Assembly (NCBI RefSeq): GCF_009909105.1 | Contig: NZ_JAAAPK010000002.1 | Coordinates: 349,827 to 413,826, forward strand | Reading direction: 5' to 3' | Length of the DNA: 64,000 nucleotides | Origin: Corallococcus exiguus | Lineage (GTDB): Bacteria > Myxococcota > Myxococcia > Myxococcales > Myxococcaceae | The notes under the pieces: model-generated | The model's input: only the letters and a program-made list of their open reading frames with translations | Told to the model about the DNA's origin: nothing | The model's database searches: none | Part shown: positions 1 to 64,000 of the stretch, in pieces | Position numbering within the stretch: the first letter of the stretch is position 1 | Layout of the letters: each line of letters begins with the position of its first letter | Program-made: the position numbers and the translations under genes

Positions 1-1496
1 TTGCAAGTCACCGGCGTGCCCGCGCACCCGCCCGCTCCGTTGCACGTCTCATCCACCGTGCACGCATCCGCGTCATCACACGAGGCACCGGCTTCCTTGT
101 ACGAATAGGAGCACGTCCCGTCGCTGCACGCCCCCGCCGCCGCGTAGCACTGCCCCGGAGGACTGCCGCACTGGGTGGCGCTTCCCGCGCACACGCCCGC
201 GCCGTTGCATACGTCCGTCCCGGTGCACGCATCCCCGTCGTCGCAGGTGGCCCCAGCCGCCTTCAGCGCGTAGCTGCACACGCCATTGCTGCACGTCCCC
301 GCCGCCTCGTAGCAGGCCCCCGGAGCGCTGTTGCACGTCACCCCAGCGCACGCGTCGTACCCGTAGACCTCCGCCGTCTTCAGGCTCGCGCCGGTGGCGC
401 CAATACCGCCCACCACCAACACCTTGGCCTGCGTCGCCAGCGAGACCGCCACATGCGAATACCTCGCACCGACCATGGGGCCCGCCGCACTCCACTGCCG
501 GGTGGCCGGGTCGTACACCTCCGAGCTCGCCAGTGCGGCCGTCGCTGCGCTGCCATACATGCCGCCCGTTACCAGCACCTTGCCGGTGCTCAGCAGGGTT
601 GCTGAGTGCAGCTCCCTGGCCGTGCCCAGCGCGTCCGTCGCGCTCCACTGCCCGGTGCTCGGGTCGTATTCCTCCGCTGTCGCCAGCAGCCCGCTGCTGT
701 TGCGGCCACCCACCACCAGCACCTTGCCCGAAGGCAGCCGCGTCGCCGTGTGGTTGTAGCGCGCCGCCGCCAGGCTTCCCGTCGCAGCCCACGTATTGCT
801 CGTCGGGTCATACACTTCCGCCGTCGCCAGGCTCGCGCCCCCGACGCCGCCCGCCACCAGCACCTGCCCGGTCGTCAGCAGCGTCGCCGTATGGTCGCGC
901 CGCGCCACTCCCAGACTCGGGCCGACACTCCAGGTTCCCGCCACTGGCTCATACACATCCACATTGAACTTGGGGCCGCCGGAGTTGCCACCGCCCGCCA
1001 CCAGCACCTTGCCCGAAGGCAACGGCGTCGCCGTCAGGGAGGCCCGTGCCACGCCCGAGGCAAAGCTCCCCGCGGAGGCCCAGGTATTGGTGTCAGGGGA
1101 ATACACCGCCGCGGAAGCCAGACGGCCCGTCGCGTTCTCTCCGCCAACCACGAGCACCTTGCCCGAAGGCAGCAGCGCCGCGGTGTGGATCTGCCGGGGC
1201 TCCGGCATGGAGGCGGCCGCTGTCCACGCGCCAGTCACGGGGTCGAAGAGGGTGGAGGAGGACAGATACCCGCTGGCGTTGTAGCCGCCCGTCACCAGCA
1301 CCTTGCCGGAAGGCAGCACCACGCCCGCGTGGTACTTGCGGGCCTCCGCCATGGGCGCGGTCTCGGTCCACCCCTCCACCACCAACGGCGAAGCGCTTTG
1401 GGCCAGCGGCTTCTCTTCCGGTGGCTTGCTGCTACAGCCTGCTGCGACAAAGACCAGTCCCAGCAGCAGGACCCTGCTGGCTCTCATCACGTCCAT
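1..1496 (-). CDS. Kelch-repeat (beta-propeller) lipoprotein with C-terminal Cys-rich EGF-like repeats; 3' end runs off the window
   Basis: Minus-strand frame translates to MDVMRASRVLLLGLVFVAAGCSS (signal peptide + lipobox), then repeated Kelch-like units (RYNHTATRLPSGKVLVVGG...EEYDP..G.W), then CxxGxC / CDDGDACT Cys-rich repeats near coordinate 1. Start ATG mapped to 1496..1494 by codon counting. The listed + strand ORFs 394..759 and 796..1284 are wrong-frame shadows. Confidence 0.6.
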   Translation of the reverse strand, partial: MDVMRASRVLLLGLVFVAAGCSSKPPEEKPLAQSASPLVVEGWTETAPMAEARKYHAGVVLPSGKVLVTGGYNASGYLSSSTLFDPVTGAWTAAASMPEPRQIHTAALLPSGKVLVVGGENATGRLASAAVYSPDTNTWASAGSFASGVARASLTATPLPSGKVLVAGGGNSGGPKFNVDVYEPVAGTWSVGPSLGVARRDHTATLLTTGQVLVAGGVGGASLATAEVYDPTSNTWAATGSLAAARYNHTATRLPSGKVLVVGGRNSSGLLATAEEYDPSTGQWSATDALGTARELHSATLLSTGKVLVTGGMYGSAATAALASSEVYDPATRQWSAAGPMVGARYSHVAVSLATQAKVLVVGGIGATGASLKTAEVYGYDACAGVTCNSAPGACYEAAGTCSNGVCSYALKAAGATCDDGDACTGTDVCNGAGVCAGSATQCGSPPGQCYAAAGACSDGTCSYSYKEAGASCDDADACTVDETCNGAGGCAGTPVTC

Positions 1497-1636
1497 GACA
1501 ACTCCAGGGAATGGAGGCGCTCAGAGGGGGCCTCCATGAACTTTGGTGTAGCCAGCCAGCATGGCCGTCCCGCTCTGAAACACAAACATTTTGGCGACTG
1601 GTCAACAGTTCATTTGGGTTCATACGTCGGCCCCTT

Positions 1637-2809
1637 TCATGGTCGATGCCTCCACCCGAGGTGGCCGGGTGCCAGGGGACTCATTCGCGCCGAGTTCGGC
1701 GTGTCCAAAGGGACACCACGCAGGCCGATGCTCCAGCGGAAGGCCCGATTCCTCTCCAGGAGGAGGTAGAGGCCCAGGGGCCCCATCAGCCCTCCGAACA
1801 CGCCCAGCGCCAGGTGCAGCGCGAGCGGCGCTCCTGGCAGCACCTTTCCCAAAGCCAGCCTCACTCCGGACACGAAATAGATGTGGAAGAGGTAGAGCGG
1901 CATGCTGATCGAGCCCAGGTAGACAATCCACCTCGCCAACCCCTTCCACGTCGCACCCAGGCTCCGGGCAACACCCAGGAGGAAGAAGGCCAGGGTGAAT
2001 TGCAGGCAGAAGCCCAGCGGCCCCGTGATCAGGCGCGGATCCAGATGCCCCTCCGCGAGCCCCGAGACATGGAAAGAGACCAGCAGCCCCAGGAACCCCG
2101 AGGGCACCAGTCCCTGGAGCGCCAGAGGCAACTGGGACAGCCGGGTGCGCGCCAGCGCCAGCCAGGGGGACAGGCTCATTCCCAGACCGAAGAGGCAGTT
2201 CCAGAAGAGGATGAAGCGGAGGTATCTCATCCCAATGTCAGACATCGGAGATTCCAGGAGCTCGACAGCGGCATACGACAGCCAGGACAGTGCCAGGTAG
2301 CTCAGTCCGTTCCAATTGTACCGGGCGGGCACGATGCGCTGATACACCCACGCCAGACAGGTACAGCCCACCAGGGCGTGAATGAACCAGAAGATGGCGT
2401 ATGGAGGGAACCAGGCGGCAGGGAACCGGCCCAGCAGCGCCAGCCATCCGCCAGGTGTTCGCGGGCGCGCCTGGGTGAGCTCATGGGCAAAGAGGAAGAC
2501 GGGCGCCCACACCAACATCGGGACGACGAGCTTGCGCAGCTTCTTGTGCGCGAACTCCCGGAAGGACCTGTCCGGCGCGCCGAAGAGTGACACCGCCACG
2601 CCCGAACCGATGATCATCACCGCCATGTTGAAGCTGTGGATGAACTCCGAGGCGAACCGGAGCTCCGCTCGCTCCGGGGAGAAGAGCTTGCGCACCCCCT
2701 GGAAGGGCTCCACGCCGATCACATGGACCAGCACCACGAGCATCAGGCTCATGCCGCGGACGAAGAACAGTTCCTCGGAGAGTGTCTTGCGAATCACCGG
2801 CTTGCGCAT
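1637..2809 (-). CDS. Acyltransferase family 3 (OafA/NolL-like) integral membrane protein
   Basis: 390-aa polytopic hydrophobic protein. The N-terminal EELFFVRGMSLMLVVLVH and overall architecture are typical of acyltransferase_3. True start may be an internal Met. Confidence 0.6.
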   Translation of the reverse strand: MRKPVIRKTLSEELFFVRGMSLMLVVLVHVIGVEPFQGVRKLFSPERAELRFASEFIHSFNMAVMIIGSGVAVSLFGAPDRSFREFAHKKLRKLVVPMLVWAPVFLFAHELTQARPRTPGGWLALLGRFPAAWFPPYAIFWFIHALVGCTCLAWVYQRIVPARYNWNGLSYLALSWLSYAAVELLESPMSDIGMRYLRFILFWNCLFGLGMSLSPWLALARTRLSQLPLALQGLVPSGFLGLLVSFHVSGLAEGHLDPRLITGPLGFCLQFTLAFFLLGVARSLGATWKGLARWIVYLGSISMPLYLFHIYFVSGVRLALGKVLPGAPLALHLALGVFGGLMGPLGLYLLLERNRAFRWSIGLRGVPLDTPNSARMSPLAPGHLGWRHRP

Positions 2810-3092
2810 TCACATGTGTCCCACGTGCTTCCTGCTGCCTGTTCCTCCATGCAGTTATCGTGCTCCATGCTTCACGGCCTCACCGCCGGCTGATTGTCCC
2901 TGCTGTCTCATGCTGGGACGTCAGGCTGTCTCGGATTGAGAGTCCATCGAGGATGGCTCGCTCCCTCAAGAGGGTCGCCCGTCTTGGCTGTCCAGGGTCG
3001 AAATGAGGGGCCGTCCCCGAAACGGACGAGCAGGACTCGAAGGCCCGGATTGAGCTGCCGCTGGCTGGAACGGCAATTGCTCGGTCAGGCTC

Positions 3093-3440
3093 GTGCCTTC
3101 TTTCATGGGTCCCTTCAAGGATGGAGCGAGGGAGCCCGTGAAGATGCGGGTCCTCTTCACCGCCTGGTTTCCGCGCGAGGAGCGACGGTGGCTGGGCGAG
3201 TTCCTCTCACCGGAGCGCTTCGCGTGCGCCTACGTGGGCCTGGAGGAGCCGGTTGACGCGACCCGGAAGCGCCCGCCCGCTCAGAAGACGCACCAGGACA
3301 AGTCGAAGGAGCCGCTGCTGCGGACGCTGAGGCTGCTCGGCAGGATTCTGAAGGCTCAGCTCAGTCCGACCGCGAGGGTAGGGGGGTGCAAGGAATGGCT
3401 CCACTCTCGTGCCCACCTGCCCCGGACCTGGCGGAAATGA
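3093..3440 (+). CDS. Small hypothetical protein (about 100-115 aa)
   Basis: GC3-biased ORF whose stop overlaps the downstream start as ATGA (3437-3440), suggesting translational coupling. No recognisable domain. Confidence 0.3.
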   Translation: MPSFMGPFKDGAREPVKMRVLFTAWFPREERRWLGEFLSPERFACAYVGLEEPVDATRKRPPAQKTHQDKSKEPLLRTLRLLGRILKAQLSPTARVGGCKEWLHSRAHLPRTWRK

Positions 3441-5245
3441 GACTTCTCTGGCCAGGCTCGTGGTTTCCCCCCGTCCAGCCGCTTGGGCCGCGGCGTGATG
3501 ACGACAATCGCCTGCGCTTCGTCGTCCGTGTGGTGGTCATTGCCTCCCTTGCCCTGGCCTTCGCGCGCGGCGTCGTCTTCAAGCGTGTCGAAACAGGTGA
3601 CGAGGGCGTCAATGGCACGATGGCCCTCAACATGTGCCGTTCGCTGGCGCTCGTGGTGCGGCCCTCGTACATCCCTGGTGGCTCGGAGGATTGGGTCGGC
3701 TTCGATCTGCCAGGCATCGGCAACACTCCATTTCACTCGGTGCTCCTCGCACTCGGAGGCTGTCCCCTGGGCGGCCAGCCCGAAGCCATGGGGCTCGTCT
3801 CATTCGCGGCGCTGGTCGCCACCCTCTGCTTCACCTACCGGCTCGTCGCCCTGTGGGAGCGTCGCGCGGCGCTCCTGACGACGCTCCTGCTCGCGCTCTC
3901 TCCTACCGTCCTGTGGCAATTCCGGCTGATGGAGGCCGAGCCTGTCCTCGTGGCGTGGGGCATGGCGGGCACGTACTGGATTGCGCGAGGGGAGCTCACC
4001 GGGAGGAATTGGCACTCCCTGCTGGGTGGCGCATGCCTCGGCCTTGGCTTCTTGACGAAGCTGTGGCTCGTCACCCCCTTCGTGCTGGCTTCGCTAGGGC
4101 TCCTTGCCATCGTGCGTCTCCAGCGGCGTCAATTGGCGCTGGTTCCTGTCGCCTGCCTCACCGTCGGCTTTCTTGCCACGGCGTCCCTCCACCTCGCTTT
4201 CGTTGCTCTGCGGTCACCCACGGATGTCGCCCTCTGGCTCACCCAGGTCTACTTCGCACCCTTCCTGGGGCAGAGCATCGGAGGGTCGAAGCTGGCTGGG
4301 GCGGGCGTGCCCACGGAATGGAGTCATCCCTTCTGGTACTACCCGGCGATCCTCTACCGGGAGCATTTCTTCCTCTGCCCCCTCCTTCTGGCTGCGCTCC
4401 CCGCCTTGAAGCGGCGTGCGCCGACCGCGGCCGGACTCTTCGGCGCCATCGGCTTCGGGCTCGCAAGCCTGGTTCCCCTCTCGCTCCCCGCCATCAAGGA
4501 GTCGCTCTACATCCTGGGCGTCTTGCCATTCCTCTATGGCCTGGCCGGGCTTGGTGCTTCGGCGCTCCTTGCCGGGGAGGGCACCCTCGAACCACGGGGG
4601 GCATCGGGCCGTCGAGCCCTCAGGGTCGCGGGCGTCTTCTCGGCCGCGGCGGTGCTCCTCATCGGGGCGGCTCATGCTCGGGGGCTGAAGCGCGATGACA
4701 TCACGCCTGTCTATGTTGGCGCGCACGCGCTCGGGGTGGGGGGCGCCTGGCTCCTGGCGTATGCGGCGGCTCGCCTCGAGCGCGCGCGAGCGACGGCGCT
4801 CATCGGTGGCCTCTCCGCGCTGGCACTGGCTGGTTTTGGGGCGTACGAGCTCACGGCGCCTCAACCACCGTACAAGGAGATCGCGGAGATCCTTCGCCCC
4901 TATTTGGAACCACTGCCGCCCGGGCATGAGAGCTTCATCTCGCCCCGGTACAAGGTTCTTCAGCTCTACCTGTTTCGCAATGGTCGCTACTGGCAGTCCT
5001 TCTACACGGAGCTCCGGCCGGAGACGCTCGTGGCGAGCATCGCGTCCGGCGAGTACTGCGCCTTCGTCTTCGGCCCGGAGGAGCGTGAAAACCCTCGGCT
5101 CGTGCAGGTGGAGCGGGACATCGCGCTGCAGGCCCTGGACTTGAGCGCGGAGTTGCCGGAGAGCGTACGTGGGGGGTTCCGCGTCTTCGTGAACCGAGCA
5201 TGCGTGCAGGAGGGCGCGAAGGGATTACGCCACGCGGAGGGATGA
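3437..5245 (+). CDS. GT39/ArnT-like (PMT family) membrane glycosyltransferase
   Basis: Multi-TM N-terminal domain with a first-loop DE motif (RVETGDEGVNG) followed by a soluble C-terminal domain. Start chosen at the in-frame Met (MRLLWPG) that is coupled to the upstream ORF. The ORF table starts at 3386. Confidence 0.5.
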   Translation: MRLLWPGSWFPPVQPLGPRRDDDNRLRFVVRVVVIASLALAFARGVVFKRVETGDEGVNGTMALNMCRSLALVVRPSYIPGGSEDWVGFDLPGIGNTPFHSVLLALGGCPLGGQPEAMGLVSFAALVATLCFTYRLVALWERRAALLTTLLLALSPTVLWQFRLMEAEPVLVAWGMAGTYWIARGELTGRNWHSLLGGACLGLGFLTKLWLVTPFVLASLGLLAIVRLQRRQLALVPVACLTVGFLATASLHLAFVALRSPTDVALWLTQVYFAPFLGQSIGGSKLAGAGVPTEWSHPFWYYPAILYREHFFLCPLLLAALPALKRRAPTAAGLFGAIGFGLASLVPLSLPAIKESLYILGVLPFLYGLAGLGASALLAGEGTLEPRGASGRRALRVAGVFSAAAVLLIGAAHARGLKRDDITPVYVGAHALGVGGAWLLAYAAARLERARATALIGGLSALALAGFGAYELTAPQPPYKEIAEILRPYLEPLPPGHESFISPRYKVLQLYLFRNGRYWQSFYTELRPETLVASIASGEYCAFVFGPEERENPRLVQVERDIALQALDLSAELPESVRGGFRVFVNRACVQEGAKGLRHAEG

Positions 5246-5525
5246 CGCCCGCATTCAACGCCGGCTGTCTTCAACGCGCCTTTCCCACCCACGCCACATG
5301 ACCAGCGATCGCTATAGCTGCTCCATGACTGCTCCTGTTGAGTCATGACATGACGTCGAAGCACCACGGCCCGTTCTGGAAAGTCCAGAGCGGGCCGCGG
5401 TAGGTCAAGGGCTGGAAGGTGGCGGCGTGGTTGGCGCTCTGTCCAGCGTCGTCAACGTTCCGGCCGGACCTTCAGTCCGCGCGGGCCTCCGCGCTGCTCA
5501 GGCCCCGGTGCTTCACCCTGCTACA

Positions 5526-5616
5526 GGTGTTCGCCTTGCTCCGGAATTGGTGTTCGGCTTGTCCCGGAGCCGGTGTTCGGCTTGCTCCGGAATCGGTGAT
5601 CGGGATCGTCCGGAGC
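5526..5616. repeat. Intergenic tandem repeat, 4 units of ~22-24 bp (GGTGTTCGGCTTGCTCCGGAAT-like)
   Basis: Seen directly: ggtgttcgccttgctccggaat / tggtgttcggcttgtcccggagcc / ggtgttcggcttgctccggaat / cggtgatcgggatcgtccggagc. Confidence 0.5.
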
Positions 5617-5823
5617 ACGCATCCACCCTGAAGGGATGACGTTGAACCCAGAGGTGTCGCGGGCGCGTGACAGGTGGGCAGAGCCAGGGCGCTTCCTGGG
5701 GCAGGGAGAATTTCATGCGAGGGTGGCCCGGATGCGCGTTAGCCTGGAGTTCGCTTTACCAGCCACATCCCGCGCAACCATCGTTGAGATCCCTGCGCCT
5801 GCTCGGCGCGGAGAGGGAGAACC

Positions 5824-6888
5824 ATGCAGCGCTTTGTCCTCTTGGGTCTTGCACTGCTCACGGCCTGTGCAACGCCTGTCCATCAGGCCGCATCGCCTGT
5901 CCAGCCCAGCCCGGTCTACGTGTTCGAAGGCGTGGAGGTGTTCGGCTCACGCAAGGTGCCCAAGGGCAAGCTGCTGGAGGTCATTGGGATGCCTGCGCCC
6001 GGCGCGCGCTTCAACCTCGAGAAGGGGGAGTTCACGCCGTACCTCATGGAGAGCAAGCCGCGGCTCCTGGCGGCCTACAAGTTCGCGTTCTGCAGGTACT
6101 CGATGGTGGCCTACCCGCCGACGCGGACGTTCCGGGTGACGGTGGATCTGGTCGATGCCGGAGATGAGTGGCGCATGCCCTTTTCACCCGCGCCGCAGGG
6201 CGATATCCCGGAGCCGGAGGGCCTCCTCACGGCCTGGGATGAATACCAGACGGCCTACTGGAAGCTGAGCAGGGAAGGGGCTGTCCCCGAGTACGGCAAG
6301 AGCAAGTGCCATGCCCTCAACTGCCATGGAGGATTCGACCACCCCGAGCTCGCGCCGCTGGAGCAGCGCTTCATGGATGGTGTTCCCCGCAATCTCGACA
6401 CGCTGGTGCGGGTGCTGCGTGAGGATCGCAACGACTCCAAGCGAATGGCCACGGTCATGCTCCTGCCCTACATCAACTCACGCGAGCAACTGGTGAAGCT
6501 CGTTCTCCCGTCGGTGCGCGACCCCTACGAGGGTGTGCGCAACGAGGCGCTGCGCCTGCTGGGAACGATGCAGGAGGGACAGCCGCGGGTCATCATCCCG
6601 CTGGAGCCCGTGCTCGAAGCGCTCTGGTACCCGCTCGAGACCGACCGCAACAAGGCAGCCTGGGCGCTCGTGCACATCGTGGAAACCGAAGGCGCCGCCC
6701 AACAGCGGCAGATTCTCGACAAGGCGGGCGCGGTGCTGGTGGAGATGGCTGGAATGCAGCAGAAGACCGATGCCGAGCCTGCTCGCAAGGTGCTCGCCAT
6801 CCTGGCGGGGCGGGACCTGGGTGACGAGCCGGCGGCCTGGCACCGTTGGGTCGAGCAGACGCTCGGCTCGAACAGTGCCCATCGGTGA
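5824..6888 (+). CDS. Lipoprotein with HEAT/ARM-like C-terminal repeats
   Basis: Signal peptide + lipobox (LLGLALLTACATP). C-terminal half is helical-repeat-like. GGAGA RBS-like sequence upstream. Confidence 0.5.
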   Translation: MQRFVLLGLALLTACATPVHQAASPVQPSPVYVFEGVEVFGSRKVPKGKLLEVIGMPAPGARFNLEKGEFTPYLMESKPRLLAAYKFAFCRYSMVAYPPTRTFRVTVDLVDAGDEWRMPFSPAPQGDIPEPEGLLTAWDEYQTAYWKLSREGAVPEYGKSKCHALNCHGGFDHPELAPLEQRFMDGVPRNLDTLVRVLREDRNDSKRMATVMLLPYINSREQLVKLVLPSVRDPYEGVRNEALRLLGTMQEGQPRVIIPLEPVLEALWYPLETDRNKAAWALVHIVETEGAAQQRQILDKAGAVLVEMAGMQQKTDAEPARKVLAILAGRDLGDEPAAWHRWVEQTLGSNSAHR

Positions 6889-6939
6889 CGAAGATGCTGC
6901 GAAGGCGGCAGTACGGGGGGCGTAACCCCTGGAACGCAT

Positions 6940-7008
6940 TGGCGGTAGGGCACGGGAATCGAACTCGCCAGGGACTGCTCTCGCAGCCCCTCACCGGTTT
7001 TGAAGCCC
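6940..7008 (-). repeat. Partial duplicate of the 3' half of tRNA-Sec (att-like direct repeat, island boundary)
   Basis: 57 nt (6940..6996) are identical to the 3' end of the intact tRNA at 11867..11923 (tggcggtagggcacgggaatcgaactcgccagggactgctctcgcagcccctca). Similarity decays over the next ~12 nt. This copy lacks the 5' acceptor strand. Confidence 0.65.
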
Positions 7009-7153
7009 CGCCACCCCGATCCGCGAGGTGCCCGGGGGGATTGAGGGTCGGCCGGTTTCCCTCTGGCGCGGGGTGGACCGCGAGTCCGTAAAGGTCCACC
7101 CGCGTCCGTTCATCTTGGGTACAGCTTGGGTACGCGGGTAGGGACGGCAGGGG

Positions 7154-7762
7154 TCAGGGGGCATTGGCTGCACCGGGGCCGGTCACGTCCGTGAACTTCG
7201 TGCCGGTGATGACCGCGCGCTCCAGGGCCTCCTTGATCTCCTCGGACACGATCAAGGCCACGGTCCAGCCCCAGGTGCGGAACACCTTGGCGCCTTCCAC
7301 CTTCGCCGGGTCGATGCGCATCCCGGACACGGAGGAGTACGTACCCACCTTTTCGGGCATCCCGTCCTCCGGGGTCCAGTAACGCACCTCCTCGCACGCT
7401 GCATCGTCGATGCACTTCACCAGCCGGGTGGCGTTGAGGATGAAGTGCTGAGCGGGCTGGGAGTCGATCTCCACCGGGATGAGCTGCACGTCGTCGGGTG
7501 CCAGCTCGGTGAAGAAGGAGGCCACCCGGGCGTGGACGACGGGGATGCTGAATGCCGCGTGGGAATAGTCGAGCGGTTTGCCGGAGATCTTGATGGGGAT
7601 CCTGATGCGCTCGTCCGAGTGAGCCCGCTGCCCGATCCTGAACTGCCACGGGTCATCGAGCTTGCGCCCTTCCTGATCGAGAGGATGCCCCAGCTCCCAC
7701 CGGCCGGAGAGGTACACATCATCGCTCAACTTGAAGAACCGCGTCGGCATGAAGTCGTCCAT
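7154..7762 (-). CDS. Putative polymorphic-toxin immunity protein (second, possibly orphan; resembles DUF1629/Imm11-like proteins)
   Basis: 202-aa protein immediately downstream of the toxin and the first immunity gene in the same orientation. Family assignment is from memory and uncertain. Confidence 0.4.
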   Translation of the reverse strand: MDDFMPTRFFKLSDDVYLSGRWELGHPLDQEGRKLDDPWQFRIGQRAHSDERIRIPIKISGKPLDYSHAAFSIPVVHARVASFFTELAPDDVQLIPVEIDSQPAQHFILNATRLVKCIDDAACEEVRYWTPEDGMPEKVGTYSSVSGMRIDPAKVEGAKVFRTWGWTVALIVSEEIKEALERAVITGTKFTDVTGPGAANAP

Positions 7763-7772
7763 CCGAGGCGGG

Positions 7773-8126
7773 CTACTCTGGATCGAGCGCCCAGGTTCCT
7801 TCTTCCCAGCGCTTCAATGCCTGCCCGGCTTCAAAGGGAACGAGCCCCTTGCCCTTGGCGGCTTCCTCCAGAACCGCCTTCGCTTCGGCCGTCCGGTAGC
7901 GGAGCAGATGGGCGGCGGCCATGACACGCACATCCATGCGCTCATGCTTGAGCAGGACGAGGAGGGCATCACGTCCTGCGTTTCCATGGGCCAGGAGCGT
8001 ATCGACGGCGGCACCGTACTTCCTGGCGTGCTTGTTCCCGGTCTTGGCATCTCCCCGGAAGATGGCCTCGGTCTGTGCCGCCACGTTCAGGGCGAACTGC
8101 TCGACCAATCTCTCCAACGTCATCAC
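7773..8126 (-). CDS. DUF2019-like small helical immunity protein
   Basis: 117 aa. The MTLERLVEQFALNVAAQTEAIFRGDAKTGNKHARKY...VRVMAAAHLL...AEAKAVLEEAAKG...FEAGQALKRWEEGTW pattern matches the DUF2019 family as I recall it. Its start overlaps the toxin stop by 4 nt (ATGA). Confidence 0.5.
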   Translation of the reverse strand: MMTLERLVEQFALNVAAQTEAIFRGDAKTGNKHARKYGAAVDTLLAHGNAGRDALLVLLKHERMDVRVMAAAHLLRYRTAEAKAVLEEAAKGKGLVPFEAGQALKRWEEGTWALDPE

Positions 8127-9532
8127 CAGACCCCCTTCGCCACGTTCTCCATGGCCAGCAGCCCGAAGTCACGCTGGGCCTCGTAGGACTGCGTGCTCAA
8201 CCATTGCCTCACGGTCAAGGTGCTGGAGCCCGTGATACTACGCCGGATCGACGAGTAGAGCGCGCTGACGTCGGTGTGCAGGATCTTGTCCAGTGGGATG
8301 AGGTTCTCGGTGTTGTGGAGGGCCTGGGGGCCGAAGCGCTTCACGTTGCCCGGGGTTTGCTCGACGATGTGGTGCCACTCCTTGTTCTTGCCCGCCGGGC
8401 CCATGGCCTTCTTGAAACCACTGAACGAGCTCCAGGCCCTGTAGCCCAAGGGACGCGCCTTGGCGGAGGCGCTGCCGCCCGTGGCTTTGGCCGCCATGGC
8501 CACCGCGCCGGGCGCGAGGGCGATGGTGACGGTCTCGGCGCTCACGGCCACCGTTCCCACGTCCGCGACCGCCGCGAGCCTGATGCCCATTTGCGCTTCA
8601 GCCTGGACCGCCGCCTGCGCGGCGCCTGGGAGCATTGGCACCTTCGACCCCAGCCCCGCCGCCGTGTTCCCAATGGCGGCCGTGGCCAACATGGCGAACG
8701 CGCGCGCCGCGTTGCGGCCCATGACCTTGCCGTAGCGCTCACCCGCCTCGCGGAGTTCGTCAAACGTGGTGGCCCGCTCCGCCTCCTCCACCAGCTGCTT
8801 GAAGCCCAAGATGAGGCTCCAGAACGTATCGACCCCGACGTAGGCAATGAGGGAGGCGGTCATCACGGCGGCCACGCCCTTCGAGAAAGGCTCGGGCACC
8901 GCGAGCAAGATGCAGTACGTGGTCCACGTCCAAAGAACCGCAGCCATCATGGCCTGGGGATCAGCCATCTCTTTGAAGGCGTCCATCATCTCGTCCCGCA
9001 CGACGCCTTGGGCCAAGGCCATGGCCAGGGCGTAACGGCCATCCCCGGTGACAGTAGGGCTCTCCACCAGGAGGCGCAGGCAATCGCCGGGATTGCTCGT
9101 TCGCTCGCACCAGCGCAGGTATGCGCGCGTCAGATCCACCTCTGTCGAGGGGAGATCACCGTCCAGGTGTTCGCCCGGTCCCAGCGGGATGACACGGTGG
9201 CTGCGCGGCTCGTACAGGTATGAACCGCTGCGCGGATCCATCTCGAAAAACCGCCGGGCCGTTTCCTGGGGATGAGTGGACGGACGTACGTTCCGGGCGA
9301 GCGCTTCTACGGCTTCAACGAAGTCGTCTTCGTCCAGCGCCACCGGGGCGGTATCGCCGCTGCGTGGGGTAAGGACGATGGACTCGCCGTGGCCCGTGTG
9401 CAGGCGCACGGACTTCGTGGTGCCGCTGCATCCAGCCAGCATCACGAGCAGTAGGAGAATTGACCATCGTGGCAGCATGCGGAGCCCTCCTGGCGCGGGC
9501 CCCCTTCGCTCGGGAGCGTATCGGCGGCGCAA
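8123..9532 (-). CDS. SitA-like lipoprotein polymorphic toxin with C-terminal WHH/HNH-fold nuclease domain
   Basis: N-terminal signal peptide + lipobox (LLLLVMLAGCSG), a central Ala-rich region, and a C-terminus reading KEWHHIVEQ...HNTENLIPL...H. This is characteristic of the Tox-WHH (HNH superfamily) nuclease. The probable true start is the internal Met (MLPRW, ~9478). Confidence 0.55.
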   Translation of the reverse strand: MRRRYAPERRGPAPGGLRMLPRWSILLLLVMLAGCSGTTKSVRLHTGHGESIVLTPRSGDTAPVALDEDDFVEAVEALARNVRPSTHPQETARRFFEMDPRSGSYLYEPRSHRVIPLGPGEHLDGDLPSTEVDLTRAYLRWCERTSNPGDCLRLLVESPTVTGDGRYALAMALAQGVVRDEMMDAFKEMADPQAMMAAVLWTWTTYCILLAVPEPFSKGVAAVMTASLIAYVGVDTFWSLILGFKQLVEEAERATTFDELREAGERYGKVMGRNAARAFAMLATAAIGNTAAGLGSKVPMLPGAAQAAVQAEAQMGIRLAAVADVGTVAVSAETVTIALAPGAVAMAAKATGGSASAKARPLGYRAWSSFSGFKKAMGPAGKNKEWHHIVEQTPGNVKRFGPQALHNTENLIPLDKILHTDVSALYSSIRRSITGSSTLTVRQWLSTQSYEAQRDFGLLAMENVAKGVW

Positions 9533-9593
9533 GGCCTAGTAATACCAGATAGAGCTGACAGATGCTCCGGGCTGACGCCGTCTGTGGTGGAGC

Positions 9594-9989
9594 GTGTGCG
9601 GCCGACGGCGTGCCTTCTGGAACGTCACGCCGAGAGAGAGCGTGCGCTGTCAGCCCGGTCACCACAGCTTGAGCGTGAAAGGCCCCACCGAGCACCGGAC
9701 GGTTACCTTCGTCTCCGACGCGCGCCTGCCCTTGGACAACAACCGCTCCGAGGCAGCGCTGCGCAAAGCGGCGCTGGGCCGGAAGAACTTCCTCTTCGTC
9801 GGCCATGAGGCCGCGGGCGAAAACCTCGCTGGCCTCTACGCCCTCGTCGCCACCTGCGAAGCCAACGGCGTCAATCCCGAGGCCTACCTCGCCGACATGC
9901 TGCTGCGCGTCCAGACGCACCCGCTTGCGCGCGTCGGCGAGCCGCTGCCGCACGAATGGGAGCGGCTTCGCGCCGCCGACGCTTCCTGA
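9594..9989 (+). pseudogene. IS66-family transposase C-terminal fragment (remnant)
   Basis: DNNRSEAALRKAALGRKNFLFVGHEAAGENLAGLYALVATCEANGVNPEAYLADMLLRV matches the conserved C-terminus of IS66 TnpC. Only ~130 aa of a ~500-aa protein are present. Confidence 0.6.
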
Positions 9990-10183
9990 CGCCACCTCAC
10001 CACGGCATTTCTCCCCGCTGGGACTCGCGGCGCCCGCCGAGCACGGCCAGGGCCTGCCTTCAAGCTCGCCAACACGTCATTGGCCGGACAGTTACGATGG
10101 ATATAACATTTAGCTTGTTCTGGGGCCCCTCTCTGCGGTGGCCCGAACAGCGAGGGGACCAAGGGGCCGGTCTTGCCGAAGTG

Positions 10184-11782
10184 CTATTCACCAACAGGGG
10201 TGTCGATTGGTGGAACACCTTCCTTCTGTTGGGGGACCTGTGCAGAGGCGTTTGCCGGCTGTGCGGCAAGGTGAGTTGGAGTCAAGGAAGGGCTTGCATG
10301 AAGCATAGCTCTTAAGTCGTTTTCGATTTCAGAGAGTATTTTGAGATGAAATATGGCGAACTGGTCGGGATTGAGTCCTTGAGGAGAGGCTGCGCCCGAG
10401 AGTCTCTTGAAGACGTCCGCATGCTTCCTTCGTTTGACCGCTACTTTGTTGCCCTTTCCATGATCGACGTCGTGTCTGATTTCTGTGCGAAGCGTGTTTA
10501 CATCTATGAAGGAAGAAGGTGGCGACTCGCCGAGTCGCTCCCCAGGGCCTTCCCACAAAAGAAAGTAAAGGTTGTCGATCAGCTTTTCATATTCTGCGAC
10601 GTCCGAAATCAAAACTCCAAGGCTTCTCTGTGCCTTCAGGGTTTTGTTTGTTGGCTTGAAGAGGTCTTTGCCGGTGGCGGATTGAGATTTTGTGTTTATC
10701 TGCTCAATCAGTTCTGCGATTTGTTCTGCCTTGGCGAGGACGTCGGCCTTAGGAGTCGTTTTGGCGATGGCTGTGGCGCCAAAAGCACTGGCCAGTTCAG
10801 GGTTTTTGGTGAGGAGCTTTTTGGTGAGGATGCGCTGTCGGGCCTCTGGGCCGGATTTGATATTGGCGTTGATTGTCTTCTGGAATTCGAGGTAGTCGCG
10901 ATCGGTGGCCTTGACCCCTAGTTCTACTTGCTTGGAAAGCTCTTCTGTGAAGGCTTCGGCGAAGCTGGAGAACACCGTCTCGTGTCCAACGGCCTTTCCT
11001 GCTGAGACGAGCGTTGCCGCAAGGGTGAAGATTGATTGAACTATGGTCCGGTTGTGTAGTGCTGGGGAAGGGGCGGGAAAGGATTTGTCGAGAAAGGCTA
11101 GTGTTGATGTGATTCTTTTGGCGACCGCTGATTTTCTTGAGAATGTCGAGTTGTTTTCGAATATCAGCTTGAGGTCGTCAAAGCGAAGGCCTGTTGTGAT
11201 CCCCTTGATTTCGATTGCGCAGGCCTTGGCGGCAATGTCGAGATGTGAGTGGCGGTAGTCCTCGACTTGGCATTTTGACTTGAAAAAACTGTGCTTTGAT
11301 ACGTCGAGTGCGAAGTCGCGCAATTCGCTGTGAATGGCGTTTAGTCTCTCGCTGCTCGTGAGCGGAAGTCCGAGTTGGAGTCTTTGAAAGAACTCCTTGA
11401 GGTCTGATTCAATGGCCCCGGTGATTACGTCGTACTCGATCTCGAAGTCATCGAATTTGTCTGCTATCGCAGTTGGGAGTTCTTTGTAGAGTTTCCCTCC
11501 CATTTGAGTGGGAGAGTCCATAGGGATCTCAAGCTCATTTCCAAAGAAGCGCCAGATGGCCTGAAGGCGCTGCTGCCCGTCGACCACTTCGTACTGGTCG
11601 CTGTCGTTGGACTTCTTGACAAAGTAGAATTTTGGCAGCTTCCATCCGCGTAGGATGCTGTCGATAAGATTCTGCTGAAGCTTTTTGTCCCAGACTTTCC
11701 CGCGTTGCCAATCTGGAATCTCATAGCGACCGCGCCGTGCATAAATCTTGTCGAGAGACCTCTTCTCTGATCTCATTTCCAT
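10184..11782 (-). CDS. DUF262 (ParB/Srx-like nuclease domain, GmrSD N-terminal-like) protein; candidate anti-phage defence gene
   Basis: N-terminal IPDWQRGKVWDKK...VVDGQQRLQAI motif (the DGQQR signature of DUF262). The gene is conspicuously AT-rich relative to its flanks. No DUF1524 H..H motif is obvious in the C-terminal ~350 aa. Confidence 0.6.
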   Translation of the reverse strand: MEMRSEKRSLDKIYARRGRYEIPDWQRGKVWDKKLQQNLIDSILRGWKLPKFYFVKKSNDSDQYEVVDGQQRLQAIWRFFGNELEIPMDSPTQMGGKLYKELPTAIADKFDDFEIEYDVITGAIESDLKEFFQRLQLGLPLTSSERLNAIHSELRDFALDVSKHSFFKSKCQVEDYRHSHLDIAAKACAIEIKGITTGLRFDDLKLIFENNSTFSRKSAVAKRITSTLAFLDKSFPAPSPALHNRTIVQSIFTLAATLVSAGKAVGHETVFSSFAEAFTEELSKQVELGVKATDRDYLEFQKTINANIKSGPEARQRILTKKLLTKNPELASAFGATAIAKTTPKADVLAKAEQIAELIEQINTKSQSATGKDLFKPTNKTLKAQRSLGVLISDVAEYEKLIDNLYFLLWEGPGERLGESPPSSFIDVNTLRTEIRHDVDHGKGNKVAVKRRKHADVFKRLSGAASPQGLNPDQFAIFHLKILSEIENDLRAMLHASPSLTPTHLAAQPANASAQVPQQKEGVPPIDTPVGE

Positions 11783-11866
11783 GCTCGTGACCTCCTAAAA
11801 ACGCTGTTGTGAGTAGAGCGTCCCGCAACCCGTTCAGGGCCGCGTCAGAAAAACCCAAGGAAAACA

Positions 11867-11965
11867 TGGCGGTAGGGCACGGGAATCGAACTCGCCAGGG
11901 ACTGCTCTCGCAGCCCCTCATTGGTTTTGAAGACCAAGCCGGCCACCAGGTCCGGAGGCCCTACC
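11867..11965 (-). tRNA. selC: tRNA-Sec (anticodon UCA), ~99 nt
   Basis: Minus-strand sequence GGTAGGGC...TTGGT-CTTCAAA-ACCAA...GGCGAGTTCGATTCCCGT-GCCCTACC-G-CCA. Shows an 8-bp acceptor stem, a 7-nt anticodon loop with U33 and UCA at 34-36, a long variable arm, a TTCGATT T-loop, discriminator G, and an encoded CCA. D-arm and T-stem pairing were not fully verified by hand. Confidence 0.6.
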
Positions 11966-12007
11966 GCTTCCGATTACCGCCGCTCCGCCCCAGTCCGTCA
12001 ACCGCCG

Positions 12008-12976
12008 TCACGTCTTGCGCGCGGACACCACGGCGTACTCGTCGCAGTTGAACAGCGCGGGCCACTGGAGTTGCTCCGGTGTCATCCGCATCGCCTTGTG
12101 CACGTCCGCGCGCACCTGGTGCAGGGACGTGCTCCCCGGCTGCCTCTCCAGCTGCGTCATGCCCCGCAGCGCCACCAGCGCCGTGTTCACCGCCGGGTAC
12201 ACATCCTCCGCGATGGACTCCACCTTCGCGTCCTGGAACCCCGCCCGCCGCAGCTCCTCCCGGTATCGCTCCGTCGACCAGACGTTCTCCTCCGGGAAGG
12301 CAATCAGTCCCCGCCAGTAGCGGTAGCGCAGCCGCGCTCGGAGTCCTGCTCCAGCCTCACGGTCCGTCTTCTGCGCCATGTCCGCCATCACCAGCCGGCC
12401 TCCCGGCTTCAGCACCCGGAAGGCCTCGCGCAGGAAGTCCTGCCGCATCCGGAAGTGCATCGCGGACTCCAGCGCGAACACCACGTCGAACGCTCCCTCC
12501 GGCCCCGGCAGCGCCGTCGCGCTCCCCACCTCCAGCCGGACCACGCCCTCCAGCCCCGTCAGCTTCACGCGCTCCCGGCCCACCTTCACCTGGTTCGGCG
12601 TGATGTTCACCCCGACGATGCTCGCGGGCTTGAACTCCTCCGCCCACAGCAGGTCCTGGTCCGCGTACCCGAAGCCGCAGTCCAAGACGGCATCCCCAGG
12701 CCCCAGCTTCGCCGTCCTCGCCAACAGGCGCGCCATCTCCGCCTGGGCGGACCGGAACAGCTCACCCACGCGCTCCACGTTGGTGTCGTCCACCTTCTCC
12801 ACGTGCTTCCAGTAGCCCAGGTTGATCCAGAAGGGCTCCCGGCCCGTCGTCACCCGGATGTCGCTCGGCGCGGGCATCCCCGCCACCCAGGCTCCCGTCT
12901 CGTTCGTATAGAAGCGCTCCGGGTCCGCCAGAAACGCACTCTTCAGCCGCGTCGCGACCTGCCTCACGTTGACCAT
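12008..12976 (-). CDS. Class I SAM-dependent methyltransferase
   Basis: The VLDCGFGYADQD (motif I) and VKPGGRLVMAD motifs are present. Start chosen at MVNVRQ (the ORF table extends to 13033). Confidence 0.6.
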   Translation of the reverse strand: MVNVRQVATRLKSAFLADPERFYTNETGAWVAGMPAPSDIRVTTGREPFWINLGYWKHVEKVDDTNVERVGELFRSAQAEMARLLARTAKLGPGDAVLDCGFGYADQDLLWAEEFKPASIVGVNITPNQVKVGRERVKLTGLEGVVRLEVGSATALPGPEGAFDVVFALESAMHFRMRQDFLREAFRVLKPGGRLVMADMAQKTDREAGAGLRARLRYRYWRGLIAFPEENVWSTERYREELRRAGFQDAKVESIAEDVYPAVNTALVALRGMTQLERQPGSTSLHQVRADVHKAMRMTPEQLQWPALFNCDEYAVVSARKT

Positions 12977-13154
12977 CGCCAGCCTCCTGGGCCTTCCATC
13001 CGACGGCCGGAACCCTAGTCCGTGTCTCGGCAATTCCAGGCCTGGCCTGCATGACGGTTTTCACTGGTGAATGAAGCGGGGCCGCTCGTCCGGTGTCCCA
13101 GGGGACGCCTTGCCCGGCGCGTCATCCGAGCTTCATGATGAGCGCTCTTCCGCC

Positions 13155-15554
13155 ATGCGCCGAACCTTCCGTCCCGTCCCCCTGGCACCGGGCTTCCCAC
13201 CGGCGCTCGTCCTGCTGCTGTGTCTGTGTCTGTCCTTGAGCGTCGGGGCAGCCCCGGCGGCGACGAACGCCAGGCCGTTCCGCGTCGGGCCTCCCGCCGC
13301 GTGGGTGAAGCCGCTTCCCATTCCTCCAGACCCCGGCCCGACTCCCGAGGGCGAGGAGGAGACCAGCGTCTCCCGGCTGCTGATCGAGGAACAGGTGCGC
13401 GTGTCCGGCCCATCGCGCGTGCACTACCTGCACTCGGCCCAGAAGGTCCTCTCGCCGCGGGGCATCGACCGCGTCACGGACATCCAGTTCCGCTTCGATC
13501 CGACGTACCAGAAGCTCACCGTCCACGGCATCTGGCGCATCCGCGACGGCCGCCGCGAGGACGTCTTCCAGCCCGCCGAGGCCCGCGTCATCCAGCAGGA
13601 GACCGAGCTCCAGAACCGGCTCTACAACGGCAACCTCTCCGTGGTGCCCTTCCTCCACGACGTGCGCGTGGGCGACACCGTGGAGGTCGCGTACTCCTTC
13701 GAAGGCGCCAACCCCGTCTTTGGCGGACGCTTCTCCGACGTCGTCGGCGTGGGCCATTCCTATCCCGTGGTCCACTTCGCCTACCGGCTGCTGTGGCCGG
13801 AGGGGCGGGGGCGCACGCTCTTCATCCGGGACTTCGCCGCGCCGGGCCTGTCGCGCTCGGAGTCGATGCTGAACGGCGAGCGTGAAATCATCCTGGAGCG
13901 CCGCCACGTGCCCGCGGTCCGCCACGAGGACAACGTCCCCGGCTGGCAGCCCGTCTACCCGTGGATCCAGTTCAGCGAATACAAGGACTGGAACGACGTC
14001 GCGCGCTGGGCCTCCACGCTGTTCCAGGTGCCCGCCCGCTCGAAGTCGCTGGAGCAGGAGGTCCGCCGGCTTTCGAAGGAGCCCACCCCGGAGGCGCGCT
14101 TCCTCGCCGCGCTTCGCTTCGTCCAGGACGAGGTGCGCTACCTGGGCATCGAGATGGGCCCCAACTCCCACCAGCCCCATCCGCCCGACGAGGTCCTCCA
14201 GCGCCGCTTCGGCGACTGCAAGGACAAGTCGCTCCTCTTGGTGTCGCTCCTCAAGGGGCTGGGCATCGACGCGCAGCCGGCGCTCGTGAGCACGGACCTC
14301 ACGCAGCTGCTGGACGGCTTGCGTCCCACCGCCACCGCGTTCAACCACGTCATCGTCCACGCCACCGTGGCCGGCCGCGAGCTGTGGGTGGATCCCACGG
14401 CGACGCTGGAGCGCGGCGGGCTGGACAGCTACGAGCCGCCCTCCTACGGCCGGGCCCTCCTCGTCGCCCCCGGCACCACGGCGCTCTCCGTCATCCCCAC
14501 GCCCACGCTGACGGAGCCCTCCCTCTTCGTGGACGAGACCTACGTCGCGATGGGCCGCGACGGGGCCGCGACACTCGACGTCGTCACCACGCGCACGGGG
14601 GCGGCCGCCAACTCCATGCGCCGCGCGCTCGCGGGCACATCCCTGTCCGAGGTGTCCCGCCTCTACTTCAACTACTACGCGAAGACGGACGCGGACATCT
14701 CCATCGCGAAGCCCATGTCGGTGGACGACGACACCGTGACGAACGTGCTCGTCACGCAAGAGCACTACCGCATCGAGGACTTCTGGACCTCGGACGGTCG
14801 CCGGGAGTTCCGCGCGCATGGCCTGCGCCAGCACCTCGCCGTGCCGAACTACTCCCACCGCGCCTTCCCGCTGGAGGTGGAGCACCCCGTCTTCGCCCGC
14901 CACCGCATCACGCTGAAGGCCGGCGAGCTGCCCCCTGTCAAAACGGAGTACGAGGTCGTGGACGGTCCGGCCTTCCGCTTCGTGGCCGACACCCGCGCCG
15001 AAGGCAAGACGCTGCTGCTCGACTACAGCTATCGCAGCACCGCGGACTCGGTCCCGCCCGAGCGCATCGCCGAGTACGTGAAGGCCCTGCGCGCCACCGA
15101 GGCCCAGCGCGGCTACGCCATCCAACTCAGGAGCCGGGCCGCCCGCCACCAGGCCTCATCCGTTCCGTCCGGCGAGGCGGGTGCCATCCTCCTGGGCGTC
15201 ATCGCGACGTGCCTCGTGCTGTGGTTCGTCATCGCGCAGGGCGGCCCGGTCGCGCTCTGGCGCAAGGGCCGCGCCTGGGGCCGGCGCCGCGCCTTCGCAC
15301 GCAAGTTCGACGCGGACCACCGGGGCGACAGCGCAGGAACCGCCATCCCCATCACCAGCCCCCAGGAGCTGCTCTCCACGCTGGGCCGGCTGCGCTGCGC
15401 CTGCGGAGCCACCAGTGAGGCCCCACGGGAGTCGCTCCGCCACGAGGCCGTCGTCCTGGGCGACCGCCACCTCACCCTGGTGCAGTGGCAGTGCCCCACC
15501 TGCGCCCGAGCCCGCCGCGCCTACTTCGAGGACATGGGCTCGCGCGCCGCCTGA
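13155..15554 (+). CDS. DUF3857 + transglutaminase-like domain protein with C-terminal TM helix and Cys4 zinc-ribbon
   Basis: Signal peptide, then the transglutaminase core (RFGDCKDKSLLLVSLLKGLGI ... NHVIVHATV ... WVDPT: Cys-His-Asp triad). A C-terminal hydrophobic helix and CxxC...CPTC follow. Start at MRRTF (the ORF table starts at 13071). Confidence 0.6.
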   Translation: MRRTFRPVPLAPGFPPALVLLLCLCLSLSVGAAPAATNARPFRVGPPAAWVKPLPIPPDPGPTPEGEEETSVSRLLIEEQVRVSGPSRVHYLHSAQKVLSPRGIDRVTDIQFRFDPTYQKLTVHGIWRIRDGRREDVFQPAEARVIQQETELQNRLYNGNLSVVPFLHDVRVGDTVEVAYSFEGANPVFGGRFSDVVGVGHSYPVVHFAYRLLWPEGRGRTLFIRDFAAPGLSRSESMLNGEREIILERRHVPAVRHEDNVPGWQPVYPWIQFSEYKDWNDVARWASTLFQVPARSKSLEQEVRRLSKEPTPEARFLAALRFVQDEVRYLGIEMGPNSHQPHPPDEVLQRRFGDCKDKSLLLVSLLKGLGIDAQPALVSTDLTQLLDGLRPTATAFNHVIVHATVAGRELWVDPTATLERGGLDSYEPPSYGRALLVAPGTTALSVIPTPTLTEPSLFVDETYVAMGRDGAATLDVVTTRTGAAANSMRRALAGTSLSEVSRLYFNYYAKTDADISIAKPMSVDDDTVTNVLVTQEHYRIEDFWTSDGRREFRAHGLRQHLAVPNYSHRAFPLEVEHPVFARHRITLKAGELPPVKTEYEVVDGPAFRFVADTRAEGKTLLLDYSYRSTADSVPPERIAEYVKALRATEAQRGYAIQLRSRAARHQASSVPSGEAGAILLGVIATCLVLWFVIAQGGPVALWRKGRAWGRRRAFARKFDADHRGDSAGTAIPITSPQELLSTLGRLRCACGATSEAPRESLRHEAVVLGDRHLTLVQWQCPTCARARRAYFEDMGSRAA

Positions 15555-15559
15555 GACGC

Positions 15560-15859
15560 CTACTGGCAGATGCCCGGGCAGTCCGCGCTGCCCCCGGGCT
15601 GGCACGTGTCGGACGGATCATCCACGCAGGTGTTTCCGGACACGTTCCCCGCGCAGCCCCCGAAGAGGCCGCCGCAGCACTCGACATACCCCTCCGGCAC
15701 GTCACACGGCGTCGGGAAGGACTGGCACGTCTCGCTGTCCGAGCGCGCGAACACCACCACCTGCGGACACGTGCGCGGCTCTTCGTCGTCGTCGCCCAGA
15801 CAGCCCGTCAGACCCAGCACCGCCATCAGCCCCAGCTTCGTCCATGCATGCATGGCGCG
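15560..15859 (-). CDS. Small Cys-rich lipoprotein
   Basis: MRAMHAWTKLGLMAVLGLTGC lipobox followed by ~12 Cys in 80 aa. Start uncertain (the ORF table extends to 15904). Confidence 0.4.
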   Translation of the reverse strand, partial: RAMHAWTKLGLMAVLGLTGCLGDDDEEPRTCPQVVVFARSDSETCQSFPTPCDVPEGYVECCGGLFGGCAGNVSGNTCVDDPSDTCQPGGSADCPGICQ

Positions 15860-15882
15860 CATCAGGGCAGGGGAGAACGGCG

Positions 15883-16956
15883 CTAGTCCAGCCCCCGCTC
15901 CCACAGGTCGTCTTCATCCAGACCCATCAAGTGACCGACTTCGTGCATCACCGTGATGCCAATCTGTTCGATGAGTTCCTCGCGGGTGCGTGCGAAGCGC
16001 TCCAGGTTCTTCTGGTACAGCACGATGGAGGGCGGGAAGTGATCCGCCGCGTCCATCACGCTGCGCTCGCCCACGGGCGTGCCCCGGAACACCCCCAGGA
16101 TGCACGGTGACAGTGGCGGCTGCTGACCCAGCAGGTCCTCATCCGACGGCAGGTCCTCCACCGCCAGCGTCACGTTGTCCATGTACTGCTTCACCTGGGA
16201 GGGCAGGGCGCGCATCGCGTCCTCCACCGCGCGGTCGAACGCCGCCTCCTCCAGGGCCACCGGCGGCGGCAGCTCCTCCGGGGCCAGCGCCTGCGCCCGG
16301 GAGAAGCGCTTCTTCGCCTCCTTCGCATCCTGGCGCCGCTCCGCGACCAGCCCCAGGTAGTGGTGCGCCCAGGCCTCGTCCGGCGCGTCCTTCAACACCC
16401 GCTCGAAGGCCTCCTGCGCGGGCGCGAAGCGGCACAACTCGAACAGCGCGATGCCCCGCTCCAGCTGCGCGTCCGTCGAGCGCGGCATGTGCGTCAGCGC
16501 CTGGTCCAGGATTTTCAGCGCGGACTCACATTCCCCCAGCTGGTTGAGGCCCATGCCCTCCAGGAGGAGGAACTCGTAGACGAGCTCCACGTCATCGGCC
16601 CGCTGCGCCAGCTTCCGCCCGCGGCCGCACCACTCCAGCCCTTCCTCCACCGCCTCGCGGTCCTCGCCGGTGCGGCAAACGAGGAACTCCGCCGCGCCAA
16701 AGAGGATCTCCAGGTCTTCCGGGGCCATCTTGAGGGCGGCGCCATAGGCCTTGCCCGCGTCCTCCAGGCGACCCACCTCCACCAGCGCGGCGGCCCGGTA
16801 GTGCAGGGCTTCTGGTGAGTCCGGAACGTCCCGGAGCAGGGCGTCGGCGCTGGTGAGCGCGGCCTCGAAGTCCCGCGCCTCGAAGGCGTCAGCGAGCCCC
16901 TCCAGCCGCGCGTCCACGCCTCGCGCCTCCCCTTGCTTCGCCATGCGCTTCGCCAT
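15883..16956 (-). CDS. TPR-repeat protein with C-terminal zincin-like metallopeptidase-fold domain
   Basis: N-terminal TPR-like helices. The C-terminal ...VMHEVGHLMGLDEDDL matches the small zincin-like (putative Zn-peptidase) domain. Confidence 0.5.
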   Translation of the reverse strand: MAKRMAKQGEARGVDARLEGLADAFEARDFEAALTSADALLRDVPDSPEALHYRAAALVEVGRLEDAGKAYGAALKMAPEDLEILFGAAEFLVCRTGEDREAVEEGLEWCGRGRKLAQRADDVELVYEFLLLEGMGLNQLGECESALKILDQALTHMPRSTDAQLERGIALFELCRFAPAQEAFERVLKDAPDEAWAHHYLGLVAERRQDAKEAKKRFSRAQALAPEELPPPVALEEAAFDRAVEDAMRALPSQVKQYMDNVTLAVEDLPSDEDLLGQQPPLSPCILGVFRGTPVGERSVMDAADHFPPSIVLYQKNLERFARTREELIEQIGITVMHEVGHLMGLDEDDLWERGLD

Positions 16957-17044
16957 TCGGGCCGGCAGCTAAGAAGCCGTCCTTCGCGTTGTCAACGACC
17001 GGCGTCGCTGTTACCTTCCAGCGCCCCGTTTTGGCCCGAACCCC

Positions 17045-17401
17045 GTGAACATCCTGGTCGTCGACGACGATTACGAGCTGTGCACCATGCTCTCTCGCTA
17101 CCTGGAGATGCATGGCTACACCGTGTTCTCGGCGTCGGACGCGCTCCAGGCCCTGGACATCATGGAGCGTCACCCCGTGGGGCTGGTCATCACCGACTAC
17201 CTGATGCCCCACCTGGACGGCATCCACTTCACGGAGATGCTGAAGGCGGACCCCCGCTTCCAGCGCATCTCCGTCCTGATGATGACCGCCAGCACGGACG
17301 CCAACATCTCCGACCGGGGCCTGCGCAAGGGCGTCGCCATCACCCTGCAGAAGCCCCTGGACATGGGGCAGCTGCTCAACCTCGTGCGCTTCGCGGAGTA
17401 G
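17045..17401 (+). CDS. Single-domain response regulator (CheY-like receiver)
   Basis: ILVVDDD...D (phospho-Asp in VITDYLMP) ...T...K receiver signature. 118 aa. Confidence 0.75.
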   Translation: MNILVVDDDYELCTMLSRYLEMHGYTVFSASDALQALDIMERHPVGLVITDYLMPHLDGIHFTEMLKADPRFQRISVLMMTASTDANISDRGLRKGVAITLQKPLDMGQLLNLVRFAE

Positions 17402-17479
17402 GGCCTTCCCGGGCGGCCCGGGCCCCCCACCCGGGCGGGCCAGTAGGCGTCCTCAGGCCCACACGTCTGCCCCTTTCCG

Positions 17480-17507
17480 TTGACATCGTCGATGCGGCCC
17501 TTATGTT
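17480..17507 (+). promoter_or_regulatory. Sigma70-like promoter (TTGACA-16-TATGTT) upstream of groEL2
   Basis: ttgacatcgtcgatgcggcccttatgtt, about 75-100 bp upstream of the groEL2 start. It overlaps the CIRCE element. Confidence 0.45.
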
Positions 17508-17532
17508 GGCGCTCGACATGGCCGAGTGCTAA
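17506..17532 (+). promoter_or_regulatory. CIRCE operator (HrcA binding site) TTGGCGCTC-N9-GAGTGCTAA
   Basis: Inverted repeat with a 9-nt spacer. The right half is a perfect consensus and the left half has 2 mismatches against TTAGCACTC. Confidence 0.65.
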
Positions 17533-19224
<1,692 letters not shown>

Positions 19225-19254
19225 GCCGACGTAACGGCTCCGTAGCTTCGTAGG

Positions 19255-19312
19255 GTTTCCGGCCCCGGTGGGCTCCGCGAAAGCGGGGCGCCCGGGGCCG
19301 GAGTCTTTTTCA
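19255..19312. terminator. Bidirectional rho-independent terminator (GC-rich hairpin + T-run)
   Basis: ccggccccggtgggctccgcgaaagcggggcgcccggggccgg followed by agtcttttt, between convergent groEL2 and the histidine kinase. Confidence 0.45.
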
Positions 19313-20839
19313 GGAAGCGGTCTTCTTGAAGGCCAGGCCCAGCTCGCGGCTGAGCGCCGTGGTGTCGGAGAGCAGCTTGGGCAGGCACGCGGCGGCCCCG
19401 GCGCGCAGCGACGCCAGCGCCGTGTCCATGGTGAGGTGCTCGGCCAGGACGACGAAGGGCGCGCCCTGGCTCAGGGCCCGGGCCAGCTCCAGCGCCTTCT
19501 TGCCGTAGGCCGGCGCGAAGTCCCAAGACACCACCACGCCCATGGGCGGCTCCATGGTGGCCACCTCCGCGCCCGCGACGACGCGCGCCTCCAGGCCCAG
19601 CAGCGTCAGCGCCTCTGAAATCAGCCGCGCGGTGGCCGGGTTGTCCTCCAGCACGTCCACCCGGCGCACGCCAGCGCTGGGGGCGGGGACAGGCGGCGCG
19701 GCCGGTGTGTACAGCGCCTGCCGCAACAGCGCGCGCACCTGGCGGATGTCGTCGAAGGGCTTGAGCAGGTAGTCCACCAGGCCCAGCTGCAGCGCCTGCT
19801 GCGTCGTCACCAGCGAGGGGTAGCCCGTCATCAGGATGACGCGCGACGCGGGATCCAGCTTCCGCGCGTGCTGGGCCAGCTCCAGGCCGGAGATTCCGGG
19901 CAGGTTCTTGTCCGTGACGATGAGGTCCACGCGCGACGAGCGGAGGATTTCGAGCGCGGCCTCGCCCGTGGCCGCTTCAATGACTTCGCACTCCTTGTCC
20001 ATCAGGTCCTTGAAGACCATCCGGATGATGCCCTCGTCGTCCACCACCAGCAGGCGCTTGCGCGGCGGGCGCGGCGCGTCCGTGGGCGGGAAGAGCACGC
20101 GGAACACGGTGGCCGGGGGCGGCACTTCGCGCAGCGTCGTGGGCGGCACCAGGGCAATCTGCGCGTGGTGCTCCTGCGCGATGCGACGACAGACGGCGAG
20201 CCCCAGGCCCGTGCCGCGTTTGCTGGCGGAGACGTAGGGCTCGAAGATGCGCGTCTTCAGCTCGTCCGGGATGCCCGGTCCCCAGTCGGACACGTAGAGG
20301 GCAGCGGAGGCGCCATCGCGCGTGAGCGTCACCTTCACGCGGCCCCGGCCGGACATGGCATCGCGGGCGTTGTTGAGCAGGTTGAGCGTGAGCTGCTCAA
20401 TCAGCCGCGCGTTGCCCTGGATGGTCAGGTCCTCGGGGGCCTCCACCTCCAGTGAGATGCGCGCCGAGTCCGGGTTGACGCTGAACACCTTCGCCGCCGC
20501 CCAGATGGGCGCGGCCAGGGACAGCCGCTGCTGCGGGGCCGGCCGCTCGCTGGCCAGGCGGATGAAGTCGGAGACAATCTGCTCCATCCGCTCCACCTGC
20601 GCGAGCAGCAGCTTCAGCGGGCCGCTGGAGCCTCCTTCCTCGGCGAGCAGCTGGGCGTAGGCCTTCGCGCCCAGCAGGGGCTGGCGCAGCTCGTGGAGGA
20701 CCTCCGCGGCGACCTGATGGGTGTGGGCGTTGGCGCGTTGCAGCGCCACGGCCGCGACCCGTGCCTTCTCCAGGTCCCCCGCGTCCAGGGCCTGGAGCAG
20801 CTGCGCGAGCGGCGAGGGGGTCTCCATGCGCGGGAGCAT
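19310..20839 (-). CDS. Hybrid sensor histidine kinase (HisKA-HATPase_c + receiver + second receiver-like domain)
   Basis: H-box region (HELRQPL), G-box (GTGLGLAV), and a receiver with LLVVDDE...DLIVTD...KP. Confidence 0.75.
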   Translation of the reverse strand: MLPRMETPSPLAQLLQALDAGDLEKARVAAVALQRANAHTHQVAAEVLHELRQPLLGAKAYAQLLAEEGGSSGPLKLLLAQVERMEQIVSDFIRLASERPAPQQRLSLAAPIWAAAKVFSVNPDSARISLEVEAPEDLTIQGNARLIEQLTLNLLNNARDAMSGRGRVKVTLTRDGASAALYVSDWGPGIPDELKTRIFEPYVSASKRGTGLGLAVCRRIAQEHHAQIALVPPTTLREVPPPATVFRVLFPPTDAPRPPRKRLLVVDDEGIIRMVFKDLMDKECEVIEAATGEAALEILRSSRVDLIVTDKNLPGISGLELAQHARKLDPASRVILMTGYPSLVTTQQALQLGLVDYLLKPFDDIRQVRALLRQALYTPAAPPVPAPSAGVRRVDVLEDNPATARLISEALTLLGLEARVVAGAEVATMEPPMGVVVSWDFAPAYGKKALELARALSQGAPFVVLAEHLTMDTALASLRAGAAACLPKLLSDTTALSRELGLAFKKTAS

Positions 20840-20995
20840 GGCGGAGGCAGGTGTTCACGCGCAACGCACCCCCAGCGGGATTCGGTTGACCGCGCTCGCG
20901 ACCGAACGGATGCTCGCGCACGTCCTCCAGCCCGGCCTGACGGAACGTCGTTGCCCGCTCGCCTGTTGGGGACTCTCCCTGTCGCTGAGGTCCTC

Positions 20996-21385
20996 ATGCC
21001 GCAGACGAACCCGTTCCACTCGCTGGTGCCCCGGAAGCTGACGGACTCCGAACTGGCCCGCTCCATCCGGCTCAACATCGAGGCGGAGCTGGACGCCATC
21101 AACCTCTACGCCGCGCACCTGGACGCGACGGACAACGAGGAGGCGAAGGCCATCCTGCGGCACGTCATGGACGAGGAGCGCGAGCACGCGGCCCTCTTCT
21201 GGCAGCTCATCGCGCGGTTGGATCCGGAGCAGGCCCAGCACGACCGCGAGGCGTCGCAGAAGTACCGCCTCATCACCACCGGCGCGTCTCACGAAGAGGT
21301 GGAGGCGGTGGGCGAGGGCGGCGGCGGCGTGCCCGCGGAAGTGGAGCTGCCCAAGCACCTCACCGTGGGCAGCCTGCGCAAGTAG
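20996..21385 (+). CDS. Ferritin-like encapsulin cargo protein (EncC-like) with C-terminal targeting peptide
   Basis: Ferritin-like/EncFtn-like core (ELDAINLYAAHLDATDNEEAKAILRHVMDEEREHAALFW). A Gly-rich linker precedes the terminal LTVGSLRK, which matches the encapsulin cargo-loading peptide consensus (xxGSLxx). GAGG RBS 6 nt upstream. Confidence 0.6.
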   Translation: MPQTNPFHSLVPRKLTDSELARSIRLNIEAELDAINLYAAHLDATDNEEAKAILRHVMDEEREHAALFWQLIARLDPEQAQHDREASQKYRLITTGASHEEVEAVGEGGGGVPAEVELPKHLTVGSLRK

Positions 21386-21399
21386 CGCGCGTCCGGCGT

Positions 21400-22788
21400 T
21401 CAGCCCTGGCCCTGCGGGGGCGGGGGATTCTGACGGCGCTCGGCCGGGGTGGCTTCCAGGTCCTGCGCCGCCATGTAGACGACGTTCCGGGTGCCGCGCT
21501 TGCCCCGGTACATGGCCCGGTCGGACAGGTCCAGCAGGTGGTCCTTGTCCTGGGCGTGCTCCGGGAAGCTGGCCACGCCGATGCAGGTGGTGAGCTTGAG
21601 CGCCAGCCCCTCGCGGCCCAGGAACTGATGGGTCTCCATGGTGCGGCGGATGCGCTCGGCGACCTTGAGGGCCCCGCCGGAGTCCGTGCCGCGCAGGAGC
21701 ACCACGTACTCGTCACCGCCGAAGCGCGCCACCACGTCCGGGTCGCGCACGCAGCCCTTGAGCACGCGCGCGGCCTCCACCAGCACGCGCGAGCCCACCA
21801 GGTGCCCGTGCGTGTCGTTGATGGCCTTGAAGCGGTCCAGGTCCAGGAACAGCAGGGAGAAGGGGCGCTCCGTCTGCAGGGCCTCGTTCACCTCGCGGTC
21901 CAGCACCAGGTGCAGGTAGCGCGTGTTGAACAGGCGGGTGAGATCATCGACGTAGGCCAGGTCCTCCACGGCGGCGAAGCGGCCCAGGTTGCGCAGGGCC
22001 AGCGCCCAGTTGCGCACGAGGAAGCCCACGGTCTCCGCGTGGTGCTCCGCGGGCGCGTTGTCGTGGAAGAGCACCGCGTGGCCCAGCACCAGCTCGCCGT
22101 CCACGGCGGGGAAGGAGAGGGTGCGCGGCCAGGGAACTTGAAGTCCGTCGAGCTCCACCTGCGTGCGCGTGCCCGAAAGCCGCTCGATGAGCAGCGGGAC
22201 GAGCGCCTCGTGCAGGTCCACCGGCAGCCCGCGCATGCCGTGCGAGCGGAAGCCCGTGCCGCCGGGGTCCCGCTCCAGGAGCATCACCGCGGAGGCGTTG
22301 GCCATGGACTCCAGCGCGTCGGACGCGGCCGTGGACAGCCGCTCGCGGTCGAGCGTGGTGGCGATGCGCTGGCCCGCCTCCAGCAGCGCGACGTGCTGGC
22401 GCAGGGACGCGTTCTCACGCATCAGGTCGCGCGTGGTGAGCGCGCGGCGCAGCGCGTGCTCCAGGGCCTCCGGCGCCACGGGCTTGACCAGGTACTCCGC
22501 CGCGCCGCTCTTGATGGCGCGCACCGCGGGGGCCACCTTGTCCAGGCCGGTGATGACCAGCACCTCCACGCCGGGGTAGCGCTCGCGCACGTGGCGAAGC
22601 ACCTCCATGCCGTCGCCGCCGGGGAGGATGAGGTCCGTCACCACCGCGTCGAACCGCGCCGCGGAGAGGGCTGCCTTCGCGTCCGCCACGGTGGGCACCG
22701 CCGTGACCAGGTGTCCCGCGGCCGTGAGGTAGTCGCCGTAGAGATTGCGGGCGATCTTTTCGTCGTCGACGAGGAGCAGTCGCGCCAT
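21400..22788 (-). CDS. Response-regulator diguanylate cyclase (REC - GAF-like - GGDEF)
   Basis: Receiver (LLLVDDE...D in VVTDLILP), and a C-terminal GGDEF domain with RFGGDEY (GG[DE]EF) and RYL/DxLT motifs. Confidence 0.75.
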   Translation of the reverse strand: MARLLLVDDEKIARNLYGDYLTAAGHLVTAVPTVADAKAALSAARFDAVVTDLILPGGDGMEVLRHVRERYPGVEVLVITGLDKVAPAVRAIKSGAAEYLVKPVAPEALEHALRRALTTRDLMRENASLRQHVALLEAGQRIATTLDRERLSTAASDALESMANASAVMLLERDPGGTGFRSHGMRGLPVDLHEALVPLLIERLSGTRTQVELDGLQVPWPRTLSFPAVDGELVLGHAVLFHDNAPAEHHAETVGFLVRNWALALRNLGRFAAVEDLAYVDDLTRLFNTRYLHLVLDREVNEALQTERPFSLLFLDLDRFKAINDTHGHLVGSRVLVEAARVLKGCVRDPDVVARFGGDEYVVLLRGTDSGGALKVAERIRRTMETHQFLGREGLALKLTTCIGVASFPEHAQDKDHLLDLSDRAMYRGKRGTRNVVYMAAQDLEATPAERRQNPPPPQGQG

Positions 22789-23653
22789 GACTGTTCAGGG
22801 CTTAGCACCCAACGCTGGAAGGCTGCTAGGGTCCCGGGCCGTGCCCTTTGAAAGCGGACGGCGGCTCTGCCTGCTGGTGGAGGCCGGAGAGACGCGCTAC
22901 GCGGTGGAGGCCACCTCCGTCATCGAGGTCGCGATGCCGGGCGCTCGCGGCGCGAGTCTGCGCGGCGTACTGGAAGTGAAGGACCTCGCCGCGTTGCTCG
23001 GCGGCCTGCCTGAGGAAGTGCCGGGCATGGTGGTGGTCCTGGACGTCAGCCCCACGCTCGCGGTGCGGGTGCGCGCCGTGGTGGAGGTCGCGGACGTCGC
23101 GAGGGATCCGTTCTTCCTGCTGCCTCCGGGCCTGGCGGACTCGCTGGCGCCGCTGAGCCGGGGCGCGGTGCTGCACAAGGACCGGCTGTACCTGGAGCTC
23201 ATCGTGGAGGCGCTGCCGCACCGGGCGGGCCCCCGGGCGACCCCGCCGGAGCCCCGGCCCGTGCACTATGCGGACGCGCCCCCGGAGCGGGCGCTGGTGC
23301 TGGAGTCCCAGGGGGTGCTGTTCGGCGTCCCGCTGGGTTGCGTCTCCCAGGTGGTACCCCGGGGCGAGGCGTTCAGCGTGCTCCCGGTGCAGAGCGGGCC
23401 GGTGGCGGGCGTCTATCCCCACGCGCAGGCGCTATGGCCCATCTGTTCGATTCCAGCGCTGCTGGGTGCGCCGGCCCAGGCGGAGGAGCTGTTCGTCCTC
23501 ACGGAACTGGCGGGGCGGAACGTGGGGCTGGCGGCCACCCGGGTGCTTGGTGTGCTGCAGAAGTTCAAGCCGGCCGAGCTTCCCGGAACGTTCCGGGCGC
23601 CGGGGCTGCCGGATCCGGTGATGTTACTGGACCTGCAGCGCATGTTTTCTTGA
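22787..23653 (+). CDS. Tandem CheW-like domain protein
   Basis: Two CheW-like segments (RRLCLLVEAGETRYAVEATSVIEV... and ERALVLESQGVLFGVPLGCVSQVV...). Start uncertain (the ORF table starts at 22745). Confidence 0.5.
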   Translation: MTVQGLAPNAGRLLGSRAVPFESGRRLCLLVEAGETRYAVEATSVIEVAMPGARGASLRGVLEVKDLAALLGGLPEEVPGMVVVLDVSPTLAVRVRAVVEVADVARDPFFLLPPGLADSLAPLSRGAVLHKDRLYLELIVEALPHRAGPRATPPEPRPVHYADAPPERALVLESQGVLFGVPLGCVSQVVPRGEAFSVLPVQSGPVAGVYPHAQALWPICSIPALLGAPAQAEELFVLTELAGRNVGLAATRVLGVLQKFKPAELPGTFRAPGLPDPVMLLDLQRMFS

Positions 23654-23770
23654 TCGGCCCAACGCGCGAATCCTAAGCTTCTCCGATTGACACAGGGCGT
23701 GCAGGCAGGCTTGCTCGCCCGAAATCTCAAACGAATTCAGGGGGGTATGCGCCCCCCGAGGCCGGAGCCG

Positions 23771-25033
23771 ATGCCCAAGAATCTACTGATCGCCGACGAC
23801 TCGCTCACCATCCGCAAGGTGATCGGGATGATCTTCGCGACGGAAGACTTCCAGGTGACCGCGGTGGACAACGGGCTGGACGCCATCTCCCGCACGCGCG
23901 AGCTGCGTCCGGACGTGGTGCTCGCCGACGTGATGATGCCGGGCAAGAGCGGCTACGAGGTCTGCGAGGCGCTCAAGGGCGACCCCTCCACGCAGGCCAT
24001 CCCGGTGCTGCTGCTCGCCGGCACCTTCGAGGCGTTCGACGAGAACCGCGCGAAGGCCGCCCGGGCGGATGACCACATCACCAAGCCCTTCGAGAGCCAG
24101 ATCCTCCTCGACAAGGTGAAGGCGCTGGTGGGCCAGAAGTCCAACACGATGCCCGCGTCCGCCGCGACGCGCATTCTGCCCCAGACCTCCGCCCCGAGCG
24201 CTCCGGTCAGCGCGCCGCCCGCCGCCGCCGTGCCGCCGGGTGCGCGTCCCGCGGGTGCGCCGCCTCCGGGCGCCATGCCGCCGGGTGCGCGTCCTCCTCC
24301 GGGTGCGCCGCCTCCGGGCGCGCGTCCTCCGGGCGCCGGTGTGCCTCCTCCTCCGGGTGCGGCGCGTCCGCTGCCGGGCGCTGTTCCTCCGGGCGCGCGT
24401 CCTCCGGGTGCGCCGCCTCCGGGCGCCATGCCGCCGGGTGCGCGTCCTCCGCCGGGTGCGCCGCCTCCGGGCATGGGCGCGCGTCCTCCGGGTGCGCCGC
24501 CTCCGGGCGCCATGCCGCCGGGTGCGCGTCCTCCTCCGGGTGCCGTGCCTCCGGGCGCGCGTCCGCCGGGTGCGCCGCCTCCGGGCATGGCCGCGCGTCC
24601 TCCGGGCCCTGGCGCCCCGAACATCCCGGGCGGCTTCCCGCGTCCTCCGGGCGCCGCGCCGCTGCCGTCCGCGCCCCCGCCCGCCGCGGTGCCTCCGGCC
24701 GCCCGTGCCCGGGATCCGTTCGGGCTGGGTGCTCCGGCCGCCCCTCCCGCGGCGCAGGCCCGCACGGAGAGCATCCGCATCGAGGACTCGCTGCCCGAGC
24801 CCAGCGGCGCGGAGGAGATCTCCCTGGACATCGGCGGTCCCTCGCCGGCGACTCCGCCCGCGCGCGCCCGTCCGGCCGCGGATGGCGGAGAGGCGCTGCT
24901 TCGCGAGGCGCTGTCGAAGGCGTCCCGCGAGGTCATCGAGAAGATTGCCTGGGAGGTCGTTCCGCAGCTGGCGGAGACCATCATCCGGGAAGAGCTGGAG
25001 CGGCTCATCAAGGACCGCGAGACCCAGCATTGA
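23771..25033 (+). CDS. romR: RomR-like polarity response regulator (receiver - Pro-rich repeat linker - acidic C-terminal domain)
   Basis: Receiver domain (LLIADDSLTIRK...DVVLADVMMPGKSGYE...KP), then ~130 aa of PPGARPPGAPPPGAMPPGARPP repeats, then a Glu-rich C-terminus. This is the architecture of M. xanthus RomR, whose known neighbours it shares. Confidence 0.6.
   Translation: MPKNLLIADDSLTIRKVIGMIFATEDFQVTAVDNGLDAISRTRELRPDVVLADVMMPGKSGYEVCEALKGDPSTQAIPVLLLAGTFEAFDENRAKAARADDHITKPFESQILLDKVKALVGQKSNTMPASAATRILPQTSAPSAPVSAPPAAAVPPGARPAGAPPPGAMPPGARPPPGAPPPGARPPGAGVPPPPGAARPLPGAVPPGARPPGAPPPGAMPPGARPPPGAPPPGMGARPPGAPPPGAMPPGARPPPGAVPPGARPPGAPPPGMAARPPGPGAPNIPGGFPRPPGAAPLPSAPPPAAVPPAARARDPFGLGAPAAPPAAQARTESIRIEDSLPEPSGAEEISLDIGGPSPATPPARARPAADGGEALLREALSKASREVIEKIAWEVVPQLAETIIREELERLIKDRETQH
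24224..24620 (+). repeat. In-frame tandem DNA repeats encoding the PPGARPPGAPPPGAM linker of romR
   Basis: Repeated ccgggtgcgcgtcctcc(g)ggtgcgccgcctccgggcgccatgccg units seen directly. Confidence 0.55.
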
Positions 25034-25086
25034 TTCGCAGTCCCCTCTGATTCCCCGCCGGCCCCGTCGGGGGCCGGCCGCTTGCA

Positions 25087-28000
25087 ATGACTGACACGAC
25101 TGAACTGTCCAAGGCCTACGAGCCCTCCGAAGTGGAGGCGCGGTGGTACAACCACTGGCTGGAGCGCGACTACTTCCGCGCCGAAGCCCCTTCCTCCAAG
25201 CCGCCGTTCAGCATCGTGCTGCCGCCGCCCAACGTGACGGGCAGCCTGCACATCGGCCACGCGCTCACCGCGACCATCCAGGACATCCTCACGCGCTGGA
25301 AGCGGATGAGCGGCTTCAACGCGCTCTGGCTGCCGGGCACGGACCACGCGGGCATCGCCACGCAGATGGTGGTGGAGAAGGAGCTCAAGAAGACGGAGGG
25401 CAAGAGCCGCCACGACCTGGGCCGCGAGGCGTTCCTCGAGCGCGTCTGGACGTGGAAGGGCAAGTTCGGCGCGCGCATCGGTGAGCAGCACCGCTACCTG
25501 GGCGCGTCCCTGGACTGGAGCCGCGAGCGGTTCACCATGGACGAGCAGTCCTCGGCCGCGGTGCGCGAGGTGTTCGTCCGGCTGTACGAAGAGGGCCTGA
25601 TGTACCGGGCCCAGAAGCTGATCAACTGGTGCCCGTCCTGCCGCACGGCCCTCTCCGACCTGGAAGTGGAGCACGAGGAGAAGAACGGCTCGCTCTGGCA
25701 TATCCGCTACCCGGTGAAGGGCACGGAGCGCTTCCTCACCGTGGCGACGACGCGCCCGGAGACGCTGCTGGGCGACACGGCCGTCGCCGTGCACCCGGAG
25801 GATCCGCGCTACCAGGACCTCATCGGCAAGAGCGTGGCGCTGCCGCTCACCGACCGTGAGATTCCGGTCATCGCGGACGGCGAGCTGGTGAACATGGAGT
25901 TCGGCACCGGCGTGGTGAAGGTCACGCCCGCGCACGACTTCAACGACTACCAGACGGGCCTGCGCCACAAGCTGCCGATGCTGTCCATCCTGGACGAAGC
26001 GGCGCGGATGACGAAGGACACCGGCAAGTACGCGGGCCTGGAGAGCCGGGAGGCGCGCAAGCAGGTGCTGGCGGACCTGACGGAGCTGGGCCTGCTGGAG
26101 AAGGAGGAGCCGCACAAGCTGAACGTGGGCACCTGCCAGCGCTGCACCACGGTGGTGGAGCCGCGCCTGTCGCCGCAGTGGTTCATCAAGATCGAACCGC
26201 TGGCGAAGCCGGCCATCCAGGCCGTGGAGGAGGGCCGCACGAAGTTCGTCCCCGAGTCGTGGACGAACACGTACTTCCACTGGATGAACAACATCCACGA
26301 CTGGTGCGTGAGCCGCCAGCTGTGGTGGGGCCACCAGATTCCCGCGTGGTACTGCGCGGCGTGCACCCCGGCGGAAGAGCGCTCGAAGGACACGGCGGAC
26401 GTCATCGTGTCTCGCACGGCGCCGGAGTCCTGCCCGAAGTGCGGCGGCAAGGAGCTGACGCAGGATCCGGACGTGCTGGACACCTGGTTCTCGTCCGCGC
26501 TGTGGCCGTTCTCCACGCTGGGCTGGCCGAAGCAGACGGCGGACCTCCAGACCTTCTACCCGACGTCCGTGATGGAGACGGGCCACGACATCATCTTCTT
26601 CTGGGTCGCCCGGATGATGATGATGGGCCTGCACTTCATGAACGATGTGCCCTTCCGCACCGTGTACCTGCACGCGATGGTGCGCGACGAGAAGGGCGAG
26701 AAGATGTCCAAGACGAAGGGGAACGTCATCGATCCCTTGGACGTCATCCTCGGCGCGAAGGCGGAGTCGCTGCAGCCGTCCTTGCGCAACCGCTTCCCGC
26801 AGGGCATGCCCGCGCACGGCGCGGACGCGCTGCGCTTCACGCTGGCGTCGCTCACGCAGCAGGGCCGTGACATCAAGCTGTCGATGGACCGCCTGGGTGG
26901 CTACAAGGCGTTCTGCAACAAGCTGTGGAACGCCAGCCGCTTCGCCCTGATGAACATGGGCGACTTCAGCCTGGACAAGACGCCGCTGGAGGGCCGCAAG
27001 CTGACGCTGGCGGACCGGTGGATCCTCTCCCGCCTGCAGAAGGCCACCGAGGAGACGCGCGCGTCGCTGGAGGCGTTCGGCTTCGCGGAGGCCGCGTCCA
27101 CGCTGTACCAGTTCCTGTGGGCGGAGTTCTGCGACTGGTACATCGAGCTGGCGAAGGGCTCGTTGTACGGCGACGACGCGGAGGCCAAGGACACCACGCG
27201 CGCGGTGCTGGTGACGTGCCTGGACCGCATCCTGCGGCTGATGCACCCGTTCATGCCGTTCATCACCGAGGAGATCTGGCAGAAGCTGCCGATGTCCCGG
27301 CCCACGGAGAGCATCTGCATCGCGGCGTACCCGGCGCCGGAGACGGCGTGGGTGGACGCGGCCGCGGAAGGCGAGATGGCGCCGGTCATCGCGGCCATCG
27401 AGGGCCTGCGCACGCTGCGCGGCGAGAGCAACCTGCCGCCGTCCGCCAAGGTGAAGGCGGTGGTGCAGAGCCCGGACGCGACGACGCGCGAGCTGTTGGA
27501 GCGTTGGCGCGCGTACCTGATGCCGCTCGCGGGCCTGTCCGAGGTGGTGGTGGGCCCCCCGGGCGCCAAGCCTCCGCAGGCGGCGGCGTTCGTGAGCGGC
27601 AACCTGGAAATCTACGTGCCCCTGGCGGGCCTGGTGGACCTGGACGCGGAGCGCGACCGCCTGAAGAAGGAGATCGTCCGCTCCGAGCAGGAACTCACCG
27701 GTTTGCAGCGCAAGCTGGACAACCCGAACTTCGTGGCCCGTGCTCCGCCGGACGTGGTGGAGAAGGACAAGGCCCGGGTGGCGGAGCTCCAGGAGCGCAC
27801 GGTCAAGCTGCAGGATCACCTCCAGCGCATCGCCCCGGAGCCCCCCATGTCCGAGACGCCGTCGCCGTTGCCGGGCAGCACCGAGTCCGAAGCCCCTGAA
27901 GCGTCCGAGTCCCCCGCGCCCGAGAGCGCCCATGTGAAGGTGGCCACCGAGCCGCAGGCACCGAAGGACGATGCGGTGAACCTGGGCCAGGAGCTGAAGG

Positions 28001-28584
28001 GCGAGATTGAAGCCGAAGAGGCTTCGCAGGCGCCCCAGGCCGCGGATCCGGTGGTGGAGGAGGCCCTCAACAAGCTGCGCGAGGGCACCAAGGAAGGACT
28101 GTCCCCGGCGGACCACCACGACCTGGGCGTCGCGTACATGAGCATGGGCCTCGTGGACGACGCGATGCGCGAGTTCGACCGGGCCAAGGAGGGCGGCGAC
28201 GCCCGCGAGGCGCCGGAGGGTTCGGCGAAGCCGGTGAAGAAGGCCCCTGCGAAGAAGGCCTCCTCGAAGAAGGCGGCGGTGAAGAAGGCCCCTGCGAAGA
28301 AGGCCGCGGCGGTGAAGAAGGCCCCTGCGAAGAAGGCCTCCGCGAAGAAGGCGGCGAGCAAGAAGTCCGCCGCGAAGAAGGCCCCTGCGAAGAAGGCTTC
28401 CGCGAAGAAGGCAGCGGGCAAGAAGACGGCCGCGAAGAAGGCGGCGGTGAAGAAGGCTCCTGCGAAGAAGGCTTCGGCGAAGAAGGCTTCGGCGAAGAAG
28501 GCGGCGGGGAAGAAGACCGCCGCGAAGAAGGCCGCGGCGAAGAAGACCACTCGGGGCAAGCCGGCTCGCAAGGCGCGCCGGTAG
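25087..28584 (+). CDS. valS: Valine--tRNA ligase with ~280-aa C-terminal extension (acidic linker + histone H1-like AKKA repeats)
   Basis: HIGH ([13 protein letters not shown]) and KMSKS ([13 protein letters not shown]) motifs, editing domain, and a C-terminal coiled coil (up to ...LQDHLQRIA at ~aa 885). An E/P/S-rich segment, one TPR-like helix pair, and a [17 protein letters not shown] repeat tail follow. Confidence 0.9.
28234..28584 (+). repeat. Tandem DNA repeats encoding the Lys/Ala (AKKA) tail of valS
   Basis: Repeated gcgaagaaggcc(c/t)ctgcgaagaaggc units seen directly. Confidence 0.55.
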
Positions 28585-28587
28585 GAG

Positions 28588-29472
28588 GTGGAAGTGCAGC
28601 AGGATTATCTCGATCGGCTCATCGCGCTGTCCCTCGACGAGGACCTGGGTGCTGCGGGGGACGTCACCTCGCTGGCGGTGGTCCCCGCCGAAGCGGAGGG
28701 CAGCGGTGAGCTGGTCGCGAAGGAGCAGATGATCGTCGCCGGCCTGGACGCCTTCGTCCGCGTCTTCCACATGGTGGACGCGGAGGTGGAGGTGGAGGTC
28801 CTCAAGCGCGACGGCGAGGAGATCAAGCCGAAGGTGGTCGCCGCGCGCGTCCACGGCAAGCTGCGTTCGCTGCTGGCCGCGGAGCGCACGGCGCTCAACC
28901 TGGTGCAGCGCGCCGCCGGCATCGCGACGCTGGCCCAGCAGGCGATGACCTCCGTGCGAGGCTCGAAGCTGCGGGTGCTGGACACGCGCAAGACGCCGCC
29001 GGGCATGCGGGGCCTCGCGAAGCACGCGGTGCGCATGGGCGGCGCGTCCAACCACCGCTTCGGCCTCTTCGACGGCATCCTCATCAAGGACAACCACATC
29101 GCGGCGGTAGGTGGCGACATCACCGAAGCGGTGCGCCGCGCGAAGCTGAACGGTCCCCGGCTGGTGAAGATTGAAGTGGAGGTCACCAACTTCAAGCAGC
29201 TGGAGGAGGCCATCGCCGCGGGCGCGGACGTCATCATGTTGGACAACATGGACGACGCGCAGATCCGCGAAGCGGTGAAGCTGACGGCGAGCCGCGTGCC
29301 CATCGAAGTGTCGGGCGGCGTCACGTTGGATCGGCTGCCCCGGCTGGCGAAGCTGGGCGTGGACTTCGTGTCGATGGGCGCGCTGACGCACTCGGCGCGG
29401 GCCATGGACCTGTCGCTGGAGATCGCGACGACGAAGAAGTCCACGCGCAAGCCCCGCTCCGCGCAGGGCTGA
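28588..29472 (+). CDS. nadC: Nicotinate-nucleotide pyrophosphorylase (quinolinate phosphoribosyltransferase)
   Basis: Typical NadC length (294 aa) and conserved blocks (LDTRKTPPGMRGLAKHAVRMGGASNHRFGL, ILIKDNHI, IMLDNM). Confidence 0.85.
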   Translation: MEVQQDYLDRLIALSLDEDLGAAGDVTSLAVVPAEAEGSGELVAKEQMIVAGLDAFVRVFHMVDAEVEVEVLKRDGEEIKPKVVAARVHGKLRSLLAAERTALNLVQRAAGIATLAQQAMTSVRGSKLRVLDTRKTPPGMRGLAKHAVRMGGASNHRFGLFDGILIKDNHIAAVGGDITEAVRRAKLNGPRLVKIEVEVTNFKQLEEAIAAGADVIMLDNMDDAQIREAVKLTASRVPIEVSGGVTLDRLPRLAKLGVDFVSMGALTHSARAMDLSLEIATTKKSTRKPRSAQG

Positions 29473-29503
29473 AGCGGTCAGCGGTCTTCACGAATCCGTA
29501 GAA

Positions 29504-29543
29504 GAGCGCCTCCGAGTCCTGGGACTCGGAGGCGCTTGTGTTT
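29504..29543. terminator. Bidirectional rho-independent terminator
   Basis: Perfect hairpin gagcgcctccgagtcc-tg-ggactcggaggcgct followed by tgtgttt, between nadC (+) and the convergent small gene (-). Confidence 0.5.
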
Positions 29544-29769
29544 ACGGCTGGGTGCAGCGCCAGACCCCGCAGGAACCGCCGCTCGTGCCGCACTCCATCT
29601 GGGTCGAGCACGGCTTGCAGGTGCGCGAACAGATCATCTGGACCGCAGACGTCTGGTTATCAGTCGTCTCCGCCGTGGAGCCGGGAACCATGGCCAGGGC
29701 CGTGCCCGCCATGATGCCGATGATCAGCGCGAATCCAGGAATCGTCTGCTTCAGTCGCGATGCCTTCAT
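29542..29769 (-). CDS. Small secreted Cys-rich peptide (75 aa precursor; ~45-aa mature region with 6 Cys)
   Basis: Strong GGAGG RBS 5 nt upstream of the ATG, GC3-biased codons, and a Sec signal peptide (MKASRLKQTIPGFALIIGIMAGTALAMVPG). Mature region C-x3-C-x2-C-x5-C-x6-C-x4-C. Confidence 0.55.
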   Translation of the reverse strand: MKASRLKQTIPGFALIIGIMAGTALAMVPGSTAETTDNQTSAVQMICSRTCKPCSTQMECGTSGGSCGVWRCTQP

Positions 29770-29863
29770 GCTTCCTCCGGGGTGGGGGCCACCGGGTCAA
29801 GAGCATCCTGGCCCGCTGACAGGAAGGCATTCGAACAGACGCCGCGACGCAATCCAAGGTCAC

Positions 29864-30613
29864 TCAGTCGCGGATCCAGTGGAAGGTCACGCGGTCGCCA
29901 CCGGTGAGATGGTCACCCAGACCGCCCAATGAATACATCTCCGTGTGGATTCCGAAGAGCTTGGCCTTGCTGAAGATGAAGCGCGTGCTCGAGGCCTGCA
30001 CGATGGTCGTCCACTGCGAATTGGTGTCGCAGTTGTTCGTGGAGGCATTGGGCCAGTTGCACCAGGAGCTGCCGTTGTGGTTCCAGACGCGCCAGTCATC
30101 ACCGCCGCCCACGAGGGCGACCTGCTTCCACCACGTCACGTTGGAGCCGGAGTTGAGCCGGAACTCGATGACCTCCGGCCCCGCCACGTTGTGCTCGACC
30201 TCCGCGAGGATGACGTCGCCATCGGGCAGCTCGGCGTAGGCCACCTTCTCGCGGATCTCCCGGTCGCACGTGATGCAGGAGTTCTGGATGTCGCTGGGCG
30301 ACGTGCAGCCGCTCACGCTGTACTCCCCGGAGTACAACGGATGGGTCCCGCAGAAGTAGCACGAGTGGGTATAGGGCCCGGTCACGCACTCGGCCACGTA
30401 CTGCACCGTCGTCTTCCCGAAGTCGTTCCAGGAGAGGGCCGTCGTGGCCATGGCGGTGACGGTGCGACCTTCGTCCTGCGACGGAGCGACGGGCGCCTGC
30501 TCCTGGGGCGCGGCTTCGGGAACGGGCATCTCCTCCGTGGCGGGGCCGCAGCCCACGCCACCCAGAAGTCCAAGGACGAGGAACGACGACGCGAGCCGTG
30601 CGCGCTGAAGCAT
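29864..30613 (-). CDS. Cys-rich lipoprotein (249 aa)
   Basis: Start re-assigned by codon counting to MLQRARLASSFLVLGLLGGVGCG (lipobox) with GGAG upstream. The 5' 357 codons of the tabulated ORF (to 31684) are antisense to the MVP gene and are rejected. Multiple Cys pairs (CYFC, CITC) are present. Confidence 0.55.
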   Translation of the reverse strand: MLQRARLASSFLVLGLLGGVGCGPATEEMPVPEAAPQEQAPVAPSQDEGRTVTAMATTALSWNDFGKTTVQYVAECVTGPYTHSCYFCGTHPLYSGEYSVSGCTSPSDIQNSCITCDREIREKVAYAELPDGDVILAEVEHNVAGPEVIEFRLNSGSNVTWWKQVALVGGGDDWRVWNHNGSSWCNWPNASTNNCDTNSQWTTIVQASSTRFIFSKAKLFGIHTEMYSLGGLGDHLTGGDRVTFHWIRD

Positions 30614-30862
30614 GAGGGTTTCTCCAGATGAGGCAGAGCGGGCGCCGTCGTGGCGCTCCGCATGTCTGTCTGCCTGCGAATACGGAGAACCCCCGGCGCG
30701 CTGGTTGTTCGAAATGCGCTCCAGTCTGGAACACCGCGCACCGGAGTGGAGCGAGTGTCCGCGCCAGTCCGGTGCGGTGCGGAGCCGTTCCAGGGCGAGC
30801 GGTGACGGCATGGGGCTCGCAATGACTCGCGGCTGAACCCCACTCCCGCGAGCAGGTGTGCC

Positions 30863-33139
30863 ATGCCGTCCGCCCCCAGCACCGAAGCCATCCAGCGCAT
30901 CTCCCTGAAGAACCGCGAGTACGCATACATCGAGGACGCCAACCGCGGCGTCGTGCTGATGGAGGTGGGCCCGCGCGTGCTGACGCTCGAAGCGCACCTG
31001 ACGCTCGTGGCGAAGGAGCGGATGGTGGAGCTGGGCGCCGGCAGCTGGTGCGTGGTGCGCAACCCCGTGGTGCGTGTGGACGGCCAGGTGGCGCTGGACG
31101 ACTTCGGCCAGGCCCGCGTCGCGGTGGGCGACCGCGAGGTCCGCGTGGGCCCGAAGGTGTTCCCGCTGTACCCCGGCGAGGAGCTGGAGGGCGACATCGT
31201 CCCGGAATACGTCCTGGGCGTGTCGGAGGCGCTGCGTCTGCGCGCGCTCACCGCCTTCACGGACACCCACGTCCCGGACGCTCCCCGCCGCCGTGAAGCG
31301 GGTGACGAGTGGCTGGTGCGCGGCCCCGGCCGCTACGTGCCCGGCGAGTCCGTCACCGTCGTGTCGCTGGAGAAGGCCCGCGTCCTCAAGGAGACCGAGT
31401 ACTGCGTCATCCTCAATCCCGTGGACCGCGCCACCGGCCGCGTCCAGGAGGGCCGCCGCAAGGTCGTCTCCGGTCCGGATGTCTTCTTCCTCGAACCCGG
31501 CGAGGCGCTGGAAGGGGACGTGCGCCGCAAGCATGTCCTGTCGGAGCTGCAGGGCCTGAAGCTCCAGGCCCTGGACGACCTCTCCGAGAACGAGGGTGGC
31601 GAACCGCGCGCACGCAAGGCCGGTGACACGTGGATCGTCCGCGGCCCTCGCACCTACGTGCCCAGCGAGAAGGTCCTCATCCACCGGGAGATTGCCGCGC
31701 TGTCATTGGGGCAGGGGGAAGGCCTGTACGTGCGCGACCTGCGCTCGGGCAAGGTGTCGCTCGTCCAAGGGCCTTGCCAGTTCATGCCGGAGGCACACCA
31801 GGAACTGCACGAGAAGCGCCTGTCCCCGGACGCGGAGGCCCTGCTGGGCCTCACTCCGCCGCTGCCGCTCGCGGAGGCGAAGGACGCCCGCGCGCCACGG
31901 CCCACAAGCGCGACGGAGAAGGGGGACCGCACTCGCGCCATCGTGCTGCGCATCGAGGACAACACGGCGGTCCTCATCAACGACTTCGAGTCCAATCACG
32001 CGCGCGTGGAGTTCGGCCCCGCGAAGGTGATGTTGCGTCCGTACGAGGACGTCACCGTCCTGGATTTGTCCGGCAGCACGCCCAAGCGCCCGCGTCAGCT
32101 CAAGGTGCTGATGCTGCGGCTGGGGCCGGACTTCGCCACGGACCTCTTCGAGGTGGCCACTCGCGACCACGCGCGGCTGCGCATCAAGCTTTCGTACAAA
32201 TGGCAGTTCGACGTGCAGGGGGACCCGGAGAAGGACAAGGCCATCTTCCGGGTGAACGACTTCATCGGGTACGTGTGTGAGAACCTCGCGTCGCGCATCC
32301 GCCAGGTCGCCGCGGAGAACGAGTTCGAGACCTTCCACAAGAACGCCAGCGTGCTCATCCGCCGCACCATCTTCGGCATGGATGACGCGGGCCGCGCTCG
32401 CAAGGACCGCCTCTTCTCCGAGAACCAGCTGCGCATCATCGACATCGACATCAAGGACATCGCCCCCGTCGATGAGAAGACGGCCCTGAAGCTGCGCGAG
32501 GCCATCGACACCAACATCCAGATCCAGCTGGACGCCTCACGCCAGGAGGCCCAGGCCGCCGCGGAGCTCAAGCGCATCCGCAGCGAGGAGGAGAAGCAGC
32601 TCGCGGACATCGCCAGCCACCGCAAGTCGGAGGCGGAGCGCCAATCCCTCATCGAATTGCAGAACCGCAACCACCAGCTGGAGACGCTCAGCCGCGCCAA
32701 GGTGGAGGCGGAGGCCCAGCTGGAGCGCGCCCGCGTGGAGAGCGAAGAGGCCCTGGCCCGCGCCGAGTCCGACGCCCGCGCCTCGCGCATCCGCTCCGAA
32801 GCGGAGATCGAGCGCGAACGGCTCACCACCCAGGTGGCCCTGGATCGCCAGCAGCGCCTCAATGACCTGGAGGTGGAGCGCCAGTCGCGCCTCGCGGAAG
32901 TGGAAGCCGGCCAATTCCGTCAGCGCGTGGAGTCCCTGGGGGGAGGGGAGAACTTCGTGAAGGCCGTGGCCGCGCAGGCCCAGGCCGCCGTCGTCGGAGG
33001 CCTGGACAAGGTCGTCTTCCTCCCCAGCGGCTCCAACCTCAACCTCTTCGACGCCATGCAGGGACTCCTGGGGCCCGGCGGACAACCCCGCCTGTCCGCC
33101 CACAACGCCCCGAAGCCGCCCGGCGACACTTCGGCCTGA
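30863..33139 (+). CDS. Major vault protein (MVP) homologue: vault repeats + shoulder (SPFH-like) domain + cap-helix coiled coil
   Basis: Block-by-block similarity to eukaryotic MVP as recalled from memory: FPLYPGEELEGDIVP vs PLYPGEVLEKDITP; AGDEWLVRGPGRYVP vs AGDEWLFEGPGTYIP; EYCVILNPVD...FFLEPGEALEGDV...VLSELQGLKLQALD vs HNYCVILDPVG...FFLQPGEQLEQGI...VLSEQQGLLLRALQ. Also RVEFGPAKVMLRPYEDVTVLDLSGSTPKRP...LGPDFATDL...DHARLRIKLSYKWQFDV vs [30 protein letters not shown]...LGPDFFTDV...DHARLQLQLAYNWHFEV. A long Ala/Glu/Arg-rich coiled coil is followed by NLNLFDAMQGLLGPGGQP. It is about 135 aa shorter than human MVP, with fewer N-terminal repeats. Confidence 0.8.
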   Translation: MPSAPSTEAIQRISLKNREYAYIEDANRGVVLMEVGPRVLTLEAHLTLVAKERMVELGAGSWCVVRNPVVRVDGQVALDDFGQARVAVGDREVRVGPKVFPLYPGEELEGDIVPEYVLGVSEALRLRALTAFTDTHVPDAPRRREAGDEWLVRGPGRYVPGESVTVVSLEKARVLKETEYCVILNPVDRATGRVQEGRRKVVSGPDVFFLEPGEALEGDVRRKHVLSELQGLKLQALDDLSENEGGEPRARKAGDTWIVRGPRTYVPSEKVLIHREIAALSLGQGEGLYVRDLRSGKVSLVQGPCQFMPEAHQELHEKRLSPDAEALLGLTPPLPLAEAKDARAPRPTSATEKGDRTRAIVLRIEDNTAVLINDFESNHARVEFGPAKVMLRPYEDVTVLDLSGSTPKRPRQLKVLMLRLGPDFATDLFEVATRDHARLRIKLSYKWQFDVQGDPEKDKAIFRVNDFIGYVCENLASRIRQVAAENEFETFHKNASVLIRRTIFGMDDAGRARKDRLFSENQLRIIDIDIKDIAPVDEKTALKLREAIDTNIQIQLDASRQEAQAAAELKRIRSEEEKQLADIASHRKSEAERQSLIELQNRNHQLETLSRAKVEAEAQLERARVESEEALARAESDARASRIRSEAEIERERLTTQVALDRQQRLNDLEVERQSRLAEVEAGQFRQRVESLGGGENFVKAVAAQAQAAVVGGLDKVVFLPSGSNLNLFDAMQGLLGPGGQPRLSAHNAPKPPGDTSA

Positions 33140-33224
33140 AAATGGGCCGTCGATATTGAAAATGAGAATCGTTATCGAATAGAGATCGTCCCCATCGAAC
33201 GGCGGCGGGTCTCCGCGGCGAAAG

Positions 33225-34250
33225 GTGACGACGATGAGCAACCCCGAAGGGGCGGTCCGGAAGCGCGGTGCACGGTGGTTCGGCATGGGGGCCCTGGCGG
33301 CCCTCGCGCTGGCCGTGGTGGCGCCGGGATGCAGCAGCGACGAGTGCGTGGATGCGTTCGACTGCCGCGATGAGGGCGCGGCCCCCGCGGGCAAGGCATG
33401 GACCTGCAACGCGGACAAGAAGTGCGAGCAGCGCACCCTGACGCCGACCGAAGAGCCTGAGACGGACGCGGGCACCACCACTGACGCCGGGACGACCCCC
33501 GACGCGGGCACCACCACCGACGCGGGCACGGGCGGCGAGACGGACGCGGGCACGGAGACCGACGCGGGCACGCCTCCCGCGGATGGCGGCGCGGAGCTGT
33601 GCCGCAACGCCGTGGCCTGCACGGAGCAGAGCATCGACAAGCTCCGGCTCCGCACGGTCGGCTCCGACGGCGGCGTGATTGAAGAGGGCACGACGGCGGG
33701 CGAGCACCTCACGTACCTGGATGGCCGCGGGGGTGGCACGGCGGTGCCGGACTCGTACACCTACGCGCGCTTCACGGCGACGGGCCTGGAGAAGGTCTAC
33801 ATCGATGATCAGTCCTCGCTGGATTCGACCGCGTGGGACGTCGCGGTGCGCCGGTACGTCGTCCGCTTCAACAGCGGCGTGTCCGGCCCGTCGTGCGTGA
33901 CCGTGGCGCAGACGGCGGACGGCACGACGTTCGAGTCGGTGACCTCCGTGCCCACGGATGCGCAGTTCGTTGCGGAGAACTACTACACGCCCGACACCTG
34001 CACGTTCACCGGGGACTCGTTTGGCCTTCAGAGCCCGGCGACCCAGACCCTCTCGTACTGGGACTACGCTTCCTGCCTGCAGATGACGAACAAGGTCTAC
34101 CTGGTCCAGCTGGCGGACGGCCGTCACGTGAAGCTGCAGGTCAAGGACTTCTATGAGCCCGCGATCCAGGAGGAGTGCAACACGACGGGCAAGGTGAGCT
34201 CGACGGCCAGCTCAGGGTCGATCCGCCTGCGGTGGTCCTTCCTGCCGTGA
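33225..34250 (+). CDS. Lipoprotein with low-complexity TDAGT linker and C-terminal ~220-aa domain of unknown function
   Basis: Signal peptide + lipobox (LALAVVAPGCSS), then an (E/T)TDAGT repeat linker, then a globular domain with 6 Cys. Stop overlaps the start of the next gene. Confidence 0.5.
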   Translation: MTTMSNPEGAVRKRGARWFGMGALAALALAVVAPGCSSDECVDAFDCRDEGAAPAGKAWTCNADKKCEQRTLTPTEEPETDAGTTTDAGTTPDAGTTTDAGTGGETDAGTETDAGTPPADGGAELCRNAVACTEQSIDKLRLRTVGSDGGVIEEGTTAGEHLTYLDGRGGGTAVPDSYTYARFTATGLEKVYIDDQSSLDSTAWDVAVRRYVVRFNSGVSGPSCVTVAQTADGTTFESVTSVPTDAQFVAENYYTPDTCTFTGDSFGLQSPATQTLSYWDYASCLQMTNKVYLVQLADGRHVKLQVKDFYEPAIQEECNTTGKVSSTASSGSIRLRWSFLP

Positions 34251-35818
34251 TGACCCTCGGGGTTCCCACGCTGCTCCTGCTGCTGGCCGGCGCGGGAACC
34301 CCGCGTGGCCTCCCGCACGAGCGGGAGGCCGTACAGAAGCTGGTCGCCGAGTCCGGGCGGCCCACCTCGCCTGGCGCGCCATCGCCGCGCTACGAGCCCG
34401 AGGACACGGTGGAGTCCGTCGTGTCTCCGGGCGGGCGCTTCCGCATCCACTTCACCCGCCAGGGCACCCACGCCGTGCCGCCAGCGGACGCGGATGGCAG
34501 CGGCGTGCCCGACTTCGTGGAGCTCGTCGGGCGCACCTACGAACGCGTGGCGACGTTCTACGTGGACCTGGGCTTCCGCCTGCCGCCCGACGACACGAAT
34601 CCGGCCGGGGACGACGGCGGCGACGGCCGCTTCGACGTGTACCTGGTGGACTTCGCGAGGATTGGCGACGGCGCCTTCCGGCAGGAGACCTGCCTGGAGG
34701 GCGTCACGCGCTGCACCGGCTTCATGCTCCAGGAGAACGACTTCACGGGCTACAACTACCCGTCCGACGCAGAGGCCGTGGAGATCCTGGCCAGCCACGA
34801 GTTCTTCCACGCGGTGCAGGCCGCCTACCGGCCTGACCTGGGCGGCGTCGCCTCCGAGGGCACCGCCGTCTGGGCCACCGAGCGCTTCGAGCCCGCGCTC
34901 GACGACCTGGAGCACTTCACCCGCGGCTACATGCTGACTCCGGACAGCACGCTGGTGCTGGACCCCGCGGGGCCCGGCGTGACCTTCATCTACGGCGCGG
35001 GGCTCTTCTTCCAGTTCGTGGGCGAGCGCTACGGTGACGGCGCGCTCGTCGCGCTGCTGGAGGAGTCCGTGCGCCAGCCGGAGGCCCGCTGGCCGGTGCT
35101 GCTGGACACCTGTCTGCGCCGCGACTTCGCCTCCAGCTTCGACGCGGCCTTCGCCCAATTCGCCACCTGGAACCTGGGCACCGGCCCGCGCGCGACGCCG
35201 GGGTTCGGCTACGCGCGAGGGGAGGGCTATGCACCGGTGGCGAAGACGGCGGCGGAGCTCCCCACCACGATCGACCGCGTGCGCGTCGCGGCGGCGGCCT
35301 CGCGGATCTTCGAGGTCCCCGGCGGCGCTTCCTTCGTGGGCGCCTCGTTCGAGCCCGAGCCGGGCATCGACCCGGCCACGGTGCACCTGGTCGTCGCGGC
35401 CGTCACGGATGACGCCGTGCTGCGGGTGGCGACCGTGGACGGGCCGGACGCCCTGCGCGCCCAGGTGGCCGCGGATGACGCCACGCGCGTGATGGTGGCG
35501 GTCGTGGATGGCCGGATGGAAGGCCTGGGTCGCTATGGCCGCCTGTGCATCGCTGCCACTGGCCAGTCCGCGTCCTGCGCGCCCCTCGAGTCGACGGATG
35601 CCGGAACCGACGCTGGGACCCCCGATGCCGGCGCGGACGCGGGCACCGCCGATGCGGGGACCGTGGACGCGGGCAGGCCCGTGGATCCCATCGATGATCC
35701 GCGCACGCCCTCGGATGACGGTGGCTGCCAGGCCGCGGGTGGCCCCCTGTCCGGTGCGCTCGTCGCGCTGCTGCTCGGCGGGGGCCTGCGGGCCCGGCGG
35801 CGTTCACGGGCGCGTTAG
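34250..35818 (+). CDS. Secreted HExxH zinc metalloprotease with MYXO-CTERM sorting/anchor domain
   Basis: Signal peptide (MTLGVPTLLLLLAGAG), zincin motif HEFFHAVQ, and a C-terminal TDAGT low-complexity segment. The terminal GGCQAAGGPLSGALVALLLGGGLRARRRSRAR is the MYXO-CTERM signature. Confidence 0.6.
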   Translation: MTLGVPTLLLLLAGAGTPRGLPHEREAVQKLVAESGRPTSPGAPSPRYEPEDTVESVVSPGGRFRIHFTRQGTHAVPPADADGSGVPDFVELVGRTYERVATFYVDLGFRLPPDDTNPAGDDGGDGRFDVYLVDFARIGDGAFRQETCLEGVTRCTGFMLQENDFTGYNYPSDAEAVEILASHEFFHAVQAAYRPDLGGVASEGTAVWATERFEPALDDLEHFTRGYMLTPDSTLVLDPAGPGVTFIYGAGLFFQFVGERYGDGALVALLEESVRQPEARWPVLLDTCLRRDFASSFDAAFAQFATWNLGTGPRATPGFGYARGEGYAPVAKTAAELPTTIDRVRVAAAASRIFEVPGGASFVGASFEPEPGIDPATVHLVVAAVTDDAVLRVATVDGPDALRAQVAADDATRVMVAVVDGRMEGLGRYGRLCIAATGQSASCAPLESTDAGTDAGTPDAGADAGTADAGTVDAGRPVDPIDDPRTPSDDGGCQAAGGPLSGALVALLLGGGLRARRRSRAR

Positions 35819-36864
35819 CGCTCGAACTCGTCGCACCCCGTCTCCTGCTTGGACGGGAAGGCGGACTTCTTCTCCTGGCGCACGTAGTCGTGGCTCTGGG
35901 AGAAGAGGTCCGGGCTGCTCACGGTCACGGTGCCCTTCGCGGCGTCGGCCGTCTTCCACTGGAGCGCCTCCGGCTTGCCGTCCGCGGCCGTGAGCCCCAG
36001 CACCCAGGCCCCGGCGCCCTTGCCGGCCTCCACGGACGTCACCTTCATCGTCGTGGCCTCCTGGCCCAGCTGCACCTCCACCTCGCCCGTCGCGGGCTTG
36101 ACGGTGAAGCTGCGCGTCGCGGCCGAGCAGGGCTTGAGCACCACGAAGCCCTTGCCCTGACGCGTCAGCTCCACCCACGTCCCCGCGAACGGCTGGAGTT
36201 TGTCCGCGGCCACGGGAGCCTTCGCGGCCGTGGGCGCGCCTTCCGCCGCACAGTCCAGGTCCTCGCGCTTGAGCAGCCCCGCCGTGGCCTTCTGGGGCCC
36301 CTGGAAGCGCGCGGCGAGGAAGTCCGGCTCCACCGGGTCGACGTAGGCCTCCACCGCGTCCCCGGACACCACGAACGCCTTGCGCGGCGTGTTGGCCGCG
36401 TCAGAAGCGTGGAAGCCCGCCTTGGACACCTTCACCTTGCAGATGCTCAGCGGCTTGGAGGTGCTCCGGGCGAACGTGTCCTTGCCTGAGTAGCCGGCGC
36501 CGCAACAGGACGGTGACGGACCCGACTCCAGGACGAATTGCTTGGGATTGACGCGCAGCGTCCAGGCGTCTTCCTCACCCGCCTGATGAAGTGACCAATT
36601 CGTGGCTGTCTTCTTCTGGACGACCAGGGCGCAATCGCAGGTGCCCGCGCTGCTGCCCTGCGGGAACGAGCCCGAGAAGTGCACGAGCGTCTCGTTGCTG
36701 CCCTCGACGATGGCGAGCGTCCCGCTCTTGTTCGAATAGACCCCCGTGAGTCCCTCGGATCCCTGAGCCGAGGCGTCCGGGACCGCGCCTGTGACGCAAA
36801 TGGCAAACGGCAATGCCAAACTTTTGAATTCCGGTTGGATCCTGGACATCGGACTGGTCCTCAT
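35815..36864 (-). CDS. Secreted hypothetical protein
   Basis: N-terminal signal peptide (SLALPFAICVTGAVPDASAQG). No recognisable domain. Several Cys. Confidence 0.4.
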   Translation of the reverse strand: MRTSPMSRIQPEFKSLALPFAICVTGAVPDASAQGSEGLTGVYSNKSGTLAIVEGSNETLVHFSGSFPQGSSAGTCDCALVVQKKTATNWSLHQAGEEDAWTLRVNPKQFVLESGPSPSCCGAGYSGKDTFARSTSKPLSICKVKVSKAGFHASDAANTPRKAFVVSGDAVEAYVDPVEPDFLAARFQGPQKATAGLLKREDLDCAAEGAPTAAKAPVAADKLQPFAGTWVELTRQGKGFVVLKPCSAATRSFTVKPATGEVEVQLGQEATTMKVTSVEAGKGAGAWVLGLTAADGKPEALQWKTADAAKGTVTVSSPDLFSQSHDYVRQEKKSAFPSKQETGCDEFER

Positions 36865-36937
36865 GGGCAGGTTCTTCAGCCTCAGCGGATCGATCCGCTG
36901 AAACTGAAGCTGCTGGAATCACTGGTTTCACACGATT

Positions 36938-38656
36938 GTGACTGGGAATGCGAAACTGATCGCATTGCCTTTCGATAATCCGGGCAATCCAAGCACGTCC
37001 GCGGCGCCTTTGGTCGCGGCCAGACATCGAGGGGTCTTCTCCGTGACCGTCTCCAACATCCGCGTCAATTCGGGCGACACGCTTTCCGGCCTCGCGAAGC
37101 GCTACAACACGACCGTTGACGCGCTGGCCAAGGCGAACAACATCAAGGATCCGAACAAGATCCTGGCCGGCCAGACGCTGAAGGTGCAGGACGGCTTCGA
37201 CACGAAGGGCACCAACAAGTCGAGCGCGGGGACGAAGACGTCGGGCGACAGCTTCACGCAGTCCACGGACGGCGCGAAGGCGACCACGCCCGCCGCGAAC
37301 ACGAACTCCAGCAGCGCGACCAACGGGGAGTTGGGTGGGCTGAGCCGCAAGTACGAGGCTCGCGGCCCCGGCACCGTGTCCACGGGCAAGGGTGACAAGG
37401 GCGGCGTGTCCTACGGCTCCTACCAGTTCGCCTCCGCGAACGGGTCCGCGCAGTCGTTCGTCAACTCGCTGAAGAAGACGAACCCGGAGTTCCACAAGGC
37501 GCTGTCGGGCAGCAAGCCGGGCACTGCGGAGTTCTCCGCCGCGTGGAAGCAGCTGGCCGCGAAGGACCCGAAGGGCTTCGACAAGGCGCAGCACGACTAC
37601 ATCAAGACCACGCACTACGACGCGGGCGCCGCCAACATCAAGAAGGCGACGGGCATCGACCTGGACAAGCGCTCCGCTGCGCTGCGGGACGTGGCCTGGT
37701 CCACCTCCGTGCAGCACGGCCCGGGCAAGGCGGACGACATCTTCAAGAAGGCGCTCAACGGGCGCGACCCCGCGAAGGTGAGCGACGAGCAGCTCATCAA
37801 GGACATCTACGCCGAGCGCGGCCGCACCAACGCCAGCGGCACCCTGGTGCACTTCTCCGGCAGCTCCAAGGACGTGCAGAAGGGCGTGGCCAACCGATTC
37901 AAGTCGGAGGCGAAGGACGCCCTCGCGATGCTGAAGCAGGAGAAGTCGGGCACCACGACCAAGCCGGCCAACACCAACACGGGCGTGGTTCCCCCGTCCG
38001 TGAACAACGGTTCGAAGCCGGGCACCACGGAAGGCAAGCCCACGACGCAGGGCACGAACACCTCCAAGCCCACCACGGAGGCGGCCCCCGCGAACACGGA
38101 GCAGGTGGCCCCGTCCAAGGACAAGCCGGCGGTGCACGTGAAGGTGCCGTACTACAGCCAGTTCGAGAACGGCCACGGCTACACCGCGAGCGACACGGCG
38201 TGCTTCAAGGCCGCGACGGCGATGGCGCGTGACTCCGGCGCGACCGTGCTGGGCCCGGACCGCCGCATTCAGGTGGGCAAGAGCGAGAACGGCGTCGGCG
38301 CGCTCAACGTGGACTCGAAGAAGGCCGCCGAGGGCCGCAGCTACATCGACAAGCAGCTGGAGGCCGGCAAGCCGGTGGTCGTGGGCGTGAGCCACAAGGA
38401 CGCGAGCTACAACGCGGACGGCCTCACGGACCACTTCGTGACCATCACGGGCCGCGGCGTCGACGACAAGGGCCGCACCTACTACACGTTCCACGACCCG
38501 GGCACGAAGAACGCCAGCACGGGCAAGGACACGAACCCGAACAACCGCTTCTACGTGGATGACAAGACCGGGAACATGTACCGCCCCGGCAAGGCCGCGA
38601 ACGGCTACGTGACCGAGCGCCACTACGACGTGGCCATGGTGCGCATCAACAAGTAG
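36938..38656 (+). CDS. LysM-domain cell-wall hydrolase with lysozyme-like central domain and C-terminal papain-like (Cys-His) peptidase domain
   Basis: LysM ([46 protein letters not shown]). The central region ([21 protein letters not shown]...[11 protein letters not shown]) resembles phage/effector-type muramidase domains. C-terminal Cys (DTACFKAA) and His ([12 protein letters not shown]) residues with YYTFHDPG are typical of CHAP/C39-like amidases. No N-terminal signal peptide. Confidence 0.55.
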
Positions 38657-38758
38657 CCCCGGCGGCGAAAGCCCCGGAAGTGATTCGGCCCGGCGACCTC
38701 GTGAAGAGGTCGACCGGGCCGTTGTGCGTCATCCGTCTGGGATTCGAAGCGCCGGGCC

Positions 38759-40354
38759 CTACGCCTGCGCCGCCTCGCGCCGCGCGGGCACCTCGCCGCG
38801 CAGCTCCGCGACCTCTGCGCGCAGGAGCCAGTCGGTGGGGAAGTCCGTGGACGCGCGGGCGATCTGCTCCAGCCGCTCGGAGGCCAGCTGTCCCGTCTCG
38901 CGGATGCGGCGCACCTCCGTGTAGAGGGCGGCCAGCGACGGGGGCAGGGCCTGCGCCTTGCGCTCGCGCGCCTGGGCCTCGCCGTCGCCCGCGGTGAAGG
39001 CGTCCATCTCTCCGAACCACTCGTCCCACGTGCCCGGGTCGGCGGGGCCGCCCGCCACGGACGGCAGCCGCTCCGTCAGGTACAGGCGCGCCATGGACGG
39101 CAGCGTCAGCTCCTGGCCGGCCAGCGTGCCGCGCAGGGCAATCACCTCTCCGCCGCCCACCGCGAAGCCCTCCAGCACCAGCCCGCTGTCGAGCGTGAGC
39201 GTGAAGCTCCCGCGCTCCGGAAGGGTGCCCTGGCCAAAGGCGACCAGCGCCGCGCCGCTGAACGGCTTGTCCAGGGCGTGCCCGTTCATGGACGTGAGGA
39301 TGGGGCCCTCCAGCCGGGCCAGCGCGGTGGACAGGCCCGGGGCCACGTCCTTCGCGGCGGGCAGCAGCTCCACCACCTTGCCCGTCACCTCGCGGCCGTC
39401 CGCGAGCACCAGGTGGTTGACCGTGCGCGCGCGCAGCGCCTCGTTGAGGCCCAGGTCTCCGCCGCGCTTCCACGCGAGCGTGGACTCGAACTCGGCCAGG
39501 ACTTCGAAGAGGTGCTCGAAGTCGCGCGCCACGAAGAGCTGCGGCTGCATGCGGGTGATGTCGTAGTCCGTGTCCGCGCACGCCACGCCCAGGGGCAGCT
39601 TGTGCACGGCGGACGTCAGGCAGTGCCGGGCCTCGCCGATGCTGGACAGCAGGCCCGCGCCGTAGATGCGCGGGTGCTTCAGGTCGCCAATCAGCCCGTA
39701 CTCCGCGGTCCACCAGTACAGGCGGCTCGCGCGGGTGCTCTCGCTGATGTAGCGGTGGCTGGCGTTGGCGGCCTCCAGGCGGGCCTGGGCGTGGGCGATC
39801 TCCTCCTCCGTCGCGGTGGGGTCCTCCTTCACCACGGAGAGGTTGCGGATGGCCTCGAAGACGGCCTGGTCCTCCACGCTGGCGATGGCCTTGAAGCCCA
39901 CCAGCCCCACGGCCTTGAGGTACTGGGCATAGCGCGCGTTCGCGATGATGGGCGCGTGGCCCGCGCTCTCATGGACGATGTCCGGCGCGGGCGTGTACTG
40001 GATGTGCTCGTGCGTGCGGATGTCCGCCGCGATGGCCAGCACGCCCAGCGCCTGCAGCTCCGTGAAGACGGCCGGCGGGATGAAGCCGCGCACCGCCACG
40101 CAGGACCAGCCCAGCGTGGACAGCTTCTCGTTCATCTCGTCCAGGCTGGGGATGGCCTCCGCGCCAATGCCCGTGGCCTCCAGGCCCTCCAGGTAGACGG
40201 GGTGCGCCTTGTCGCTCAGGTGCTCGCGCAGCTGCCCCAGGATGTGCCGCCACACCGCCTGATCCCGGGGCGTGTACGCCGCGTAGTCCTGGCCCACCAC
40301 GTAGCGGCGCAGGTGGGCGGGAAGGCGGGCAATGGTCCGTTCCGTGGGCGTCAT
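38759..40354 (-). CDS. Aromatic amino-acid hydroxylase family protein (PhhA-like) with ~230-aa C-terminal extension
   Basis: Biopterin-hydroxylase iron-binding region (DIVHESAGHAP...) and overall PAH-like N-terminal ~300 aa. Start chosen at MTPTER (the ORF table starts at 40411). Confidence 0.6.
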   Translation of the reverse strand: MTPTERTIARLPAHLRRYVVGQDYAAYTPRDQAVWRHILGQLREHLSDKAHPVYLEGLEATGIGAEAIPSLDEMNEKLSTLGWSCVAVRGFIPPAVFTELQALGVLAIAADIRTHEHIQYTPAPDIVHESAGHAPIIANARYAQYLKAVGLVGFKAIASVEDQAVFEAIRNLSVVKEDPTATEEEIAHAQARLEAANASHRYISESTRASRLYWWTAEYGLIGDLKHPRIYGAGLLSSIGEARHCLTSAVHKLPLGVACADTDYDITRMQPQLFVARDFEHLFEVLAEFESTLAWKRGGDLGLNEALRARTVNHLVLADGREVTGKVVELLPAAKDVAPGLSTALARLEGPILTSMNGHALDKPFSGAALVAFGQGTLPERGSFTLTLDSGLVLEGFAVGGGEVIALRGTLAGQELTLPSMARLYLTERLPSVAGGPADPGTWDEWFGEMDAFTAGDGEAQARERKAQALPPSLAALYTEVRRIRETGQLASERLEQIARASTDFPTDWLLRAEVAELRGEVPARREAAQA

Positions 40355-40447
40355 CGCGAGCGGCTCCTTCAGGAGATGCAGGACTCCTGAAGAATACGCA
40401 CCCCACTGCAAGACGGAAATCCGGCAGAATTCGACGTCTTCGTCGGA

Positions 40448-41368
40448 TTATCGTCGTTTATTCAGGCGGCGACGCACCCCGTCGAGGATGGCCTGGACGG
40501 CGGGGCTGAGGCCTCCGGAGGGCCAGACGGCTACCACCTCCACGACCTGGGGCTCCAGTTCGCGCAGGGGCCAGACGTGGAGATCCGCGGGGAACGGCTG
40601 GGTGGGGCGCACGTCCGGGGCGATGGTGCAGGCCTTGTACGCGCGAAGCAGCTCGTAGAGGTGGAGGAAGCTCTCCACCCGGCCGACCTCGGTGACGGAG
40701 ACGCCGTGCGCTGCGAAGCGCGCGCTGTTGGCTCCGCCGTAGGGGTCGTCCCGCAACCAGTCCACGAAGCGCTGACCCTGGAGGTCCTTCACATCCAGGG
40801 TGCGGCGGGAGGCGTGCGCCTTCGCGAGCGGGGAGTCGGGCCCCGCGATGACCGCGAAGGACATGCGCAGCAGGGACTCGGTGTCCACGCCCTCGTGCGG
40901 AGGCAGGGGGGTGAAGTCGAGCGCCAGGTCCTGCTGCCGCGTCTGCACCTGCCGCATGAGCTCGTGCGAACCGCCGAAGCCCACCACCAGCTTGAGGTCG
41001 GCGGCGGCGGCGTCCTGCGCGATGCCGCCCAGCAGCGACATGGACAGCGTGGGGTTGAGGCCCAGGCGCAGGGTGGGCTCCACGCGGGCCAGGTCCATCA
41101 GCCGCTTCACGTCCAGCTGGTGCAGCGGCGTCTGGGTGCCCGCGTAGAGGCGCTCTCCACGCGCGGACAGTTGCAGGCGCCGGCCAGGCCCCCGCTCCAG
41201 CAGGGCGGCGCCATCCGCGAGCGCTTCCTCCAGGGCGCGGATGTGCTCGCTCACGACGGAGCGGGCGACGCCCAGGTGCTCCGCGGCGGCGTCGATGCTG
41301 CCTGCCTCCACGGCGGCGGTGAAGGACTCGAGCCAGACCAGATGTCGCTGGAGCTTGCGCGGGGGCAT
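40448..41368 (-). CDS. LysR-family transcriptional regulator
   Basis: N-terminal wHTH (LESFTAAVEAGSIDAAAEHLGVARSVVSEHIRALEEAL) and a LysR substrate-binding fold. Confidence 0.8.
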   Translation of the reverse strand: MPPRKLQRHLVWLESFTAAVEAGSIDAAAEHLGVARSVVSEHIRALEEALADGAALLERGPGRRLQLSARGERLYAGTQTPLHQLDVKRLMDLARVEPTLRLGLNPTLSMSLLGGIAQDAAAADLKLVVGFGGSHELMRQVQTRQQDLALDFTPLPPHEGVDTESLLRMSFAVIAGPDSPLAKAHASRRTLDVKDLQGQRFVDWLRDDPYGGANSARFAAHGVSVTEVGRVESFLHLYELLRAYKACTIAPDVRPTQPFPADLHVWPLRELEPQVVEVVAVWPSGGLSPAVQAILDGVRRRLNKRR

Positions 41369-41382
41369 GGGGCCAAGACGCG

Positions 41383-42204
41383 CTAGAGGAAGAAGTCGGG
41401 CAGCAGCTCCGCGCCGGGAACGGACTGGTACTTGTCCAGGTTGGTGACGCCGGCGGCGCGCAGCACTTCATCGTCGATGCAGAAGTTGCCGGTGAAGGAG
41501 CGGCTGGGCTTGGTGAGGATGGTGTAGGCGGCGTCGGCCATGATCTCCGGCGTGCGGCTGCCCTTGATGGTGTCGTCGCCGCCCAGCAGGTTCTGCACGG
41601 CGGCGGTGGCGATGACGGTGCGGGGCCACAGCGTGTTGACGGCAATGCCGTCGTCCTTGAGCTCCTCCGCCATGCCCAGCGCGCACAGGCTCATGCCGTA
41701 CTTCGCGATGGTGTAGGCCACGTGGGGGCCGAACCAGCGCGGCTCCATGTTGAGCGGCGGCGAGTTGTTGAGGATGTGCGGGTTGGAGGACTTCTTGAGG
41801 TACGGGATGCACGCCTGCGAGCACGCGAAGGTGCCGCGCGTGTTGATGCCGTGCATCAGGTCGAAGCGCTTGAGCGGCGTCTCCAGGGTGCCGGTGAGAC
41901 TGATGGCGCTGGCGTTGTTCACCAGGATGTCGATGCCGCCGAAGGTCTCCACGGCCTTGGCGACGGCGGCGTGGATCTGCGCCTCGTCGCGGATGTCCAC
42001 CACGCAGGGGAGGGCCTTGCCGCCGGCCTCTTCAATCTCCTTCGCCGCCGTGTAGATGGTGCCGGGCAGCTTGGGGTGCGGGTCCGTGGTTTTCGCCGCG
42101 ATGACGATGTTGGCGCCGTCGCGGGCCGCGCGCAGCGCGATGGCCTTGCCGATGCCGCGGCTGGCGCCGGTGATGAAGAGGGTCTTGCCTTGGAGGTTGG
42201 ACAT
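41383..42204 (-). CDS. SDR-family NAD(P)-dependent oxidoreductase
   Basis: TGASRGIGKAIA (Rossmann fold), NNAS, and YxxxK (YTIAKYG). Start at MSNLQG. Confidence 0.8.
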   Translation of the reverse strand: MSNLQGKTLFITGASRGIGKAIALRAARDGANIVIAAKTTDPHPKLPGTIYTAAKEIEEAGGKALPCVVDIRDEAQIHAAVAKAVETFGGIDILVNNASAISLTGTLETPLKRFDLMHGINTRGTFACSQACIPYLKKSSNPHILNNSPPLNMEPRWFGPHVAYTIAKYGMSLCALGMAEELKDDGIAVNTLWPRTVIATAAVQNLLGGDDTIKGSRTPEIMADAAYTILTKPSRSFTGNFCIDDEVLRAAGVTNLDKYQSVPGAELLPDFFL

Positions 42205-42296
42205 GGGCCGCATCCTGACCCACTCCACCGCCGCGTGCATCTGGAAGACACCCGGTGGACCGGGGCCGCGAGGAGCCCCGGTCCCCGGACTGTCGG

Positions 42297-43187
42297 TTAC
42301 TGCGTGATGCAGGTGACCGTTTCGAGCATGGTCACATTGGAGTTGCCGGTGGTGCCCCAGTTGCCCACGCCGTTCGTGCCCACGACGAATGAGTAGGCGG
42401 AGCCTCGGATGGCGGTGGTGAAGCTGCTCGCGTCGACGTGGTTGAGATCCTGGCAGAAGCGGCGGGCGGTAGCCGCCGGGGTGCTGTAGTTGCCGGACGG
42501 GAAGTTGGGCTGGACGGTGCCGATCTGGTAGCCGTTGACCTTCGGCGTCGTGTACGTGAGCACCGTCGCGTCGAAGCAGGTGATGGTCTCCAGCATGGTC
42601 ACGTTGGAATTGCCGGTGGTGCCCCAGTTGCCCACGCCGTTCGTGCCCACGACGAATGAGTAGGCGGAGCCACGGATGGCGGTGGTGAAGCTGCTCGCGC
42701 CGGTGTGGCCCTGGTCCTGGCAGAAGCGGCGGGCGGTATCGGCGGCGCTGCTGAAGTTCCCGGTGGGCTGGTTGGGGAGGTACGTGCCAATCTGATAGCC
42801 ATTGACCGCGGGAGTCGTGTAGGTGACGCCCGAGTTGGAGGTGAAGCAGGTGACGGTCTCCAGCATGGTCACGTTGGAATTGCCGGTGGTGCCCCAGTTG
42901 CCCACGCCATTCGTACCCACGATGAACGAGAAGGCGGAGCCACGGATGGCGGTGGTGAAGCTTTGCGCGCCGCTGTGGCCCTGGTCCTGACAGAAGCGGC
43001 GGGCGGTGTCGGCGGCGCTGCTGAAGTTCCCGGTGGGCTGGTTGGGGAGGTACGTGCCAATCTGATAGCCATTGACCGTGGGCGTCACATAGGTCTGGTA
43101 GGTGTCAGCGCTGGCCGACGACGCGAAGCCCACGACGAAAAACAGGGACACGAAGAGGGAGAGAAGACCGCTGCTGCGACGAAACAT
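42297..43187 (-). CDS. Secreted protein built from three tandem ~90-aa repeats (unknown fold, 2 Cys per repeat)
   Basis: Signal peptide, then 3 copies of TY.TP.VNGYQIGTYLPNQPTGNFSSAADTARRFCQDQGH.GA.SFTTAIRGSA.SFVVGTNGVGNWGTTGNSNVTMLETVTCF. Confidence 0.55.
   Translation of the reverse strand: MFRRSSGLLSLFVSLFFVVGFASSASADTYQTYVTPTVNGYQIGTYLPNQPTGNFSSAADTARRFCQDQGHSGAQSFTTAIRGSAFSFIVGTNGVGNWGTTGNSNVTMLETVTCFTSNSGVTYTTPAVNGYQIGTYLPNQPTGNFSSAADTARRFCQDQGHTGASSFTTAIRGSAYSFVVGTNGVGNWGTTGNSNVTMLETITCFDATVLTYTTPKVNGYQIGTVQPNFPSGNYSTPAATARRFCQDLNHVDASSFTTAIRGSAYSFVVGTNGVGNWGTTGNSNVTMLETVTCITQ
42330..43140. repeat. Three tandem ~270-bp direct repeats (coding, within 42297..43187)
   Basis: Near-identical DNA blocks (ggtgaagctgctcgc...ccagttgcccacgcc...), ~90% identity by eye. 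Confidence 0.6.
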
Positions 43188-43349
43188 GTTTTTCCTCGGC
43201 TTGTAGCTGAAACGGGGGGAGCAGGACCGTAGCGGCTCGCGGGGTTGAAATCACTGATTCACGGATTGGAGACATTTCAAGAATGCTGTGGGTGCGAGCC
43301 GAGACGTAGGCGCGGTGCGCGACCCGCGCATGGTCTACGCTGCGCCCCC

Positions 43350-46034
43350 ATGCGACTGCTCCCACTCCTCGCCCTGGTGGTGTTGACCGTCCGCTGCGCC
43401 CACGCGCCGGAGGCCGCGCCGACTGCTTCCGCGCCGCCCGCCGTTTCGTGGCCGGAGGCCCTGCCCCCCGCGCTGCGGTTGCCAGACACCGTGCGGCCCG
43501 TGCACTACGCGCTGGACCTGAAGCTCGTGCCCTCGGAGGACACGTACCCGGGCAGCGTCACCATCGACGTGGAGGTCCGCGAGCCCGTGCGCCAGGTGTG
43601 GCTGCATGCGCAGGACGTGGACGTGACGCGGGCTCGTGTCACCGTGGCGGGTCGCACGTTCGATGCGAAGCCTGTCACCGCGCCCGAAGGACGTCTGGGA
43701 TTGCTCCTGCCGGAGGAACTGCCGGTGGGCAAGGCGCAGCTCCTGCTCGACTTCACCGGCAAGGTGGACCGTGAGCGCAGCCAGGGCATCTACGGGGTGG
43801 AGGAGGGCGGTGAGCCCTACCTCTACACGTTCTTCGAACCCATCGACGCGCGCCGTGCCTTCCCGTGCTTCGACGAGCCGACCTTCAAGGTGCCGTGGCG
43901 CCTGCGCTTCACCGTGAAGGCCGGACACGTGGCGCTGGCCAACCATCCCGTCGTGTCGCGCGAGCCTCTGGCGGACGGACTGGAGCGCGTCACCTTCGCG
44001 GAAAGCAAGCCGATGCCCAGCTACCTCGTGGCCTTCATGGTGGGGCCGTTCGACGTGGTGGAGGCCGGCACCGTGGGACGCACGAACGTGCCGCTGCGCT
44101 TCATCGTCCCCAAGGGCCGGGGCGCGGAGACGCGCTACGCCGCGAGCATCACACCTCGCATCGTGAAGGGACTGGAGGACTTCTTCGACCAGCCCTATCC
44201 GTACGAGAAGCTCGATGTGGCGGTCGTGCCCCGGTACTGGGGCACCATGGAGCACCCGGGCATCGTCGCGCTCGGGCAGCCGCTCACGCTCATTCCGCCC
44301 GGTGAGGAGACGCTGGCCCGCCGCAAGTCGTACGCGGTCATCGCCAACCATGAGCTGGGCCACTACTGGTTCGGGGACGTCGTCACCTGCTCCTGGTGGA
44401 ACGACATCTGGCTGAACGAGTCCTTCACCGCGTGGTTGGACCGGCAGACCGTGGACCGGCTGGAGCCGTCCTGGGACTACCAGCAGGAGCGCGCCATGTC
44501 CGCGACCCGCTCCGCCCTGGCGTCGGATGAGCTGGCGTCGGCGCTGCCCGTTCGCAAGCCGGTGGAGAGCAATGACGACATCGTGGGCTCGTTCGACAAC
44601 GGGACGACGTATGACAAGGGCTCGTCCGTCATCGCCATGTACGAGGCCTGGATGGGGCCCGAGCGCTTCCGCGACTTCCTCCGGGGCTATGTCCGCAAGC
44701 ACGCGTGGAAGGTCGCGACGATGGAGGACTTCCTCGCGGACCTGTCCCAGGCGGCGGGGCCGGAGGTGGCGCAATCCTTCGGCGGGTTCATCGAGCGGAG
44801 TGGGGCGCCTCGGATCACCGCGCGGCTGTCGTGCCCGGCGGGCGGTGCTCCGTCCGTGAAGCTGTCGCAGGAGCGGTACCTGCCCGTGGGCTCCAAGGCG
44901 GACTCGCGGCAGGAATGGCAGGTGCCCGTGTGTCTTCGCGTGGGCACGGGCACGCAGTCGTCGCGGGTGTGCTCGATGTTGCAGGGGCCGTCCGCGGAGG
45001 TCGCGCTGCCCTCGAAGCAGTGCCCGGCGTGGGTGCTGCTCAACGCGGGCGGCACGGGTTACTACCGCAGCGGTTACACCCGCGAGCAGTTGACGAAGCT
45101 GCTCGCGACTCCGGTCGCCGCCTTCACTCCCGCGGAGCAGATGGCGCTCTGGGCGGATGTGGATGCGGCGGTGAGCCGGGGCGACCTGCCGCTGGGGGAG
45201 GCGCTGAAGTCGGTGCCTGCCTCCGCGAAGTCGACGAACCGGCTCGTGGTGCAGAGCGGTGCCTCGCTGCTGGAACTCGTGCGCCTGGAGCAGCTCACGC
45301 CCGAGGAGCGCCAGCGCTTCCGCGCGTGGGTGGCCTCGCTCTACTCGGCGCGCGCGCGGGCCATGGGTTGGGTGCCGAAGCCGGGCGAGGACGACTCCGT
45401 GAAGGATTCACGCTCCCTGTTCCTCCGGCTGGCCGGTGGTCTGGGCGATGACCCTCGGCTGGTGAAGGAGGCGCTGCCCCTGGTGCGCGCATGGCTGGCG
45501 GACCGGAAGTCGGTGGACCCGGAGGCGTTCAGTGCCGCGCTGCCCCGAGCGGCGACGCACGGCGATGCGGCGCTGTTCGACGCGCTGCTGAAAGCGGCGA
45601 AGAAGGAACAGGACCGCACCGAGCGCTCCCGGCTGCTGATGTCGCTGGGCTACTTCCGGAACCCGGAGCTGTTGTGGCGGGCGCTGGGGCTCGTGGTGTC
45701 GCCGGACTTCGATGTGCGGGACTCGCAGAGCATCCTCCGGATGGCGTTGATGTTGCCGGAGTCGCAGTCGCTGGCGTGGAACTTCTATCAGACGCACTTC
45801 GATGCGCTGACCCAGCGGCTGCGTTCGGATGAGCTGGGTCGGCTGATTGGCCAGACGGGGAGCCTCTGCGATGACATCCACCTGGCGCAGGTGGAGACGT
45901 TCCTCACGCCCCGCGTGGACAAGATTGAAGGCGGACCGCGCGCGCTCACCCGGGCCCTGGAGTCCATCCGGCTGTGCATCGAGTCCCAGAAGCTCCAGTC
46001 CCCGAGCGTCAAGGCGTTCCTCCGCGCCCGGTGA
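43350..46034 (+). CDS. M1-family zinc aminopeptidase (PepN-like), secreted
   Basis: Signal peptide (MRLLPLLALVVLTVRCAHA). HExxH-x18-E zincin motif (HELGHYWFGDVVTCSWWNDIWLNESF). Start at the in-frame Met 43350. Confidence 0.8.
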   Translation: MRLLPLLALVVLTVRCAHAPEAAPTASAPPAVSWPEALPPALRLPDTVRPVHYALDLKLVPSEDTYPGSVTIDVEVREPVRQVWLHAQDVDVTRARVTVAGRTFDAKPVTAPEGRLGLLLPEELPVGKAQLLLDFTGKVDRERSQGIYGVEEGGEPYLYTFFEPIDARRAFPCFDEPTFKVPWRLRFTVKAGHVALANHPVVSREPLADGLERVTFAESKPMPSYLVAFMVGPFDVVEAGTVGRTNVPLRFIVPKGRGAETRYAASITPRIVKGLEDFFDQPYPYEKLDVAVVPRYWGTMEHPGIVALGQPLTLIPPGEETLARRKSYAVIANHELGHYWFGDVVTCSWWNDIWLNESFTAWLDRQTVDRLEPSWDYQQERAMSATRSALASDELASALPVRKPVESNDDIVGSFDNGTTYDKGSSVIAMYEAWMGPERFRDFLRGYVRKHAWKVATMEDFLADLSQAAGPEVAQSFGGFIERSGAPRITARLSCPAGGAPSVKLSQERYLPVGSKADSRQEWQVPVCLRVGTGTQSSRVCSMLQGPSAEVALPSKQCPAWVLLNAGGTGYYRSGYTREQLTKLLATPVAAFTPAEQMALWADVDAAVSRGDLPLGEALKSVPASAKSTNRLVVQSGASLLELVRLEQLTPEERQRFRAWVASLYSARARAMGWVPKPGEDDSVKDSRSLFLRLAGGLGDDPRLVKEALPLVRAWLADRKSVDPEAFSAALPRAATHGDAALFDALLKAAKKEQDRTERSRLLMSLGYFRNPELLWRALGLVVSPDFDVRDSQSILRMALMLPESQSLAWNFYQTHFDALTQRLRSDELGRLIGQTGSLCDDIHLAQVETFLTPRVDKIEGGPRALTRALESIRLCIESQKLQSPSVKAFLRAR

Positions 46035-46052
46035 GCCCCACGGCCTGAAGCC

Positions 46053-46451
46053 TCACGGACCGTAGGGACACATCTTCAGCATCTGCGCGATGGGCGGGCG
46101 GCAGAGCTCCAGGAGCTGTGTCTCGTCCAGGAACGAGGAGGTCCGCGCCTTGAAGAAGCAGGCCGCGGGATCATCCGAGGGCTGGGCGTACTGGCAGAGC
46201 TGGAGCGCCTGCGGGTCGGCGAGGAAGCCCTTCTCCTGCACCCGGAGGAAGCACTGTGCCGGGGTGTCGGAACGGGCACCCTGGCAGAGCTGCGCCGCGA
46301 TGCTCTCGCTCACCGAGCTGCCCTGGCGCGCCGCTTCGAAGCAGGAGTATTGCGACGCACCCTCGGGTGGGCCTTCCATCTGCCCCACCGCCGGAAGCCC
46401 GAGCAGCGCGGCAGCCAGCCCCCAGGCACCTCTCCAATGGCCTCGCTTCAT
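46053..46451 (-). CDS. Small secreted protein with three QLCQ...CF repeats
   Basis: Signal peptide (LAAALLGLPAVGQ). Three ~30-aa repeats, each with two Cys (AQLCQGARSDTPAQCF / LQLCQYAQPSDDPAACF / LLELCRPPIAQMLKMC). Confidence 0.4.
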   Translation of the reverse strand: MKRGHWRGAWGLAAALLGLPAVGQMEGPPEGASQYSCFEAARQGSSVSESIAAQLCQGARSDTPAQCFLRVQEKGFLADPQALQLCQYAQPSDDPAACFFKARTSSFLDETQLLELCRPPIAQMLKMCPYGP

Positions 46452-46534
46452 CGTTCACCCCCCAAAGAAGGTGGGGGAGTCATGGCCCGCATGGGAGGGA
46501 CGGGCGGGAAGACAGCCGCCGTGCGCCGGCCGCG

Positions 46535-46879
46535 TCAGTCGTGCACGGTGCGACTGTCGGCGGGCACGGCCGCCCGGTCCTTCAAGCCGTAATCCCTCAC
46601 GACGTGCGCCACCCGCAGGCGGTAGTCGCTGAACACGCCTCCTCGGCCTTCGCGCTGGGCTTCACGGTGGGCCTCCTGGCGCCGCCACTCCGCCACCGCC
46701 GCCTCGTCGCGCCAGTAGGACAGGGACAGCAGCTTCCCAGGTGTGCTGAGGCTCTGGAACCGCTCGATGGAGATGAAGCCGTCGATGTCCGCCAGCAGGG
46801 GCCGCAGCTCCGCCGCGAGGTCCAGGTATCGCTGCCGATGCGACTCGTGTGTCCAGACCTCGAAGATGACAGCAATCAT
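46535..46879 (-). CDS. Antibiotic-biosynthesis-monooxygenase (ABM) domain protein
   Basis: 114 aa (MIAVIFEVWTHESHRQRYLDLAAEL...). The ATG overlaps the P450 stop by 4 nt (ATGA). Confidence 0.6.
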   Translation of the reverse strand: MIAVIFEVWTHESHRQRYLDLAAELRPLLADIDGFISIERFQSLSTPGKLLSLSYWRDEAAVAEWRRQEAHREAQREGRGGVFSDYRLRVAHVVRDYGLKDRAAVPADSRTVHD

Positions 46880-47997
46880 TCCAGTCCTCCCAGGACGCGG
46901 GCATTGGTGGAAGCACGCCAGGTGACGGGGCCCGACAACGGTGACAGGTCCAGGCCGCTCGCGAGCACACGCTCCGCCGCCGCCTTGGCCATCGTCGTCG
47001 CGAGCAGGGGTCCAGGACAGGCATGCGAGCCCAGGCCGAAGGTGAAGCTCTGGCGCCGCGCGCGCTTTGGCAGGAAGGCGTCGGGCTGGGGATTCTCGAG
47101 TGGATCCCGATTCGCGGCGGCGAGCACGACGACCACGGTCGTACCGGCCTCCAGCGCCTGACCCGCGATGGTCGCGGCGGCATGGGTGAAGCGTCGCGTG
47201 TTCTGGACCGGGGAATCGTGTCGAGCCGCTTCCTGGACCACGTCGTCCATCGTGCACGCGCCATGTGAGAGCTGCTCGCGCAACTCGGGCACGTGAGCGA
47301 AGGCCCGCAGCGTCGCGCCCAGGAGCCCGGCCGTCGCTTCATATGCCTGGGTGAGCAGGCCCACGGCGTTCGGGATGCGCAGGTCCTCCGAGCCATGGCC
47401 TTCCAGAAGCCGCGTCGTGAACGCGGTCCTCGCCGTGGACTGGAAGCAGGCCGCCACGCGTTCGTTCAGCCTCGCCGCACCCTCACTGCCCGCAGGAGGA
47501 CCGGCGGCCGAGCGGACATAGGCATCCACGTCCTGCACGCTCGCCTCCAGCGTGTCTTCCGGGAAGCCCAGCAGCGACCCCAGCACGAACACGGGAAGCT
47601 GGAGGGCGGCGTCCGGCAGCCGAGACAGTGATGGCGTCGCGAACAGCCGTGCCGCCCAGCGGTGGCTCTCCGCTTCGACCTCACACAGCGCCTCCGGCAA
47701 TGCGCGTGAAAGCGTCTGCTTCACGGCGGGGTAGGGGCCTCCGTCGTTCATCCGCACCAGCCGGCCAAAGAGGGCCCCGGCGGCGGTGCCCACCAGATGC
47801 GGAGGCACTCGCTCCGACAGTGGCCGGACCCGGCAGTGCTCGCTCGTGAGCACCGCGCGGACGGTGGCCGCATCCGCCGCGATCCATGGCCCGAAGCCGG
47901 GGACGCGGTGCAGTCCTCCCCGGGCGCGAAGCTCCGCGTAGTAGGGGTACGGGTCGGTGTGGGTGACGGCCTGATACGGGTCGGTCGGCGGTGTCAT
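46876..47997 (-). CDS. Cytochrome P450
   Basis: Heme-binding loop FGLGSHACPG (FxxGxHxCxG). Start at MTPPTD by codon counting. Confidence 0.8.
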   Translation of the reverse strand: MTPPTDPYQAVTHTDPYPYYAELRARGGLHRVPGFGPWIAADAATVRAVLTSEHCRVRPLSERVPPHLVGTAAGALFGRLVRMNDGGPYPAVKQTLSRALPEALCEVEAESHRWAARLFATPSLSRLPDAALQLPVFVLGSLLGFPEDTLEASVQDVDAYVRSAAGPPAGSEGAARLNERVAACFQSTARTAFTTRLLEGHGSEDLRIPNAVGLLTQAYEATAGLLGATLRAFAHVPELREQLSHGACTMDDVVQEAARHDSPVQNTRRFTHAAATIAGQALEAGTTVVVVLAAANRDPLENPQPDAFLPKRARRQSFTFGLGSHACPGPLLATTMAKAAAERVLASGLDLSPLSGPVTWRASTNARVLGGLE

Positions 47998-48060
47998 CGG
48001 TCCTCGTGGCCGGGCACTCTGCTGCCGTTGCCGTGTCCGTGTGTTAGAAAATGGTTCGCC

Positions 48061-48744
48061 ATGGACCGAACGATGAATGCAGGGCCGGACCTCACGACGC
48101 TGGCCACGGCCGTGGGGGACGCCACGCGGATCCGGATGCTGGAGCTGCTCATGGAGGGACGGGCGCTTGTCGCGAAGGAACTCGCGTTCGGCACAGGCGT
48201 CAGCCCCGCGACGGCGACCGCGCACCTTCAGCGGCTGGAGCAGGCCCGGCTGGTCCGCGCCACCCGGCAGGGGCGCAACAAGGTGTTCCGGATCGCCACG
48301 CCCACCGTGGCGCGGATGGTGGAAGCGCTGATGACCGTGGCGGTCCGTGGACCCCGTGTGTCAGTGACTCCGGAACCCCTGCGTGCCGCGCGCTACTGCT
48401 ACGACCATCTTGCGGGCAGATTGGGCATGGGCATCACCGACGCGCTCCTGCGGGCCGGGCATCTCGCCCTTCGTAAACGCGCATTCGCGCTCACCCCGAG
48501 TGGCGAGGCGTGGTTCCAGGACTTCGGAATCGACCTGGCGCCCGTGCGCGAGCAGCGGCGCCGCTTCGCCCACCGCTGCCTGGACTGGAGCGAGCGGCGC
48601 GACCACCTTGCAGGGGCGCTGGGCGCGGCGCTCGCCGCCCGGGTGTTCTCATTGGGATGGGTGGAACGTCAGCCCGACTCTCGCGGCCTCATCGTCACGC
48701 CTGGAGGCCAGCGGGGGATCAAGCGTCACTTCGGCGCGCTGTAG
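48061..48744 (+). CDS. ArsR-family wHTH transcriptional regulator with C-terminal extension, divergent from the P450/ABM operon
   Basis: DATRIRMLELLMEGRALVAKELAFGTGVSPATATAHLQRLEQARLV. Confidence 0.65.
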   Translation: MDRTMNAGPDLTTLATAVGDATRIRMLELLMEGRALVAKELAFGTGVSPATATAHLQRLEQARLVRATRQGRNKVFRIATPTVARMVEALMTVAVRGPRVSVTPEPLRAARYCYDHLAGRLGMGITDALLRAGHLALRKRAFALTPSGEAWFQDFGIDLAPVREQRRRFAHRCLDWSERRDHLAGALGAALAARVFSLGWVERQPDSRGLIVTPGGQRGIKRHFGAL

Positions 48745-49577
48745 GCCGCGGCGTTCGCGTCCGCGCGCTCCCGGGTGCGCTGGATGGCGACGGAGACCGC
48801 TTCGCCCACGACGCGAGGGAGGCCGTGAGAGTCCATCGCCATCAGGCCCGCCTCGGTGATGCCTCCCGGGGTCGCTATCTCCGTGATGAGGCGAGGGGTG
48901 GTGGCGCCGGGTTCGGCCAACAGCTTCGCCGCGCCAATGAGCGTTTCCTTCGCGAGTGCCGCCGCCTCCGCCGCGTCCATTCCGTGCGCCATCGCGGCCT
49001 GGGCCAGGGCCTCCACGAAGCGGAAGACATACGCGGGGCCCGTGCCGCACACGCCCGTGCAGACCGTGAGCGCTTCCTCGGTCATCCACATGGGCCGTCC
49101 CGTCGCCGCGAAGACGGACTCGGTGGCCTGTCTCGCGGTCTCCGTCGTCCGAGTTCCGGCCGACAGGGGCGTCACGCCTGCTCCCACGCGCACGGGCGTA
49201 TGGGGCAGGGCGCGGATGACAGAGACGCTGGAGGGCAACGCCGCTTCCAACTGCGCGAGTCGCACGTCCGCGGAGAGCGACACCACGGTCTGCCCAGGTT
49301 CCAAGGCAGGCGAGATGACCGCCATCAGGTCCCGCAGCTGCGCCTGGCGCACCGCCAGCACGACTACGCCCGCGCCCCGCACCGCCTGCGCGTTGTCCAC
49401 GAGGACGTGCACGCCGTGCCGGGAGCGCAATTCCTCTCCGCGCTCGGGCCGGCGCACCGTGACGCGAAGGTCCGAAGGACGTACGTGGCCGGACCGCAAC
49501 AGTCCCAGGATGAGGGCTTCGGCGATCTTGCCGCCCCCCAAAAGGACGACGGGGGCGGGAATGGAGGGGGACGCCAT
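48726..49577 (-). CDS. proC: Pyrroline-5-carboxylate reductase
   Basis: NADP-binding N-terminus (VVLLGGGKIAEALILGL) and ProC C-terminal dimerisation-domain blocks (RPMWMTEEALTVCTGVCGTGPAYVF). Confidence 0.8.
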   Translation of the reverse strand: MASPSIPAPVVLLGGGKIAEALILGLLRSGHVRPSDLRVTVRRPERGEELRSRHGVHVLVDNAQAVRGAGVVVLAVRQAQLRDLMAVISPALEPGQTVVSLSADVRLAQLEAALPSSVSVIRALPHTPVRVGAGVTPLSAGTRTTETARQATESVFAATGRPMWMTEEALTVCTGVCGTGPAYVFRFVEALAQAAMAHGMDAAEAAALAKETLIGAAKLLAEPGATTPRLITEIATPGGITEAGLMAMDSHGLPRVVGEAVSVAIQRTRERADANAAAYSAPK

Positions 49578-50127
49578 GGCTGAAGCCTAACCTCAGGTAG
49601 GCCGCCAGGAGTTCGCCAACAGGGTCCGTGACCCTGTGGTCTCCGCGACGGGGCGCGCCTTGGCGGGGTGCGGCAATGGGGACCGACGGGATGCAGGCGC
49701 GGACGGCGTGGTGAGCCCACGAAGAGAGGCGCCCGCCCGGGGCCGGTTACCTCCAAACTTGTCCGACAGTCGGACAGGTTTTCGCCGCATGGGGCCCGGG
49801 GCCGTGCTGGCCCGACGGGTGACGTCGAGTCCATGTCAGACCCCTGTGGTTGGATGGCGATGCTGGGGCGAAGAGGGGATGGGGATGGTGCGAGTGGGGA
49901 GCGTGGTGGATGTGGGGGCGCAGTTCGAGCGCGGGCTTTCGCTGGGGGGACTGACGGCCCGTGCGCGATTCGGATCGGAAGCGAAGCTGGCGCGGGGCAT
50001 GGTGGTGCAGCGCCCCAGGCGCACGCCGCGCGCGGTGACCGTGGATGAGCCGTTGATGCTGGAGAAGATGCTTCCTCCCGAGCCTGGCTTCCGCGCCCGG
50101 TTCGTCAACGCGCTACTTGCCACCCAC

Positions 50128-50904
50128 TCAAAGCTTCACACCCACCGTGGTGCGCAGCTGCGTGTCCAGGGCGGGCACTGTCGCGGGCGGCGCGCTGTCG
50201 TAGGTGAGGTTGAAGCCGATGCCCACTGTGACGCGGGGATTGGGTGTCACCGCGAAGATCGTCTCGTTGAGCACGCGCAGGTCGGAGGGACGGGTGACTC
50301 GCGGCTGGATGTAGACCGTCTCCACGAGGTTGATGTTCTCCATCAGCCTTATCCGTCCCAGCAGGTAGCTGGAGACTCGAGGATCCGTGTAGCGGTCTCC
50401 CGCGTCCGGCTCGCCGTCCTTGCGCAGCCGCTCGTGCTCCAGCATCAGCGCCACCCCGAAGGTGAGCCCCAGGCGGTCCTCGTTGAGCAGGATGAAGCGC
50501 GGTCCCGCGCCCAGCAGGATCCGGAGCTGGAGCCGGCGGAACTCGTTGTATTCGTGCTGCGCGAAGATCTCGCCCGACACCGTGTCCGTGAGCTTGCGCC
50601 GGTAGCGCACGTGCTCCAGCACCTGGCTGACGATGCGCTCGCCGCTGGCGAACGAATACTCACCCCGGATGACGCCCAGCCAGACGTCACGCTCGGAGCG
50701 CAGCTGGCCCACCAGGGAGCCCCGAATGGAGAACAGCTCCGTGCTGCCCGTGCGCCAGTCGCCGCCCAACTCGATGGCCGCGGCCGGCCCCGGCTCCGCC
50801 TTCTCGTCGAAGAGCGCCTGCACGTTGACGATCTGTGCCGCCGCGCCGCTCGCGTGGAGCAACACCACCAGCACCACCCACCCACCCGACTTCAGGAGAT
50901 TCAT
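50128..50904 (-). CDS. DUF481-like outer-membrane beta-barrel protein
   Basis: Signal peptide, alternating amphipathic beta-strand pattern, and the aromatic-rich character of DUF481. Confidence 0.5.
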   Translation of the reverse strand: MNLLKSGGWVVLVVLLHASGAAAQIVNVQALFDEKAEPGPAAAIELGGDWRTGSTELFSIRGSLVGQLRSERDVWLGVIRGEYSFASGERIVSQVLEHVRYRRKLTDTVSGEIFAQHEYNEFRRLQLRILLGAGPRFILLNEDRLGLTFGVALMLEHERLRKDGEPDAGDRYTDPRVSSYLLGRIRLMENINLVETVYIQPRVTRPSDLRVLNETIFAVTPNPRVTVGIGFNLTYDSAPPATVPALDTQLRTTVGVKL

Positions 50905-51048
50905 GCACCCTTGCTGTGCCTACTCTGGCGCTCCCGTTCAACCCTGTTGTGGGGGCTCCGGTGCGTCGGTCCAGCGCTTGACGCCAACGGTCCAGGCGGA
51001 GCATGCCTGCGCTGTTTCCCAGGCCCTTGCCCTGTCCGGAGTCCGCCC

Positions 51049-51936
51049 ATGCAGGTTCACATCATCGATGCCTTCACCCGCACCGCCGGTGCGGGAAATC
51101 GCGCGGGCGTGGTGCTCGACGCCTCGGCGCTGGATGTCCCCACGATGCAGCGGACCGCCGCGGCCGTCAGCGCGTCGGAGACCGCGTTCCTGCTGTCCCG
51201 GCCCGGCGACGCCACCGTGCGCCTGCGCTACTTCACGCCCGTGGATGAGATTCCGTTCTGCGGCCACGCCACGGTGGCCACCTTCCATCTGCTCGCGGAG
51301 AAGGAACTCCTGCGAAGCCCGGGGACGTACACGCTGGAGTGCCCCGGCGGCACGTTCGGCATCGAGCTGGAGCCCCAGGGCACGCGTGGGACTCGGGTGT
51401 GGATCGCCACGCCCCCGCCTCCCGCGCAGCCCAACCCCGTGGCCCTGGACGCGCTGCTGGCCACGTTGGGCGGGACCGCGTCGCAGGTGGACCCGTCACT
51501 GCCGGTGATCCGCCAGGGCCACCGGTTGGTGGTGCCCCTCCGGCGGCTCGCGGACCTGGAGGCCCTGACGCCGCGAGGCGCGGCGATGAACGCGCTGCTG
51601 ATGCCGCACGGCTTGCGCGGCGTCTACCTCTTCACCCGCGAAGCGAAGGAAGAGGGGAGCGTTGCCCAGGCGCGCTACTTCGTCCCGGGCTTCGGCATCC
51701 TGGAGGACCCCGTGACGGGCTCCGCCGCGGGACCGCTCGCGGCTTACCTCGCCGAGCACGGGAGCCTTCGCCTGCCGGAGCACGGCGGCACGGTGTCGAG
51801 TCGCATCGAACAGGGCGACACGATTGGCAAGCCGGGTCGCATCGACATCCAGGTCACCGGCCGACCAGGCCACATCGAGCGCGCCCGCGTCGGTGGAGTG
51901 GCCCTCTCCGTGATGGACGCCACGCTGCTCGCATAG
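51049..51936 (+). CDS. PhzF-family (phenazine-biosynthesis-like) isomerase
   Basis: MQVHIIDAFTRTAGAGNRAGVVLDA...FCGHATVATFH PhzF signature. It is the in-frame C-terminal portion of the tabulated ORF 49636..51936. Confidence 0.7.
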   Translation: MQVHIIDAFTRTAGAGNRAGVVLDASALDVPTMQRTAAAVSASETAFLLSRPGDATVRLRYFTPVDEIPFCGHATVATFHLLAEKELLRSPGTYTLECPGGTFGIELEPQGTRGTRVWIATPPPPAQPNPVALDALLATLGGTASQVDPSLPVIRQGHRLVVPLRRLADLEALTPRGAAMNALLMPHGLRGVYLFTREAKEEGSVAQARYFVPGFGILEDPVTGSAAGPLAAYLAEHGSLRLPEHGGTVSSRIEQGDTIGKPGRIDIQVTGRPGHIERARVGGVALSVMDATLLA

Positions 51937-52090
51937 CGAGGCTCACGTGCATGACGGACCGCGGGGCCGGGCCCCTTGATGGCCTCGCCGCGCACCTCCA
52001 GGTTCGAGGTTGGGATGATTCCATCCCCGCTTGAGTGACCGGTGCGGTCCGGCGGCCAGGCGGCAGCCGGCTCCACCGGGGGAGGACGTC

Positions 52091-52759
52091 ATGGCAACCG
52101 ATAACAGGAACCCAGGCGCGCAGGGGGGGCCCTCCTCCTCGCCTGTCATGAAGAACGCCCAGGCCGAGGTGCCGAGCGCCACGTCGCCGGGACAGGACCC
52201 GAGGACAGGCGCTGGCATCAGCCGCCGCGAGTCGCAGGCACCGGCCATCGGCAGGGAAGCCGCGCCCGCGAGTCCGTTCGGGCTGCTGCGCCGGATGATG
52301 GAGGACATGGACCAGCTCGTCTCCGGCTTCGGAGGCCGGGGCCTCACCGCTCGGAGCGGCCTGCTGGACGAGGGCCTCTGGTCACCGCAGGTGGATGTGC
52401 TGGAGCGGAACGGGAACCTCATCGTGAAGGCCGACCTGCCAGGAATGCGGCGGGAGGACATCCACGTCGAGGTGCTGAAGGACCTGCTCATCATCGAAGG
52501 CGAACGCTCCTTCGAACTGGAGGAGGAAGAGGAGGCCGAGGGCATCTGGAGCCTGGAGCGCAGCACCGGTCAGTTCCGCCGCGTCATCCCGCTCCCGGAA
52601 GGCATCGACACGGAGTCGATCCAGGCGAACTTCGAGAACGGCGTCCTGGAGGTCTCCCTGCGGCTTCCGGGGGAGCTGCCCCAGGGCAAGCGCATCGAGG
52701 TGAAGGGAGGCTCGCGCGAGCAGGCCCGGCGGATGACGCGCGGCAAGCCCATCCACTGA
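52091..52759 (+). CDS. Hsp20/alpha-crystallin small heat-shock protein
   Basis: Alpha-crystallin domain (WSPQVDVLERNGNLIVKADLPGMRREDIHVEV...FRRVIPLPEGIDTESIQANFENGVLEV). Confidence 0.8.
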   Translation: MATDNRNPGAQGGPSSSPVMKNAQAEVPSATSPGQDPRTGAGISRRESQAPAIGREAAPASPFGLLRRMMEDMDQLVSGFGGRGLTARSGLLDEGLWSPQVDVLERNGNLIVKADLPGMRREDIHVEVLKDLLIIEGERSFELEEEEEAEGIWSLERSTGQFRRVIPLPEGIDTESIQANFENGVLEVSLRLPGELPQGKRIEVKGGSREQARRMTRGKPIH

Positions 52760-52775
52760 GGGAGGGGCGCGCGGA

Positions 52776-53471
52776 TCAATGCGTGTGCCGGCGGCCCTCG
52801 TCTTCCACGACGGCCGCCGCCACCTTCTCCGCCGAGTCACGCAGCTCCGCTTCGGGCGGCGAGTGCCAGGACTCGAAGGCGAACAGCTTCCGCATCAGCT
52901 TCCCGGCCTGATAGCCGGGGCGCAGTTCGATGGCGTCGAACATCCAGGACAGCGCTTCGTCCGCGAAGGTGTACCAGGACTCCTCGCAGCCCGTGGCGTC
53001 CATGGTGAGGTTCATCGTGGTGACGAGTCCATCCGCCAGCGCCAGCGTCCGGATGTCATTGTCGCCGGGGCCGGACGGCAGGTCCCGCTTCAGCGCCTGG
53101 AAGTGGGCATCCAGCTTGAACAGCCATTCGCGCGACTGCTCCAGCGCGTTGATGATGAGCTGGATGTTGTATTCCACGCCCATGTTCGGGGTGGGCTTCT
53201 GTCTGAAGAAACGGTGGCACCAGCAGTAGCCGCCGAAGCTCTCATTGCCCAGATACAGACCCGTCTCCGTGTACCAGGGCCCCAGGTTCTGGTTGAGCAT
53301 CCGCTGGATGTGCTTCGCCATCGTGTCGTGCTGCTCGTCCGTGAGCTTGCGTGTCCCCGGGGGCACGCGCGGCGCCAGGTATTCGCGCAGCAGCCGGATG
53401 AGCTTCTCCGGCTCATACCCGTCCAGGCTGTCTCGGATGAGCAGCCAGTGCCCCAGCGCCGAACGGCTCAT
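52776..53471 (-). CDS. Unknown-family protein, paralogue 2 of 2 (LGNExxGGYCWCHxFF motif)
   Basis: 231 aa. About 40% identical to the upstream paralogue. The ATG overlaps the upstream stop (ATGA). Confidence 0.5.
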   Translation of the reverse strand: MSRSALGHWLLIRDSLDGYEPEKLIRLLREYLAPRVPPGTRKLTDEQHDTMAKHIQRMLNQNLGPWYTETGLYLGNESFGGYCWCHRFFRQKPTPNMGVEYNIQLIINALEQSREWLFKLDAHFQALKRDLPSGPGDNDIRTLALADGLVTTMNLTMDATGCEESWYTFADEALSWMFDAIELRPGYQAGKLMRKLFAFESWHSPPEAELRDSAEKVAAAVVEDEGRRHTH

Positions 53472-54133
53472 ACGGCCACCTCCGCCACCCGCGCCGCGGC
53501 GTCCCGGAGGACCTCCGGAGGAGGCGCAATCCAGGACGTGAAGACGAAGGCCGTGTCCAACTGCTCCTGGGTGGCATCCGACAAGGGCAGTCCCATCGCC
53601 TCGATGCACCACGACATGGCGTCCTGCGCGACCTGGTACCAGGTCTCCTCGCAGGACGTCGTCTCCGCCGTCAGGTCCACGGTCCGCACCAGCCCTTCCG
53701 CGAGCGCCTTCGCCCGGAGAGCCTTGTCGTCGGCCGCCAACTCGAGCTGACGGCGCGCGGCCTGATACACGCCGTCCAGCGCGTACAGAAACGAACGGAT
53801 CCGCTCCAGCGCCTCCAGCATGAGCTGGATGTTCGCATCCACGTCCATCGTCCGATGCGGCGGGTTCTGGTTGAAGAACGAGTGACACCAGCAATAGCCC
53901 CCCAGCACTTCATTGCCCAGGGGCAGGCCGCTCTCGATGTACCAGGGCCCCAGCTCGGCCTGGAGCAGGTCCTTCACGGCGTTCTGCGCCTGCTTGAGCC
54001 GGCTTGCGTGGATGCTTCCGGACCGAAGGGGGGCCAAGGCCTCCCTCAGCCGGGACGCCAGCGATTGCGGTGCGTAGGCATCCAGGCTGTCGCGGATGCG
54101 GCGCCACGTGAAAGCCGAAGCGTCACTGCTCAT
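53468..54133 (-). CDS. Unknown-family protein, paralogue 1 of 2 (LGNExxGGYCWCHxFF motif)
   Basis: 221 aa. The ATG overlaps the Fic stop by 4 nt. Confidence 0.5.
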   Translation of the reverse strand: MSSDASAFTWRRIRDSLDAYAPQSLASRLREALAPLRSGSIHASRLKQAQNAVKDLLQAELGPWYIESGLPLGNEVLGGYCWCHSFFNQNPPHRTMDVDANIQLMLEALERIRSFLYALDGVYQAARRQLELAADDKALRAKALAEGLVRTVDLTAETTSCEETWYQVAQDAMSWCIEAMGLPLSDATQEQLDTAFVFTSWIAPPPEVLRDAAARVAEVAV

Positions 54134-54867
54134 TCGGGCACCTCGTTGGGGCACGGGGCGTCCGGCCCCGCGATGGTCCGGGCCAGCAGCCTTGCCAGCC
54201 GTGTGTAGTTCACCGCGTCTCCCGGACGCTTGGGCCACAGCACCACGGGCGCCAACGGTGGCGTGGGCAGCCGGCCCCGGCGCAGCATGTATTCCAGCCA
54301 CAGCCGCGCCGCGCGGGCGTTGCCGTCCGGGAAGGGGTGGAAGAAACACAGGTCCAGGTACAATCGCGTGGCATGCGCCACTGGATGACGCTCTTCCCTC
54401 GCGTCCGCTTCCACCTTGGCGCGGAAGGCCGCCTCCAGGCCGGGCGCTTGCGCATAGCGGTGCGCGCCTCCCCGCGCGAAGGCGTCCCCGGTGCGGAAGC
54501 CCGTGGGCGCGCCCAGGAGCTCCGACTGGACCTCCACCATCCGGGCGAAGGTCAGCGGCTCGCCCAGGTCCGCGAGCCGCCGCACCCGGTCCAGGGCCCG
54601 TTCGAAGCGCTCCTTCCGCGCAGGGCCCTGGGCTTCATGGGCCGGTGCGTCATGACGGTGCAGGAAGTCCTCCTGGGCCCCTGTCTCCCGGAAGGGCTGT
54701 CGCGCCGCCGCCGCCAGGTCCGCCCGGAGCGTGGGCAGCGCCCAGTCCAGGGCGCGCGTGGCCTCCCGGTGGGGCGCGAGTTGCTCGGTGGGGGACGGGG
54801 TTTTCACTCGGGGGCTGGGACGAAATAGGGGGGCGGAGAGCCCCGCATGGACGGGGCCGGGTGACAA
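54130..54867 (-). CDS. Fic/Doc-family protein (putative AMP- or phosphocholine-transferase)
   Basis: Fic active-site motif FHPFPDGNARAARL (HPFx[DE]GN[GA]RxxR). No obvious (S/T)xxxE(G/N) auto-inhibitory motif found by eye. Confidence 0.6.
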   Translation of the reverse strand: MSPGPVHAGLSAPLFRPSPRVKTPSPTEQLAPHREATRALDWALPTLRADLAAAARQPFRETGAQEDFLHRHDAPAHEAQGPARKERFERALDRVRRLADLGEPLTFARMVEVQSELLGAPTGFRTGDAFARGGAHRYAQAPGLEAAFRAKVEADAREERHPVAHATRLYLDLCFFHPFPDGNARAARLWLEYMLRRGRLPTPPLAPVVLWPKRPGDAVNYTRLARLLARTIAGPDAPCPNEVPE

Positions 54868-54965
54868 ACACCCCGGGCGATGAGGCCCTCCCGTGGGTCA
54901 CGGAGTGGAGCCTGGGCTCACAATTGCGTAAACAGGCCGTTCTCGCAGCAGGGAGAAGGCACTGA

Positions 54966-55886
54966 ATGAAGACGTTCCTCGTGGTCAACCCGCGCAGCGC
55001 CAACGGGCAGACGGGGAAGCGATGGGTGGAGATCTCCGCGCAGGTGGGCAAGGTGCTCGGTGACTTCGGGTACGGCTTCACCAGCGGCGGCATGGATGCG
55101 GCGCGTCTGGCGCGGCAGGCCATCGATGATGGCTATGAGTGCATCGTCGCGGTGGGCGGCGACGGCACCCTCAACGAGGTCACCAACGGCTTCTTCCGCG
55201 ACGGGCAGGTCATCAACCCCCGGGCCACGCTGGGCCTGTTGCCCCGAGGCACGGGCGGCGACTTCCGCCGCACCTTCGGGTGGGACCTGGAGCTGACATC
55301 CGCGCTGGAGCGGCTGCGCACGGAGACGACCGAGCCCTTCGACGTGGGGCGGCTGGAGTTCACCGACAACGACGGCAAGCCGGCCACGCGCTTCTTCGCC
55401 AACATCGCCTCGCTCGGCGTGAGCGCGGTGGTGGCCCGCGAGGTGAACCAGGGCAGCAAGGCGCTGGGCGGCAACCTGAGCTTCATGTGGGGCACCGTGA
55501 AGGGCCTCATCAAGTACCAGGAGCAGCAGGTGCGCCTCACGGTGGACGGCGGTGAGCCGGAGACGGTGAGCGTCACCGCGGTGGCCGTGGCCAACGGCCG
55601 CTACTTCGGCAGCGGCATGTTCGTGGCGCCCGAAGCGGTGACGCACGACGGCCTCTTCGACGTCACCATCTGGTCCAACTACGGCCTGTCCGACTTCGTC
55701 CTCAAGTCCAAGGGCGTCTACAACGGCGACCACGTCACCTGGAAGGGCACGCGGCGGCTGCGCTGCCGCACGATCCACGCCGAGCCGCTGACGGGCGACG
55801 TGTTCCTGGACGTGGACGGCGAGACGCCGGGTCGGCTGCCCTGCACCATGACGCTGTTGCCGGGCGCCATCCGCCTCAAGGTGTAG
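54966..55886 (+). CDS. Diacylglycerol-kinase catalytic domain lipid kinase (YegS/BmrU-like)
   Basis: ECIVAVGGDGTLNEV (GGDG motif) and overall DAGK_cat architecture. Confidence 0.7.
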   Translation: MKTFLVVNPRSANGQTGKRWVEISAQVGKVLGDFGYGFTSGGMDAARLARQAIDDGYECIVAVGGDGTLNEVTNGFFRDGQVINPRATLGLLPRGTGGDFRRTFGWDLELTSALERLRTETTEPFDVGRLEFTDNDGKPATRFFANIASLGVSAVVAREVNQGSKALGGNLSFMWGTVKGLIKYQEQQVRLTVDGGEPETVSVTAVAVANGRYFGSGMFVAPEAVTHDGLFDVTIWSNYGLSDFVLKSKGVYNGDHVTWKGTRRLRCRTIHAEPLTGDVFLDVDGETPGRLPCTMTLLPGAIRLKV

Positions 55887-56353
55887 CGCCGGAGCGGGGC
55901 GAGCGCCGCGCGTCCTCCACGGGCGCGCCGACGCCAGACGAGGCGGGCGTGGGGCGGTACCAGCTCGTCTGTCCAATCAGGTGCCGCGTGAAGCCGTCCT
56001 CCACCAGGGGCGAGGCCTCCGCGGCGCCCAGCACCAGGTAGCCGTCCGCGTGGAGCATCCGCCGCACGCGGGCGAGCACCGCGCGCCGCGTCCGCCGCCG
56101 CCAGCAGCGTGGACACCCGCTCGCGGTCCAGCACCAGTCGCCGGTCGCGCGCCAGGCCGAGCATCTCCTCGGCTGCGTGCATCAACGCTTCCAGGCGGCT
56201 GAAGCCCAGGAAGCCGCAGGTGCCCTTCACGGTGTGCAGGGCCCGGAACAGCTGCGCCAACAACGGCTGCGAGCCCGGCCGCGCCTCCAGCTCCAGCACC
56301 GTCGCCTCGATGCTCTGCACGTGCTCGCGGGACTCGAGGAGGAACTCCCGCAT
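55718..56353 (-). CDS. HPt (histidine phosphotransfer) domain protein; 3' end unclear, possibly frameshifted into a CheR-like C-terminal fragment
   Basis: MREFLLESREHVQSIEATVLELEARPG...LFRALHTVKGTCGFLGF is a CheA-P1/HPt-like domain. The same-strand ORF 55876..56079 in another frame reads LHADGYLVLGAAEA, like a CheR C-terminus. Confidence 0.35.
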   Translation of the reverse strand: MREFLLESREHVQSIEATVLELEARPGSQPLLAQLFRALHTVKGTCGFLGFSRLEALMHAAEEMLGLARDRRLVLDRERVSTLLAAADAARGARPRAADAPRGRLPGAGRRGGLAPGGGRLHAAPDWTDELVPPHARLVWRRRARGGRAALAPLRRYTLRRMAPGNSVMVQGSRPGVSPSTSRNTSPVSGSAWIVRQRSRRVPFQVTWSPL

Positions 56354-56558
56354 CACGTCGTCCCAGCCCGGAGTGTCACCCACGGACAGGACGCTTCCGG
56401 ACGGAAGTCCACACAGACTGTATGTGTTTGATGAGACGGATTTGACTGGCGCTGCCCATAGGCAACGGCCCCCCCGACCCACAAGACTCCGGAGTCGAAG
56501 TCCCAGCATCCTCCAAAGTCAACGGCCTGAAAGCTGTCCCAGAGGGAAGGCGCCCTGA

Positions 56559-57482
56559 TCAGAAGAACAGTCGGAGCAGGTCGTATCGCGTCTCCGCGCC
56601 CAGTTTGCGGAGCAGGTTGGCCTGGTGGAATTTCACAGTGCGCTCGGTAATCCCTAACACGGTCGAGATGTCGGTCGGCGAGCGGCCGAGCGCGAGATAT
56701 CGCAACACATCGCCTTCCCGCTCGGACAGCCGCGCGGCGCTGGCCATGCGCCGCACCTTCGCCTCGAAGAGGCCGCTGAGTGTTTCATCACCGATGGTGT
56801 GAACGCTGACACGCGCGGTGCCAGCGCCCGTGGGCGTGGCGGTGATGACCTCGTAGCCCTCCGCATGCTCGGAAGCCTGCCGCACGATGGTGTGCGGCCA
56901 GGAGGTAGGCGCGGCCATCGTCAGCGGACAGTCCAGGCAGGGCGCGTCGCGGTGGGCGAAGGCGCCGAAGCACGGCCGGCCCACCATCTCCTCCTGCCGC
57001 GCCTCTCCGGACGTCCACACCGCCTTGAGCGTCCCGAACGACGACAGCTCGGTGGAGATTTCGTAGCTCAGATCCCGACGTGCTCCGTGTTCCCGGGCCG
57101 GCTCCGGGAAGACGGTGCGCTCGGGGATGGAGAGGGGCGGGGCGGAGCGCGTGATGATGGCCACCAGCCGCAGGGGAGGGCGGCCCACGGCGGCCACGTC
57201 CAGCTCCACCGACAGCCGCTCGCCGTCGCGCGTGAGCACCTCTGTCTCCAGCCGCGTCTCCGCGCTGGTGAAGATGGCCCGCAGCGCCTGTCCCACCTCG
57301 CGTCCGTGCTCGCGTGGCGTGCAGACATCCGTCCAGCGGCGCCCCAACAACTCCTCGCGGGGCCGGCCCAGGAGCGACGTGAACGCGCCGTTCGCCAGCT
57401 CGATGCGGCCGCGCCGGTCCATCACGACGATGGGGCGTGTGTCCCGCTCCGCGAGCAGCGATGCGGTCAACGACCAGTCCAT
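56559..57482 (-). CDS. PAS-sensor LuxR-family (GerE HTH) transcriptional regulator
   Basis: PAS-like N-terminal region. C-terminal LuxR HTH (LSEREGDVLRYLALGRSPTDISTVLGITERTVKFHQANLLRKLG). Start at MDWSL. Confidence 0.7.
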   Translation of the reverse strand: MDWSLTASLLAERDTRPIVVMDRRGRIELANGAFTSLLGRPREELLGRRWTDVCTPREHGREVGQALRAIFTSAETRLETEVLTRDGERLSVELDVAAVGRPPLRLVAIITRSAPPLSIPERTVFPEPAREHGARRDLSYEISTELSSFGTLKAVWTSGEARQEEMVGRPCFGAFAHRDAPCLDCPLTMAAPTSWPHTIVRQASEHAEGYEVITATPTGAGTARVSVHTIGDETLSGLFEAKVRRMASAARLSEREGDVLRYLALGRSPTDISTVLGITERTVKFHQANLLRKLGAETRYDLLRLFF

Positions 57483-57768
57483 GAGGCCCCCCGGCCGTTG
57501 CAATCCAGTCCAAGTTTTACATAGGTAGTGCTGAATTTCTTGGTTTAAATAGCTTACAGCGATGTGACTGCGTTTGCATTTGGACAAAGGTCCAATCACA
57601 TACCGTGGTGATTGGAGGGGGACTGTCCGTGTGTGGCCGTCCGCCTGGGGGGCTTGCCAGAAACCTGGAACGTCCTCCTGAATCCGGGCAACCTGCTGCA
57701 TCACCTGGGCTCGGGGATTACTCCCAGGGGTTCCCCGCCGTCCCCACCGTGGGAGAGGAGCTGCACGC

Positions 57769-58827
57769 ATGAGCGCACCGCGACGACCCGCGCAGTTCGA
57801 CCTCTTCACCGGCGCGGTGGAGGAGCCAGCCGCGTCGTCGCGGCGCAGGACCCAGCCGGTGGGACCCGCCGAGCCGTCCGACAGCCTGCGCATGTTGGGC
57901 GAGCAGCTCCCGCGCGGTGTCTACCTGGGCACGTCGTCATGGACCTTCCCGGGTTGGAACGGGCTCGTCTACGACCATGAGGCCAGCACGACCCAGCTGG
58001 CGCGCGAGGGCCTGGCTGCCTACGCGCACCACCCGGTGCTGCGCACGGTCGGCATTGACCGGACGTTCTACGCACCGGTGCCAGCCACGACCTTCGCTGA
58101 GTACGCGCAGCAGGTGCCGGACGGCTTCCGCTTCCTGGTGAAGGCCCACGAGGCCTGCACGTTGGCGCGCTTCCCCGTGCACGAGCGCTACGGCGCGCAC
58201 CGGGGGCAGGTGAACGAGCGCTTCCTCCAGGCGGCCTACGCCGTGGACCACGTGGTGGCGCCGTTCCTGGAAGGGCTGGGCGACAAGGCCGGACCGCTCG
58301 TCTTCCAGTTCCCACCCCAGGACCCCGCGGCGCTGGGTGGCGCGGGCCGCTTCGTGGAGCGGCTGCACGCGTTCTTCTCCGCGCTGCCCCGGGGGCCGCT
58401 GTACGCGGTGGAGGTTCGCAACGAGGAGCTGCTCACGGAGGGCTTCGCGCAGGCGCTCGCGGACACGGGCGTGAGCCCGGTGCTCGCGGTGTGGGCCCAC
58501 ATGCCGCCCGTCGCGCGGCAGGCGAAGCTCACGCGCGCGTTCGAGGCCCGCGCCGTGGTGGTGCGATGGATGCTGCCGCCGAACCTCGGCTACGAGGAGG
58601 CCTACGCCCGCTACGCGCCGTTCAACCGGCTGGTGGACGAGGACGTGGGCACCCGCGACGTGCTGGCCCGCGTGTGCATGGCGGCGGTGCGGCGCGACCG
58701 TCCCGTCTTCGTGACCATCAACAACAAGGCGGAAGGCAGCGCCCCCCTGTCCGCCGTCCGGCTCGCGGAACGCGTCGTGTCACACAAGGAGGAGGGCGGC
58801 CAGAGAGGCGCCGTTCACGCAACATGA
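57769..58827 (+). CDS. DUF72-family protein
   Basis: YLGTSSWTFPGW... pattern, 352 aa. Confidence 0.65.
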   Translation: MSAPRRPAQFDLFTGAVEEPAASSRRRTQPVGPAEPSDSLRMLGEQLPRGVYLGTSSWTFPGWNGLVYDHEASTTQLAREGLAAYAHHPVLRTVGIDRTFYAPVPATTFAEYAQQVPDGFRFLVKAHEACTLARFPVHERYGAHRGQVNERFLQAAYAVDHVVAPFLEGLGDKAGPLVFQFPPQDPAALGGAGRFVERLHAFFSALPRGPLYAVEVRNEELLTEGFAQALADTGVSPVLAVWAHMPPVARQAKLTRAFEARAVVVRWMLPPNLGYEEAYARYAPFNRLVDEDVGTRDVLARVCMAAVRRDRPVFVTINNKAEGSAPLSAVRLAERVVSHKEEGGQRGAVHAT

Positions 58828-58859
58828 CTTGCGCGCGAGCACGGCGCTTGCTTACGTGA

Positions 58860-59177
58860 ATGCTCATGATGGTGATGACCCTGGCCGCGCTGTTGATGCA
58901 GATGACCGCCTCCGGTGGAGCCGGCTCGGAGGGCAAGCGTGCGGGCAACCATCACGACCCGGCTGGCGAAAGCCACCCGCGAGCGGTGAAGGAGGACATC
59001 TCCTCGCTCAAGGGGGAGATCACCAGCCTCAAGGAAGAGTTCCGGCTGGCGCGCGAGCGTCAGCGCCTGGCGGCCGAGGAGAAGCAGCGCCAGGAGGAGG
59101 CACGCTACGGTGTCACGCCGAAAGCCACTCCCGCCCCTGCCGCCGGAGGGTCCGGAGCCTCCGCCCACGCCAGATGA
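58860..59177 (+). CDS. Small hypothetical protein with N-terminal hydrophobic segment and coiled coil
   Basis: GC3-biased ORF. Overlaps the Smr ORF in another frame, so one of the two starts may be wrong. Confidence 0.3.
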   Translation: MLMMVMTLAALLMQMTASGGAGSEGKRAGNHHDPAGESHPRAVKEDISSLKGEITSLKEEFRLARERQRLAAEEKQRQEEARYGVTPKATPAPAAGGSGASAHAR

Positions 59178-59448
59178 GCTGGGAGCAGTAGAAATTCCGG
59201 TCGATGGAAACCTCGACCTGCATCTCTTCCAGCCTCGCGAGGTGAAGGAACTCGTCACCGAGTACCTCTGGGCATGCCGCCAGAAGGGCGTGCTCGACGT
59301 GCGCATCATCCACGGCAAGGGCACGGGCGCGCTGAGGCGCACCGTGCAGTCCCTGCTGCCCACGTTGCCGGAAGTGGAAGGCTTCCAGACAGCCTCCGAA
59401 GCGGACGGAGGCTGGGGCGCGACGTGGGTGCGGCTCAAGCCCCTGTGA
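59110..59448 (+). CDS. Smr-domain protein
   Basis: VDGNLDLHLFQPREV...IIHGKGTGALRRTV (Smr DLH/HGxG motifs). Confidence 0.6.
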   Translation: MSRRKPLPPLPPEGPEPPPTPDELGAVEIPVDGNLDLHLFQPREVKELVTEYLWACRQKGVLDVRIIHGKGTGALRRTVQSLLPTLPEVEGFQTASEADGGWGATWVRLKPL

Positions 59449-59454
59449 CGGGGC

Positions 59455-62283
59455 TCAGGACAGCCAGAAGTACGCGGAGGCGATGAGGGTGCGCTTCTCC
59501 GTCACGCGCGCCTTGTTGGCCAGCTCCGCCATCTGCCGGTCCTTGGAGGCGTAGCGCTTCTCCTCCTCGTTGCGCAGCGACGCCAGCTTGCGGCGGTAGT
59601 CGCGCTCCTGCCGGTCCGAGTGCGCCCGGGCCTTCGCGCGCTCCGCGACGTCCTCGATGCCGGAGACTTCCTTGCGCGCGTCGAACCACGCCTGACGGGC
59701 GGACTCCACCACCTCGCGGGACTCCATCAGGCAGTCCTCGACGTAGCGGTCCGCGCGCTCCTTGGCCTTGTCCAGCTCCAACGCGTTGCGCCGCTCCGCT
59801 GCCCGAATCAGCTCATCCTTGGCGGTCATGAGCGACTGCTCTTGCATGAGCTGGACCGACACCGGCGCGGGCTGCCGGCGCTTCTCTTCCTTGGCGTCGA
59901 GCTTCGTGAAGTGGACACCGTCCGTCAGCGGCAAGGCGCGGAAGCCGCCGTCCCGGTCCTTCACCAGCACCAGGTGGACCAGCTTCTCCTCCGGCTTGAG
60001 GCCCGTCGTCTCGAACTTGTAGACGAACCACCAGCCCTCTCCGCCGGCCAGCCGCGCCAGCCGTGAGGGGAGCCCCGCGGCGTCCAGCTGCAGGTAGCTG
60101 ACGGTGTCCTGGGTGCGGTCGCGCACCGCGTAGGCGGCCTTGGCCACCTGGAGCCGTCCGGAGGTGCGGCTGCCCAGCACGGAGCCGGTGAGTGCCTTCG
60201 CCTCCTGCTGGCGCTTGGCCACGACCTCCTTGGCCGCGTCTCCCGCCACGCGCAGCCGGCGGCGCACGTCGCCGTCGAAGCGCTCCAGCACCACCGAGCG
60301 CATCGACGTCATGCGCTGGTTGATGGTGCCCTCCAGCTCCTCGCGCAGCTTGTCGAAGGCGACGTTGATGTCCTTCGGGTCGCGGCAGGACTGGTAGATG
60401 TCCAGCACGCGGCGCTCGAAGTCGACGCCGCTCTCCAGTGCGCCCAGGATTTCGTCGGACGCGCCGAACACGCCGTCGAAGAGGTTGAGCTTCTTCTCCA
60501 GCAGCTCGAACAGGCGCGCGTCCGCCGCGTTCTGCCGGTTGAGGAAGTTCACCACCAGCACGTCGCGCTGCTGGCCGTAGCGGTGGCACCGGCCGATGCG
60601 CTGCTCCACGCGCTGCGGGTTCCACGGCAAATCGTAGTTCACCACCAGGTTGCAGAACTGGAGGTTGAGGCCTTCGGCACCGGCCTCCGTGCAGATGAGG
60701 ATCTGCGTCTTGTGGCGGAACTCCTCCACCAGCGCCCGGCGCTCCTCGGGCGTGCCGCCGGCGTCGCCGGACAGGAGCGAAATCTTGTCCTTGTAGCCGT
60801 GCTCCGACAGCAGCCTGAAGAGGTACTGCTGCGTGCGCTTGGACTCCGTGAAGATGAGCGCCTTCTCCGGCCAGGAGTGCGTGCGCATCACCGCGAAGGT
60901 GCGGTCCAGGGCGCGCTTGAGCGCCTCACCCTTGGCGTTGATGCGGATGGAGTCCGCGAGGTCCGCGTACTGACGCAGCTCCCAGACCTCCTGCTCCAGC
61001 GTGCGGACCTGGGGCGCCTTGGCGGGGTCGTCGGACCACTCCTCGCCTTCCTCCACGAACTGCTTGGCCTCTTCCGGCTCGAAGAGCGACAGGGCCTGCT
61101 GTCCCAGCCGCGCGGCCGACAGGCGCTTCTCCAGGTTCTCAGAAAGCCGCCGCAGCGTGGGCGCGATGGCGAACGTGGAGGAGGCCAGGAGCTTGCGGTA
61201 GCACAGCGTCAGGAGCGTCTTCTTGCCCGGCTCGATGGCCGCGGCCTCCGAGCGCTGCAGGTACTCACTGACCTTCTCGTAGAGGTCGTGCTCCTCGGGG
61301 GAGGGGAGGAAGTCCTCCACGATGCTGCGGCGGTTGGTGTAGCGCACGTACTCGCGCACCTGACGGCGCAGCGTGCGTTGCACCACCGGGGCCAGCCGCT
61401 CCTTGAGCTCGCACGCGGCGGCCTCCGTCATTCCGCCGCCCTCGTCGGCGCGGTAGCGGCTACGGAAGGCGTGCTCGGGGCCCAGGATCTGCTCGTCCAG
61501 GAGCGACATCAGGCCGAACAGCTCCATCAGGTCGTTCTGGAGCGGGGTGGCGGTGAGCAGCAGCTTGGGGCGGCCCGCGAGCGACGCGCGCAGCGCCTGG
61601 CCCGTCTTGTTGTTGGGACGGTGCGCGTTCCGGAGCCGGTGGGCCTCATCGATGATGATCAGGTCCCACGGAATCTCCGACACGAGCGCGGAGCGGTTCG
61701 CCGCGAACGGGTGCGAGCAGATGACGGGGAATGGCTGATCGAAGCAGTTGTTGTGCTTCTTCACGTCGCGGCCGTCGACGAGGACGCTGTCCAGGTCGAA
61801 CTTCTCGCGCAATTCAGCGTTCCACTGCGCGCGCAGCACGGCGGGGGCGAGGATGAGGATGCGGTTCTTTCCCTCCGCCATGAGCTGGGCGATGACGAGG
61901 CCCGCCTCGATGGTCTTCCCCAGGCCCACCTCGTCCGCGAGCATGCAGCCGCCGCGCGACAGCGCGTCCAGCGCGAACATCGCCGCTTCGACCTGATGCG
62001 GGTTGAGGTCCACCTTCGCTTCGGCCAGCGCGTTCGCCAGCCGCTGCTGCGTGTCACCGCTGCGCGCGAGCAACTCCTCGGCGAGGAGCCGCTCGTGGAA
62101 GGGCGTCAGCCCCGCCTCCACCAGCTCCTCCGCGGCGCGGGCCGCGATGGCCGCGGCGTCTGCTTCCACTTCCAGCTTCAAACCCCTCGCTACCTCCGCC
62201 AAGTCCCGCCTCCCGTCCGGTTTGGAGCGTGCGCGCGTGCGCGCGAACAGTTGAGGCGCGCCATTGTGGGCAGCGATCGCCAT
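59455..62283 (-). CDS. SNF2-family DEAD/H helicase-like ATPase with ~300-aa C-terminal extension
   Basis: Motif I LADEVGLGKT, motif II IIDEAHRLRN, helicase C (LICTEAGAEGLNLQ, QRIGRCHRYGQ). Start at MAIAAH (the ORF table starts at 62361). Confidence 0.8.
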   Translation of the reverse strand: MAIAAHNGAPQLFARTRARSKPDGRRDLAEVARGLKLEVEADAAAIAARAAEELVEAGLTPFHERLLAEELLARSGDTQQRLANALAEAKVDLNPHQVEAAMFALDALSRGGCMLADEVGLGKTIEAGLVIAQLMAEGKNRILILAPAVLRAQWNAELREKFDLDSVLVDGRDVKKHNNCFDQPFPVICSHPFAANRSALVSEIPWDLIIIDEAHRLRNAHRPNNKTGQALRASLAGRPKLLLTATPLQNDLMELFGLMSLLDEQILGPEHAFRSRYRADEGGGMTEAAACELKERLAPVVQRTLRRQVREYVRYTNRRSIVEDFLPSPEEHDLYEKVSEYLQRSEAAAIEPGKKTLLTLCYRKLLASSTFAIAPTLRRLSENLEKRLSAARLGQQALSLFEPEEAKQFVEEGEEWSDDPAKAPQVRTLEQEVWELRQYADLADSIRINAKGEALKRALDRTFAVMRTHSWPEKALIFTESKRTQQYLFRLLSEHGYKDKISLLSGDAGGTPEERRALVEEFRHKTQILICTEAGAEGLNLQFCNLVVNYDLPWNPQRVEQRIGRCHRYGQQRDVLVVNFLNRQNAADARLFELLEKKLNLFDGVFGASDEILGALESGVDFERRVLDIYQSCRDPKDINVAFDKLREELEGTINQRMTSMRSVVLERFDGDVRRRLRVAGDAAKEVVAKRQQEAKALTGSVLGSRTSGRLQVAKAAYAVRDRTQDTVSYLQLDAAGLPSRLARLAGGEGWWFVYKFETTGLKPEEKLVHLVLVKDRDGGFRALPLTDGVHFTKLDAKEEKRRQPAPVSVQLMQEQSLMTAKDELIRAAERRNALELDKAKERADRYVEDCLMESREVVESARQAWFDARKEVSGIEDVAERAKARAHSDRQERDYRRKLASLRNEEEKRYASKDRQMAELANKARVTEKRTLIASAYFWLS

Positions 62284-62417
62284 CTGTAAAGGGGGTCCTC
62301 CCCGAGGCCGAAAACTCGGCCTCCGCGCGATTGGCAAGCGTGCTGTTCGGCGGAACGACACATGCGCGCGCGCGCGTTGGAATGTCTCAAAGGGCTTGAC
62401 GAATGCGTCGTGAGCGC

Positions 62418-63743
62418 TCAGAGCCGCCCGCGCGCCTTCACGTCCAGGTACACGTTGAGTGCAGCGGCGCCGAATCCGCGTGCCGGTGCGCGCACCACCA
62501 GCGCTCCCGCGTCACGCAGCGTGGTGGCGGTGCGGCGGTACTCGGACTCCATGCGGGAGGCGGCCTGCCGCGCGTAGGCGGATGTCGCGTCGCCGGGCAC
62601 GTCGGTGGCGGCGGCCTCCAGGTCCTCGTCCAGCAGCGACGCGACGACGGGCAGGTGCCGGGGGCGCAGGGCCAGCGTGCGCGTGAGGAGCGCGGAGGAC
62701 GCGTCTGGATCCACCAGGTCGGTGAAGAGCACCACCAGCGCGCGGCGCGTCTGGCGGGCGAAGGCGAAGTCGAACGCGCGGCCGTAGTCGCTCTCCTCCA
62801 GGCCGGCCTCCGCGCGGTAGAGGGACTCGGTGATGAGGCGCAGGTGCTCCGCGCCCTTGCGCGGGGGCAGGAAGGTGCGCACGTCGCTGGCGAACGCGAG
62901 CACGCCCACGACGTCGCCCGCGTCCAGGCTCACGCGCGCCAGCCGCAGCGCCGCGTCCACCGCGTGATCCAACTTCCGGCGCCCCTGCACCCGGCCCGCC
63001 ATGTGACGGCCGCAGTCCAGCAGCAGCAGCACCGGCTGGTTGCGCTCCGGCTGCCACGTGCGCACCAGCGTGTGGCCGTGGCGCGCGGAGGACTTCCAGT
63101 CGATGTGCCGGTAGTCATCGCCGGGGCGGTACTCGCGCAGCGATTCGAACTCGCGGCCCTCCACGGACTTGCGAAGGAGCGTGCGCGCGGACACGGCCTC
63201 CGACGCGCGCGCCAGCGTCAGCGCCTCGCGAGAGAGGGCGCGCAGGTCCGGATACACCTTCACGTCCTGACCCGCGGGCAGCCGCACCTGCCGCGAGCAC
63301 AGACCCAGGGGCCCCATCAGGCGCAGGTTCACGTCGCCGAAGCGCGCATCGCCCCGGGAGGGAGGGTGCACGCGGTACGTCAGCCGCGTGGTGTCTCCCG
63401 GCTCCAGCGTGAAGGGCTGACGGTGGCCGTGGCTCTCCACGTCCAGGGGCGGCTCGTCGCGCAGCTCACCGCGCACGGGCCTGTCCGTTCGCGAATGCAG
63501 CTCCCAGCGCACGGTGTTGTCCACGCCGGAGGAGAGGATGGGCTCCACCTCGCGGCGTGCGTCGACGTCACGGGCATGCGGCGCGCGCAGGAAGTCCACC
63601 GCGCACAGGAGCAGGACGGCCACGTCCACCGCGAGCGCCAGCCATCCGAAGGCGGGGCTCGCCACCGCGAGCGCGGCGGGCACCAGCGCTCCGGCGAACA
63701 GCGCCACGGCGAGGCCGCTGGGGACGGGGCGCCCGAGGCTCAC
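62418..63743 (-). CDS. DUF58-family protein (MoxR-associated, vWA-like fold)
   Basis: N-terminal TM helices and the FESLREYRPGDDYRHIDWKSSAR DUF58 signature. Start overlaps the MoxR stop (ATGA). Confidence 0.75.
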   Translation of the reverse strand: MSLGRPVPSGLAVALFAGALVPAALAVASPAFGWLALAVDVAVLLLCAVDFLRAPHARDVDARREVEPILSSGVDNTVRWELHSRTDRPVRGELRDEPPLDVESHGHRQPFTLEPGDTTRLTYRVHPPSRGDARFGDVNLRLMGPLGLCSRQVRLPAGQDVKVYPDLRALSREALTLARASEAVSARTLLRKSVEGREFESLREYRPGDDYRHIDWKSSARHGHTLVRTWQPERNQPVLLLLDCGRHMAGRVQGRRKLDHAVDAALRLARVSLDAGDVVGVLAFASDVRTFLPPRKGAEHLRLITESLYRAEAGLEESDYGRAFDFAFARQTRRALVVLFTDLVDPDASSALLTRTLALRPRHLPVVASLLDEDLEAAATDVPGDATSAYARQAASRMESEYRRTATTLRDAGALVVRAPARGFGAAALNVYLDVKARGRL

Positions 63744-64000
63744 CGGGGCACTCGCACCCGTTCGAGCATCTGCCTCAGCACGTCATCAGGGGTGACGCCC
63801 TCCACCTCCGCCTCGGCCTTGAGCAGGAGGCGGTGGTTGAGGACGCTGGGCGTGACGTCCTTCACGTCGTCCGGGGTGACGAAGTCGGTGCCCCGGAGCG
63901 CCGCGTGCGCCTTGGACGCCGCGAGCAGGGCCTGCGCGGCACGGGGGCTCGCGCCCAGCCGCACGCGGGGATGTGCACGGGTGTCGCGCACGAGCTGCAC
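63740..64000 (-). CDS. MoxR-family AAA+ ATPase, C-terminal end only (gene continues past window edge)
   Basis: VTPDDVKDV...VLNHRLLLKAEAEVEGVTPDDVL is the MoxR C-terminal lid region. Confidence 0.55.
   Translation of the reverse strand: MQLVRDTRAHPRVRLGASPRAAQALLAASKAHAALRGTDFVTPDDVKDVTPSVLNHRLLLKAEAEVEGVTPDDVLRQMLERVRVPR

What the first reader, a model, noticed from the sequence alone, without database searches (positions are those of the whole stretch)
29542..30613. Divergent partner of the MVP gene: Cys-rich lipoprotein plus a small secreted 6-Cys peptide with a strong RBS
Across a ~250-bp divergent promoter region from MVP lies a two-gene unit. It encodes a 249-aa lipoprotein rich in paired Cys and a 75-aa precursor with a GGAGG RBS, a Sec signal and a 6-Cys C-x3-C-x2-C-x5-C-x6-C-x4-C mature domain, resembling a disulfide-knotted peptide. 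Small secreted Cys-rich peptides are rarely annotated in high-GC genomes. This one could be a signal or antimicrobial peptide.
Basis: seen in the sequence. Interest (0 to 1): 0.5.

Follow-up and report, generated by a model that had tools for sequence, protein, structure and literature searches.

The report
Orphan secreted six-cysteine mini-protein gene
This is a real, self-contained small gene of the soil predator Corallococcus that makes an exported peptide with six invariant cysteines and no known relatives; its neighbours (a lipoprotein gene and a vault-protein gene) look like accidents of position, and its function is unknown.

Summary
Window 29542-29769(-) encodes a 75-aa protein with a Sec-type N-terminus, a conserved GGAGG ribosome-binding site, and C-x3-C-x2-C-x5-C-x6-C-x4-C. 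Window 29864-30613(-) encodes a 249-aa lipoprotein with 8 further invariant Cys. It lies 249 bp divergent from a major vault protein (MVP) homologue. The organism is Corallococcus exiguus.

All six Cys are invariant in about 22 homologues (36-92% identity), all from Corallococcus or close Myxococcaceae. dN/dS is 0.24 in the Cys domain. Neither protein matches Pfam, NCBIfam, PADLOC or PDB.

The "two-gene unit" is not supported as obligate:
- Four species have MVP and the peptide gene without the lipoprotein.
- One species keeps only a lipoprotein pseudogene remnant.
- Myxococcus has the lipoprotein alone.

The peptide gene carries its own conserved upstream block (TTGGAT-N16-TTCGAAT), ribosome-binding site and terminator hairpin into every context, including a toxin/immunity island.

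It is not a bacterial CSαβ defensin, does not fit knottin spacing, is not a Dickkopf domain, and no maturase, immunity or transporter gene is among the Pfam-annotated neighbours in any context.

Best reading: an autonomous gene for a Sec-exported, disulfide-stabilised mini-protein, a new lineage-restricted family that probably binds a specific target outside the cytoplasm. Modest interest.

The parts
29542..29769 (-). Peptide gene (75 aa precursor, stop codon included)
   Evidence: ORF. It is 100% identical to C. exiguus hypothetical protein P0001. GC3 is 0.85. dN/dS is 0.41 overall.
29692..29769 (-). Residues 1-26: Sec-type signal (or signal-anchor). The n-region has K2, R5 and K7. The h-region is F13-G22. 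A24-L25-A26 precedes M27.
   Evidence: The Kyte-Doolittle maximum is 2.23 at residues 13-27. A24 and L25 are invariant and position 26 is A or S in all aligned homologues. Cleavage is inferred from the -3/-1 rule. SignalP was not available.
29635..29691 (-). Residues 27-45: variable Thr/Glu/Gln-rich linker
   Evidence: It is the most variable segment, has indels, and has dN/dS 0.61. AF2 pLDDT is below 50 for residues 22-41.
29545..29634 (-). Residues 46-75: six-Cys domain I-C-S-x-[ST]-C-K-P-C-x5-C-G-x3-G-S-C-G-V-W-R-C
   Evidence: The six Cys are invariant in 19-22 homologues. dN/dS is 0.24. AF2 pLDDT block means are 77 (residues 41-50), 90, 89 and 72 (residues 71-75).
29774..29778 (-). Shine-Dalgarno GGAGG
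   Evidence: An exact GGAGG lies within 10 nt of the start in 11 of the 14 loci shown, counting the window. L007 has AGAGG, and paralogues L013 and L014 are degenerate.
29829..29857 (-). Conserved promoter-like block TTGGAT-N16-TTCGAAT. It starts 7 nt after the lipoprotein stop codon.
   Evidence: It is kept in Corallococcus orthologues with the lipoprotein (window, L017, L021), without it (L005, L010; L008 degenerate, TTGGCG/CTCGAAT) and after relocation (L007). Promoter function is inferred. The sigma-70 scan found nothing by its own criteria.
29505..29536 (.). 14-bp GC-rich hairpin: a terminator shared by the peptide gene and convergent nadC
   Evidence: MFE is -35.9 kcal/mol and z = -7.2 against shuffles. 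The same hairpin follows the peptide gene in 8 loci with different downstream genes, mostly with a U-tract. One stem pair shows AU/GC/UA compensation.
29864..30613 (-). Lipoprotein gene (249 aa). Order of parts: signal plus lipobox (C22), Pro/Glu/Ala linker, Cys-rich subdomain, C-terminal beta-sandwich domain.
30614..30862 (.). 249-bp divergent intergenic region between the lipoprotein and MVP genes
   Evidence: No sigma-70 consensus match and no Rfam match.
30863..33139 (+). MVP (major vault protein) homologue, included as context only
   Evidence: Pfam Vault, Vault_2/3/4 and MVP_shoulder. It is 97-98% identical across Corallococcus species.

Best explanation
The 75-aa ORF is an autonomous, essentially monocistronic gene cassette. 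The cassette consists of its own upstream control block, a strong SD, the ORF and an intrinsic terminator.

Inferred steps:
- The product is exported by Sec.
- It is most likely cleaved after Ala26 (ALA|MVPG).
- It is then oxidised in the periplasm into a compact three-disulfide knob of about 30 residues, carried on a flexible, variable 15-20-residue tail.

Proposed action. The knob works outside the cytoplasm by specific binding to a target, as an inhibitor, ligand or effector, rather than by membrane disruption. The scaffold and two surface patches (S-C-K-P-C and G-S-C-G-V-W-R-C) are fixed, while loop positions 55-59 and 62-64 vary.

Neighbours. The upstream lipoprotein is a separate, dispensable gene of an uncharacterised beta-sandwich family. 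The MVP gene is a syntenic neighbour, not a demonstrated partner.

Shown versus inferred:
- Shown: gene reality, conservation of the Cys framework, autonomy of the cassette, lack of any conserved partner gene, and absence from known families.
- Inferred: export, cleavage site, disulfide formation, and a binding function.
For: Real gene under purifying selection:
- Homologues are 36-92% identical with all six Cys invariant.
- dN/dS is 0.24 in the Cys domain against 0.61 in the linker.
- GC3 is 0.85.

Export signal:
- There are three basic residues in the n-region and a hydrophobic core.
- The A-L-[AS] site is conserved.

Autonomy:
- The upstream block, the SD and the terminator hairpin travel with the ORF into at least 6 different neighbourhoods.
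- The hairpin has z = -7.2 and shows a compensatory pair.
- The lipoprotein is deleted in 4 loci and is a remnant in 1, while the peptide cassette stays intact.

Folded knob: AF2 pLDDT block means are 77-90 for residues 41-70 (72 for 71-75), but 44-55 for residues 1-40.

Against other functions:
- The Cys domain is only weakly basic (pI 8.35; about +2 by residue count in the window peptide) and the 42-49-aa mature forms are acidic (pI 5.9-6.2).
- None of the Pfam-annotated neighbouring genes in any context is an immunity, ABC-transporter or radical-SAM gene; some neighbours have no Pfam hit.

Precedent: Sec-exported three-disulfide peptides (bacterial defensins) occur in the same genus (PMC11561630).
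Against: - There is no transcript, peptide or phenotype data. No paper mentions these accessions.
- The N-terminal 30 residues are as conserved at protein level as the Cys domain (pN 0.156 against 0.165). They carry a small-xxx-small ladder (A14, G18, G22, A26). That is unusual for a disposable signal peptide and fits a retained membrane anchor.
- No terminator lies between the lipoprotein and peptide genes (z = +0.5). Read-through co-transcription in C. exiguus is therefore possible.
Confidence: 0.55

Rival explanations
1. The hydrophobic N-terminus is not cleaved. The product is then a bitopic (N-in, C-out) inner-membrane mini-protein. Its glycine-zipper-like helix self-associates or docks to a membrane partner, and the Cys knob is displayed in the periplasm.
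For: - The N-terminal region is as conserved as the Cys domain, even in paralogues of 36-53% identity.
- G12, A14, L15, G18, G22, A24 and L25 are invariant, which gives small-xxx-small spacing.
- Basic residues lie only on the N-terminal side of the helix.
Against: - The length (26 aa), the helix-breaking G22 at -5 and the conserved A-x-A/S at -3/-1 are the textbook SPase I architecture.
- The hydrophobic core of about 14 residues is short for a stable transmembrane helix.
- Signal peptides of small secreted toxin families can also be highly conserved (general knowledge).
Confidence: 0.22
2. The six Cys bind a metal (Zn, Cu or an Fe-S cluster) instead of forming disulfides. The CX3CX2C triad resembles cluster-binding motifs. 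The peptide would act as a periplasmic metal buffer, chaperone or redox module.
For: The Cys are invariant, with a C-x3-C-x2-C triad and no other invariant polar residues except S48 and K52. A HmuY-like (haem-binding family) lipoprotein lies beyond MVP. That is weak circumstantial context.
Against: - An exported Cys-rich domain in a Dsb-containing periplasm is expected to be oxidised.
- There is no Tat motif, which would be needed to export a pre-assembled cofactor.
- No His or Met ligands are conserved.
- No metal-homeostasis genes are linked in any context.
Confidence: 0.08
3. One reading: the lipoprotein and the peptide form a functional two-gene operon (for example a carrier or receptor plus a ligand), divergently co-regulated with MVP.
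For: - Same strand, a 94-bp gap and no terminator between the two genes in the window.
- The MVP-lipoprotein-peptide order recurs in L017 and L021.
- The peptide is adjacent to MVP in 8 of 12 orthologue loci although the far flank turns over.
Against: - The lipoprotein is lost in L005, L008, L010 and L019, and is a pseudogene in L009, with the peptide intact.
- The lipoprotein homologue in Myxococcus sits in an unrelated locus with no peptide.
- The peptide sits in four contexts without either neighbour.
- The peptide's own upstream block is conserved.
- MVP has no signal peptide, whereas the peptide is exported.
- MVP is 97-98% identical across species while the peptide is 66-80% identical.
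Confidence: 0.1
4. The ORF is a precursor of a ribosomally synthesised, post-translationally modified peptide (sactipeptide, ranthipeptide or SCIFF-like), or a bacteriocin with dedicated immunity and export.
For: Cys-rich C-terminal core after an N-terminal leader-like region. The CX3CX2C spacing is reminiscent of thioether-forming cores.
Against: - No radical-SAM, peptidase-transporter or immunity gene is among the Pfam-annotated neighbours in any of at least 8 neighbourhoods.
- The 'leader' is a hydrophobic Sec-type signal, not a RiPP recognition sequence.
- There is no room for a hidden partner ORF: 94 bp upstream and 69 bp downstream.
Confidence: 0.03

Closest known systems
Bacterial cis-defensins (CSαβ) of myxobacteria: class I 'corallosins/exiguusin' and class II 'xanthusin-1' (PMC11561630)
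   Same: - Same genus.
- Small stand-alone genes.
- Sec signal followed by a 30-45 aa mature peptide with six Cys.
- Presence of a GxC element (G65-S-C67).
- Unknown or non-antimicrobial function (xanthusin-1 was inactive in antimicrobial tests).
   Different: - The Cys framework differs. Defensins have C...CxxxC...GxC...CxC. This peptide has C-x3-C-x2-C-x5-C-x6-C-x4-C and lacks CxC.
- hhalign probability is below 3%.
- The motifs GVWRC and CKPC are absent from that paper's sequence tables.
- AF2 shows only a 4-residue helix.
Inhibitor cystine knot (knottin) mini-proteins
   Same: About 30 residues, six Cys, presumably three disulfides, and secreted.
   Different: - Loop lengths 3, 2, 5, 6, 4 violate the recalled ICK consensus CX3-7CX3-6CX0-5CX1-4CX4-13C at loops 2 and 4.
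- There is no fold hit.
- Connectivity is unknown.
Dickkopf N-terminal cysteine-rich domain (a UniRef name attached to one orthologue, P0197)
   Same: A local motif P-C-x5-C-G-x2-E shared with DKK1 CRD1.
   Different: - Only 12 residues align, with probability 8%.
- No Pfam hit at E <= 10 for 10 family members.
- By recollection the Dickkopf_N domain has 10 Cys in about 50 aa.
Uncharacterised secreted/lipoprotein beta-sandwich family (for the 249-aa lipoprotein)
   Same: The C-terminal ~120-aa domain has the motifs LPDGD-I, EF-L, WWK, FSKAK and GGDRVTF-W--D. It is shared with 202 representative proteins.
   Different: - There is no Pfam, NCBIfam or PDB entry.
- The lipobox and the Cys-rich N-subdomain are specific to the myxobacterial members.

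Membership tests
Sec/SPase I secreted protein (peptide) | Positively charged n-region, 10-15 residue hydrophobic h-region, and small residues at -3/-1 | tested here: met
   K2, R5 and K7 are present. The KD maximum is 2.23. A24-L25-A26|M27 has A24 and L25 invariant and position 26 A or S in all homologues. This is a heuristic only; SignalP was not available.
Bacterial lipoprotein (249-aa protein) | Lipobox ending in an invariant Cys after a signal h-region | tested here: met
   L16-L-G-G-V-G-C22 fits the recalled PROSITE PS51257-type pattern. C22 is invariant in 11 homologues. LipoP was not available.
CSαβ cis-defensin (bacterial classes I-V) | CxxxC in the helix paired with CxC in the strand | tested here: not met
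   CxxxC is present (C47-C51), but there is no CxC anywhere.
CSαβ cis-defensin (bacterial classes I-V) | Detectable profile similarity to class I or class II members | tested here: not met
   hhalign probabilities are 0.9% and 2.2%.
Knottin / inhibitor cystine knot | Inter-Cys loop lengths within the ICK consensus | tested here: not met
   The loops are 3, 2, 5, 6, 4. Loop 2 is too short and loop 4 too long against the consensus recalled from the literature.
Knottin / inhibitor cystine knot | I-IV, II-V, III-VI connectivity with a threaded disulfide | not testable with these tools
There were no fold hits.
Dickkopf_N (PF04706) | Match to the Pfam model / ten-Cys domain | tested here: not met
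   No hit at E <= 10 for 10 members, including the protein that carries the name. hhalign aligns 12 residues at probability 8%.
RiPP precursor (sacti-/ranthipeptide) | Conserved adjacent maturase (radical SAM) and/or peptidase-transporter | tested here: not met
   None is seen among the Pfam-annotated genes in any of at least 8 neighbourhoods.
Lipoprotein-peptide operon | Conserved co-occurrence and adjacency of the two genes | tested here: not met
   The genes are adjacent in 3 loci and there is a remnant in 1. The lipoprotein is absent in 4 MVP-linked loci and in 4 other contexts. It occurs alone in Myxococcus.
Intrinsic terminator (hairpin 29505-29536) | Stable GC-rich stem-loop followed by a U-tract, conserved with compensatory changes | tested here: met
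   z = -7.2. The hairpin is conserved in 8 loci with one compensatory pair. U-tracts are clear in L008, L010, L017, L019 and L021 but weak in the window itself.

The most novel reading that the evidence does not exclude
The peptide gene is functionally coupled to the bacterial vault-protein (MVP) homologue through their shared divergent control region. The pair stays together in 8 of 12 orthologue loci, despite deletion of the intervening lipoprotein and complete turnover of the other flank. On this reading the peptide also founds a structurally new class of bacterial three-disulfide mini-proteins. That would give a first experimental handle on what bacterial MVP does.
Probability: 0.08. Interest if true: 0.7.

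Novelty: new variant of a known kind. Interest (0 to 1): 0.35.

Why it matters
Genetically encoded, Sec-exported, disulfide-rich mini-proteins are still rare in bacteria, and myxobacteria are emerging as a reservoir of them (bacterial defensins). This family has a different Cys framework, no detectable sequence or fold relatives, and a compact self-contained expression cassette. That makes it an easy target for synthesis, NMR and activity screening against proteases, prey microbes and fungi. If it proves to be an inhibitor or effector used in predation, it would add a new scaffold. As it stands it is a well-validated orphan gene, not a mechanism.

Tried and rejected
No hits for either protein:
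- Pfam and NCBIfam.
- PADLOC.
- Rfam on 29300-31000.
- PDB sequence profiles for the peptide and for the lipoprotein family. Both gave chance-level hits only.

Structure searches:
- Peptide model against Foldseek PDB: best E = 8.7.

Family extension:
- A profile search of 5.8 billion proteins added only 7 sequences.
- The metagenome scan added one locus.

Regulatory features:
- The sigma-70 and terminator consensus scans found nothing. The terminator hairpin was found only by folding.
- A sigma-54 reading of TGGCAC near the RBS was rejected, because there is no TTGC at -12 and it overlaps the SD.
- A small 5'-UTR hairpin (GGGCC-GGATGCTC-GGCCC) shows one compensatory change in L010. However, the consensus energy is only -2.4 kcal/mol and the hairpin is deleted in L021. 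It is not claimed.

Other checks:
- The Dickkopf label was checked and rejected.
- Literature searches for the accessions and for myxobacterial disulfide-rich peptides found nothing specific.
- The bioRxiv paper on bacterial MVP (10.1101/872010) says nothing on neighbouring genes.
Full report
**Observation.**
The window is Corallococcus exiguus: the peptide is 100% identical and the lipoprotein 98% identical to C. exiguus proteins.
- The peptide ORF is 29542-29769(-). It is 75 aa and ends in C47-x3-C51-x2-C54-x5-C60-x6-C67-x4-C72. GGAGG lies 4 nt before the ATG.
- The lipoprotein ORF is 29864-30613(-). It is 249 aa, with the lipobox LLGGVGC22 and eight further Cys, including two CxxC pairs. 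All are invariant in 11 homologues.
- A 249-bp gap separates it from a divergent gene at 30863-33139(+). That gene has Vault, Vault_2/3/4 and MVP_shoulder domains.
- On the other side, the peptide gene converges on nadC at 28588-29472.

Both ORFs have the GC3 of real genes, 0.85 and 0.90, against 0.53-0.75 for overlapping frames. Of 326 small six-frame ORFs in the window, only this one combines a signal-like N-terminus with at least 6 Cys in 30 residues.

**Conservation.**
A search of 5.8 billion proteins found 12 homologues, and a profile search raised that to 19. A genome scan and a metagenome scan added a few more loci. All named sources are Corallococcus, one Myxococcus strain, a Myxococcaceae MAG and one record labelled Comamonas. 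That last record has 69% GC and is 97% identical to a contig from another source.

All six Cys, S48, K52, G61, G65 and G68 are invariant across 19 sequences, down to about 51% identity. Two more distant paralogues keep the six Cys and the spacing (L013 at 45% and L014 at 36% tblastn identity).

Pairwise dN/dS among ten orthologues:

| Region | dN/dS |
|---|---|
| Cys domain | 0.24 |
| N-terminal 30 residues | 0.50 |
| Linker | 0.61 |

The gene evolves much faster than its neighbour: the peptide is 66-80% identical across species where MVP is 97-98% identical.

**Gene neighbourhood.**
Orthologue loci fall into four classes.
- MVP, lipoprotein, peptide: window, L017 and L021.
- MVP, lipoprotein remnant, peptide: L009. 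Only the last ~50 codons of the lipoprotein survive, with an internal deletion.
- MVP and peptide with no lipoprotein: L005, L008, L010 and L019.
- Peptide with neither neighbour:
  - L006/L011;
  - L007/L015, inside an AHH/Imm11/Imm49/PAAR-like toxin-immunity island;
  - L012/L016;
  - L020.

Paralogues (L004, L013, L014) sit elsewhere again. The lipoprotein's Myxococcus homologue lies in an unrelated locus with no peptide and no MVP. Downstream of the peptide, almost every species has different genes: nadC/valS, RdgC, DUF6310/DUF5953 or HXXSHH.

So the peptide sits at the edge of a conserved block, HmuY-like lipoprotein, MVP, (lipoprotein), peptide, next to a variable region. The lipoprotein was ancestrally present at this site in Corallococcus and has been lost repeatedly without harm to the peptide gene.

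**An autonomous cassette.**
Three flanking features stay with the ORF wherever it goes.
- An upstream block cTTGGAT-N16-TTCGAATGCC lies about 60-90 nt before the ATG. It is present directly after the lipoprotein stop codon in the window, L017 and L021. It is also present in loci lacking the lipoprotein (L005, L010, degenerate in L008) and in the relocated copy L007.
- The GGAGG site is conserved.
- A 12-15 bp GC-rich hairpin (GCCTCCGAGTCC...GGACTCGGAGGC) follows the stop codon, usually with a U-tract. In the window it is 29505-29536, MFE -35.9 kcal/mol, z = -7.2 against shuffles. It doubles as the terminator of convergent nadC. Across eight loci the consensus structure scores -27.9 kcal/mol, with AU/GC/UA compensation at one stem pair.

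The 94-bp lipoprotein-peptide spacer has no unusual structure (z = +0.5). Read-through from the lipoprotein promoter is therefore possible in C. exiguus, but it is not required. The promoter function of the block is inferred; the simple sigma-70 scan did not call it.

**What the peptide looks like.**
- Residues 1-26 have the n/h/c organisation of a Sec signal: K2, R5, K7; hydrophobic core F13-G22; G22 at -5; A24-L25-A26 before M27. The A-L-[AS] site is conserved in all homologues.
- Residues 27-45 are variable, indel-prone and rich in Thr, Glu and Gln.
- AF2 with 19 sequences gives pLDDT block means of 44-55 for residues 1-40. For the Cys region it gives 77-90 over residues 41-70 and 72 for residues 71-75. 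Secondary structure is short strands at 45-47, 53-54 and 67-68 and one helical turn at 57-60.
- Predicted mature forms are 5.1 kDa (27-75) or 4.5 kDa (34-75). The 30-residue knob has pI 8.35 and the longer forms pI 5.9-6.2.

Conservation is mosaic. The scaffold and the stretches S-C-K-P-C and G-S-C-G-V-W-R-C are fixed in orthologues, whereas positions 55-59, 62-64 and the C-terminal tail vary.

**Comparison with known families.**
- Databases: neither protein matches Pfam, NCBIfam or PADLOC. Neither matches a PDB sequence profile.
- Bacterial defensins: Corallococcus is known to encode Sec-exported bacterial cis-defensins (PMC11561630). Those have the CSαβ signature CxxxC...CxC, for example SQVTCYAFECNASCVAKGFRLGKC...CTCF. 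They do not include this family. Profile comparison gives below 3% probability.
- Dickkopf: one orthologue carries the UniRef name 'Dickkopf N-terminal cysteine-rich domain-containing protein'. Pfam does not reproduce that at E <= 10. hhalign aligns only P-C-x5-C-G-x2-E, 12 residues at 8% probability.
- Knottin: the loop lengths 3, 2, 5, 6, 4 do not fit the knottin consensus as I recall it.
- Partner genes: no radical-SAM, transporter or immunity gene is among the Pfam-annotated neighbours in any context. There is no room for a hidden partner ORF within the cassette.

**The lipoprotein.**

**Interpretation.**
The best-supported reading (about 0.55) is an autonomous gene for a Sec-exported, SPase-I-processed, disulfide-stabilised mini-protein that acts by specific binding outside the cytoplasm. 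Four points favour a target-specific binder (inhibitor, ligand or effector) over a cationic membrane-active peptide or a self-toxic bacteriocin:
- charge that is at most weakly positive (Cys domain pI 8.35; mature forms acidic);
- fixed surface patches;
- variable loops;
- lack of an immunity gene.

Rivals:
- Uncleaved signal-anchor with a small-xxx-small helix (0.22). This is supported by the unusually strong conservation of the N-terminus.
- Metal-binding Cys cluster (0.08).
- Functional operon or MVP partnership (0.10).
- RiPP or bacteriocin (0.03).

Export, cleavage, oxidation and binding are all inferences. No expression or proteomic evidence was found.

**Verdict.**
This is a validated, lineage-restricted orphan family. 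It is a new variant within the known kind 'small exported disulfide-rich bacterial peptides'. Its links to the lipoprotein and to MVP are positional. Interest is modest (0.35). It would rise if the fold or target proves new, or if the MVP adjacency recurs outside Corallococcus.

Noticed in passing
window 27700-28584 (3' part of valS, 25087-28584 +): The valyl-tRNA synthetase ORF (1165 aa) has a C-terminal extension of about 290 aa. It starts with an acidic Pro/Glu/Ser/Ala-rich stretch and ends in about 130 residues of AKKA/PAKKA repeats, like a histone H1 tail.
   Followed up: no
window 33225-34250 (+): This is a 341-aa lipoprotein (lipobox VAPGC) with a Cys-rich start, a TDAGT-type Thr/Asp/Ala/Gly repeat and a HmuY-like domain (Pfam E = 3.6e-14). 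It stays next to MVP in L010, and a 341-aa gene sits next to MVP in L019.
   Followed up: partly
L009 5579-5929: C. interemptor keeps a pseudogene remnant of the lipoprotein between MVP and the peptide...NVTWWKQVTLVGGGDN|FSKARLFG...GGDRVTFRWIHD*. It has an internal deletion and has lost its 5' part. The old MVP-lipoprotein intergenic sequence is still recognisable.
   Followed up: yes
L015 (= L007) 1-12228, C. praedator: Here the peptide cassette, with its upstream block and terminator, sits inside a polymorphic-toxin region: AHH nuclease, Imm11, Imm49, DUF2169 and a PAAR-like toxin. It is not next to MVP.
   Followed up: partly
L011 (BNCN01000002.1, labelled Comamonas sp. KCTC 72670): This record carries a peptide orthologue, has 69% GC, and is 97% identical over 10 kb to the contig in L006. 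The organism label looks wrong for a Comamonas.
   Followed up: partly
window 29790-29815 (-), and the same place in L005, L009, L010: A small hairpin, GGGCC-GGATGCTC-GGCCC, lies in the presumed 5' UTR. L010 shows one compensatory change (GGGACC/GGTCCC). The consensus energy is weak at -2.4 kcal/mol and the hairpin is deleted in L021.
   Followed up: yes
L004, L013, L014 (paralogues); P0027, P0029: Corallococcus genomes carry one or two additional diverged paralogues, 36-53% identical, e.g. ...ICSVSCKLCVTTSDCGSGEGVCGAYLCL. They have the same signal and the same Cys spacing, and lie in unrelated loci.
   Followed up: partly
window 36938-38656 (+): A LysM plus VgrG3-like C-terminal domain protein (a likely secreted peptidoglycan hydrolase) lies a few kb beyond MVP. 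The same pairing appears next to MVP in L005.
   Followed up: no

What the first reader, a model, noticed from the sequence alone, without database searches (positions are those of the whole stretch)
30863..33139. Bacterial Major Vault Protein homologue
Multiple long collinear blocks match eukaryotic MVP: vault repeats (PLYPGE..., AGDEWL..GPG.Y.P, YCVILNP), shoulder domain (FGPxxVxL...LGPDFxTD...DHARL), cap-helix coiled coil, and a C-terminal NLF...GLLG motif. Vaults are a hallmark eukaryotic ribonucleoprotein. Bacterial MVP genes are rare, patchy (probably HGT-derived) and functionally uncharacterised. This copy lacks about three N-terminal repeats, which would predict a shorter barrel if it assembles at all. 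Codon usage is host-like (GC3-rich), so it is not a recent contaminant.
Basis: partly seen in the sequence, partly recalled or inferred. Interest (0 to 1): 0.8.

Follow-up and report, generated by a model that had tools for sequence, protein, structure and literature searches.

The report
Seven-repeat bacterial major vault protein
This Corallococcus (myxobacterium) gene is a true, well-conserved relative of the protein that builds the eukaryotic "vault" particle. Such bacterial copies, including the Corallococcus one, are already in the literature, and nobody has yet shown what they do.

Summary
Confirmed. The ORF at 30863-33139 (+) encodes a 758-aa full-length homologue of major vault protein (MVP). 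Pfam finds MVP_shoulder at 9e-45 plus Vault, Vault_2, Vault_3 and Vault_4. Rat and human vault cage chains match at about 1e-139, and the AlphaFold model's best PDB matches are vault cages at about 1e-51. The gene is native to the genome: GC3 is 0.92, it is syntenic across Corallococcus, and dN/dS is 0.04-0.16 within Myxococcaceae/Archangiaceae.

One detail needs correcting. The protein does not lack about three N-terminal repeats. It lacks exactly two internal repeats, R4 and R5 (rat residues 170-277). R1-R3, R6-R9, the shoulder, a cap helix of unchanged length (156 aa) and the C-terminal NLF..GLLG motif are all present.

The missing block held part of the human PARP4 docking site. The core of the NAD+ pocket (K, R, P, D, F, W) is conserved, but its rim and the waist salt-bridge residues are not. 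No partner gene recurs next to it in any lineage.

The 7-repeat proteins form a deep bacterial clade, 30-38% identical to eukaryotic MVPs. This is not a recent transfer from a eukaryote.

The finding is not new. Daly 2013 and a 2023 preprint already cite Corallococcus coralloides MVP, and some UniRef and JGI/IMG entries name close homologues "major vault protein". Assembly and function remain untested.

The parts
30691..30862 (+). Upstream non-coding stretch that stays with the gene across Corallococcus genomes. Presumed promoter and 5' UTR. A weak Shine-Dalgarno-like AGG lies 6 nt before the ATG.
   Evidence: blastn synteny with eight Corallococcus loci begins at window 30691-30718 in seven of them, while sequence further upstream differs. 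Sequence read. No sigma-70 consensus was found, so the promoter is inferred only.
30863..33139 (+). MVP homologue coding sequence, 758 aa plus stop codon
   Evidence: dN/dS 0.04-0.16 against orthologues within Myxococcaceae/Archangiaceae
30863..31039 (+). Repeat R1 (aa 1-59), the waist domain. N27 (rat N22) is invariant. Rat R9, D39 and R42 are replaced by S14, A44 and T47.
   Evidence: Boundaries are approximate, mapped from rat MVP.
31040..31201 (+). Repeat R2 (aa 60-113), Vault_2 type
   Evidence: Pfam Vault_2 at aa 54-112. Best score is to rat R2, 117.
31202..31390 (+). Repeat R3 (aa 114-176), Vault type. The place where R4 and R5 are absent lies immediately after it, between K176 and E177 (nt 31390/31391).
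   Evidence: Pfam Vault at aa 116-161. Both halves score best against R3 of the cyanobacterial long form, and the C-terminal half also against rat R3. Gap = rat 170-277 = alignment columns 199-306.
31391..31552 (+). Equivalent of repeat R6 (aa 177-230), Vault_2 type
   Evidence: Best score is to rat R6, 114.
31553..31765 (+). Equivalent of repeat R7 (aa 231-301), Vault type
   Evidence: Best score is to rat R7, 174.
31766..31936 (+). Equivalent of repeat R8 (aa 302-358), including a low-confidence linker at aa 333-353
   Evidence: Pfam Vault_4 at aa 279-329. pLDDT below 50 for aa 333-353.
31937..32125 (+). Equivalent of repeat R9 (aa 359-421). It includes the basic 'keyhole loop' STPKRPRQLK (aa 405-414), which matches human R504-R512.
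   Evidence: Pfam Vault_3 at aa 360-420. Pocket residues mapped using Lodwick 2025.
32126..32470 (+). Shoulder domain (aa 422-536), SPFH-like fold. D423, F424 and W447 (human D521, F522, W545 of the NAD+ pocket) are invariant.
   Evidence: Pfam MVP_shoulder at aa 421-537, E=9e-45. Foldseek hits to HflK/C, flotillin, prohibitin and stomatin cages..
32471..32938 (+). Cap-helix domain (aa 537-692), 156 aa, the same length as rat 647-802
   Evidence: Alignment to rat. AlphaFold predicts helices at 538-573 and 585-691.
32939..33136 (+). Cap-ring / C-terminal region (aa 693-758), with the conserved NLNLFDAMQGLLG motif (aa 725-737, nt 33035-33073) and a disordered tail

Best explanation
The gene encodes a true bacterial orthologue of major vault protein in a Corallococcus genome. 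It belongs to a distinct clade with 7 repeats instead of 9, because repeats R4 and R5 are absent.

Shown: it has the complete MVP domain series (R1-R3, R6-R9, SPFH-like shoulder, a 156-aa cap helix, C-terminal cap-ring motif). It has no membrane anchor. It is under strong purifying selection and is a stable resident of Corallococcus chromosomes.

Inferred: like eukaryotic MVP and like every structurally solved protein that joins an SPFH domain to a long helix, it self-assembles through lateral packing of cap helices and shoulders into a hollow, cytoplasmic, vault-like dome or cage. Two fewer barrel repeats per half would make a full particle roughly 9-10 nm shorter than the 66-nm eukaryotic vault. 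This length estimate is my own.

The basic pocket between neighbouring shoulders, which binds NAD+, ADP and ADP-ribose in human vaults, keeps its core residues. Binding of a nucleotide-type ligand is therefore plausible but unproven.

The protein cannot dock a PARP4-type MINT domain the way human MVP does, because part of that site lay in the missing block. No partner or cargo gene is linked to it. It probably acts as a stand-alone shell whose contents are unknown.
For: Homology: Pfam MVP_shoulder 9e-45 plus four vault-repeat families. Rat, human and rabbit vault chains match at about 1e-139 over aa 8-742. The AlphaFold model (pLDDT about 85-90 over the repeats) has vault cages as best PDB matches at 4e-51, followed by SPFH cages.

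Architecture: there is a single internal gap equal to rat 170-277. Repeats match one-to-one: q1-3 = R1-3 and q4-7 = R6-9. The cap helix is the same length as in rat.

Functional gene: GC3 is 0.92. dN/dS is 0.04-0.16 across Corallococcus and Archangiaceae. MVP is the best conserved gene in its neighbourhood, at 93-98% identity, while both flanks gain and lose genes.

Cytoplasmic: no hydrophobic segment, maximum KD19 1.33.

Pocket: K408, R409, P410, D423, F424 and W447 equal human K506, R507, P508, D521, F522 and W545. K, D, F and W are invariant in all 16 bacterial sequences.

MINT site: human Q172 and D214 fall in the missing block.

Stand-alone: 11 neighbourhoods in different lineages share no gene and contain no TROVE, PARP or NACHT domain. 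Rfam finds no vault RNA or Y RNA in the window.
Against: No experiment on any bacterial MVP was found in the searchable literature, so assembly is inference only.

The residues that bond the two half-vaults at the eukaryotic waist (R9, D39, R42) are conserved in the 9-repeat bacterial proteins but replaced by S/A/T in this clade. Several lateral salt-bridge residues also differ (D383, R474, E492, K476, E485, E530, E644). The contacts, copy number or even closure into a two-halved particle may therefore differ.

Pocket rim residues are not conserved: R437A, R504T, H509R, R511L, P565N, K573E.

The monomer model is poor (pLDDT below 50) for the keyhole loop and part of the cap helix, and pTM is only 0.39.

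Eukaryotic partners (TEP1, PARP4, vault RNA) could be searched for only in the 64-kb window and in neighbourhoods, not genome-wide.
Confidence: 0.6

Rival explanations
1. It forms a single dome (half-vault) or ring that sits on the inner membrane or another surface, like the bacterial SPFH cages HflK/C and QmcA, rather than a free, closed, two-halved vault.
For: The shoulder has an SPFH fold, and Foldseek hits HflK/C, flotillin, prohibitin, stomatin and erlin cages. The waist residues R9, D39 and R42 that hold the two halves together in eukaryotes are lost in this clade but kept in 9-repeat bacterial MVPs. A 2026 paper reports that Dictyostelium vaults associate with membranes in situ (PMC13100048, title and abstract seen). 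The sister representatives P0158 and P0175, and also P0131 inside the 7-repeat clade, additionally hit Pfam Band_7.
Against: There is no transmembrane or amphipathic anchor (max KD19 1.33). There is no NfeD- or FtsH-type partner next to the gene. The query itself has no Band_7 hit at E<=0.1. R1 is well conserved, with invariant L15, D25, N27, G29, G36, P37 and L42, which suggests the waist domain still has a job.
Confidence: 0.2
2. It does not build a cage. It acts as a soluble nucleotide-binding or scaffolding protein, as Sokolskyi (2019) proposed for bacterial MVP-like proteins, for example by sequestering nucleotides during phage infection.
For: The basic pocket core is conserved. Many inter-subunit salt-bridge residues differ from human. 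The idea is published as a hypothesis.
Against: In human vaults the NAD+ pocket is formed between two neighbouring subunits, so it requires assembly. The 156-aa cap helix keeps exactly the same length, which is hard to explain without a packed helical bundle. There is no match to any PADLOC defence model and no defence-island context immediately around the gene.
Confidence: 0.12
3. The gene is a recent acquisition from a eukaryote, or eukaryotic contamination of the assembly.
For: MVP is best known from eukaryotes. Its distribution in bacteria is very patchy: at least 102 relatives among the 185,579 GTDB species genomes, a lower bound from a pattern-based scan. The other bacterial clade, with 9 repeats, is 53-57% identical to rat MVP.
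Against: GC3 is 0.92, like its neighbours. There are no introns. Its position is conserved in 12 Corallococcus genomes, three of them complete chromosomes. Identity to the eukaryotic MVPs compared is only 30-38%. The 7-repeat clade is monophyletic (NJ bootstrap 82) and lies outside the eukaryote plus 9-repeat group.
Confidence: 0.03
4. It is a TolA-like 'colicin uptake' envelope protein, which is the name NCBI gives the 9-repeat bacterial homologues.
For: NCBI names many homologues 'colicin uptake protein'. The Ala/Glu/Arg-rich cap helix resembles TolA domain II in composition.
Against: There is no TolA domain hit, no N-terminal membrane anchor and no tol-pal neighbours. The whole length aligns with MVP. 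The name is an artefact of coiled-coil similarity.
Confidence: 0.01

Closest known systems
Eukaryotic major vault protein (rat and human MVP; PDB 4V60, 4HL8, 9BW5)
   Same: The domain order is collinear: R1-R3, R6-R9, SPFH-like shoulder, a 156-aa cap helix, and the cap-ring NLF..GLLG motif. Identity to rat is 38% over 724 aligned columns. The NAD+ pocket core K/R/P/D/F/W is conserved.
   Different: There are seven repeats instead of nine, with R4 and R5 absent. Part of the PARP4 MINT docking site is therefore gone. Waist residues R9, D39 and R42 are replaced, and the pocket rim residues are changed. The disordered shoulder loop (rat 611-620) is absent. No TEP1, PARP4 or vault RNA was detected nearby.
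Myxobacterial MVP orthologues already in the literature: Corallococcus coralloides (UniProt H8MNI3, Daly 2013), C. coralloides and Melittangium boletus (2023 phage-MVP preprint), Hyalangium A0A085WQF1 (Sokolskyi 2019)
   Same: Same clade. The window protein is 97-99% identical to the closest Corallococcus orthologues (93-94% to the most divergent species) and 85-88% identical to the Archangium, Vitiosangium, Melittangium and Hyalangium proteins. Its published placement as sister to the eukaryote plus cyanobacteria cluster matches my tree.
   Different: Nothing substantive. I could not verify that H8MNI3 is this exact orthologue. The papers I could read do not describe the 7-repeat architecture or the R4-R5 gap.
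Nine-repeat bacterial MVPs ('colicin uptake protein') of filamentous cyanobacteria, Chloroflexota and large sulfur bacteria
   Same: They are also stand-alone genes with no conserved neighbours, and have the same domain families.
   Different: They keep R4, R5 and the waist residues R9, D39 and R42. They are 53-57% identical to rat MVP but only 37-41% identical to the Corallococcus protein.
SPFH-family cages (HflK/C, QmcA-YbbJ, flotillin, prohibitin, stomatin, erlin)
   Same: The shoulder fold followed by a long helix that bundles into a closed dome (Foldseek E 1e-8 to 1e-5).
   Different: Those proteins are membrane-anchored, lack vault repeats and form single domes. The query has no anchor and no Pfam Band_7 hit.

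Membership tests
Major vault protein (MVP) | Tandem vault repeat domains (Pfam Vault, Vault_2, Vault_3, Vault_4) | tested here: met
   Vault_2 1.6e-31 (2 stretches), Vault 6.4e-31 (2 stretches), Vault_3 1.7e-19, Vault_4 3.5e-6. All are above the curated cut-offs.
Major vault protein (MVP) | MVP shoulder (SPFH-like) domain after the repeats | tested here: met
   PF11978 at aa 421-537, covering profile positions 1-118 of 118, E=9e-45; fold matches to vault and SPFH cages.
Major vault protein (MVP) | Cap helix of about 155 residues, followed by the cap-ring C-terminus | tested here: met
   aa 537-692 align with rat 647-802 (156 aa each); long helices predicted. The NLNLF..GLLG motif aligns with rat INLF..GLLG.
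Major vault protein (MVP) | Nine repeat domains (R1-R9) | tested here: not met
   seven repeats, with the R4 and R5 equivalents (rat 170-277) absent. All 12 sequences of the short clade that were compared share this. This is a difference of variant, not a reason to exclude it from the family.
Major vault protein (MVP) | Self-assembly into a hollow cage of two halves with 39 copies each | not testable with these tools
   Only monomer prediction was available. Waist residues R9, D39 and R42 are not conserved, and N22 is conserved.
Vault ribonucleoprotein (complete particle) | Association with TEP1 (TROVE/NACHT/WD40), PARP4 and vault RNA | tested here: inconclusive
   There are no such genes in the 11 neighbourhoods examined. 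Rfam finds no vault RNA or Y RNA in the 64-kb window. The PARP4 MINT contact residues Q172 and D214 lie in the missing block. The rest of the genome could not be searched.
Vault NAD+/ADP-ribose pocket (Lodwick 2025; Osinski 2026) | Basic pocket between neighbouring shoulders: R437, R504, K506, R507, P508, H509, R511, L517, D521, F522, W545, P565, K573 | tested here: inconclusive
   K506, R507, P508, D521, F522 and W545 are conserved. H509 becomes R and the neighbouring R512 becomes K. R437A, R504T, R511L, L517R, P565N and K573E are changed. Binding was not tested.
SPFH / Band 7 membrane scaffolds | Pfam Band_7 domain plus a membrane anchor | tested here: not met
   No Band_7 hit at E<=0.1. No hydrophobic segment. 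The similarity is at fold level only.
TolA / colicin uptake protein | N-terminal transmembrane anchor, TolA domains II and III, tol-pal context | tested here: not met
   none of these is present.

The most novel reading that the evidence does not exclude
Corallococcus builds a true bacterial vault: a free, hollow cytoplasmic cage made of this 7-repeat MVP. It would be naturally shorter than the eukaryotic particle and independent of PARP4, TEP1 and vault RNA, and would hold NAD+- or ADP-ribose-type nucleotides in its conserved shoulder pockets. That would make a culturable bacterium a minimal model for the unsolved question of what vaults are for. It would also show that the cage predates or exists outside the eukaryotic ribonucleoprotein.
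Probability: 0.4. Interest if true: 0.75.

Novelty: already known. Interest (0 to 1): 0.35.

Why it matters
The function of the vault has been an open question since 1986. Recent cryo-EM work ties it to NAD+ and ADP-ribose binding. A bacterial MVP that needs none of the eukaryotic minor components would be a stripped-down system for two tests: whether the shell alone assembles, and what it binds. This one sits in a cultivable, social, predatory myxobacterium and comes as a natural 7-repeat variant.

The existence of the gene is not news, because it is in the literature and in database names. The value added here is a corrected anatomy: the R4-R5 gap, the loss of the MINT docking site, the changed waist, and the retained pocket core. 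There is also evidence that this clade is old and under strong purifying selection, and is not a recent import from a eukaryote.

Tried and rejected
(1) Conserved gene neighbourhood. I compared 11 loci: the window, Melittangium, six metagenome or MAG contigs, and Oscillatoria, Nostoc and Parabeggiatoa genomes. No gene recurs, so context gives no functional clue.

(2) Vault RNA or Y RNA. The Rfam gathering scan of the whole window found only tRNA-Sec.

(3) Defence-system membership. No PADLOC model matches.

(4) NCBIfam has no model for the protein.

(5) Mobile carriers. There are no plasmid matches. Only three huge uncultured phages carry a distant MVP-like gene at 23-24% identity, so they are not a vector for this clade.

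(6) The sigma-70 promoter and terminator scan found nothing above the shuffled expectation.

(7) Taxon labels for the representative sequences. Most are unnamed metagenomic proteins and only 6 of 20 could be labelled. The NJ tree therefore cannot settle the direction of transfer between eukaryotes and bacteria.

(8) Whether the 7-repeat state is ancestral or derived. The nearest outgroup representatives have about 8-9 repeats' worth of length before the shoulder, which hints at a deletion, but the alignment there is ambiguous.

(9) The first alignment attempt timed out and was rerun with faster settings.

(10) TM-scores against vault chains are low (about 0.3) because the monomer model's long-range geometry is arbitrary. 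I relied on the E-values and the domain-level matches instead.

(11) The many long overlapping ORFs on other frames and strands, such as 23953-29391 (-), were rejected as shadows typical of GC-rich DNA, using GC3.
Full report
**Observation.** The window is GC-rich DNA (about 0.69). Its MVP protein is 99% identical to that of Corallococcus sp. AB038B. Its codon-position GC of 0.73/0.42/0.92 marks the real reading frame in this genome. Pfam gives MVP_shoulder (aa 421-537, full profile, E=9e-45), Vault_2 (1.6e-31), Vault (6.4e-31), Vault_3 (1.7e-19) and Vault_4 (3.5e-6), all above the curated cut-offs. phmmer against all PDB chains finds only major vault proteins, at 1e-139 for rat and 4e-135 for human, collinear from aa 8 to 742. 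An AlphaFold2 model built on a 16-sequence alignment is confident over the repeats (pLDDT about 85-90 for aa 10-330; mean 72.7). Its best PDB matches are rabbit, human and rat vault cages (E 4e-51 to 6e-42), followed by SPFH cages that match through the shoulder and helix.

**Anatomy and a correction.** I aligned the protein with 15 bacterial homologues and with rat MVP rebuilt from the alignment. The rat numbering was checked against the residues cited by Lodwick et al.. The protein lacks one contiguous internal block, rat residues 170-277 (108 aa). Local-alignment scores repeat by repeat give a clean one-to-one match: q1=R1, q2=R2, q3=R3, q4=R6, q5=R7, q6=R8 and q7=R9. Both halves of the third repeat score best against R3 of the cyanobacterial long form, and the C-terminal half also against rat R3. 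So exactly R4 and R5 are absent and the N-terminal repeats are intact. The shoulder (aa 422-536), a cap helix of unchanged length (aa 537-692 against rat 647-802) and the cap-ring motif NLNLFDAMQGLLG (aa 725-737) are all present. There is no hydrophobic segment (maximum 19-residue Kyte-Doolittle average 1.33) and no second copy in the window.

**Functional residues.** Lodwick et al. 2025 (PMC12280208) showed that human PARP4 docks through its MINT domain on R3-R5 (Q164, R169, Q172, D214). They also showed that NAD+ and ADP bind a basic pocket between neighbouring shoulder domains. Osinski et al. 2026 found ADP-ribose there in native brain vaults. In the Corallococcus protein, Q172 and D214 fall in the missing block, so that docking site cannot exist as it does in human. 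The pocket core is kept: K408, R409, P410, D423, F424 and W447 equal K506, R507, P508, D521, F522 and W545, and K, D, F and W are invariant in all 16 bacterial sequences. The rim residues differ: R437A, R504T, H509R, R511L, L517R, P565N and K573E. At the waist, N22 is invariant. R9, D39 and R42 form the polar and salt-bridge network between the two halves (PMC13347060). They are replaced by S, A and T in the whole short clade but retained in the 9-repeat bacterial proteins.

**A real, constrained, resident gene.** Across Corallococcus species the protein is 93-98% identical, while neighbouring proteins are 55-93% identical and only the aromatic amino acid hydroxylase comes close at 88-97%. dN/dS is 0.04-0.13 within Corallococcus, 0.13-0.16 against Vitiosangium, Hyalangium and Melittangium, and 0.29 against a 68%-identical relative. 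Downstream synteny is conserved in Corallococcus, but gene blocks come and go on both sides: a 256-aa lipoprotein upstream, an HmuY-like gene plus a 547-aa gene, and a 349-aa gene plus a LysM/VgrG3-C gene downstream. About 150-170 nt upstream of the start codon stays with the gene.

**Context.** Neighbours here are valS and nadC upstream and secreted or lipoprotein genes downstream. In Melittangium the neighbours are ruvC, ruvA and a dksA-like gene. In other lineages they are che genes, Clp/CorC, response regulators and kinases. No gene recurs, and no TROVE, PARP, vWA-PARP or NACHT protein is adjacent. Rfam finds only tRNA-Sec in the window. PADLOC has no match. The protein therefore appears to act alone, and context gives no clue to its cargo or role.

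**Distribution and phylogeny.** The 5.8-billion-protein search gave 522 homologues at E<=1e-10. The exhaustive search of representatives gave 211 clusters (at 50% identity) at E<=1e-30. A pattern-based scan of 185,579 GTDB species genomes gave at least 102 relatives. These include 12 Corallococcus loci, Hyalangium, Archangium, Vitiosangium, many filamentous cyanobacteria, Thiomargarita, Parabeggiatoa and other Thiotrichaceae, Chloroflexota, and one MAG labelled Actinomycetota. No Myxococcus, Stigmatella or Cystobacter locus appeared among those kept.

Of the 65 sequences aligned with the query and rat MVP (17 chosen homologues and 48 full-length representatives), only the query's clade lacks R4-R5 completely. 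This clade comprises the myxobacterial proteins, P0055/56, P0058/62/107 and P0131. In an NJ tree it is monophyletic (bootstrap 82/100). Under midpoint rooting it sits with two Band_7-positive representatives (P0158, P0175), opposite a group holding rat, Anaeramoeba, Intoshia, Lacrimia, Trypanosoma and the 9-repeat bacterial proteins.

The myxobacterial short-form proteins are 30-38% identical to eukaryotic MVPs and 37-41% identical to 9-repeat bacterial MVPs. The 9-repeat bacterial MVPs are 53-57% identical to rat, which is more than rat is to protist MVPs (31-47%). The 9-repeat bacterial clade thus looks like a transfer involving eukaryotes, as Daly et al. proposed. The Corallococcus clade is an old, separate lineage. 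A recent transfer from a eukaryote is excluded. An ancient transfer, in either direction, is not.

**What is already known.** Daly et al. 2013 (PMC3762200) list Corallococcus coralloides H8MNI3 among putative bacterial MVPs predicted to fold and dock like MVP. Sokolskyi 2019 (bioRxiv 872010) surveys Myxococcales, Cytophagales and Oscillatoriales and singles out the Hyalangium orthologue. The 2023 phage-MVP preprint places C. coralloides and Melittangium boletus MVPs as sister to the eukaryote plus cyanobacteria cluster, which my tree reproduces. UniRef and JGI/IMG already name some close homologues 'major vault protein'. I found no experimental work on any bacterial MVP, and none of the papers I read mentions the R4-R5 gap. 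The finding is therefore already known as a homology. My additions are anatomical detail.

**Mechanism.** Shown: a full MVP domain set, a cytoplasmic protein, and strong constraint. Inferred: lateral self-assembly through the cap-helix bundle and shoulders into a vault-like cage, because that is what MVP and every solved protein joining an SPFH domain to a long helix does, and because the cap-helix length is conserved exactly. With two fewer repeats per half, a two-halved particle would be roughly 9-10 nm shorter than the 66-nm vault (my estimate). Whether two halves join is uncertain because the waist residues differ. A membrane-apposed single dome is the main rival (about 0.2). Nucleotide binding in the shoulder pocket is plausible but unproven. 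The biological role (storage, sequestration, a stress or developmental role) cannot be deduced from the sequence or its context.

**Verdict.** Novelty: already known. Interest is moderate to low (0.35). A specialist would not be surprised that the gene exists, but bacterial vaults remain untested experimentally, and this 7-repeat, partner-free version would be a good minimal system.

Noticed in passing
window 9594-11965: A low-GC patch (GC 0.53 against about 0.69 for the window). It holds an IS66 transposase fragment (9594-9989, +), a 532-aa ORF with a GmrSD_N / DUF262 nuclease domain that best matches the PADLOC model NsnA (10184-11782, -), and a tRNA-Sec gene (11871-11965, -). It looks like a small foreign defence island inserted next to tRNA-Sec.
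   Followed up: partly
window 25087-28584 (+): The valyl-tRNA synthetase gene encodes 1165 aa. It carries a long C-terminal extension that ends in many AKKA/PAKKA-type Lys/Ala repeats (histone H1-like), directly upstream of nadC.
   Followed up: no
window 29864-30634, 33225-35818, 35815-38656; loci L006-L026: Both flanks of the MVP gene vary by insertion and deletion among Corallococcus genomes. The 256-aa lipoprotein gene, the HmuY-like gene plus 547-aa secreted-protein gene, and the 349-aa gene plus LysM/VgrG3-C gene are each present in some strains and absent in others, while MVP stays put. In seven of the eight loci compared, sequence more than about 170 nt upstream of MVP does not match the window's valS-nadC region.
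   Followed up: partly
phage records LR756500.1 (21189-22703), LR756501.1 and LR756503.1 (17776-19566): Three huge uncultured phage genomes (462-735 kb records) encode distant MVP-like proteins, 23-24% identical over 63-67% of the query. This adds to the two gut phages reported in the 2023 preprint.
   Followed up: partly
proteins P0060, P0063, P0068, P0075, P0101, P0102, P0109 (loci L003-L005): The nine-repeat bacterial MVPs (cyanobacteria, Chloroflexota, Parabeggiatoa, and one MAG labelled Actinomycetota) are 53-57% identical to rat MVP. That is more than rat MVP is to protist MVPs (31-47%). They also keep the eukaryotic waist residues R9, D39 and R42. This fits gene transfer between eukaryotes and this bacterial clade. 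NCBI misnames them 'colicin uptake protein'.
   Followed up: partly
proteins P0058, P0062, P0107 (loci L086-L088): A divergent 7-repeat subgroup carries an insertion of about 45 residues in the R6-equivalent repeat and an insertion of about 11 residues in R9. The contigs are from unidentified bacteria. In L086 and L087 a single-domain response regulator gene sits just upstream of the MVP gene.
   Followed up: no
window 17581-25033: A GroEL-type chaperonin gene is followed by a signalling cluster: a hybrid histidine kinase-response regulator, a response regulator with a GGDEF domain, a CheW-domain protein and another response regulator. There is no evident link to the MVP gene.
   Followed up: no

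Follow-up and report, generated by a model that had tools for sequence, protein, structure and literature searches.

VgrG3 of V. cholerae is a peptidoglycan glycoside hydrolase that acts in the periplasm and is neutralised by a periplasmic immunity protein. TseP of Aeromonas dhakensis combines glycan-cleaving and peptide-cleaving activity on peptidoglycan in one polypeptide. The same combination is described for Acinetobacter baumannii Tse4 (10.1101/2021.03.04.433973). The Bacteroides fragilis T6SS effector BtaeB was studied by Li et al. 2025 (Cell Host Microbe 33:1901; PMID 41072405), as cited in PMC13402684, and it enters a secretion complex whose other members are an adaptor, BtapC, and a further effector, BtpeA (PMC13402684). 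Among myxobacteria, T6SS is documented for M. xanthus (PMC10433427, PMC5801462). There, TsxE (MXAN_5572) is the one T6SS effector for which we found a description of experimental proof; it bears a LysM domain and is thought to target the cell wall (PMC5801462). Its uncharacterised immunity protein, TsxI (MXAN_5571), is predicted to be periplasmic, and the TsxE/TsxI pair is used against siblings (PMC5801462). Linkage of an effector to T6SS genes is not obligatory, and further unlinked effector-immunity pairs are expected by the authors of these studies (PMC5801462; PMC10433427). The effectors behind contact-dependent degradation of the prey wall are still to be identified (PMC12428579).

Myxobacteria are model predators, and few of their lytic effectors have been assigned to a delivery route. 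Here we describe a Corallococcus locus that probably encodes a bifunctional peptidoglycan hydrolase anchored by LysM, together with its immunity protein, as an orphan effector-immunity pair. The locus lies in a 64-kb stretch (hereafter, the window) of a high-GC myxobacterial chromosome (~69% GC), and its features are as follows.

35815..36849, minus strand: candidate immunity gene, divergent from the effector; encodes a 344-aa exported all-beta protein of approximately three beta domains
36850..37042, no strand: shared divergent intergenic region of ~190 bp (~180 bp in orthologous loci), presumably holding both promoters
37043..38656, plus strand: effector coding sequence; GTG start, 537 aa, 56.6 kDa, pI 9.55, single Cys, without signal peptide
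37061..37186, plus strand: LysM peptidoglycan-binding module, residues 7-48 (PF01476, E 2.4e-15; PDB LysM matches, e.g. 8i2e and 4uz2)
37187..37330, plus strand: linker 1, low-complexity and Thr/Ser/Gly/Lys-rich; its length varies among orthologues (columns ~100-215 of alignment A1)
37331..37909, plus strand: glycoside hydrolase domain of VgrG3-like C-terminal type, residues 97-289 (PF21277)
37355-37357, plus strand: presumed catalytic Glu105, the Glu of KYE, identical in the 4noo_A alignment
37394-37396, plus strand: presumed catalytic Asp118, the Asp of GD.GG, identical in the 4noo_A alignment
37943..38128, plus strand: linker 2, low-complexity and Thr/Pro/Asn/Lys-rich
38129..38653, plus strand: Cys/His domain with a papain fold, residues 363-537; member of the BtaeB C-terminal-domain family
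38201-38203, plus strand: Cys387 of the Cys/His domain
38432-38434, plus strand: His464 of the Cys/His domain
38495-38497, plus strand: Asp485 of the Cys/His domain

The first-pass annotation had placed the gene at 36938..38656. An open reading frame with these limits is present on the plus strand, encodes 572 aa from its listed start and carries all three of the modules described for it. The frame and the end are real, but the start is too far upstream, and GTG 37043 (MTVSN...) is most likely the true initiator. The 18 orthologues without an annotated N-terminal extension begin at the position of this codon, immediately before the LysM fold. In alignment A1, comprising 20 orthologues from Corallococcus, Archangium, Cystobacter, Myxococcus, Pyxidicoccus and Stigmatella, the LysM fold begins at about residue 5-7 throughout, and all sequences except two or three have the common N-terminus M-(T/S)-x-(S/T)-N/S. 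GC3 is 0.63 over the 35 codons 5' of GTG 37043 as against 0.95-0.97 within the gene, and a GAGGGG Shine-Dalgarno-like motif is located 8 nt 5' of the codon. The protein shares 99% identity with an entry from Corallococcus exiguus (P0001) annotated just as "LysM peptidoglycan-binding domain-containing protein", for which the NCBI annotation starts at TTG 37010 and yields 548 aa. Recent horizontal acquisition was considered on account of the lower GC at 36-38 kb and was rejected in view of the GC3 of 0.95-0.97; the lower GC results from a Lys/Asn/Thr/Ser-rich composition. The codon usage of the effector gene is native (GC3 0.97), and the position of the gene is syntenic across Corallococcus species.

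The module order that had been proposed, LysM followed by a lysozyme-like domain and a Cys/His peptidase, is borne out by profile and structure matches. For residues 42-83 of the 572-aa reading frame, PF01476 scores 56.6 bits, well past its gathering score of 20.9. The lysozyme-like character of the middle domain is confirmed by PF21277 (T6SS_VgrG3-like_C), which matches over profile positions 1-182 of 183 at E 2.8e-53, its 181.1 bits far exceeding the cutoff of 27, and by the V. cholerae VgrG3 structures, PDB 4noo_A/4nso_A, at E 1e-29. Glu105 and Asp118 are almost invariant in an alignment of 21 orthologues, and we take them to correspond to the catalytic Glu827/Asp842 of VgrG3 (4NOO/4NSO). 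The effector is not fused to a VgrG spike; VgrG, gp27 and gp5 domains are absent by Pfam, and the N-terminus is the LysM module itself. PAAR, Rhs and MIX-type marker domains were likewise not found in the protein. The C-terminal domain resembles chain A of 9JDD in both sequence and fold, the catalytic Cys and His of the two align, and the sole Cys of the effector is the catalytic one. The papain fold of this domain is C39-like; the domain falls outside Pfam Peptidase_C39_2 (PF13529). Its occurrence together with peptidoglycan-binding and peptidoglycan-hydrolase domains indirectly supports peptidoglycan as its substrate, on which it may act as an amidase or an endopeptidase. LlpM, the known secreted lysozyme of M. 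xanthus, was considered and discarded, as it is an unrelated GH19 enzyme.

An exhaustive HMMER search recovered 1,196 cluster representatives of the C-terminal-domain family at E up to 1e-3. In the best 143 of these, the domain is placed C-terminally almost always, and 141 of the 143 have no signal-like N-terminus. Companion Pfam domains among 134 representatives include PG_binding_1 (34), LysM (12) and PG_binding_3 (9), as well as SH3_3, Amidase_2, Peptidase_M15_4/VanY, Hydrolase_2, VgrG3-like_C and one eCIS_core; a Pfam scan of the same 134 relatives gave no match to PAAR, Rhs, VgrG or MIX-type marker domains. These companions say little about the export route. A phage homologue of the Cys/His domain was not found in 50,697 phage records, and tblastn with the BtaeB C-terminal-domain fragment against plasmids gave no match. 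The BtaeB-type domain is a widespread module, almost always signal-less and usually joined to wall-binding modules.

Module swapping is apparent among the relatives. In M. xanthus P0067 (locus L004, 10001..11623), a LysM module and a BtaeB-like C-terminal domain flank a ~190-residue domain that replaces the VgrG3-like module and has no Pfam or PDB relative. No homologue of the Corallococcus partner gene adjoins P0067 or the two-module relative P0050; the 235-aa gene beside P0050 and the genes flanking P0067 were tested in this respect and are not homologous. In other myxobacterial proteins, the VgrG3-like domain is joined to CHAP/NlpC-P60 (P0061), M23 (P0072) or PG_binding_1. A protein with the VgrG3-like domain only and a Ser/Thr-rich N-terminus (P0059) is located in a Myxococcus landrumensis island together with Rhs-repeat toxins, DUF6968 genes and IS66 (locus L024, 1..11500), where the 98-aa reading frame that follows could be its immunity gene. 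A local HMM search of all the proteins collected showed that 21 C-terminal-domain relatives, including P0211, P0220, P0225, P0227, P0228 and P0231, have in common a ~90-residue N-terminal module with an EF-hand-like signature (..AG.DG.I...EF..LF..VD.FD..). This module has no Pfam match and could serve in targeting or regulation. WXG100/LXG-like N-termini (..W.G.D motif) were seen in VgrG3-like proteins (P0071, P0075, P0079) and in C-terminal-domain relatives (P0069, P0131, P0141). WXG100 and Rhs signatures in distant relatives are sub-threshold, at E 0.093 (Pfam WXG100, P0071) and 0.24, respectively, and were given no weight; if the WXG100/LXG-like N-termini are real, the same toxin modules would also serve type VII-like secretion.

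The genes on either side of the effector are as the first-pass annotation had them: the upstream one, on the opposite strand, encodes an exported protein, and the downstream one an aromatic amino-acid hydroxylase. The former, listed there as a secreted protein and otherwise unremarked, is a conserved partner of the effector and its likely immunity protein. It carries a signal peptide that ends in ...LALPFAICVTGAVPDASA, followed by QG, and it has 8 conserved Cys residues, whereas the effector has one Cys and no signal. Neither Pfam nor NCBIfam gave a match to it. Partner homologues of 45-90% identity are found directly upstream of the effector, on the opposite strand, in C. exercitus, Cystobacter fuscus, Archangium violaceum and Stigmatella erecta, and the remaining flanking genes are unrelated from genus to genus. 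A scan of a genome collection with the partner recovered 17 loci, 16 of which encode all three effector modules ~180 bp away in divergent orientation. With four loci found from the reciprocal direction, the adjacency spans five genera. Only a MAG departs from this pattern: its partner homologue is an orphan, as is often the case for immunity genes. With just 20 clusters, the partner family is tiny, and its named members all come from Cystobacterineae genera. Overall, the named sources of the three-module effector and the partner are Corallococcus, Myxococcus, Pyxidicoccus, Archangium, Cystobacter, Stigmatella and Hyalangium, all of them Cystobacterineae. A scan of the intergenic region for promoters found no sigma-70 consensus, which is uninformative for a myxobacterium, as is the terminator scan.

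Structural comparisons of the partner are less telling. A profile of its family gave nothing significant against PDB sequences, and no sequence similarity to BtaiB was seen. Foldseek against the PDB returned weak multi-domain noise, with Tp0751 as the sole domain-level match and 9jdd_B not in the top 50. A structural link of the partner to the immunity chain of 9JDD is therefore supportive but not decisive, and the conserved pairing, together with the logic of compartments, provides the stronger arguments for immunity.

With regard to export, the first-pass annotation had noted the absence of a visible Sec/Tat signal and had offered two ways out, namely a non-ATG start further upstream that adds a signal peptide, or another export route. 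The former would make the protein an ordinary Sec/Tat-exported hydrolase with a mis-called start. In-frame GTG 36938 and TTG 37010 codons do exist upstream, and a few database entries have short N-terminal extensions, yet none of these starts supplies a signal. The reading frame is blocked by a stop just before 36908, the maximal extension of 35 residues has neither a signal-like hydrophobic core nor a twin-arginine motif and is encoded by DNA with a non-coding-like GC3, and in a crude hydrophobicity test none of 120 homologues shows a signal-like N-terminus. The sequence effectively refutes such a Sec/Tat-exported hydrolase, which we regard as barely conceivable. Because the frame is closed, the maximal extension is signal-free and signal-like N-termini are missing from the homologues, we judge the missing signal peptide to be a conserved property of the family and not an annotation artefact. 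Another export route is thus favoured, and T6SS is a good candidate for it because, for both catalytic modules, the nearest relatives that have been characterised are toxin domains of T6SS effectors, namely V. cholerae VgrG3 and B. fragilis BtaeB. The immunity-like partner is predicted to be periplasmic, and the toxin would therefore reach the periplasm of kin, as sibling T6SS traffic of M. xanthus does. However, no T6SS gene is linked to the pair. T6SS core, VgrG, PAAR, Hcp and adaptor domains were not found in the 35 open reading frames scanned in the window, and the genes listed for seven loci of homologues with gene calls and Pfam annotation likewise include no T6SS domain. Given these absences and the use of the VgrG3-like domain in endolysins, domain names alone are no proof of T6SS delivery, and we give T6SS about an even chance of being the export vehicle.

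Two other ways out of the cell have to be weighed against T6SS. The effector may be a bacteriolytic enzyme that needs no dedicated secretion machine, is freed by outer-membrane vesicles or by partial lysis of the swarm, in the manner of endolysin-like or developmental autolysis, and acts from outside on prey walls, with Gram-positive walls or damaged Gram-negative prey as targets and with the exported partner shielding the producer's own sacculus. The lack of linked secretion-system genes and the basic pI of 9.55 are consistent with such a release, and myxobacterial secretomes lyse Gram-positive prey (PMC10849154). Phage endolysins have the same architecture of wall-binding and catalytic modules without a signal, jumbo phages of Erwinia and Dickeya carry VgrG3-like domains under an endolysin annotation, and signal-less LysM-VgrG3-like proteins of ~300 aa occur in housekeeping neighbourhoods of other phyla, being abundant on Acidobacteria-type contigs. 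On the other hand, the effector gene keeps a syntenic position and native codon usage throughout Corallococcus, and no holin, spanin or virion genes and no prophage context were found near it; its neighbours encode a hydroxylase, a LysR regulator, a dehydrogenase, an M1 peptidase, a vault protein and ValRS. Among the phage records searched, the C-terminal domain has no relatives, and the only solved structure close to it belongs to an injected T6SS toxin. Moreover, an enzyme acting from outside could not cross the intact outer membrane of its producer, which would make a tightly co-inherited periplasmic partner hard to explain. We consider release by vesicles or lysis unlikely.

Delivery by the Kil (Tad-like) apparatus and the needle-less T3SS*, with local degradation of prey peptidoglycan at contact sites, appears more doubtful still. 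According to a 2025 review, localised peptidoglycan degradation is a mark of T3SS*-dependent prey lysis, the effectors of which are only hypothesised, and Kil and T3SS* co-occur only in Cystobacterineae (PMC12428579), the suborder from which all named sources of the effector and its partner come; a T3SS-type substrate would likewise carry no Sec signal. Vertical inheritance within one suborder would produce the same taxonomic overlap, however, and kil and T3SS genes are unlinked at every locus examined. The LysM module begins ~5 residues from the start in all orthologues, leaving no room for the disordered N-terminal segment of ~20 residues that serves as the signal of classical T3SS substrates, although the rules of a needle-less T3SS* may differ. 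A dedicated immunity partner also suits kin-directed T6SS traffic better than delivery to prey only. In a speculative and rather improbable extension of this scheme, the effector and paralogues such as P0067 would be Kil/T3SS* lytic effectors, and the partner would unite two immunity proteins in one fusion, with one barrel per catalytic module.

The reading of the locus that we prefer is an orphan antibacterial effector-immunity pair with Sec-independent, contact-dependent export, most probably by T6SS, and as a whole it seems to us moderately probable. The effector would be made in the cytoplasm without a Sec/Tat signal and would be exported by a Sec-independent contact-dependent machine, probably as spike-bound cargo of a T6SS, so that it enters a neighbour's periplasm. 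LysM would anchor it there on glycan strands, the VgrG3-type domain (Glu105/Asp118) would cleave the glycan backbone and the BtaeB-type papain-fold domain (Cys387/His464), acting as an amidase or endopeptidase, would cleave the peptides of the wall. With both parts of the wall cut, the target would be expected to lyse. In the periplasm of the producer, the Sec-exported, disulfide-rich beta partner is hypothesized to block effector delivered by sister cells.

Several other genes of the window were noted along the way. Just upstream of the partner gene are an HmuY-like exported protein (33225..34250, plus strand) and an HExxH metalloprotease of the MXAN_6640 family that ends in a MYXO-CTERM-like tail (34175..35818, plus strand), both of them surface or secreted proteins, conserved in Corallococcus and not found beside the pair in other genera. 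A bacterial counterpart of the eukaryotic major vault protein with Vault repeats and MVP_shoulder (30806..33139, plus strand; E 9e-45) has the same position in C. exercitus (locus L001). The valyl-tRNA synthetase (25051..28584, plus strand) ends in a Lys/Ala/Pro-rich tail of ~120 residues that matches histone-H1-like HC2 at E 1.3e-11. A low-GC island (53% as against ~69%) encodes a 532-aa GmrSD_N/DUF262-type protein (10184..11782, minus strand; Pfam E 2.1e-20), next to which are a tRNA-Sec (11871..11965, minus strand) and an IS66-like transposase remnant (~9594..9989); this is probably a small integrated defence island. Near it, a 470-aa reading frame without a Pfam match (8123..9535, minus strand) is closely followed by a gene with the polymorphic-toxin immunity domain Imm11 (7154..7813, minus strand; E 3.5e-12), and the two may form a second, unrelated toxin-immunity pair.

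All modules of the effector come from known families, bifunctional wall-targeting effectors such as Tse4 and TseP are already known, and the biology to be expected is of a known type. The locus nevertheless provides a conserved and genetically tractable candidate in which one polypeptide should cut both glycan and peptide and is accompanied by a probable immunity gene. It would also extend the toxin-immunity fold of BtaeB-BtaiB, recently solved in gut Bacteroidota, into Myxococcota. If active, the effector may be useful as a bacteriolytic protein.

Compared with known systems, the endolysins of Erwinia and Dickeya jumbo phages have the same catalytic fold as the middle domain (34-43% identity among the 25 matches listed) and are also signal-less, but the Corallococcus effector has no prophage, holin or virion context. 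Tse4 and TseP differ in that their catalytic families are unrelated, they have no LysM and they are encoded beside vgrG genes. The C-terminal domain of VgrG3, the target of TsiV3 (PDB 4NOO/4NSO, PF21277), is a clear homologue of the effector's middle domain, with the Glu and Asp of KYE...GD.GG kept. The C-terminal domain of BtaeB (Bfe7), solved with its immunity protein BtaiB (PDB 9JDD, 9JG8/9JG9), is a relative of the effector's C-terminal domain; the N-terminal ~420 residues of the 617-aa BtaeB have no counterpart in the Corallococcus effector, genes of the BtapC/BtpeA type are not linked to the Corallococcus pair, and the Corallococcus partner is ~2.7 times longer than BtaiB, with extra domains and no sequence similarity. 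TsxE has an amidohydrolase-2 catalytic domain and is encoded directly downstream of vgrG2, whereas the Corallococcus pair has other catalytic domains, a divergent arrangement and no linked vgrG. Nonetheless, TsxE/TsxI belongs to the same lineage and likewise combines a LysM-bearing, wall-directed effector with a periplasm-directed partner.
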